30,433 bases of DNA from positions 1 to 30,433 of the forward strand of contig JAVJWO010000200.1 in NCBI GenBank assembly GCA_040222015.1, read 5' to 3'. The stretch is from Coleofasciculus chthonoplastes F2-STO-03 (GTDB lineage Bacteria > Cyanobacteriota > Cyanobacteriia > Cyanobacteriales > Coleofasciculaceae). How positions within the stretch are numbered: the first letter of the stretch is position 1; every line of letters starts with the position of its first letter. The position numbers were made by a program, and so were the translations under genes. Positions 1-30,433 of the stretch are shown in pieces. Under the pieces are notes generated by a model that did no database searches, was not told where the DNA came from, and saw nothing but the letters and a program-made list of their open reading frames with translations.

Positions 1-3000
1 CCGCAGTCGGGAGACCACTTGAGTGGCGAGGAGGGAATGTCCCCCCAGTTCAAAGAAGTTGTGATGGATACCTACTTGCGGCTGTTTCAGGACTGTTGCG
101 AATACATTGGCGATTATTTCTTCTTTTTGTGTTCTTGGCGGTACATACTCGTTTGCATCGCTGAATGCTAAGTCGGGTATAGGTAACGCTCGACGATCAA
201 CTTTTTGATTGGGTGTTAACGGTAAGGCGTTTAGCGCAACAAATGCGGATGGAATGGCGTATTCTGGTAATTTTGACAACAGAAACTGCCGCAATTGTTC
301 GGCTGTTACGGTCTGTTCTGGTTGGGCAACGACATAGGCGACGAGTCGTTTTTCGTTGGCAGCGTTTCCCTGCACGGTGACGACTACTTGACTGATCTGT
401 GGGTGTTTGCTTAAAACGGCTTCGACTTCACCCAATTCGATCCGGAAGCCACGAATCTTGACCTGATGATCTACCCGCCCAAGAAACTCAATGTTGCCAT
501 CTGGCAAATACCGCGCCATGTCACCAGTTTGGTAAAGCTTTCCTGTGCCAAACGGATTGGACACGAATTTCTCGGCGGTTAAGTGGGGACGATTGAGATA
601 ACCTCGTGCCAGATTTGACCCGCCAATGAATAAAAAACCGGGAACGCCAATAGGAACGGGCTGCCATTGCTGGTCGAGAATGTAAATCTGTGTGTTGACA
701 ATCGGTTTACCAATGGGAGGATAAATTGGCCAGGTATCGGGTGAGTCGTTGAATATATAGGACGTAACGACATGGGTTTCTGATGGACCATAATGATTAT
801 GCAAGTGGCAATGGTTTAGCTGCTTAAACAACTCAATAATTGGCTGAGTAATTTGCAACTGCTCACCCGTTGTCACCACCTCAGTCAGATGACGAAACAA
901 ATGGGATTGATGCCCATAAAGTTGGGCAATCTGCTGCCACAAAGCGACGGGAAAAATGACTTTCTGTATGGGTTTCTCTGCTAAGAAATGGACGAGTTTC
1001 TCCACATCCAACTGGAGACTCTCGGAAATCATGTACAGTGTGCCACCAGAACACCAAGCCGCAAACATTTCATGAAAGCTGGCATCAAAACTGAGGGAAG
1101 CAAATTGGAGAACCCCAACCCCCTGTGCCATGGTTTCTAGATGCCAGTGAATCAGGTTACCTAGGGCTTGGTGAGATAGGGTAATGCCTTTGGGTTGCCC
1201 GGTCGAACCCGAGGTATAGATGACGTAGAGAAGGTTGTGGGGAGCGACGGAACTGGTAGGATTTTTGGTGGGTTGTTGGGTGATCAACTCCCTTTGTTCA
1301 TCTAGACAAACCAGATGAGCGCCATCAGGGAGCAGCGATCGCAATCGGGATTTCGTTAGGATGAGTTTAGATTGAGTATCCTCCAGCATAAACGCCAGCC
1401 GTTCTCGAGGATAGGCGGGGTCGAGGGGGACATAGGCTCCACCTGCTTTCAGGATGGCTAATAGTGCGATCGCCATGTCTAGAGAGCGTTCAACACACAA
1501 ACCCACTAATTCCTCCGGTCCTACCCCCAATGATTGCAGATAATGAGCTAACTGATTAGCTTGCTCATTCAACTGCTGATAGGTCAATACAGCATTGTTA
1601 AACTCTACGGCTATGGCATCAGGTGTGCGCTCAACCTGTTCCTCGAACCTCTGATGGAGACAGGTCTCTGAATAATCGGTAGTAGTCTGGTTCCACTCAA
1701 CTAACAACTGTTGCCGTTCCGTCTCGGTCAACCAGGGCAGTTCACCGACTTGCTGCTGTGGATTCGCCGCGATCGCGTTTAATAGTGTCGGTAAATGTCC
1801 TGCCATACGCGCTATGGCATCGGCGTCAAAACGACTGCGATCGTAACTTAGTTTAATTAATAATTCAGCTTCAGCCAGGATCAACACCGTCAGGGGATAA
1901 TTGGTTTGTTCAAAAACCTCTACATCCGTGACGGTGAGGGCGTGGTTTGACTGCCGCAACGATTGATCGACCGGATAGTTTTCAAACACCACAATGCTCT
2001 CAAACAGGGCGACTGGGGCTTGCACCTCACTGAGCTGTTGAATGTCTGCTAGAGGAATATAGCTATACTCCTGGAGGTCGATCTGTGTCTGTTGGAGTTG
2101 CTCTAGCCAAGGCAACAAGGGCTTGTCTCTGGGGACTGAAACCCGCAAGGGTAGGGTGTTAATGAACAGTCCAACCATCTCTTGGATGCCGGATAAGTTA
2201 CCCGAACGTCCCGATACCGTTACCCCAAACACAACCTCTGACGCTCCGCTATAGCGACTCAACAACAGCGCCCAAGCACCTTGGATCAGGGTGGCTAAGG
2301 TGAGAGAATGCTCTCGGGCTAAGGCTTGAAGTCCTTGAGTAACGTCGGATGATAATCGCAGTTCCTGGGTTTGATAATTGGGTTGCTGCTCCCAGCTTTG
2401 ACGCTGAGGTCGATCAACGACTAGGGGTGTGGGCGCTCTAAATCCCTGGAGCGTCCGTCGCCAAAATGCTTCCGCCTCGGATCGGTCTTGCTGTTGCAAC
2501 CAAGCGATGTAGTCTCGATAGGGACGAGGCGTCGTCAGCAAACCCCTTTGACCTGGATTGTGGGCTTCGTAGAAGGTCAACACTTCTTTGAGCAGAATGG
2601 GGAGACACCAACCATCCATTAAGATATGGTGATGACTCCAGAGAAACTGATAGCGTTGCTCCGGAAGCTCAATCAGCGTAAAGCGCATTAGGGGAGCCTG
2701 GTTGAGAACAAACCCCTGATGGCGGTCTGATTGCAACAAGTCCTGCAAGCCATGCTGTTGCTCCCGGGCAGATAGATCGCGCCAATCGTAATCCGTCCAA
2801 GGTAACTCCCCCTGTTTGCGGACTACCTGTAGGGGTTGCTGTTGATTTTCCCACACAAATAACGTCCGCAAAACGGGATGGCGTTCGATCACCTTCTGCC
2901 ATGCTTGCTTAAAGGCAGCGCGATTAAGATGCCCCGACAGGGTAAACAACTTTTGCTCAACATAGACTCCTGAATGGGGCGAATAAAGGGTATGAAACAA

Positions 3001-3072
3001 CATTCCCTGCTGCATTGGTGAGAGCGGATAAATTGCTTCTATAGTCTTGCGCTTTTCTGCTGTTTGATTCAC
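1..3072 (-). CDS. NRPS, 3'-truncated at window edge: C(DCL)-A(Pro-clade)-PCP (not in supplied ORF track because there is no stop in the window)
   Basis: Manual translation: GTG at 3072-3070 overlaps the TGA of the upstream NRPS (GTGA). Reads MNQTAEKRKTIEAIYPLSPMQQGMLFH...WSHHHILMDGWC (DCL-type C), LLYVIYTSGSTG (A3), FDASFHEMF, NHYGPSETHVV (A5), YQTGDMAR, NQKVDR, FFELGGHSLL (PCP). Same frame found at every checkpoint translated (2700, 1980, 1260, 1140-721). Confidence 0.93.
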   Translation of the reverse strand, partial: MNQTAEKRKTIEAIYPLSPMQQGMLFHTLYSPHSGVYVEQKLFTLSGHLNRAAFKQAWQKVIERHPVLRTLFVWENQQQPLQVVRKQGELPWTDYDWRDLSAREQQHGLQDLLQSDRHQGFVLNQAPLMRFTLIELPEQRYQFLWSHHHILMDGWCLPILLKEVLTFYEAHNPGQRGLLTTPRPYRDYIAWLQQQDRSEAEAFWRRTLQGFRAPTPLVVDRPQRQSWEQQPNYQTQELRLSSDVTQGLQALAREHSLTLATLIQGAWALLLSRYSGASEVVFGVTVSGRSGNLSGIQEMVGLFINTLPLRVSVPRDKPLLPWLEQLQQTQIDLQEYSYIPLADIQQLSEVQAPVALFESIVVFENYPVDQSLRQSNHALTVTDVEVFEQTNYPLTVLILAEAELLIKLSYDRSRFDADAIARMAGHLPTLLNAIAANPQQQVGELPWLTETERQQLLVEWNQTTTDYSETCLHQRFEEQVERTPDAIAVEFNNAVLTYQQLNEQANQLAHYLQSLGVGPEELVGLCVERSLDMAIALLAILKAGGAYVPLDPAYPRERLAFMLEDTQSKLILTKSRLRSLLPDGAHLVCLDEQRELITQQPTKNPTSSVAPHNLLYVIYTSGSTGQPKGITLSHQALGNLIHWHLETMAQGVGVLQFASLSFDASFHEMFAAWCSGGTLYMISESLQLDVEKLVHFLAEKPIQKVIFPVALWQQIAQLYGHQSHLFRHLTEVVTTGEQLQITQPIIELFKQLNHCHLHNHYGPSETHVVTSYIFNDSPDTWPIYPPIGKPIVNTQIYILDQQWQPVPIGVPGFLFIGGSNLARGYLNRPHLTAEKFVSNPFGTGKLYQTGDMARYLPDGNIEFLGRVDHQVKIRGFRIELGEVEAVLSKHPQISQVVVTVQGNAANEKRLVAYVVAQPEQTVTAEQLRQFLLSKLPEYAIPSAFVALNALPLTPNQKVDRRALPIPDLAFSDANEYVPPRTQKEEIIANVFATVLKQPQVGIHHNFFELGGHSLLATQVVSRLR

Positions 3073-6000
3073 AGTCCTACCTCTTCCAATAAACTATCCA
3101 GTTCTTGTTGGTTCAACCCAGCTTCCGGAAAATCTGAGGGAGTGTATCCCTGGGCTTCAGGAGACAGACAATGGTCAATTAGTCCCTGGAGGGCTTCTTT
3201 ATAGTGATTAGCTAGTTGTTTTACTGTATCACTCTGATGAATTTTCGGGCAATAGGTCCACGTAATTTGCAATTCTCCTTCCACAATCATGGCATTTATA
3301 TCCAATAAATAGGGGCGATTTCCCTGGGGACTACGGTCGAACTTCTGCAAGCGATCATTAAATTGCCAACTCACGCCCAAGACGGTTTCTTGTCGCAATT
3401 GCCCAAAGTAATTAAAGCGAATCTCTGCTTGAGGCAATGCCTTCAGTTGACGGCAAATTTCACGATCTTGACTGAGATAACGGAGAATGCCGTAGCCAAT
3501 CCCCCGATCGGGAATAGCACGCAATTGTTCTTTGATTGCCTTAAGTTGATCTCCAGGTTCCGTTGAATTGGCATCCTGTAATAGGACGGGAAAAATACTC
3601 GTAAACCAGCCAACTGTTCGGGATACATCCACCGCCTCAAATAAGTCTTCTCGTCCATGGGCTTCCAAATCAATGAGAATGGCAGCGCTGCCCGTCCATG
3701 TCTTCAATGTCTGTACTAATGCGGTCAAAAGAATATCATTGATTTGGGTATTGTAGGCAACCGATACCTCCTGAAGGAGTGCGTCCGTTTGCTTTTGAGC
3801 TAACGCCACAGATACGTCAGCGGCATTTGCCACCGTATTCTGCTGTTGATGCGTCGGTTCATCCCTAGGCAGTGGTGCGACGTTCGACCAAGGTAAATTC
3901 AGCCAATACTGCAACTGTTGCTGTAAGCCCCTTGATTGGGCATAATCACGCAGACGCCTCGACCAATCTTGAAAGGCGGTGGTTTTCGGCGGCAGTTGTC
4001 GGCTTTCTCCCTGTTCTAGCTGCTGATAAACCCTCAATAAGTCCTCAATCAGTATCCGCCAAGAAACGGCATCGACGGCGAGGTGATGAATGATGATCAG
4101 TAAACGTCCTTCACGGTTGCTACCCAACTTAAACAGTATGACTCGCATCAACGGACCGACTGAGAGATTTAAGCTGGCTTGTCGGGCAGCCGCCATGTCT
4201 TCAATCGCCCTGGATTGTTGGGATGGGGACTGATCCGATAAATCAACCGACTCAAACGGTACAGTATCTTCCCGCCCGTTGTTGATTTGCTGCCAGTTCC
4301 CTGCCTGAACATGAAACCGTAGACGTAAGGCATCATGATGCTCTAGTAATTGGCTAACCGCTTGGCACAAAACCTCAGCCTGGAAGGTATGGGGCACTTG
4401 TAGCAGTACCGATTGATTAAAATGGTGGGGTTCAGACCAATTTTGCTCGAAAAACCAGGTTTGAATGGGAGTCAGGGGAACGTCTCCCGTGACAACCTGC
4501 TGTTGGGCAACCACAGCTGTGGTTGTGTTGGCGACAGCCGCCAGTTCAGCCAGGGTTTGATATTGAAAGAGCTGTTTTGGCGTGATTTGAAGACCCATTT
4601 GCTTGGCGCGAGAGACCACCTGGATACTCAGGATCGAGTCTCCGCCGATGGCAAAGAAATTATCATGGCGGCTCACGGGAGGCAGATCCAGAACCTCCTG
4701 CCAAATCACCGCTAAGGTCTGTTCTATGGGGGTTTGGGGCGGGACAAACTCAGTTTCGCGAACTCCATTCACTTCGGGATCAGGTAAGGCTTGGCGATCG
4801 AGCTTACCGTTGGCTAACAGGGGCAGTTCCGCCAACACCACAAAGGTCGTGGGTATCATATACTCAGGCAGATGCTGCTTCAGGAAGTGGCGTAGCTCAC
4901 TAATCGGGGGGGCGGGTTCGTGGTTGACCACCACATAGCCCACCAGACGCTTGTCTCCTGATGTTTCGGATCGAGCAATAACTGCTGCCGTCTGCACTTG
5001 TGGGTGTTCACTGAGGATGGCTTCAATCTCTGTGAGTTCAATCCGGAAGCCACGAATTTTGACTTGGAGATCAATGCGACCTAGCAACTCAATGGTGCCA
5101 TCTGGCAGGTAACGGGCAAGATCTCCGGTTTTGTACAGACGTGATCCTGGCTCCTGGCTAAAGGGATTGGGGATGAATTTAAGCGCGGTGAGGTCGGGTC
5201 GGTTGAGGTAGCCTCGGGCTAAATAGACACCACCGATATGTAATTCACCAGGAACGCCGATGGGTACCGGTTGTAGCTCGGAGTCAAGAATGTAGATTTG
5301 TGTATTCGCCAGGGGACGACCCAAGGGAAGTTGTGAGTATTGGGACAACTCTGACTGGTCCTCGACCTGATAGACTAAGACGCCGACGGTGGCTTCTGTT
5401 GGACCGTAGTGATTAAAAATGGTACAGGTTGGGGCTTGCTCTTGAAGGCGTTGCACCCAATCTGCATTGGAGGATTCACCACCGAGAATCAAGAGTTTTT
5501 GGGGCAGGACTGACTGTTGAGTGGTTGGGGTTTGCAACGCCGCCAGATGGGAGGGAACGATTTTGAAATAGTCTATGGGATGGCGAGTGAAGTAGTCAGC
5601 AAAGGCATCTGGGTCAAACACTCGTTGATCACAAAGGAGATGAAGAGTTCCCCCGGTCGATAAACAGGCAAAAATATTGGTGAGTCCTGAATCCGCACTA
5701 ATGGTAGCCGCTAAAGCAAAATGGCGATTGGGCTGAAACGTCATCCGATCGGTCACACCGTAGTGGTAATTTAAGATGGATTTTTGCTCAATGGCAACTC
5801 CCTTGGGCTTGCCAGTAGACCCAGAGGTATAAATGACATAGGCAAGGTTATGGGCATGGGTGCGACAGACTGGATTCTCCTGACTCTTGGCATCCAGGTT
5901 TTGGTTATCTATGTCTAAACAAATGACATGGGCTGAAGATGGTGGCAAGAGATCCAAGAATTTTGGCTGAGTGAGCAGCACTAAGACTTGGGAATCACTT

Positions 6001-7883
6001 AACATATAGTGCAAACGTTCTGGGGGATAGGTGGGGTCAAGGGGGACATAAGCACCACCAGCTTTGAGAATCCCCAGCAGCGCCACGATGATTTCGACAG
6101 AGCGCTCAAAACAGATGCCCACCAACACCTCTGGACCGACACCCAAGCCTTGTAAATCGTATGCCAATTGATTCGCCCGACGATTTAATTCTGAGTAGGT
6201 CAGGAGATGGTCTTCACAAACCACGGCTACCGCATCGGGGGTTTGTTCCACTTGTGCCTCGAACAACTGATGGATGCACTTGTCCTGGGGATAATCCGCT
6301 GCTGTTTGGTTCCATTCCACCAGCAACTGGTATTTCTGTTGCTCACTCAGGAGTGGGAATTGACTCACCCGCTGTTCTGGAGTCGTTGCGATCGCGGACA
6401 ATAGTGTTTGGAAATGCCCAGCCATGCGAGCAATGGTTTCTGGGTTGAATAGGTCTGTATTGTACTTCCAGGTTCCAATTAAGCCTTGTTCGCTCTCCTC
6501 GATCATTAATGTCAGATCAAACTTGGCGGTTTGTGTCTCTGGAGCGAAGGGGTTTAGAGTCACCCCAGGTAACACTAATGGCTCTTTGGGTACATTCTGA
6601 AATACGAACAAGACTTGGAACAGTGGCGAGTAGCTTAATGAACGCTCGGGTTGCAGGGCTTCCACCACTTGCTCAAAGGGTAAATCCTGATGAGCATACC
6701 CTTGCAATGTGACGTCCCGTACTTGCTCGAGCAATTGGACAAAACTGGGATTGTCCTCCAGGCGCACGCGCAATACCAATATGTTGGCAATAAAGCCGAT
6801 CAGGGGTTCAATTTCGGCTCGGTTGCGATTAGCGATGGGTGAACCGATGAGAATATCCTCTTGAGCGCTGTAGCGGTACAATAGGGTAGAAAATGCCGCC
6901 AACAGCGTCATGAATAGCGTTGTGCCACACCGTTGGCTCAAGTCCTGCAACTGTTGAGTTAACCAGGGGTCGATAATGAAGGTTTGAGCCTCACCCCGAT
7001 AGCGTTGCACCGAGGGTCGAGGGCGGTCCGTGGGCAGTTTGAGCAAAGAGGGCGCATTGGCTAACTGCTGTTTCCAGTAAGACAGTTGGGATTCGAGCCA
7101 CTCGCCATTGAGCCGATGACGCTGCCAATGGGCATAGTCAGCATACTGGATCACCAGTTCCGGCAACTGAGAGGGTTTCTGTTGACTAAAGCTTTGATAC
7201 AAAGCCGAAAGTTCTTGAATAAAAATACCGATTGACCAATAGTCGCAAATGATATGGTGCATCACAATCAACAGCACCCATTCATCCGGCGCGAGGTGGA
7301 TCAACGTGGCATACACTAGCGGTCCTGCGGCTAAATCAACCCGCATCTGGGCTTGCTGTTGGGCATAATCAGACAATCGGCTCTCGCGATCGCTTTGGGA
7401 TAGATGCTGCCAATCCAATTGTGTCAGTTCTGCCGTTGCCTCGGGTGCGATCGCTTGCTGTGGCATACCATCGACCAAAGGGAAAGTCGTCCGCAGCACT
7501 TCATGGCGGCGCAAAACCTCGGTAAAGGCACGTTGTATGGCACTGACATCTAGCTCACCTATAATTCGGATTCCACCATGCTCGTTATAGGCAGTTGAAC
7601 CTTCGAGTTGGTCAAGAAACCAGAGTCGCTCTTGACCAAATGAGAGCGGTAAGGGTTGGTTCCTCGGAATAACCTGAATGGGGGGTAATGCCGATTTCAC
7701 CTTGCCCTCGACTGTATTCAGAAAGGCGAGGATTTCTGGTTTATACTCGGCAATTTCTTGACGGAGTTCAGCGGTTAAAACGCCTTTCGGGGCTCGATAC
7801 CGTAACTTTTCTCCTTCAGCAATTACTTGAATATTTAGTTTTCGGAGTCGAGATAGAAATTTGACCACCCGGCTTTGATTCAT
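3069..7883 (-). CDS. NRPS: TubC_N-like docking domain-C-A(Asp)-PCP-E with C-terminal COM donor
   Basis: N-term LRYRAPKGVLT; C motif HHIICDY; A code read as DSTKIGHVGK (Asp-type); PCP GGDSIL; E motifs PIQTWF, HHLAVDAVSW, EAHGRE, RTVGWFT, FNYFGQ; C-term YTPSDFPEAGLNQQELDSLL. Confidence 0.95.
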   Translation of the reverse strand: MNQSRVVKFLSRLRKLNIQVIAEGEKLRYRAPKGVLTAELRQEIAEYKPEILAFLNTVEGKVKSALPPIQVIPRNQPLPLSFGQERLWFLDQLEGSTAYNEHGGIRIIGELDVSAIQRAFTEVLRRHEVLRTTFPLVDGMPQQAIAPEATAELTQLDWQHLSQSDRESRLSDYAQQQAQMRVDLAAGPLVYATLIHLAPDEWVLLIVMHHIICDYWSIGIFIQELSALYQSFSQQKPSQLPELVIQYADYAHWQRHRLNGEWLESQLSYWKQQLANAPSLLKLPTDRPRPSVQRYRGEAQTFIIDPWLTQQLQDLSQRCGTTLFMTLLAAFSTLLYRYSAQEDILIGSPIANRNRAEIEPLIGFIANILVLRVRLEDNPSFVQLLEQVRDVTLQGYAHQDLPFEQVVEALQPERSLSYSPLFQVLFVFQNVPKEPLVLPGVTLNPFAPETQTAKFDLTLMIEESEQGLIGTWKYNTDLFNPETIARMAGHFQTLLSAIATTPEQRVSQFPLLSEQQKYQLLVEWNQTAADYPQDKCIHQLFEAQVEQTPDAVAVVCEDHLLTYSELNRRANQLAYDLQGLGVGPEVLVGICFERSVEIIVALLGILKAGGAYVPLDPTYPPERLHYMLSDSQVLVLLTQPKFLDLLPPSSAHVICLDIDNQNLDAKSQENPVCRTHAHNLAYVIYTSGSTGKPKGVAIEQKSILNYHYGVTDRMTFQPNRHFALAATISADSGLTNIFACLSTGGTLHLLCDQRVFDPDAFADYFTRHPIDYFKIVPSHLAALQTPTTQQSVLPQKLLILGGESSNADWVQRLQEQAPTCTIFNHYGPTEATVGVLVYQVEDQSELSQYSQLPLGRPLANTQIYILDSELQPVPIGVPGELHIGGVYLARGYLNRPDLTALKFIPNPFSQEPGSRLYKTGDLARYLPDGTIELLGRIDLQVKIRGFRIELTEIEAILSEHPQVQTAAVIARSETSGDKRLVGYVVVNHEPAPPISELRHFLKQHLPEYMIPTTFVVLAELPLLANGKLDRQALPDPEVNGVRETEFVPPQTPIEQTLAVIWQEVLDLPPVSRHDNFFAIGGDSILSIQVVSRAKQMGLQITPKQLFQYQTLAELAAVANTTTAVVAQQQVVTGDVPLTPIQTWFFEQNWSEPHHFNQSVLLQVPHTFQAEVLCQAVSQLLEHHDALRLRFHVQAGNWQQINNGREDTVPFESVDLSDQSPSQQSRAIEDMAAARQASLNLSVGPLMRVILFKLGSNREGRLLIIIHHLAVDAVSWRILIEDLLRVYQQLEQGESRQLPPKTTAFQDWSRRLRDYAQSRGLQQQLQYWLNLPWSNVAPLPRDEPTHQQQNTVANAADVSVALAQKQTDALLQEVSVAYNTQINDILLTALVQTLKTWTGSAAILIDLEAHGREDLFEAVDVSRTVGWFTSIFPVLLQDANSTEPGDQLKAIKEQLRAIPDRGIGYGILRYLSQDREICRQLKALPQAEIRFNYFGQLRQETVLGVSWQFNDRLQKFDRSPQGNRPYLLDINAMIVEGELQITWTYCPKIHQSDTVKQLANHYKEALQGLIDHCLSPEAQGYTPSDFPEAGLNQQELDSLLEEVGL

Positions 7884-7900
7884 TGTTCTTCCTCTTCTTG
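7884..7900 (-). promoter_or_regulatory. Purine-rich ribosome-binding region for the Asp-module NRPS
   Basis: Minus strand reads CAAGAAGAGGAAGAACA directly before the ATG at 7883. Confidence 0.55.
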
Positions 7901-7948
7901 CTCCATACTCTCTGGCTATTGGCTCACTCTAGCTCCATGTTTATCTAT

Positions 7949-8800
7949 CTAAATCCTGGATGAACGGTAAATCGCTTCCAGTATGTTTCGTTCGGTTTGG
8001 GTCAGTTCGGGATGCCATAAATCGATAATGAACGCGACTCGTCGGGTTTGCCCTTTATGGAAAACCTCATGCTCGAATGAATCGTCAAAGATTAGACAGT
8101 TGTCACGAGTCCAATACCGAATATCATCCTTCACTCGTATCCAAACATTTTCTGGTGTTTCCAACCCTAAGTGATATCGTAGCCGACCATTCGTATAACT
8201 ACAGTGGGCTGGAATGTGTACCCCGGGTTGCAGCACGGAAAAATAAGCCATGCCGTGCCAATTACAGCAGTGGGGTAATTGCTCGATAATCCGGGTGGTT
8301 TGGGGACAGAGTTTACAGTTCGCCTCATCTTTGACGCCATTACGGAACAGGGAAAAAGTCTCCCATTTGCCATCCCTAACTAGGGTCGCTGGATGTTTTT
8401 TGTAAAATGATTCATCAATGGCATAGAATTCCTGGCGGATACTATCGGCATGGTGTTCCAAGAGTTCTGCATTCTCATCTGTCTCGTGAAAGGGTTTTGC
8501 CGTCAAAAACGGAAAATAGAGTAAAGGACGCTGCATTTTGTCAAGATAATGGTTGTCTTGATCATGACGCCATGCCTTCCTCAGCAGATCCATGACATTC
8601 GGGGAAACCAAGTCGCCAAATTGAAACCGTCCCGAATAAATCGTTTTTAATCTAACGAAGTCAGGATTTTGACTATTTTGACGGATAGTCTGGTAACTAT
8701 TAAATAACGTCCGCAGCCTAGCTAAAGATAGTTTTTGACGCATCATCCTGTTGTTGGTTTCAATGACCCCATAATTTGTAAGTTGACAGTGTTGATTCAA
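7949..8800 (-). CDS. Aspartyl/asparaginyl beta-hydroxylase family 2OG-Fe(II) oxygenase (true start may be ATG at 8746 or 8743 rather than TTG at 8800)
   Basis: Family motifs LCPQTTRII, YFSVLQPGVHIPAHC..NGRLRYHLGL, IFDDSFEHEV, RVAFIIDLWHP. Lies directly upstream of the Asp-activating NRPS. Confidence 0.88.
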   Translation of the reverse strand: MNQHCQLTNYGVIETNNRMMRQKLSLARLRTLFNSYQTIRQNSQNPDFVRLKTIYSGRFQFGDLVSPNVMDLLRKAWRHDQDNHYLDKMQRPLLYFPFLTAKPFHETDENAELLEHHADSIRQEFYAIDESFYKKHPATLVRDGKWETFSLFRNGVKDEANCKLCPQTTRIIEQLPHCCNWHGMAYFSVLQPGVHIPAHCSYTNGRLRYHLGLETPENVWIRVKDDIRYWTRDNCLIFDDSFEHEVFHKGQTRRVAFIIDLWHPELTQTERNILEAIYRSSRI

Positions 8801-8829
8801 TCAATCCGATGCTTTATCGCTCTAGCGTT

Positions 8830-11800
8830 TCATATTTCTTCCTCGTCGTGTTCGAGTGCTGTCTCGTCTAACTCTTTACCCACCCAACTGACTGTTTCAA
8901 TGTAGTCAGCAATGTGGCTAACGGTTGGCTCCTCAAAGAATTGACGGAGAGGGAGTTCAATTTCAAAGTCTTTCCGAATTCTGGAGATGAGGCGAGTGGC
9001 GAGAAGGGAATCCCCCCCGATTTCAAAGAAATTGTCGTCAATGCCTACCCCATTTAACCCGAGAATAGTTTCTACCATCTCAACTAACTGTTTTTCAACC
9101 GGAGTACGGGGTGGCGTCACGGCTTTTTCCAGGGGAAGATTCACCTGATCCGGCTGAGGTAGGGCTTTGTAGTTAACTTTACCATTGGGAGTCAGTGGCA
9201 ATGTGTCTAACGCCATGAACAGTTTGGGAACCATGTAGTCAGGTAACTTCTGCTGTAAATACTCTCGCAATTCGTCAGCATTAAAGGTTGATCGTTGTCC
9301 CGAATCAGACGAGAACCAGCGTTGAGTTTGAGCCGCCTCAATTTCCCCCCCCACAAAACTATATAGAAGACGCTGAGTTGATTCGAGTTTGAATACCTCT
9401 TGTAATTGGCTAAACTCGAGATAACCAATGGGACACAAACCCAGGGAGTAGGTGGGCGCGTTACTCATCAAAAGTTGACCGATATGACCCGCTTCCAAGA
9501 GGCAGAAATTCAGGGCAAGATCGCCATACATGGGCGAAATTGCACTTAACTGCCCAATTAAAAAGATGGCAAAAGTTGACTGTTCAAAAATTGACTGATT
9601 TCCCCCATAAATACTCCCATCAACTTCAGCCGCGTCTGAAATTAAGACTAAGCGATGGTCAGGGGGAGAGTAGTAGTAAACTCCGGCGTCTAGCCCGTTC
9701 ACGGCATTCGGTTTGATCAATAAATAGGTCTGTACTGGATAAAGACTTCCTGCGGAAGGATAGCGATATTTGGGCAGCGGATAACTCTCCAGTTGCATGG
9801 GGAACAGGCAACTTAAAAATTGGCTAAAGTCGTCTAACGAAATCGAACGGCGCTGAAATTGCCGATAACTTTGACGAGCAAGATAGGCTTGAGTTAGGGT
9901 TTCATCGAACTCCGGTTTCGGTAGCTCGATAGTTGTTGGCTCGGCTTGTTTGGGTCGTAGTCCGGGTTGTCTGAGCTTAAATTCAATCCGCTCTAGGGGA
10001 TCGACAATGACGCCGTCTAATTGATGGGGATCGTAGGCTTCAGTTTGAGCTGATTGCGCTTTAATGGTTGCGTTTTGATCGGGGACAACGTAAGCCACTA
10101 AGCGTTTCTTTTCTCGCGACTCTCCGACTGTTGTAACCACAGTTTCTTTAACCGCCGGATGCTGTCTTAACACCGATTCAATTTCACCCAGTTCCACACG
10201 GTATCCATTGATTTTGACTTGAAAATCTTCTCGACCGAGAAATTCAATCGTGCCGTCGGGCAAATACCGTCCCAAGTCACCGGTTTTGTATAATCGCTCT
10301 CCCGTTAACGGATGAGTAATAAAGCTGGCTTCGGTCTTCTGTTGATTTTTCCAGTATCCTTGAGCGAGTCCGATGCCACCAATATAAAGGTACCCCGGTA
10401 TCCACAGTGGACAAGGCTGCATCAACTCATTGAATACATAAAACTGTTGGTTTTGCAAGGGTTTCCCATAGGGAATACTCCGTTGTGTGGGTTGAACCTC
10501 TTCAATGGGATAATAAATTGACCAAATTGAGGCTTCTGTTGCTCCGCCCAGGCTGATCACCTGTAGGTTTGACCCAAGCGCTTGGACTTGTGGGGGTAAA
10601 CTCAGAGGAATCCAATCCCCACTTAATAGAACTAATCGTAAGGGTAAGATGCCTGGGTCGGGATGATCGGAGCGATAATCCACCAACATTTGCATTAAAG
10701 CCGGAACAGTATTCCACAACGTCACTTGGTTAGTGGTAATCAACGCTAACCAGTGCGAGGGATCGGTGCGTTTTTCCGGTGAGGGTATAACAATCGTACC
10801 TCCAGCGGCAAGCAAACCGAAAATGTCATACACCGACAGGTCAAAGTTTAATGCCGATAGCGCCAAGACGCGATCGCGGGCGGTGACGCCAAAGCGCTGG
10901 TTGATATCTAAAATCGTATTCACGGCTCCTTGATGGTCGATCATTACCCCCTTGGGTACACCGGTAGACCCCGAGGTATAAATCACATAGGCTAAATCCG
11001 TCACCGACTGTACCGATGGGAGTTCCTGAACCTCTAGTTGGGCACATTCCTCTGTGTCAACGACCAAGTATTGAACACTTTTTGGCAGGGGTAATTGTTC
11101 CTTCAACCTGGATTGAGAGACAACCAGCTTCACCTCTCCTTGCTCTAGCAAGTAGGTTTGTCGCTCTTGAGGTAAGTTGACGTCAATGGGTAAATACGGC
11201 GCACCAGACATCAAGATGCCCAAAACCGCAACAATTTGTTCCCAGCCTTTCTCCATCACCACCGCCACCAATGTATTGGGTGCAGCGCCTAATTGCCGGA
11301 GCCGATGACCGAGTTGGTTAGCTCTGAGGTAGACATCCTGATAGGTCAACCGACGCTCTGGCGTGATCATCGCGATCGCCTGGGGGTTGCGGTTCACTTG
11401 TTCCAGAAATAGACCATGTAATGTCTGTTCTGACACAGGTGCAGCCGTATCATTTACGGCTCTTCGTTGTTCCCGTTGGGCAGGGGGTAAGAGTTGAGGG
11501 TAAGGGTCATCCCACGCCTGCTCAGAGGTGGCTAAGGTTTTCAGCCATTGATAATAGGACTCAAACATATCGTCCAGAACACCAACGGGAAACAATTCTT
11601 CAATCGCATCCCAGTTGAATACTAACCCCCCATCTTGTTCATAAACTTGTTGATCAAGCCAGACTTGGGGCGTTTGAGTGATGCCATACACCAGTTCTCC
11701 CAACTGGTTGAGACTAAATTCTTCTTCAGTCAGGGAGTTGAGTCCCAAGGTACTGGTAAACACCACCCCCATCGGTTGGTAATGTCCGCGCTGACGGCGC

Positions 11801-14800
11801 AGTTCTCGTTGCACATCAACGCCACTGAAATAGTGGTGATCTAAGTCTTGCCACAATTGCTGCTGTAAGCGTTGAGCGCGGTTGGTAAAGGGAGCCGCGA
11901 CGGAGTTATTGACCTCAAGCAGGTTCAGGGAGGTGAAATCTCCAACCAAGTCATTCACTTGAGGATGTAACGGTAAGCGATTAAATAGCGTGAGATTAAT
12001 CGTGAATTTCGGACTCTTACTCCACAGGGTTAAGATATCAGCAAAGGCAGTTAACAAGACAATCGAAAGGGTTAGATTTCCCTGAACCGCTTTCTGTTTC
12101 AACTGCTGCCACTCTTCCGGTAAGAGTTGAGCGCTGCGCCGTTGGAATTGAGGCTCTGAGGTGGACGCCAGATTTCGGGTTAAGGGTAGCTCAGGGGCGG
12201 GGGGTAGGGTATGGAGACGATTTAACCAGTAATGCTTAGATCGCTGATATTCCGGTGTCTCTTTAAACGCTAATGCGGCTAACACGTAGTCTCGAAATGA
12301 CAGATCCAATTTGGGGAGTAACTGATCGGGATGGTGGTAGAGGTGTAGCCACTGTTGCCCAATCAGGATTAGGCTCCAAGCATCCGCAATAATAGCATCG
12401 ATACTCAGGTGCAAACGGATACGTTTTTCGTCTAAAACAGACGCACGGATCTCAAACAGGGGCCACTGGTTCGTGGATAAAACCTGATGGGACATCTGCT
12501 CACGAATCGTTTCTAACTGAGTGGCAATCCTTTGAGGTGATTCGTGGCGCAGATCTAAAATTTCAAACAGATAGGGAGGTACCTGTTCCAGAATTTGCTG
12601 TTGACCATTGGGTAGCACCACTGCCCGCAATAGATCATGATGGTCAACTAATTGCTGCCAAGCTCGATTCAGGCGTTCTAAGTTTAAATCAACGGTGTCT
12701 ATCTCAAAGTACGCATGACTCGATATATTGCCCAAATCAAAGCTAGCATCGCGACCGAGCCAGTAGGCTTGCTGAATATCCGTTAGGGGGAAGGGTTGAT
12801 GGCGTTGATCCGGGGCGGGGACTAGAGAGGGGAGAGAGCGAGCCGAGTCTTGCCCCAGGGGTTCAACTTGACGGAATTGACTCAAGGCTTGCTCAAGTTC
12901 AGCGACTGTGGGAGATTCAAACAGCGATCGCATGGGTAGGTCGAGTTCAAAGGCTTGCCGCAGCCGGGATATGATCTGGGTGGCAAGTAGGGAATGTCCC
13001 CCTAGCTCAAAAAAGTTGTCGTAGATGCCCACGGGGACTCCCAAGACATCGGTAAAGATGGTGGCAATTAACTCTTGAGTCAGGGTTTGGGGGGGAACCA
13101 ACGCTCCAGAGCGCCCCCCATCGGCGTCAGGTTCCGGCAGGGCGTGGCGATCTACTTTGCCATTCTGGTTCAATGGCATTGCCTCAAGCACCACGAAGGC
13201 GCTGGGTATCATATACTCAGGCAATCGCTGTTTCAGGACATTACGCAGTTCCCCGGTGGTGGGTGGCTCACCTTGAGGGACAAGATAGGCGATTAAGCGC
13301 TGATTTCCCGATGGATCGGCTTGGGCGAGTACGATGGCTTGGCGCACTTTGTGGTGTAAGGCGAGTACCGCTTCAATTTCGCCGAGTTCGATGCGGAAGC
13401 CGCGAACTTTCACTTGGTTGTCAATGCGACCCAGATATTCAATATCTCCAGAGGGGAGATAGCGAGCCAAGTCCCCTGTTTTGTATAGCCTTGCTTCTGG
13501 ATCAGTGCTGAAGGGATGGGGAATGAACCGTTGTTCCGTGAGTTCGGGACGATTGAGATAGCCTCGGGCTAACCCTGCTCCGCCCACATACATTTCCCCA
13601 GGGACGCCGATGGGTACAGGCTGTCCTTGGGGATCGAGAATATATAATTGTAGGTCAGGAATGGCACGACCAATCACACTGGCTGCCTCATCCAAATCGG
13701 CGATCTTGAGTGGGCGGTAGGTGACATGAACGGTGGTTTCGGTAATCCCATACATATTGATCAGAGTCGGAGTGCGATCGCCGTGCCGTTCCCACCAAGG
13801 TTTCAAGCTTTGGAGTTCCAGGGCTTCCCCACCAAAAATCACCCAGCGTAAGTTCAAGGGATGGGCATTACCCAATATTTCATCTGCCTGGATCAGTTGA
13901 CGAAATGCTCCTGGGGTTTGATTGAGAACTGTCACCTGTTCTTGACTGAGCAACTGATAAAACTCTTCGGGTGAGCGACTGATATCGTAGGGCACCACCA
14001 CCAGACGCCCGCCGTAGAGTAAGGCGCCCCAGAGTTCCCAAACGGAGAAGTCAAAGGCATAGGAGTGGAATAGGGTCCAGACATCCTCAGGGTTAAACTC
14101 AAACCAATCCTGTGTCGCCTGGAAAAGACGCACGACGTTACTGTGGGGGATTAAAACGCCCTTGGGTTCCCCGGTTGAGCCAGATGTATAGATGATATAC
14201 ATCAAATGATCGGGCTGGACGCCACTGACGGGATTCTCGGTACTCTGTGGGGCAATGAGTTGCCAATCGCGATCCAATGTGACGGTGACGAGGGCAGAGG
14301 TAGGCGGTGGTAGGATGGTTTTCAGCTTATCCTGAGTCACTAGCACCGAGATGTGGGCATCTGCCAGCATATAAGCCAACCGCTCAGTCGGATAAGCTGG
14401 ATCAAGTGGCACGTAAGCTCCCCCAGCTTTGAGGATTGCCAAAACTCCCACAATCATCTCCAGTGAGCGTTCGACACAAAGACCAACTAATACCTCGGGT
14501 TCTACCCCCAAGGATTGGAGATAGTGGGCTAACTGATTCGCTCGCTCATTTAATTGTTGATAGGTCAACTGTTGGTCGGCAAACACCACGGCTATGGCAT
14601 CAGGCGTCCGTTGGACCTGGGCTTCAAACCACTGATGCAGGCATTGGGATACAGGATAGGGAGTGGTTGGGTTCCACTCCACTAACAACTGGTATCGTTG
14701 TTGCTCAGTCAGTAGGGGTAACTCACCCACCGATTGGTTTGGGTTGGTGACAATGGCGTTTAATAAGGTTTGCCAATGATCGACCATCCCGGCAATGGTG

Positions 14801-16227
14801 TCTTCGTGGAAGAGATCGGTATTATATTTGAGGTCGCCCACTAAAAATGAGTCAGTTTCCGCAATCTCTAGGGTGAGATCAAACTGACCTTCCTGTTGTG
14901 GCATCTCAAAGGGTTCTAGCACCAATCCCCCCCACTCGACAGTCGTGCCCACCTGACTGGAATACAACTTCAGCACATCTGGAGTTTGTTGGAGTTTCTG
15001 CCACACAAAGCAAGCTTGGAATAGGGGTGAGCGACTCAGATCACGCTCAGGCTGGAGCCGCTCTACGATCAGGGCAAAAGGATAATCTTGATGAGCGATC
15101 GCGGCTACGACTTTCTGGCGAACGTGAGCCAGAAACGCCCTAAAGCTGGGATTTCCGGAGAGATTTGCCCGTAAGACCACTGGATTCACCAGGTAACCCA
15201 CGATTTGCGTAAATTCCGGGCGGTGGCGGCTTGCTGTTGGCGAGCCGACTAGAATATCTGCTTGCCCTGTATAGCGATGCAGTAGGACTTTCCATGCGGC
15301 TAAGAGGAGGGTGTATAATGTTGTCCCCTCAGATTGAGCCAGTTCCTTCAGTTGCTGGGTCAGGCTTTCACTCAAATGCAGGGGATAGGATGCCCCCTTG
15401 TAGGACTGTACTGATGGTCGAGGGTTATCAGTGGGCAAGTTTAACACGGGCAGTTCTCCCGCTAATTCCTGCTGCCAGTAGTTCCACAGACGCTCTCCCT
15501 CTGGACTCTCAATTAGATTCCGTTGCCAATGTACATAGTCTGGGTGGGAATGTTCGGGCGGGGGAAGATTAACCACTTGACCCGTTTTGAAGGCTGGATA
15601 AAGCACTTTCAACTCATCCAGCAACAGTCCAATTGACCATCCTTCCCCGGTAATATGATGAATGACTAACAACAGGATATGCTCCTGAGCCGAGCGGGTA
15701 AACAGTCTCACCCGCATCACGGGTCCATGTTCAAGATTGAAGGGGGTTTGATAGGCGGCAATGACCTGTTTTTTTAGGTCTTCCGGATGCCAGGTTGTCC
15801 CATCAATTTGCTGGAAATCTACTATTTGTTCTGGATGAACCTGCTGAATAGGTTCTGTGCCTAGCTTGGGAAACGTGCTACGCAAAATGGGGTGACGCTC
15901 GGTCAACGATTGAAAAACCTTTTGCAACGCGGCAACGTCTACCTCGGAACGAATACAACAGTTAAACGCGACATTGTACGCCGGACTCGCTGGTGTCAAT
16001 TGCCACAAAAACCAGAGCGCCCGCTGACCATAAGATAGGCGATAAACCTCTAATAGATGCGGCTGTTCTTGCAGCAACTTGAGAATGTCTAGTTTATCGG
16101 CTTTAAGTTGAGCCAATACTGAGGCGGTCGCTTCATTGTTCGGCGCACGATAGCGCAGCCGTCCCTGCTCACTCCATAATTTCCAGCCTTTAATAGAAAG
16201 CTCTTGTAAAAAATTCGATAAATTCAT
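8830..16227 (-). CDS. Bimodular NRPS: TubC_N-like dock-C-A(Thr)-PCP-Cy-A(Cys, embedded FMN oxidase)-PCP; thiazole-forming
   Basis: A1 code DFWNIGMVHK (Thr); PCP GGHSLL; Cy motifs PFPLTDIQQAYW, DAIIADAWS, VVFTS, TPQVWLD; A2 code DLYNLSLIWK (Cys); nitroreductase-like Ox motifs RQSYRQF and YPSAGSLYPVQTY between A8 and A9; PCP GGDSLL; acidic C-terminus LEHDEEEI. Confidence 0.96.
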   Translation of the reverse strand: MNLSNFLQELSIKGWKLWSEQGRLRYRAPNNEATASVLAQLKADKLDILKLLQEQPHLLEVYRLSYGQRALWFLWQLTPASPAYNVAFNCCIRSEVDVAALQKVFQSLTERHPILRSTFPKLGTEPIQQVHPEQIVDFQQIDGTTWHPEDLKKQVIAAYQTPFNLEHGPVMRVRLFTRSAQEHILLLVIHHITGEGWSIGLLLDELKVLYPAFKTGQVVNLPPPEHSHPDYVHWQRNLIESPEGERLWNYWQQELAGELPVLNLPTDNPRPSVQSYKGASYPLHLSESLTQQLKELAQSEGTTLYTLLLAAWKVLLHRYTGQADILVGSPTASRHRPEFTQIVGYLVNPVVLRANLSGNPSFRAFLAHVRQKVVAAIAHQDYPFALIVERLQPERDLSRSPLFQACFVWQKLQQTPDVLKLYSSQVGTTVEWGGLVLEPFEMPQQEGQFDLTLEIAETDSFLVGDLKYNTDLFHEDTIAGMVDHWQTLLNAIVTNPNQSVGELPLLTEQQRYQLLVEWNPTTPYPVSQCLHQWFEAQVQRTPDAIAVVFADQQLTYQQLNERANQLAHYLQSLGVEPEVLVGLCVERSLEMIVGVLAILKAGGAYVPLDPAYPTERLAYMLADAHISVLVTQDKLKTILPPPTSALVTVTLDRDWQLIAPQSTENPVSGVQPDHLMYIIYTSGSTGEPKGVLIPHSNVVRLFQATQDWFEFNPEDVWTLFHSYAFDFSVWELWGALLYGGRLVVVPYDISRSPEEFYQLLSQEQVTVLNQTPGAFRQLIQADEILGNAHPLNLRWVIFGGEALELQSLKPWWERHGDRTPTLINMYGITETTVHVTYRPLKIADLDEAASVIGRAIPDLQLYILDPQGQPVPIGVPGEMYVGGAGLARGYLNRPELTEQRFIPHPFSTDPEARLYKTGDLARYLPSGDIEYLGRIDNQVKVRGFRIELGEIEAVLALHHKVRQAIVLAQADPSGNQRLIAYLVPQGEPPTTGELRNVLKQRLPEYMIPSAFVVLEAMPLNQNGKVDRHALPEPDADGGRSGALVPPQTLTQELIATIFTDVLGVPVGIYDNFFELGGHSLLATQIISRLRQAFELDLPMRSLFESPTVAELEQALSQFRQVEPLGQDSARSLPSLVPAPDQRHQPFPLTDIQQAYWLGRDASFDLGNISSHAYFEIDTVDLNLERLNRAWQQLVDHHDLLRAVVLPNGQQQILEQVPPYLFEILDLRHESPQRIATQLETIREQMSHQVLSTNQWPLFEIRASVLDEKRIRLHLSIDAIIADAWSLILIGQQWLHLYHHPDQLLPKLDLSFRDYVLAALAFKETPEYQRSKHYWLNRLHTLPPAPELPLTRNLASTSEPQFQRRSAQLLPEEWQQLKQKAVQGNLTLSIVLLTAFADILTLWSKSPKFTINLTLFNRLPLHPQVNDLVGDFTSLNLLEVNNSVAAPFTNRAQRLQQQLWQDLDHHYFSGVDVQRELRRQRGHYQPMGVVFTSTLGLNSLTEEEFSLNQLGELVYGITQTPQVWLDQQVYEQDGGLVFNWDAIEELFPVGVLDDMFESYYQWLKTLATSEQAWDDPYPQLLPPAQREQRRAVNDTAAPVSEQTLHGLFLEQVNRNPQAIAMITPERRLTYQDVYLRANQLGHRLRQLGAAPNTLVAVVMEKGWEQIVAVLGILMSGAPYLPIDVNLPQERQTYLLEQGEVKLVVSQSRLKEQLPLPKSVQYLVVDTEECAQLEVQELPSVQSVTDLAYVIYTSGSTGVPKGVMIDHQGAVNTILDINQRFGVTARDRVLALSALNFDLSVYDIFGLLAAGGTIVIPSPEKRTDPSHWLALITTNQVTLWNTVPALMQMLVDYRSDHPDPGILPLRLVLLSGDWIPLSLPPQVQALGSNLQVISLGGATEASIWSIYYPIEEVQPTQRSIPYGKPLQNQQFYVFNELMQPCPLWIPGYLYIGGIGLAQGYWKNQQKTEASFITHPLTGERLYKTGDLGRYLPDGTIEFLGREDFQVKINGYRVELGEIESVLRQHPAVKETVVTTVGESREKKRLVAYVVPDQNATIKAQSAQTEAYDPHQLDGVIVDPLERIEFKLRQPGLRPKQAEPTTIELPKPEFDETLTQAYLARQSYRQFQRRSISLDDFSQFLSCLFPMQLESYPLPKYRYPSAGSLYPVQTYLLIKPNAVNGLDAGVYYYSPPDHRLVLISDAAEVDGSIYGGNQSIFEQSTFAIFLIGQLSAISPMYGDLALNFCLLEAGHIGQLLMSNAPTYSLGLCPIGYLEFSQLQEVFKLESTQRLLYSFVGGEIEAAQTQRWFSSDSGQRSTFNADELREYLQQKLPDYMVPKLFMALDTLPLTPNGKVNYKALPQPDQVNLPLEKAVTPPRTPVEKQLVEMVETILGLNGVGIDDNFFEIGGDSLLATRLISRIRKDFEIELPLRQFFEEPTVSHIADYIETVSWVGKELDETALEHDEEEI

Positions 16228-19200
16228 AGTTCCCCCTCAATCCAATCACTCTTTTGTTCACGGGTTTGGTTGACTTGGTTGTCTTGGCGAATCTCAATTT
16301 TTTCCTCTTTTTCTACCCAAATTAACTGCTTGTTGATCTCAGCAGCTAAAGCGGCAATCGTTGTTCCCCCAATAAATTGCACGATAGGAATGTCTATGCC
16401 TAATTCCTGGTGAATGGAATTTTTGAATTCCATTGCTGTCAGCGAATCCATCCCTATCTCAGTTAAGTTTTGTTCAGGACTGGGGAGTTGAGACTGTTTA
16501 ATTTTCAACACGAGAGCTACATTTTTCTGTAGGTAGGTGATCAAAAACTCGTCGCGATCGCTGGGCGAAGTTTCCTTTAACTGCTGTAACACCTGCCCCA
16601 GTTTGCCCAAGGGTTGTGCTAGGGGCTGGGGCGATTGCACCTCAATTTCTTTGAGCAGGGTTCGCCGCTCCCGTGCTTCATAAAGTTGTTTAAAAATAGC
16701 CCAATCAATATCGACAATGATTGGTTGAGCCACGCCTCGAACCAGGGAAGACTCTAGGGTTTTTAGGAATAGCTGAGGCTCGTAGTATTTCAAGCCAATT
16801 TGAGTCACGATCTCCCGCAGGGCTGTAACTCCCTGATGGCGATAATGCATCCCGCCACCGGCTAAGGCTCCTACATTAACGGTCAAAGCAGGTAAGTGCA
16901 GATGATGACGATAATGGGCAATGAGATCAAGAAACTGGTTAGCGGCTGCATAATACGCCAATCCTTCAGCCCCCCACAGTGATGTAATCGAGGAAATACA
17001 AACAAAACAGTCTAACTTGAGTCCTAAAGTCATTTGATGTAACGTCCAGGTTCCGATGACTTTGGCAGCCAGGATGGACTGGATCAAGTCAGGTGTCATA
17101 TCGGAAAAGCGGTGAAATCCCGCTACCCCGGCTGCATGAAAAATGCCCCGCAGTGGTGGAGAATAGGCATTAATTTTCTCCAGCACTTGGACAACATCGG
17201 CTCGATTACAGACATCAGCCTTGACAACTAAGACGTCAACCCCCAACGCTTCGAGTTGACGGATCGCTTGTTGAGCCGTACTGGAAGCCTCACTGCGTCC
17301 CATAAGCACGATATGTCGCGCTCCGTTTTCAACTAGCCAACGGGCGGTGTTTAACCCCAGATGACCTAACCCCCCCGTAATCAGATAGGTACCATCGGAC
17401 TGTAAACGTAGCGGTTGTTTAGGGATTGGCTGTTTGGGACTAGGGACAAGGCGAGGCACATACCGTTGTTCACACCGGAGGGCAATTTGGCTTTCTTGAT
17501 CCGGATACCAAAGTTGCTCGAACAATGCATTTGCTGCATTGGCTGGGGAAATGTCGTGATCGAGATCGATCAATCCTCCCCACATCTGGGGGATTTCCAT
17601 TGCCAGGGAACGTCCCACACCCCACAGGGGTGCTTGAGCGATGGCGGGCGGAACGGTTTCTGAACCGATTCGTTGCGCTCCCTGGGTGACTAACCAAATT
17701 TGAGGCAATTGAGGGGAGTTTGTCCGCTGTAACGCTTGAACTAAGTGTAGGGTACTGGTTAATGACCGGGTTCCATCCTTGTCTAAGGATGAGAGGGTTG
17801 TGGCTTCTGGGGGTGTTGTCTCTACACTCCAAAGATGCACGACACCTCGACAGGGGGGGAGCGTTTCCATTTGTTCGATGAGTGCTTGCATCGCTTCTGG
17901 TTCGGTGGGATTGAGGAGAATTTGACCCTCTTGAGCCACGGCACTTTCTTCAGCCGCATAAACCAGCCGACAGGTGTCTCCCTGCGCCTCTAACCGTTGG
18001 GCTAGAGCTTGACCGATGCCTGTGCGATCGGCAAAAATGAGCCAGATCCCTGGTTCTCGTATCGGTGACGATGATGATTTGAGCAGGGGTTGGGGTTGCC
18101 ATTGCAATTCATAAAACCAGTCGGCAGACTGATCTTGATCCTGGGTTTGATAATTCTGGTGTTCAACAGGCTGGAGTTGTAAACCCGAAATGTTGACTAA
18201 TAGTTTTCCGGTTTGATCGAATAGGCGAACATCCCCTTCAATAAGGGTGTCGGTAACAGTTGACAAACAGGCATAACTCCACACCTCATGGCTAATTGTC
18301 TCGTAAACTTGAACAGTCTTGAGTCCCATGGGTAAATAAAGGACAGAATGATTACTTAAAAGCCCTTCTTGGAGTAACGTTGCCAAGAGAACGTGATGAC
18401 AGGTTTCCCAGAGAGCGACATTCATTTGGATCGAATCCTGGGCGTTAATTTCTGTCCCATCCAGCTTTACTTGGGCGAGTGCCTCGGCTTTGCCTAACCA
18501 CAACTGTTCTATGCCCTGAAAAGCTTTGCCTAACTGCAGTCCATGCTGATGCAAGCGTTGATAGTAGTCTTGGACATTTTGGCGATCGCTACATCGCATC
18601 CGTATATCTGACAAGGTGTCGTGATTAGGCGATCGCGGTTGATTCTGTCGGGCAGATGTTACGGAGTTGGATTGTAGACTCTGAACAGGATGGGTTGGGA
18701 CAAAGGAGCGTTTTGGTGCAGATATCTCAGCGCTATAGCGTTCTCGAAGCTGATTGAGACTGGGTAGATGGTTTAAGATGAGAGTTTTACTCGGACCAAA
18801 GTCGAGTAGACAGGCGACTTCATCGACTCCGATATTGTCCAGCTTCTCAAGTAACTCGATACAGGTGTTGGGGGTTCCGATTAACCCTCTAGAGGTGGCA
18901 TATTTTTCAAACAAAAAGTTGACAAATGCATCTAAGTCTGATTCAGATAACGTCGATGGATCGATCGTAGATCCCCGACTTTGGGCTAACCCTTTGAGTA
19001 GACTAAAATTAGATTTGAGATAGTGGCAGTAAGGGACACGAACTTGATCTCGAACCGCCTCAAAGTCCTGCCCCACAAAAGTATGTAACATAATTGACAC
19101 GACCCCCGTTTCAGGATTGTGTCCATGTTGAGCTCTTGCCTGACGATAAAGAGTAATTTTTTCAGCTAAGGTTTCTATATCTTGATCAAGTAGATGAGTT

Positions 19201-19772
19201 AAAAGATTCGCCCCAATTTCTCCAGCTTTGATAAAGGTTTGAGGATTACTCGCCGCCGTAATCCAAATTGGCAAGTCGGATTGAATGGGTGTGGGATAAA
19301 TCCTAATCTCGACCTGACTCCCTTTGCCATTGGTGACTTGAATCGATTCACTCCGCCATAGCTTTCGGATCATCTCAATACCGCTAAACATTTCCTGATG
19401 ACGGTTTTGATACTTTTCCGGAAAAAAGGCAAAGTCATTGGGATTCCAACCCGACGCGAACGATAGTCCAACTCGACCCGCCGATAAATTATCTACAACT
19501 GCCCATTCTTCGGCAATCCGAATCGGATTATGAATCGGTAAAACAACACTTCCGGCTTGTAATCGGATCTGCCGGGTTTCTCTGGCGAGGGCGGCATTTA
19601 AAACAGCCGGATTGGGATAAAGACTGCCAAACTGGGTAAAGTGTCGTTCGGGTGTCCAAATACTCGAAAAGGAATGACTATCGGCAAATTTGGCACTTTC
19701 AAGTAGCAGACTATATTTGTCCCCAACGAGAGCCTCTTCACTACTGGCAAAAAACATTAAACCAAATTTCAT
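16224..19772 (-). CDS. PKS-associated fusion: MupA/Atu3671-type luciferase-like monooxygenase-DH(C-terminal half)-KR-ACP
   Basis: LLM motifs MKFGLMFF, WTPERHF, GSLYPNP, RIAEEWAVVDNLSAGRVG, DEVACLLDFG; DH C-lobe YYQRLHQHGLQLGKAFQGI...LYLPMGL...GDVRLFD; KR GTYLITGGLGHLG and SSITSLWG...YAAAN; ACP GMDSL; ATGA overlap with the next gene. Confidence 0.92.
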   Translation of the reverse strand: MKFGLMFFASSEEALVGDKYSLLLESAKFADSHSFSSIWTPERHFTQFGSLYPNPAVLNAALARETRQIRLQAGSVVLPIHNPIRIAEEWAVVDNLSAGRVGLSFASGWNPNDFAFFPEKYQNRHQEMFSGIEMIRKLWRSESIQVTNGKGSQVEIRIYPTPIQSDLPIWITAASNPQTFIKAGEIGANLLTHLLDQDIETLAEKITLYRQARAQHGHNPETGVVSIMLHTFVGQDFEAVRDQVRVPYCHYLKSNFSLLKGLAQSRGSTIDPSTLSESDLDAFVNFLFEKYATSRGLIGTPNTCIELLEKLDNIGVDEVACLLDFGPSKTLILNHLPSLNQLRERYSAEISAPKRSFVPTHPVQSLQSNSVTSARQNQPRSPNHDTLSDIRMRCSDRQNVQDYYQRLHQHGLQLGKAFQGIEQLWLGKAEALAQVKLDGTEINAQDSIQMNVALWETCHHVLLATLLQEGLLSNHSVLYLPMGLKTVQVYETISHEVWSYACLSTVTDTLIEGDVRLFDQTGKLLVNISGLQLQPVEHQNYQTQDQDQSADWFYELQWQPQPLLKSSSSPIREPGIWLIFADRTGIGQALAQRLEAQGDTCRLVYAAEESAVAQEGQILLNPTEPEAMQALIEQMETLPPCRGVVHLWSVETTPPEATTLSSLDKDGTRSLTSTLHLVQALQRTNSPQLPQIWLVTQGAQRIGSETVPPAIAQAPLWGVGRSLAMEIPQMWGGLIDLDHDISPANAANALFEQLWYPDQESQIALRCEQRYVPRLVPSPKQPIPKQPLRLQSDGTYLITGGLGHLGLNTARWLVENGARHIVLMGRSEASSTAQQAIRQLEALGVDVLVVKADVCNRADVVQVLEKINAYSPPLRGIFHAAGVAGFHRFSDMTPDLIQSILAAKVIGTWTLHQMTLGLKLDCFVCISSITSLWGAEGLAYYAAANQFLDLIAHYRHHLHLPALTVNVGALAGGGMHYRHQGVTALREIVTQIGLKYYEPQLFLKTLESSLVRGVAQPIIVDIDWAIFKQLYEARERRTLLKEIEVQSPQPLAQPLGKLGQVLQQLKETSPSDRDEFLITYLQKNVALVLKIKQSQLPSPEQNLTEIGMDSLTAMEFKNSIHQELGIDIPIVQFIGGTTIAALAAEINKQLIWVEKEEKIEIRQDNQVNQTREQKSDWIEGEL

Positions 19773-19809
19773 CTCTTAACTCGCATAAACGTTTAATGAA
19801 TCCGGGAGT

Positions 19810-22800
19810 TTAAAGGGTAATCTGTGCCGTGGCATATAACCTCCACTCTTGAGGTAAGGCGGGTTGGTTTAGCTGATAGCTATATAAATAAAACGATAAC
19901 GACGCATCAGATTCAGAGGTTAAAACCACTTGAATTTTCTGAGCATCTTGTTCCGATAAAAATAGGGGGGTATGGAGTTTTAAATCAGTTAACTGTTTGG
20001 GTTTACTCTTAAAGGCTTCCTCTGTCGCCGCCAACGCTATTTCGATATAAGCGCTGTGAGGCATGACGATGCTATCCCACACTCGATGATCTTTGAGGTA
20101 CGAAAGATACAGTGCATCAATCTCTGTTTCCCAGATATAAAGATTTGGCGGTGCCAGATGGTTTAATCGATTCCCTAAAAGCGGATGTTTCTGCCGCTCC
20201 GGTTGGGGTTGAGCCGCCATCCCATCAGGCTGATTAGGATCAGGGCTTTCCATGAGTCCTGTTTGGCGCTCAATTCCTGTTGTTTTGATCCAATAACGCG
20301 ATCGCTGCCAGGGATAGGTTGGTAAAATGACCTGATGACGGGGATAGTCCCGATCAAAGCCTGACCAGTCTACCGGAACACCCTGTACATATAACTCTGC
20401 CAAACTCTGTAACAGTTGCTGCCAGTCTGAGCATCCCAAACCTAGACTCGGTAACCACACGCCCACGTCTTGGGGCAGCGATTGGCGTGCCATACCCAAC
20501 ACGGTTTGTTTAGGTCCAATTTCGACAAATATCTGATAGTCACAGGCGTGAAGTGTTTTGATACTGTCGGCTAATCGTACCCCTTGACGTACATGACGAC
20601 ACCAATAGTCTGGCGTAATCTCAGCGCCAGTGAGTCGCTCTCCGGTGACGTTAGAGATCAGGTCAATTTGAGGCGTTTGGTAGGTTATTGTTGCCGCCAC
20701 CTGATTGAATTCAGCCAGCATCGGCTCCATTAAAGGAGAATGGAAAGCATGAGAAACCTGTAACGGTTTGGCTTTAATTCCCCTCGCTTCTAGGGCGGCG
20801 CAGATGTCTCGGACAGGCTGAGATGCTCCAGAAATCACCGTATTTTGGGGACTATTGTAGGCAGCAATCCCGACGTTTTGTGCATCCAAGTCAATCACAT
20901 CACGAATCGATGCCTCATCCGCCAACACCGCCACCATTTCACCGCCCCCATCCAGGCGTTGCATCAGCCGACTTCGACTGGCAATCAGCTTTAGCCCATC
21001 CTCTAAACTGAAGACTCCCGCCACACAAGCGGCAACATATTCCCCCACACTATGACCCATCACCGCATCAGGGTGAACTCCCCAGGATTGCCAAAGCTGC
21101 ACTAAAGCATATTCGATCGCAAATAAGGCAGGTTGGGTATAAGCGGTTTCATGCAGAGGAGAACTCATTCCCGGTTCGGGATAGAGGACTGATAGCAGGG
21201 AGGTTTCTAAGTAAGGACGCAGAATTTCGTCGCAGCGATCAAGGGTTTGACGGAAGGTGGGCTGCGTCTGATAGAGTTCCTGTCCCATGTTCAGGTACTG
21301 AGACCCCTGACCCGTAAACAGAAAGGCGAGTTTGGGGCGTTGGCGATTCGTTACCTGACCCGTCACCCGTCCCAGGGTTTCTTTGCCCGTCAGCCCAGCC
21401 GCTAACTGTTCACGCAATGACGCAGTTGATTCAGCCACAACCGCGAGGCGATGGTTAAAATGCGATCGCCCCGTATTGGCACTGAAGCAGATATCGGCAA
21501 GTGAGGCGGTTGGGTGGGTGGCGAAGAATGCCCCATAGCGTTTCACCAATTCCCCAAGGGCGTTCTCGGTTTTGGCTGAGAGGGTTAAAAGATGCAGACT
21601 TCGTTCGAGTTCTGGCACTTGGACAGGCGTTTCGGGTTGCGTCTCTAGCTGAGGCGCTTCTGCCAGGACAACATGAGCGTTGGTACCACCGAAGCCAAAG
21701 GAACTCACCCCAGCCACACGAGCTTTCCCACCCCTGAGCCAAGACTGTGGTGCTTGGGGAATCACAACTAAGCGCTCATCCCAAGAAATATGGGGATTCA
21801 ACTGGTTGAGGTGCAACTGGCGGGGAATTTCTTCCTGTTGTAGGCAGAGTACTACTTTAATTAAGCCAGCGATACCCGCAGCGGCTTCCAAATGACCAAT
21901 ATTCGCTTTCACGGAACCCAGAATACAGGGCGATGGTTCCGATTGCTCCGATAGCCGCACCGCTTTCAGGGATTCTACCTCAATCGGATCACCTAATGCC
22001 GTACCCGTACCATGAGTTTCTACATAACTGATTTCTGATGCCTTGACACCCGCGTTGGCAAGTGCTTGTCGGATCACCGCCTGTTGAGCCAGTCCATTGG
22101 GCGCGGTTAACCCATTACTGCGACCATCTTGATTCATTGCTGAACCTTTGATGATGGCGAGAATATTGTCTCCATCCCGTTGAGCATCACTGAGACGCTT
22201 GAGCAACACTAAGCCGCAGCCCTCAGCCCGAACATACCCATCCGCCTCCGCATCGAAGGTCTTACAACGACCATCGGCTGCCATCATTTGGGCTTGGGAA
22301 AAGGTAATGGTTAACTCTGGGGATAGGATTAAATTCACCCCACCCGCTAGGGCTTGCTGGCACTCTCCATTTTGCAAACTTTGACAGGCTAAGTGTACGG
22401 AAACGAGGGAGGAGGAGCAAGCGGTATCCACGGCTAAGGAGGGTCCTTGCCAATCAAACACATAGGAGAGGCGGTTGGCGGCAATACTCAAGGCATTACC
22501 GGTACCGGTGTACCCATCAATATCTGCATAGTTCTCACATTGAAACCGGGAGTAGTCCTGGCTACTGATTCCAATAAATACACCCGTTTGGCTACCCGCT
22601 AACTGGCTCGAAGTCAGACCCGCATATTCCAGTGTTTCCCAGGCGACTTCTAACAACAGCCGTTGTTGAGGGTCGATCCGTTCTGCCTCGCGGGGAGAAA
22701 TCCCAAAAAAATCGGCGTCGAAACCGTCTACTTGCTCCAGAAATCCGCCCCAACGGGTACTCATTTTACCGGGTGTGGCGGGCTGTTGATCATACAAGGT

Positions 22801-25026
22801 GTTGACTGACCAACGGAAATTAGGTATCTCAGTAATGGCATCCACACCGTTGTGCAGCAACGTCCAGAATGCGTCTGGGTCATTGACACCAGGGAAACGA
22901 CAACCCAGACCAATGATCGCGATCGCGTCTCGTTGGACAATCGGGGTGTAGGGAGTCGGGGCGAGAGTTGCCGTTTCCTGGACTAACTGTTGGGCGAGAC
23001 GTTCGATCGTTGGGTAATCGTACAGTAAGGTTGGAGACACCTTATATCCCAGCCATTCTTGAGCCTCCCCCGCCAGACGGATGGCGACCATTGAACTGAG
23101 ACCATATTCGGCTAAGGGGTGTTGAATGTCTATCGCCTCGGGCAACACTTGCAGGGACTGGGACACCTTGGCAATTAACCACCGTTGGATTTCCTCTTGG
23201 CGGTCAGGGGACAGGGATTGAGGGGGCGTTTTCACCTCGGCGTCTTCCGACTGTAATCGGGTTGAGGGTTGAGATGTCGCACACCAGGACGTTACCCCAT
23301 CCAGAGTGCCAGCCAGAAAACCATCCCGACAGGCACCCCGTTGCACTTTGCCACTGGATGTTTTCGGAATACTGGCGGTTCGCAGCAGGACGATCCCATA
23401 AACGTCTATATCATGTTCCTGAGCGACGGCTCGACGAATTGCCCCAATCACCTCATCAGCGTTGAGTGTCCGCCGCGAACTGCGTTTCACCTCCTGAGCA
23501 ATCACCAGTTTTTCTTGACCGTTCACGGGAACCGAAAACGCCGCGCCACAGTGGGGGCGTAGGGCTGAATGACAGGTTTCGACCGTGAGTTCAATATCTT
23601 GAGGATAATGGTTGCGACCTCGGATGATAATTAAATCCTTGAGCCGTCCGGTGATGAACAACTCACCCTCCCGTAAAAATCCCAAATCCCCTGTCCGGAG
23701 AAACGGACCAGCGCCTGTATCAGCGATGTACCCTTGGAAGGTTTCTTGAGTCTGCTGCGATCGCTGCCAATACCCCCCCGCTATACTTGATCCAGAAACC
23801 CAAATCTCTCCCACTTGCTTTTCTGGACATTGGGTTAAGGAGTCCGGATCAACGATCGCAAGGGTTTCGTCTAACCAGGCTTGTCCACAACCAACTATCT
23901 TTCGAATTCCTGGTTCATCACTTGGGGCTTCCACGACCTGGTTTTTCGCCAGTTCTGCCTCTTTGACTGAACAGACAACGGGCAGTTGAGTGTTTAATCC
24001 CCCCGAAACAAATAGCGTTGTCTCAGCCATACCGTAGCAGGGGTAAAATGCCCTAGGCGAGAAGCCACAATCAGCGAAGGTGCGAGCAAACTGCTCTAGG
24101 GTTGACCAACGCACTGGCTCGGCACCATTAAACGCGACGTTCCAGCGACTCAAATCTAAACTGGCTCGTTGTTCGGGCTTAATCGTTTGTACACATAAAT
24201 CATAGGCAAAATTCGGTCCACCACTGGTTGTGGCTTGATAGCGGGAAATCGCCTGTAACCAACAATAAGGCTTGAGCAGGAACGCCTCTGGGGGCATAAG
24301 AATGCTTTGTACACCCAAGTATACGGGTTGCAAGACATTGCCAATCAGTCCCATGTCATGGAATAACGGCAACCAACCAACAACCACCGTTTGTGAAGAA
24401 TGACCGAATGCCTGCTGAATCATTTGCTCATTGTGCAGCAGGTTTCCATGACTTACCATCACCCCTTTGGGCGTCCCCGTTGACCCCGAGGTGTACTGTA
24501 GAAATGCCAGTGTGTCCTGGTTTATCGTCGGGACGTACCAATCCTCGGCTAGGTCACTGGCAATCCTGTCAGTTGTCAACCAATGCATCGCCGCCAGTTC
24601 GGGTGCTTCAGTTAAACGAGAACCCATCTGGGTTAACACTGATGTGGTGGTGAGGGCAAACGCGGCTTGAGCATCAGCCACAATCGCTTGTAACCGTTTC
24701 CGATGCTGATTGCGCCGAGGGGGATAAGCCGGAACTGCCACAACTCCAGCATACAAACACCCAAAAAAGGCACAAATAAATTCCCAACCTGATGGGTAAA
24801 GGAGTAGGGCTCGCTCACCCCTGGCTCCCTGACGTTGAAGTTGAGCGGCGATGCTTCGCGCACGAGTGTCTAACTCGTGATAAGTGAGGCGGATTTCTTC
24901 TGTTTCTCCGTCTGGTAAGAATAAGTAAGCGATGGAATTTGGCTGATTGTTGGCTCGCCGCCTCAAGATATCGACAAAGGTTAGCGCCTCATCTGGAGAG
25001 GACAGGAGACGATTTAAAGCGTTCAT
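19810..25026 (-). CDS. Loading/PKS protein: fatty acyl-AMP ligase-ACP-KS-AT(malonyl)-DH(N-terminal half)
   Basis: FAAL AFLQYTSGSTGTPKG, WLPLFHDMGLIG, PCYGMAETTL, RGRNHYPQDIE, PKTSSGK; ACP YGLSSM; KS DTACSSS, ETHGTGT, NIGHLE; AT GHSVG and HAFHS; DH N-lobe HPLLG...DHRVWDSIVMP. Confidence 0.95.
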   Translation of the reverse strand: MNALNRLLSSPDEALTFVDILRRRANNQPNSIAYLFLPDGETEEIRLTYHELDTRARSIAAQLQRQGARGERALLLYPSGWEFICAFFGCLYAGVVAVPAYPPRRNQHRKRLQAIVADAQAAFALTTTSVLTQMGSRLTEAPELAAMHWLTTDRIASDLAEDWYVPTINQDTLAFLQYTSGSTGTPKGVMVSHGNLLHNEQMIQQAFGHSSQTVVVGWLPLFHDMGLIGNVLQPVYLGVQSILMPPEAFLLKPYCWLQAISRYQATTSGGPNFAYDLCVQTIKPEQRASLDLSRWNVAFNGAEPVRWSTLEQFARTFADCGFSPRAFYPCYGMAETTLFVSGGLNTQLPVVCSVKEAELAKNQVVEAPSDEPGIRKIVGCGQAWLDETLAIVDPDSLTQCPEKQVGEIWVSGSSIAGGYWQRSQQTQETFQGYIADTGAGPFLRTGDLGFLREGELFITGRLKDLIIIRGRNHYPQDIELTVETCHSALRPHCGAAFSVPVNGQEKLVIAQEVKRSSRRTLNADEVIGAIRRAVAQEHDIDVYGIVLLRTASIPKTSSGKVQRGACRDGFLAGTLDGVTSWCATSQPSTRLQSEDAEVKTPPQSLSPDRQEEIQRWLIAKVSQSLQVLPEAIDIQHPLAEYGLSSMVAIRLAGEAQEWLGYKVSPTLLYDYPTIERLAQQLVQETATLAPTPYTPIVQRDAIAIIGLGCRFPGVNDPDAFWTLLHNGVDAITEIPNFRWSVNTLYDQQPATPGKMSTRWGGFLEQVDGFDADFFGISPREAERIDPQQRLLLEVAWETLEYAGLTSSQLAGSQTGVFIGISSQDYSRFQCENYADIDGYTGTGNALSIAANRLSYVFDWQGPSLAVDTACSSSLVSVHLACQSLQNGECQQALAGGVNLILSPELTITFSQAQMMAADGRCKTFDAEADGYVRAEGCGLVLLKRLSDAQRDGDNILAIIKGSAMNQDGRSNGLTAPNGLAQQAVIRQALANAGVKASEISYVETHGTGTALGDPIEVESLKAVRLSEQSEPSPCILGSVKANIGHLEAAAGIAGLIKVVLCLQQEEIPRQLHLNQLNPHISWDERLVVIPQAPQSWLRGGKARVAGVSSFGFGGTNAHVVLAEAPQLETQPETPVQVPELERSLHLLTLSAKTENALGELVKRYGAFFATHPTASLADICFSANTGRSHFNHRLAVVAESTASLREQLAAGLTGKETLGRVTGQVTNRQRPKLAFLFTGQGSQYLNMGQELYQTQPTFRQTLDRCDEILRPYLETSLLSVLYPEPGMSSPLHETAYTQPALFAIEYALVQLWQSWGVHPDAVMGHSVGEYVAACVAGVFSLEDGLKLIASRSRLMQRLDGGGEMVAVLADEASIRDVIDLDAQNVGIAAYNSPQNTVISGASQPVRDICAALEARGIKAKPLQVSHAFHSPLMEPMLAEFNQVAATITYQTPQIDLISNVTGERLTGAEITPDYWCRHVRQGVRLADSIKTLHACDYQIFVEIGPKQTVLGMARQSLPQDVGVWLPSLGLGCSDWQQLLQSLAELYVQGVPVDWSGFDRDYPRHQVILPTYPWQRSRYWIKTTGIERQTGLMESPDPNQPDGMAAQPQPERQKHPLLGNRLNHLAPPNLYIWETEIDALYLSYLKDHRVWDSIVMPHSAYIEIALAATEEAFKSKPKQLTDLKLHTPLFLSEQDAQKIQVVLTSESDASLSFYLYSYQLNQPALPQEWRLYATAQITL

Positions 25027-25057
25027 AGTCCTAAAACATATATATTTGGCATGATGG

Positions 25058-25723
25058 TTATTTATTTCCCCGCAGGCGCTGCATTTGTAGCTTAAATACC
25101 CAAGGCAATGTCTTGACCTTATCCATCAATGTGACTTGTTTTTTGACCCCAAGTTGGGGTCGTTTATCAAACCGCCATTCCGCTTTCGGTCCGTCTTGTT
25201 CGACGTAATGCAGAAAGACTTGGACTTGATGTTCCCCGTCAAAGGCTTCTCTCCAGTGTTCGACTTCACAGCCGCGATACAACAGAGCATCACCTGGATT
25301 CAGAGAGATAGCGGAAATCCCTTTGGGTCCGTTGACATAAATGGGCCACGACGTACTCCCATCAGAACCTAGGGTTAACGTTATACTCACTTCACAGGCG
25401 GATCTGTCTTTATGTTTAGCCAAACTGTCGCCCTTTTTGTACACTCGTCCGTAAGCATAAGTCGGGTAAAGTTTTTTCCCTGTGGCTAATTCGACTTGGG
25501 GTCGTAGCTCTTCGAGGAGGGTTTCCATCAACACATCCTGTTTCAGGATCGGTGTCCCCGGAAATCGCCAATCCCCTTTTTTTATTTTTCCGGTTTGAAC
25601 CAGCATTAAGGCGTAATTATAGGCGACCCTTAATAAAGGATCACTGAGGAATGATTTGACCACCAGATATTTATTTTCTTTGAATATTTCGGGGGATTCT
25701 TTAACGAGAGTAACGTCAGTCAT
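25058..25723 (-). CDS. Small stand-alone 2OG-Fe(II) oxygenase superfamily protein (putative hydroxylase)
   Basis: HxD...H facial triad pattern: RVYKKGDSLAKHKDRSACEVSIT ... PGDALLYRGCEVEHWRE ... QVFLHYV. Starts 3 bp after the upstream NRPS stop. Confidence 0.75.
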   Translation of the reverse strand: MTDVTLVKESPEIFKENKYLVVKSFLSDPLLRVAYNYALMLVQTGKIKKGDWRFPGTPILKQDVLMETLLEELRPQVELATGKKLYPTYAYGRVYKKGDSLAKHKDRSACEVSITLTLGSDGSTSWPIYVNGPKGISAISLNPGDALLYRGCEVEHWREAFDGEHQVQVFLHYVEQDGPKAEWRFDKRPQLGVKKQVTLMDKVKTLPWVFKLQMQRLRGNK

Positions 25724-25726
25724 GGG

Positions 25727-28700
25727 TTAGTTTTCTCCACTGGATAAACAATGAGCAATGATCAATTGTAAGTTTTCCACAAAACCTTGAGCGAGAGTCG
25801 CGATCGTTTTCCGTTGGTACAAATTCGTGCTGTAACTCCATCTCATCCGTAATCGTCCATGGGTGACATTCGCCGCAATATACAACGGACACATTCGGAT
25901 GCCGTTTAAATCTCGTTCTGGTCCTTTATTTTCGGGTACGGATGTAAATAGAGTAGAGGGTGAACCTCGGTCAAGCTGACCATGATAGTTAAAATTAACT
26001 TGAGCTTGGGGAAGTTCACGGATTTGTGGCGAAATCCTCTTGTCTTGGCAGAGATGATACAACAAACCAAAGCCGATACCCCGCTGAGGGATGCGACGCA
26101 ATTGCTTTTTGATCGAGAATAAAGCGGCTTCGGGTTCCCCCGGATTCTCTAGCTCTAATCGGGTGGGGAAGAGACTCGTAAACCAGCCCACAGTCCGAGA
26201 CAGATCCACATCAGGAAAGAGATCTTCACGACCATGACCTTCCAGTTCAACCAGAAGCGATCGCTCTCCCGTCCACTGGGAAAAGGATACCATGAGAGCT
26301 GTCAGTAAAACCTCCTGAATTTTTAGGTCATAAACGACCGGAAATTGTTCAAGTAATGCCGTTGTTTCCCATTGACTGAGCCAGAGAATTACTTGATCCG
26401 TCGATGCCTCTGTGTTGACCCCATCTGGATAGTCCACGGGCAACGGAGATAGGTCAGGTTTAATTGTCTCTAACCAATAGGTTGCCTCTTGATGCAGTTC
26501 GGGTGATTGAGCATACTGCCAGAGTTTCTTCGACCACGCTTGAAAAGACGTTGTTTTCGGCGGTAATTTCGCCGTCTCTCCCCGCTCAAGTTGCGAATAA
26601 ACGGTTTGGAAATCGGCGAGCAAAATGGATTGAGACACGACGTCAATGAGAAAGTGATGGAAAATCATCAACAAACGGTCAGCTTGTTGACTACCACAAT
26701 TAAAGTAGGCAACTCGGAATAAGGGACCATCAATCAGGTTTAAACTGGATTGTAATTCGACAGCAGCTGATTCAATTTCCTCTCGCTGCGCTTGTACTGT
26801 TAACGCTGACAAATCGATCACCGTTAACGGCACAGAAGCCTCCATTGGTGCATTCCGTTGTTGCCACCCCGCCTCCGAGTGATCAAACCGCAGGCGCAGA
26901 GCATCATGATGGCGAAGCAGGTAGTTGATCGTCTCTTCTAGCCGTGAAATGTCTAACCGTTGAGACAGTCCACATAAAAAAGACCAATTCCCATGGTGGG
27001 GATTGACCTGATGCCGCTCAAAAAACCAGTGTTGGATCGGTGTCAGGGGTATAGAACCTGTCACCATACCCTGTTCAGCCATAGAATGGGGCGTTGGAGA
27101 AGCTAACGCGGCTAACTCAGCAATGGTTTGGTGTTCAAAGAACTGCCGCAGAGTCAACTGTAAACCCGCTTGATTGGCACGGGCGATGATCTTAATCGTG
27201 AGAATCGAGTCGCCCCCCAATTCAAAGAAGTTATCGTGAATGCCAACCTGTTGAACGCCCAACACGTCCGTCCAGATTTGAGCCAGAACCACTTCGTTTG
27301 GGGTACGCGGTGCAACAACCTGACTGTCCAAGTCTCTTGAGATTGCCTCTGGTGTTGGCAAGGCACGGCGATCAACCTTACCATTCGAGGTTAACGGCAG
27401 ACTATCCAACCCAACAAAGGCTGAAGGAATCATGTAGTCCGGCAACTTCTCCTTCAGGAAGCCACGCAGATCATGAGTCGTTGGAGTCCCTTCACCAGGA
27501 ACCACATAAGCAACCAGACGTTTATCCCCAGGTTCCTCCTCTCTGGCAAGCACCACTACATCCCCCACGCTGGGATGTTGGCTGAGAACTGCTTCAATCT
27601 CTGCCAACTCAATGCGGAAGCCACGAATCTTCACCTGATAGTCAATTCGACCCAGAAACTCAATCGTGCCGTCGGGCAGATAACGAGCCAGATCTCCAGT
27701 CTGGTAGAGGCGTCCTTGACCGAAAGGATTGGGGATAAACCGCTTGGCGGTTAGTTCGGCGCGGTTCAGATAACCCCGGGCGACACCAGCACCACCAATA
27801 TAGAGTTCCCCAGGGACTCCAATGGGCAAGGGTTGCACAAACTGATCCAGGATATAAAGTTGAGTGTTAGCAATGGGACGTCCAATGGGGATCGCATCTG
27901 GGTGGAAGGCAGAATCTGTCACCTCATAAACACAACACCCAACCACCGTTTCAGTCGGTCCATATTCATTGATCAGTCTCGTCTGGGGAGCATGGGTTTG
28001 CCAGAATTCTAAACTCTTACTCAAAAGTGCCTCCCCACCAATCACAAAAGCTTGGGTGGACTTTGACAACTCCTGTGCAGGTAACAGTTGTGCCAGGATA
28101 TCCAGATGAGCTGGGGTGAGTTTAACCAGACTAAAATTACTTTGGCTGGCTAAGACCGCACCCAGGGCTTCAATCTCCTGGGCTTCTGAAAGTAGTACCA
28201 CCCGTTGTCCCACTAATAACGGTGAGAATAAACTGGTAATCGTGGCGTCAAAGCTAATCGAAGACTGAACCGGAGCGCCAGAGCCAGATGCCACGGCATA
28301 GGCTTGAGTACACCAACTCAGATAATTAACCACAGCCTGGTGGATGAGCATTGTCCCCTTGGGCTTGCCAGTCGATCCCGACGTGTAAATGACATACGCC
28401 AAGTTAGAAGCGTTAACACCACTCACCGGGTTAACGTCTCGCCCTTGAGAAATGACAGTCCAATCAGTATCTAAACAAACGACATGACCCACAGTTTTGG
28501 GTAGTGAGTCCCTCAACTTGCCCTGAGTCACCAACACGGGTAACTGAGAATCATCGACCATATAGGCGATGCGTTCTGCTGGATAAGCTGGGTCGAGGGG
28601 AACATAAGCACCACCCGCTTTTAATATCCCCAACAGTCCCACAACCATGTCCACGGAACGATCAATATAAATCCCCACCAGCACGTCCGGTTTCACACCC

Positions 28701-30433
28701 AGGGTTTGCAAATAATCAGCCAATTGATTCGCCCGACTATTTAACTCTCGATAAGTCAACTCCTGCCCTTCAAACACCACCGCCACAGCATCCGGTGTCT
28801 GTTCCACCTGTTCCTCAAACAAGTGATGGATGCACTTATCCTGGGGATACTCAGCTTGAGTCTGATTCCACTCCACCAATAGCTGATGCCGCTCCGCTTC
28901 ACTCAGCAAGGGGAACTGCCCCACAGTCTGTTGGGGATGAGCAACAATGGCGGCTAACAGCCTTTGGAAATGCCCGACCATGCGAGCTATGGTATCCGCC
29001 TCAAACAGGTCACTGTTATACTCCCAAGTCCCGATTAATCCTGTGTCTGTCTCACTCATCGACAGGGTTAAATCAAACTTCGCCACGGTGCGCTCTCTCT
29101 CCAGTGGCGTCAGCGTTAACTCCGGTAACTCCAGAGTTGGCGTTGGCGCATTATGCAGCACAAACATCACCTGAAACAAGGGATGATGACTTAAAGTTCT
29201 TTGCGGTTGCAGTGCGTCTACTAACTGCTCAAACGGTAAATCTTGGTGAGCATAGGCATCTAGAGTCATCTGCTGCACCCGCTCTAACAACTCAGAGAAC
29301 GTTGGATTATTCTCAAGGTCAACCCGCAGCACCAAGGTATTAATAAACAGACCAATCAGCGGCTCGATTTCCTGGCGGTTGCGGTTGGCAATGGGAGAAC
29401 CAATCACAATATCGTTTTGACGACTGTAGCGCGACAAGAGCAGAGCGAAAGCCGCTAGCAGGGTCATAAATAGGGTAGTCCCTGACTGCTGACTCAACTG
29501 CTTGAGCTGTTGAGTCAAATCCCGATTCAGTTTAAACCTCTGGCTGCTACCTCGGAAGGTTTGCACCGGGGGACGGGGTCGGTCAGTGGGCAGGTTCAGG
29601 AGTGTGGGGATTCCTGCCAATTGTTGCGTCCAGTAGCCCAGTTGCTGCTTGAGAATCTCTCCTTGTAGCCACTGGCGCTGCCAAAGGGCAAAGTCTGCAT
29701 ATTGGATGGATAGTTCCGGTAACCCAGAGGGCTGCTTGGATGCAAAGGCTTGGTAGAGAGTAGACAATTCTTGAATCAATAGACTCATTGACCAATCATC
29801 CGAGATGATATGGTGCATCGTCACCACCAGCACCTGACTATCCTGCCGAAGATTGAGCAGTATCAGACTGAGCAGAGGACCCGTTGCCAAATTAAAGGGT
29901 TGTTCGCTGTGGGACTTGACCTGGCGTTGTACTTCAGTTGTTTGCTCTGTACTCTCCAACCCGCACAAGTCCACAATTGCAATGGCTGTTTCTGTGCGTG
30001 GTGCAATCACCTGAACCGGAACTCCCTTGACCAAGGGAAAGGTGGTGCGTAAAATTTCATGGCGTTGAACCAGTTCCTGGTAGGCTTGCTCCAAGGCAAG
30101 GGTATCTAGCGTTCCGGCAATATGAACCGCTACCGCTATGTTGTAGGTGGCGCTAGCCCCTTCGAGTTGGTTTAAAAACCACAGCCGTTCTTGCGCCCAA
30201 GATAACGGTAAAAACTCAGTCGTTCTCGATGCGGATTCAATGGGCGGAATTACCTGTCCAGCCTCTGTCTGACGCCTTGTCTCGATTTCTTGAGCCAGAG
30301 CGGCGGGAGTAGGAGAGGAAAATAGGGTACGCAAGGGAAGTTCCAGATTAAAAGCCTCTCGCAACCGAGAAACCAGTTGAGTCGCCAACAGGGAGTGACC
30401 GCCGATGTCAAAGAAATTATCCTCCACCCCCAC
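25727..30433 (-). CDS. NRPS, 5'-truncated at window edge: PCP-C(LCL)-A(Asn)-PCP-E
   Basis: Begins inside a PCP (DNFFDIGGHSLL); C motif HHIISDD; A code read as DATKVGEVGK (Asn-type); PCP GGDSIL; E motifs PIQHWF, HHFLIDVVS, EGHGRE, RTVGWFT, RGIGFG, FNYHGQ. Confidence 0.94.
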   Translation of the reverse strand: MGVEDNFFDIGGHSLLATQLVSRLREAFNLELPLRTLFSSPTPAALAQEIETRRQTEAGQVIPPIESASRTTEFLPLSWAQERLWFLNQLEGASATYNIAVAVHIAGTLDTLALEQAYQELVQRHEILRTTFPLVKGVPVQVIAPRTETAIAIVDLCGLESTEQTTEVQRQVKSHSEQPFNLATGPLLSLILLNLRQDSQVLVVTMHHIISDDWSMSLLIQELSTLYQAFASKQPSGLPELSIQYADFALWQRQWLQGEILKQQLGYWTQQLAGIPTLLNLPTDRPRPPVQTFRGSSQRFKLNRDLTQQLKQLSQQSGTTLFMTLLAAFALLLSRYSRQNDIVIGSPIANRNRQEIEPLIGLFINTLVLRVDLENNPTFSELLERVQQMTLDAYAHQDLPFEQLVDALQPQRTLSHHPLFQVMFVLHNAPTPTLELPELTLTPLERERTVAKFDLTLSMSETDTGLIGTWEYNSDLFEADTIARMVGHFQRLLAAIVAHPQQTVGQFPLLSEAERHQLLVEWNQTQAEYPQDKCIHHLFEEQVEQTPDAVAVVFEGQELTYRELNSRANQLADYLQTLGVKPDVLVGIYIDRSVDMVVGLLGILKAGGAYVPLDPAYPAERIAYMVDDSQLPVLVTQGKLRDSLPKTVGHVVCLDTDWTVISQGRDVNPVSGVNASNLAYVIYTSGSTGKPKGTMLIHQAVVNYLSWCTQAYAVASGSGAPVQSSISFDATITSLFSPLLVGQRVVLLSEAQEIEALGAVLASQSNFSLVKLTPAHLDILAQLLPAQELSKSTQAFVIGGEALLSKSLEFWQTHAPQTRLINEYGPTETVVGCCVYEVTDSAFHPDAIPIGRPIANTQLYILDQFVQPLPIGVPGELYIGGAGVARGYLNRAELTAKRFIPNPFGQGRLYQTGDLARYLPDGTIEFLGRIDYQVKIRGFRIELAEIEAVLSQHPSVGDVVVLAREEEPGDKRLVAYVVPGEGTPTTHDLRGFLKEKLPDYMIPSAFVGLDSLPLTSNGKVDRRALPTPEAISRDLDSQVVAPRTPNEVVLAQIWTDVLGVQQVGIHDNFFELGGDSILTIKIIARANQAGLQLTLRQFFEHQTIAELAALASPTPHSMAEQGMVTGSIPLTPIQHWFFERHQVNPHHGNWSFLCGLSQRLDISRLEETINYLLRHHDALRLRFDHSEAGWQQRNAPMEASVPLTVIDLSALTVQAQREEIESAAVELQSSLNLIDGPLFRVAYFNCGSQQADRLLMIFHHFLIDVVSQSILLADFQTVYSQLERGETAKLPPKTTSFQAWSKKLWQYAQSPELHQEATYWLETIKPDLSPLPVDYPDGVNTEASTDQVILWLSQWETTALLEQFPVVYDLKIQEVLLTALMVSFSQWTGERSLLVELEGHGREDLFPDVDLSRTVGWFTSLFPTRLELENPGEPEAALFSIKKQLRRIPQRGIGFGLLYHLCQDKRISPQIRELPQAQVNFNYHGQLDRGSPSTLFTSVPENKGPERDLNGIRMCPLYIAANVTHGRLRMRWSYSTNLYQRKTIATLAQGFVENLQLIIAHCLSSGEN

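Follow-up and report, generated by a model that had tools for sequence, protein, structure and literature searches.

A polyketide synthase dehydratase divided between two proteins around a luciferase-like monooxygenase: a candidate docking pair in a predicted 2,3-diol-forming module of Coleofasciculus chthonoplastes

Introduction

At the junctions known so far, subunits of polyketide synthases (PKSs) meet between domains and rely on docking peptides that have been added there. In cis-acyltransferase (cis-AT) systems such junctions have been described as predominantly intermodular (PMC9113145). Hydroxylation at C2 of a beta-keto thioester bound to an acyl carrier protein (ACP) by a luciferase-like flavin monooxygenase (LLM) has been shown for MupA (PMC10952193) and proposed for PuwE (PMC4219810); MupA acts ahead of the ketoreductase (KR), accepting for hydroxylation only the beta-keto substrate on the ACP and rejecting the beta-hydroxy one (PMC10952193). 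Cyanochelin B carries hydroxyl groups at C2 and C3 of its extended chain, the carbons that match the module described here (PMC12628792). The legend of that paper lists Ox, cMT and KR domains and no dehydratase (DH), and the string 'dehydrat' is absent from one text supplement (PMC12628792). The occidiofungin (burkholdine) cluster belongs to the Burkholderia cepacia complex (PMC9494966, PMC9792986, PMC13684122), and its product carries 3-amino-5,6,7-trihydroxystearate (PMC9792986). Reviews describe OcfI as a flavin monooxygenase and OcfJ as an NRPS or an inactive PKS, and a 2026 review calls the PKS domains of OcfJ 'thought to be inactive' (PMC13684122).

Here we analyse a window of 30,433 nucleotides (contig JAVJWO010000200.1) from C. 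chthonoplastes F2-STO-03, in which a DH is divided between two genes and the second gene begins with an LLM.

Results

Domain organization of the split module

The features of the locus are collected in Table 1. The upstream protein, P0002, has an intact KS triad and intact malonyl-type AT motifs (GHSVG and HAFH). It closes with the N-terminal DH hot-dog (DHn) alone, as a first-pass annotation of this DNA had claimed: PF21089 (PKS_DH_N) matches residues 1614-1716 over model positions 1-102 of 103 (Pfam, E 1.1e-22), and the lobe aligns with residues 3-127 of the CurF DH as well as with the CurK N-lobe. The codon of the DH histidine, given there as about 20086-20088, lies at exactly 20088-20086. 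The order proposed for the next gene, LLM followed by the C-terminal hot-dog (DHc), KR and ACP, was likewise recovered in P0001. Residues 3-343 match TIGR04020 over model positions 1-341 of 341 (E 6e-150, 499 bits vs a cut-off of 244.45); among solved structures the oxidation domain of PuwE (PDB 6KET, E 1.5e-126) is the closest, and it is also the best Foldseek match to the fold. PF14765 (PS-DH) matches residues 386-540 over model positions 5-163 of 166 (Pfam, E 1.1e-25), and DHc aligns with residues 151-296 of the CurJ DH. The DH and luciferase/MupA profiles suggested for scanning both proteins therefore found all three domains at near full length. Both hot-dog lobes of a catalytically active PKS DH are present, but they are spread over two proteins and are not contiguous.

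Table 1. Positions of the split module and its acceptor in the window
Feature	Position	Strand	Remarks
FAAL-ACP-KS-AT-DHn gene	19810..25026	-	P0002, 1738 aa
DH N-terminal hot-dog (DHn)	19813..20205	-	terminates exactly at the C-terminus of P0002
His1647, DH catalytic His position, kept	20086..20088	-	P0002
Intergenic spacer, 37 bp, with TAA (19778-19776) in the downstream gene's frame	19773..19809	-	
LLM-DHc-KR-ACP gene	16224..19772	-	P0001, 1182 aa
MupA/PuwE-type luciferase-like flavin monooxygenase (LLM) domain	18741..19772	-	TIGR04020, 6KET
Flexible LLM-DHc linker, ~36 aa	18633..18740	-	pLDDT<50 at P0001 residues 352-382
DH C-terminal hot-dog (DHc)	18150..18632	-	PF14765; CurJ alignment
Glu456 at catalytic Asp position	18405..18407	-	NVALWE vs HPTLVD in CurJ
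Ketoreductase (KR)	16848..18122	-	catalytic Tyr present; no LDD Asp; Trp present
ACP of split module, Ser1110	16335..16544	-	P0001
Acceptor NRPS C-A-T-Cy-A-Ox-T	8830..16227	-	its start overlaps the P0001 stop

The junction between the two genes

P0002 stops at a TAA (19812-19810), P0001 starts at the ATG at 19772, and the two reading frames differ; the gap, the frame change and the in-frame TAA two codons ahead of the LLM start codon can all be read in the DNA, as annotated earlier. The relative G002, a 95%-identical genome, shares the stop, the length of the spacer and the in-frame TAA, with 195/200 junction positions identical and no gaps. Assembled contigs from four of four sequencing runs (four studies) span the junction with no indel, and the sole indel in these contigs, seen in one run, inserts 3 bases in frame at 20269. 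Run X16 is recorded as RNA but may contain DNA, and its contigs say nothing about transcription. The earlier claim that a single-base sequencing error does not explain the break is upheld by both comparisons. Naturally fused forms exist among homologues (see below) and would fit a single protein in reality, produced by assembly error or by stop read-through with a frameshift. Such a protein is nevertheless very improbable here: it would have to get past two stops and a change of frame, the same junction recurs in G002 and in all four runs, and the gaps of relatives range from a 4-base overlap (17/34) up to 314 bp and occupy all three frames. We therefore rejected assembly error and read-through.

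Distribution of the divided dehydratase

A genome search for KS-AT-DHn // LLM-DHc-KR-ACP, proposed in the first-pass annotation, recovered the DHn // LLM-DHc layout with an upstream reading frame ending in DHn at 32 of 34 genome loci; of the two exceptions, one has no upstream DNA and the other no DH match. The layout occurs in cyanobacteria, Burkholderia, Fibrella, Acidobacteria-type MAGs and others, and we rejected a unique or recent break on the basis of this spread. The rarity that had been implied is not borne out, since the layout is widespread, also occurs fused and is present in published clusters. Among the best 120 near-length homologues all have the LLM first (from residue 1-27) and then DHc. 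The best 120 long homologues include 48 single chains of DHn-LLM-DHc, in which the flanking linkers shrink to 5 and 8 aa and covary in length (Spearman 0.75, overstated because the rows are related), and 21 LLM-KR proteins with neither lobe, all single chains, so that this module type can exist without a DH. Both complete lobes occur together at 32/34 genome loci and 15/80 metagenome loci. No full-length locus listed has one lobe without the other; in L065 and L066, which are incomplete, just DHn // LLM is seen. In 10 of the 34 loci the upstream protein ends no more than 2 residues past the lobe, which leaves no room for an additional docking element.

On the LLM tree there are at least four changes between split and fused states; with both states interspersed close to the root and an outgroup of only 6 rows, the tree favours neither fusion nor fission as the direction of change. 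The same tree gives about 4-5 origins of DH-less modules. On the DH tree, where supports are low, the interrupted DHs do not form one resolved clade that would indicate a single origin of the LLM insertion.

Predicted pairing of the two lobes

Modelling of the two halves together, as had been suggested, gave an interface between the lobes with a score of 0.80 for the pair of this locus vs 0.00 for the best of three controls. At least 59% of contacts recur between runs, and the partner pLDDT is at least 75. The mark for this score was reached by 116/157 solved and 2/215 mismatched pairs, counts that are rough with the alignments used. All confident contacts lie between DHc (residues 411-542) and DHn (residues 9-82), and His42 of the N-lobe falls within the predicted interface. 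The predicted complex resembles many solved DHs, a likeness that may account for the score. For the natural fusion L055, modelled by template-free AlphaFold2, a single superposition (Z 33.1, rmsd 2.4 Å, 274 of 281 residues) places both lobes on the CurK DH, giving an intact double hot-dog. Interface residues exceed the others in conservation only marginally (p 0.06 and 0.11), which provides no support for binding from conservation. The annotated idea that the halves re-associate thus stands as a prediction, carried by the score, the purely DHn-DHc interface and the intact fold of L055; its companion, that pairing places the LLM beside the acyl chain, finds no support in the models, in which the LLM makes no confident contact and is attached through the low-confidence linker. 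The lobes probably clasp P0002 and P0001 together.

State of the dehydratase and type of ketoreductase

The active site of the divided DH has degenerated. In the HxxxGxxxxP motif of DHn, His1647 and the proline are kept and the glycine is Asp; the residue at His+10, small in intact DHs, is His. In DHc the catalytic Asp of the HPALLD motif, present in 26/26 intact controls, is Glu456. This substitution was overlooked in the first-pass annotation. At the nine closest loci the acid is Glu in 9/9 and the His is replaced by Tyr or Asn in 6/9. Across the family, His is kept in 28/34 split N-lobes and an acid (Asp or Glu) in 32/34 split C-lobes; His and Asp are both present in 26/26 intact DHs, 25/48 fused chains and 22/34 split pairs, the latter including the cyanochelin B pair and 12/12 Burkholderia pairs. 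Since so many split pairs keep both residues, dyad loss cannot generally account for the absence of dehydration, and we rejected it as a family-wide cause of inactivity. A small residue at His+10 is found in 25/26 intact DHs, 1/34 split and 10/48 fused forms, the residue being bulky in 33/34 split pairs. The KR has no LDD Asp and has the Trp, a combination that we take to be an A-type fingerprint; the B-type Asp is likewise missing from 59/111 split-type KRs, vs 1/10 KRs of intact-DH modules. The products of relatives, cyanochelin B and occidiofungin, retain the beta-hydroxyl group. Judged from the Asp-to-Glu change, the bulky His+10 and the A-type KR, the DH of the split module appears non-dehydrating and is probably non-catalytic.

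Cluster context

The A-domain codes of the acceptor NRPS, read on the G002 orthologue, are presumably Thr-type and Cys-type. An Asp/Asn beta-hydroxylase, largely deleted in G002, is also encoded in the window, together with one Asp/Asn-like module. A search with BAU16017 found no TonB-dependent receptor in 80 kb surrounding the G002 counterpart of the cluster, a search that divergent receptors could escape, and gave one short match on another contig of the window's own genome. A siderophore label for the cluster is unsupported by this search.

Discussion

We consider the locus to encode, with a probability of roughly 0.65, one cis-AT PKS module, KS-AT-DHn // LLM-DHc-KR-ACP, that combines C2 hydroxylation and C3 reduction with docking of its subunits through a pseudo-DH. 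The FAAL would load a fatty acid, and extension by a single malonyl unit through the KS and AT would leave a 3-ketoacyl chain attached to the ACP of P0001. C2 would then be hydroxylated by the LLM with O2 and reduced FMN supplied by an outside reductase, after which the KR would reduce C3 and the 2,3-dihydroxyacyl chain would pass to the Thr/Cys-thiazole NRPS, with no dehydration by the DH. The two hot-dogs would re-pair across the polypeptides into a normal double hot-dog, tying KS-AT to KR-ACP, while the LLM would protrude as a loop from the linker between the lobes. We infer this chemistry and its order from the products of relatives and from the biochemistry of MupA. The C2 oxidation by the LLM that was proposed in the first-pass annotation is supported by the match to PuwE and by the two clusters with a C2/C3 diol.

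The same chemistry could operate with the lobes reduced to vestiges or spacers of little or no affinity for each other, contact between the subunits being made through a transient KS-ACP encounter or through another surface, for example that of the LLM dimer. The DH lobes are indeed far more variable (mean column entropy 1.7) than the LLM (0.85), their interface is only marginally conserved, the window and G002 differ by 11 non-synonymous and 15 synonymous codon changes in the N-lobe vs 12 and 34 in the LLM, and lobes have been lost repeatedly on the LLM tree. That the lobes are idle is nonetheless unlikely, as both are retained complete together at nearly all genome loci and at 15 of the metagenome loci, are lost as a pair in the DH-less chains and never occur singly at a listed full-length locus; upstream proteins that end at the lobe have no space for another docking element, and the complex prediction separates the pair from its controls. 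Less likely still is a re-formed DH that is catalytically useful, either by supplying an enoyl-ACP that the LLM would epoxidize and water would open to the diol, or by acting as an epimerase at C2 or as a base that promotes enolisation for the oxygenase. The retained His and acid, here and in most split lobes, and the position of His42 in the predicted interface would suit such a role, but the nine closest loci have mostly lost the His and all carry Glu, His+10 is bulky in all but one split pair, the KR type differs from that of most intact-DH modules, MupA needs a beta-keto substrate and refuses the beta-hydroxy one, and LLM-KR modules exist with no DH at all.

Beyond the pseudo-DH docking proposed for this module, a DH cut between its hot-dogs might represent a general, self-complementing and selective cis-AT docking pair, born when a monooxygenase gene with its own start codon entered the linker, a proposal to which we give slightly less than even odds. 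The locus L056 contains two successive split modules whose C-lobes are only 34% identical, and cognate lobes may therefore pair orthogonally. If true, the pair would be an unlisted docking class and the module a portable 2,3-diol cassette. A junction in mid-domain whose halves are the docking elements would constitute a new mode of megasynthase assembly and a tool for splitting modules, and DHn // LLM-DHc-KR would serve in genome mining as a rule that predicts a 2,3-diol and not an alkene.

What is new here is the architecture; the genes in published clusters and the alpha-hydroxylation chemistry of the LLM are already known. The first-pass annotation had noted that finding the layout in a characterised cluster would remove its novelty: two published clusters, those of cyanochelin B and occidiofungin, do have it, but the split itself is undescribed in the texts examined. 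Our literature search, whose coverage excludes the cyanochelin A paper (Galica 2021) and the original ocf papers, found no title or listing that mentions an intra-DH split with an LLM.

Comparison with known systems

The split module fits the type of cyanochelin B and OcfJ-OcfI, in which a protein ending in DHn is followed by LLM-DHc and KR-ACP. In the cyanochelin B cluster of Leptolyngbya sp. NIES-3755 (plasmid 2, AP017310.1; PMC12628792), BAU16016 ends in DHn and BAU16015 (CcsC) starts with LLM-DHc, giving FAAL-ACP-KS-AT-DHn // LLM-DHc...KR-ACP cut at the same place, with a 12-bp gap there and 51.6% identity over LLM-DHc. CcsC differs in having a C-methyltransferase, in keeping His and Asp and in handing off to a Cys cyclisation module, and its locus adjoins a TonB-dependent receptor. 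In 12 Burkholderia loci the corresponding pair is FAAL-ACP-KS-DHn // LLM-DHc-KR-ACP. Its identification as OcfJ // OcfI rests on gene size (3324 bp for the LLM gene, as for ocfI, in 6/6 checked), layout and genus and not on the MS14 record. In these loci the two genes share 4 bases, both His and Asp are retained, two further PKS modules follow, and the OcfJ-like proteins have no AT (246-254 aa from KS to DHn), with the KS triad intact in 12/12. By carbon count, the 6,7-diol of occidiofungin would be the diol expected from the OcfJ//OcfI module, which conflicts with the description of the OcfJ PKS domains as inactive (PMC13684122). If true, the 'inactive' OcfJ KS would carry out the first elongation step of occidiofungin, a testable correction of the published scheme.

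The LLM belongs to the same subfamily, TIGR04020, as PuwE (PDB 6KET; PMC4219810) and MupA/OocM (PMC10952193). None of these is nested in a DH: the PuwE domain shares its place between PKS and NRPS modules with an aminotransferase, and MupA and OocM occur as stand-alone enzymes of trans-AT systems. A monooxygenase inserted within another catalytic domain is also known from the A domains of MtaG and MelG, as described in PMC11411415, where the host is an adenylation domain, the chain is one polypeptide and the outcome is terminal amide formation. Trans-AT split modules and their DHD docking domains (PMC9113145) share with our locus a subunit junction within a module and the involvement of a DH in docking. 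The trans-AT cuts, however, fall between domains (KS/KR, KS/DH and DH/KR) and carry added docking peptides (PMC9113145), whereas in the module described here the AT is intact, no DHD tail of ~70 aa follows DHn, and the cut lies inside the DH of a cis-AT module with no docking peptide.

The split dehydratase and its junction

The window, which is the entire contig C200 of the source genome, encodes a dehydratase (DH) that is divided over two genes. The N-terminal hot-dog lobe (DHn) closes protein P0002 (1738 residues), and the C-terminal lobe (DHc) follows a MupA/PuwE-type luciferase-like flavin monooxygenase (LLM) in protein P0001 (1182 residues). The stops, the 37-bp gap and the His codon described in the first-pass annotation agree with the window sequence, and DH profiles match both proteins, as that annotation expected, with PF14765 lying after TIGR04020 in P0001. 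The LLM scores 499 bits with TIGR04020 (cut-off 244), and residues 1–560 of P0001 are 97% identical to the closest named protein, which has the source label Coleofasciculus chthonoplastes. The N-lobe aligns with residues 3–127 of CurF and the C-lobe with residues 151–296 of CurJ, both solved structures, which places the cut at the lobe boundary.

Genes carrying the split dehydratase in the window
Feature	Coordinates	Strand	Domain evidence
FAAL-ACP-KS-AT with terminal, complete DH N-lobe (P0002)	19810..25026	-	PF21089, residues 1614-1716
Full MupA-type LLM, then DH C-lobe, KR and ACP (P0001)	16224..19772	-	TIGR04020; PF14765, residues 386-540

The region is present at 95% identity in one of eight same-genus genomes (G002), where the stop, the spacer length and the in-frame TAA are all as in the window. 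Contigs from four of the 20 listed sequencing runs, belonging to four studies, were compared and all span the junction with zero indels. The split junction is thus genuine and an artefact is ruled out.

Distribution of the layout

A genome search for DHn on one protein and LLM-DHc on the next, proposed in the first-pass annotation, found this split layout in 32 of 34 genome loci, the upstream ORF terminating in DHn in each; the remaining two loci comprise L009, without upstream DNA, and L033, without a DH match. In 17 of 34 pairs (the window and L035 included) the two genes overlap by 4 bases, the lower end of a spacing range that reaches 314 bp. All of the best 120 homologues of 650–2069 aa start with the LLM followed by DHc, and 107 have the exact LLM-DHc-KR-ACP order. 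Because LLM-DHc proteins without a KR occur (P0136, P0137 and P0150), non-reducing modules use the split layout as well. The order LLM-DHc-ACP is seen in five of the best 120 near-length homologues, and three long ones run on into NRPS-type domains.

Among 80 metagenome loci, in which L048 duplicates L005, 15 are split, four are fused (DHn-LLM-DHc in one chain), 58 have no DH match, two show DHn followed by an LLM gene but are truncated, and one has an intact DH ahead of the LLM. The best 30 C-lobe loci of a 401-genome phylum sample, a count that includes the source genome, comprise four split cases and 26 ordinary DHs. The best 120 longer homologues include 48 fused proteins and 21 with KS/AT-LLM-KR and both lobes absent; the AT-to-LLM gap is 72–107 aa in the 19 AT-bearing DH-less proteins compared with 179–291 aa in the fused ones. 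In a tree built from 61 chosen LLM rows, the split and fused states require at least four changes, with no direction given between them, and DH-less forms originate four to five times. Wherever a split was seen, the cut precedes the LLM, as would fit a monooxygenase gene that was inserted with, and kept, its own start codon.

Several loci carry more elaborate arrangements. At L002:2515-9894 the upstream protein has an intact DH and a second, terminal DHn, the partner of the LLM-DHc encoded by the next gene. L056:2-9621 holds tandem split modules (LLM-DHc-KR-ACP // KS-AT-DHn // LLM-DHc-KR-ACP), whose two C-lobes share 34% identity and which offer a natural test case for orthogonality of pairing. 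In L011, L012 and L014 (downstream of 13600) and at L022:3536-6769, the same cluster also holds a second LLM, from a different clade (KS-AT...LLM-KR or FAAL-LLM-ACP).

Predicted re-pairing of the lobes and the DH active site

The proposal that the two DH halves re-associate is supported at the level of predicted lobe-lobe contacts. For LLM-DHc together with DHn, the complex prediction gave 0.80 against 0.00 for the best of three controls, with at least 59% contact agreement between runs and a partner pLDDT of at least 75; 116 of 157 solved pairs attain the mark, as do 2 of 215 mismatched ones, counts that are approximate for the alignments used here. Every confident contact joins DHn to DHc, with the His loop and Glu456 taking part, and the LLM has none. 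Since solved DHs resemble the predicted complex, the passing score shows likeness to them and not binding. The same caveat applies to the model of the natural fusion L055 (pLDDT 85), in which both lobes fit the CurK DH (Z 33.1, rmsd 2.4 Å, 274 of 281 residues) and the LLM separately matches PuwE (Z 41.8). The shortest fused linkers are 5 and 8 residues, indicating that the lobe junction can accommodate the ends of the barrel. Conservation of the interface residues exceeds that of the rest only marginally.

The window DH retains His1647, has Glu456 at the Asp position and carries His at His+10. Intact DHs of the same phylum have both His and Asp in 26/26 and Gly, Ala or Ser at His+10 in 25/26; the split pairs, 12 of which are closely related Burkholderia loci, have the dyad in 22/34 and a small His+10 residue in 1/34, and the fused proteins in 25/48 and 10/48, respectively. 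All nine of the closest loci have the Glu, and six have additionally lost the His. A simple account of DH inactivity is complicated by the cyanochelin B and Burkholderia pairs, which retain both His and Asp and have products with a β-hydroxyl. By the usual KR motif rules, the window KR has the Trp of the A type but not the Asp of the B type; the B-type Asp is present in 52 of 111 split-type KRs versus 9 of 10 KRs of intact-DH modules.

Surrounding cluster and likely product

The orthologous G002 cluster encodes a type II thioesterase, two PLP-type enzymes (one recognised by eye only), an ornithine-cyclodeaminase-like protein, a PhyH dioxygenase, an ABC exporter, four NRPS genes, a racemase and an MFS transporter; a search for a TonB-dependent receptor in 80 kb was negative. 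From the sequence, the product is likely a 2,3-dihydroxyacyl-Thr-thiazole lipopeptide, with A-domain codes of the Thr and Cys types. Two NRPS genes terminate in epimerase-type domains, with only one downstream gene having a matching start (window 1-7883 and 25727-30433; G002:C35 17330-56848), and the last NRPS did not show a terminal integrated thioesterase that would explain release. The NRPS genes are not arranged collinearly. Between NRPS and FAAL-PKS, a 221-aa protein (window 25058-25723) resembles a 2-oxoglutarate/Fe(II) oxygenase by eye, with zero matches in Pfam and NCBIfam scans.

The A-domain core in the final module of the upstream NRPS diverges sharply between window ~27600-28800 and G002:C35 ~47800-49000 (9–38 of 50 residues identical, versus 46–49 in the flanks). 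This looks like a natural A-subdomain swap, the pocket being presumably Asn-like in the window and Gly-like in G002. An Asp/Asn β-hydroxylase gene (window 7949-8800) is intact in the window, but G002 lacks ~600 bp of the gene (window 7990-8586); this loss may be linked to the G002 A domain no longer looking Asn-specific.

Comparison with known systems

The closest solved relative of the window LLM is the PuwE oxidation domain, which has a proposed part in making a 3-amino-2-hydroxy acyl unit (PMC4219810). MupA hydroxylates the α-carbon of an ACP-bound β-keto thioester but not of the β-hydroxy one, and requires an outside flavin reductase (PMC10952193). The window module would work as MupA/PuwE-type α-hydroxylation modules do, by a chemistry that is probably known already.

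The split genes sit in published clusters. The cyanochelin B starter genes show the layout, and the chain bears OH on both carbons matching the split module (PMC12628792). The available text of the cyanochelin C preprint (10.64898/2026.07.24.740629) mentions neither dehydratase nor monooxygenase. Occidiofungin, handled as a MIBiG entry (PMC11411415), contains 3-amino-5,6,7-trihydroxystearate (PMC9792986); with a C12 starter extended by the split module and then by two more PKS modules, one would expect the LLM hydroxyl at C6 and the KR hydroxyl at C7. A review names OcfI a flavin monooxygenase (PMC9494966), and the OcfJ PKS domains are described as "thought to be inactive", with the DH abbreviation in a figure legend (PMC13684122). 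Insertion mutants in ocfI and ocfJ homologues abolished haemolytic activity, with polar effects possible (PMC3442841). OcfJ-like proteins (L018, L023-L032 and L034) lack an AT and have an intact KS triad in 12/12 loci. In L024 the next gene likewise lacks AT motifs in its first module but encodes a full AT in its second, which suggests one AT for three modules.

The architecture is real, conserved and widespread. No description of an intra-DH split was found in the literature searched, a scope that excludes Galica 2021, which may bear on the point; the mid-domain split as a docking interface appears undescribed so far, and this role is easy to test. An oxygenase nested within another domain is already known from MtaG/MelG (PMC11411415). 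The window module is not of the trans-AT split class with a DHD domain, since a docking review gives KS/KR, KS/DH and DH/KR as the trans-AT junctions and describes cis-AT junctions as predominantly intermodular (PMC9113145). Its layout belongs instead with those of CcsAB-CcsC and OcfJ-OcfI.
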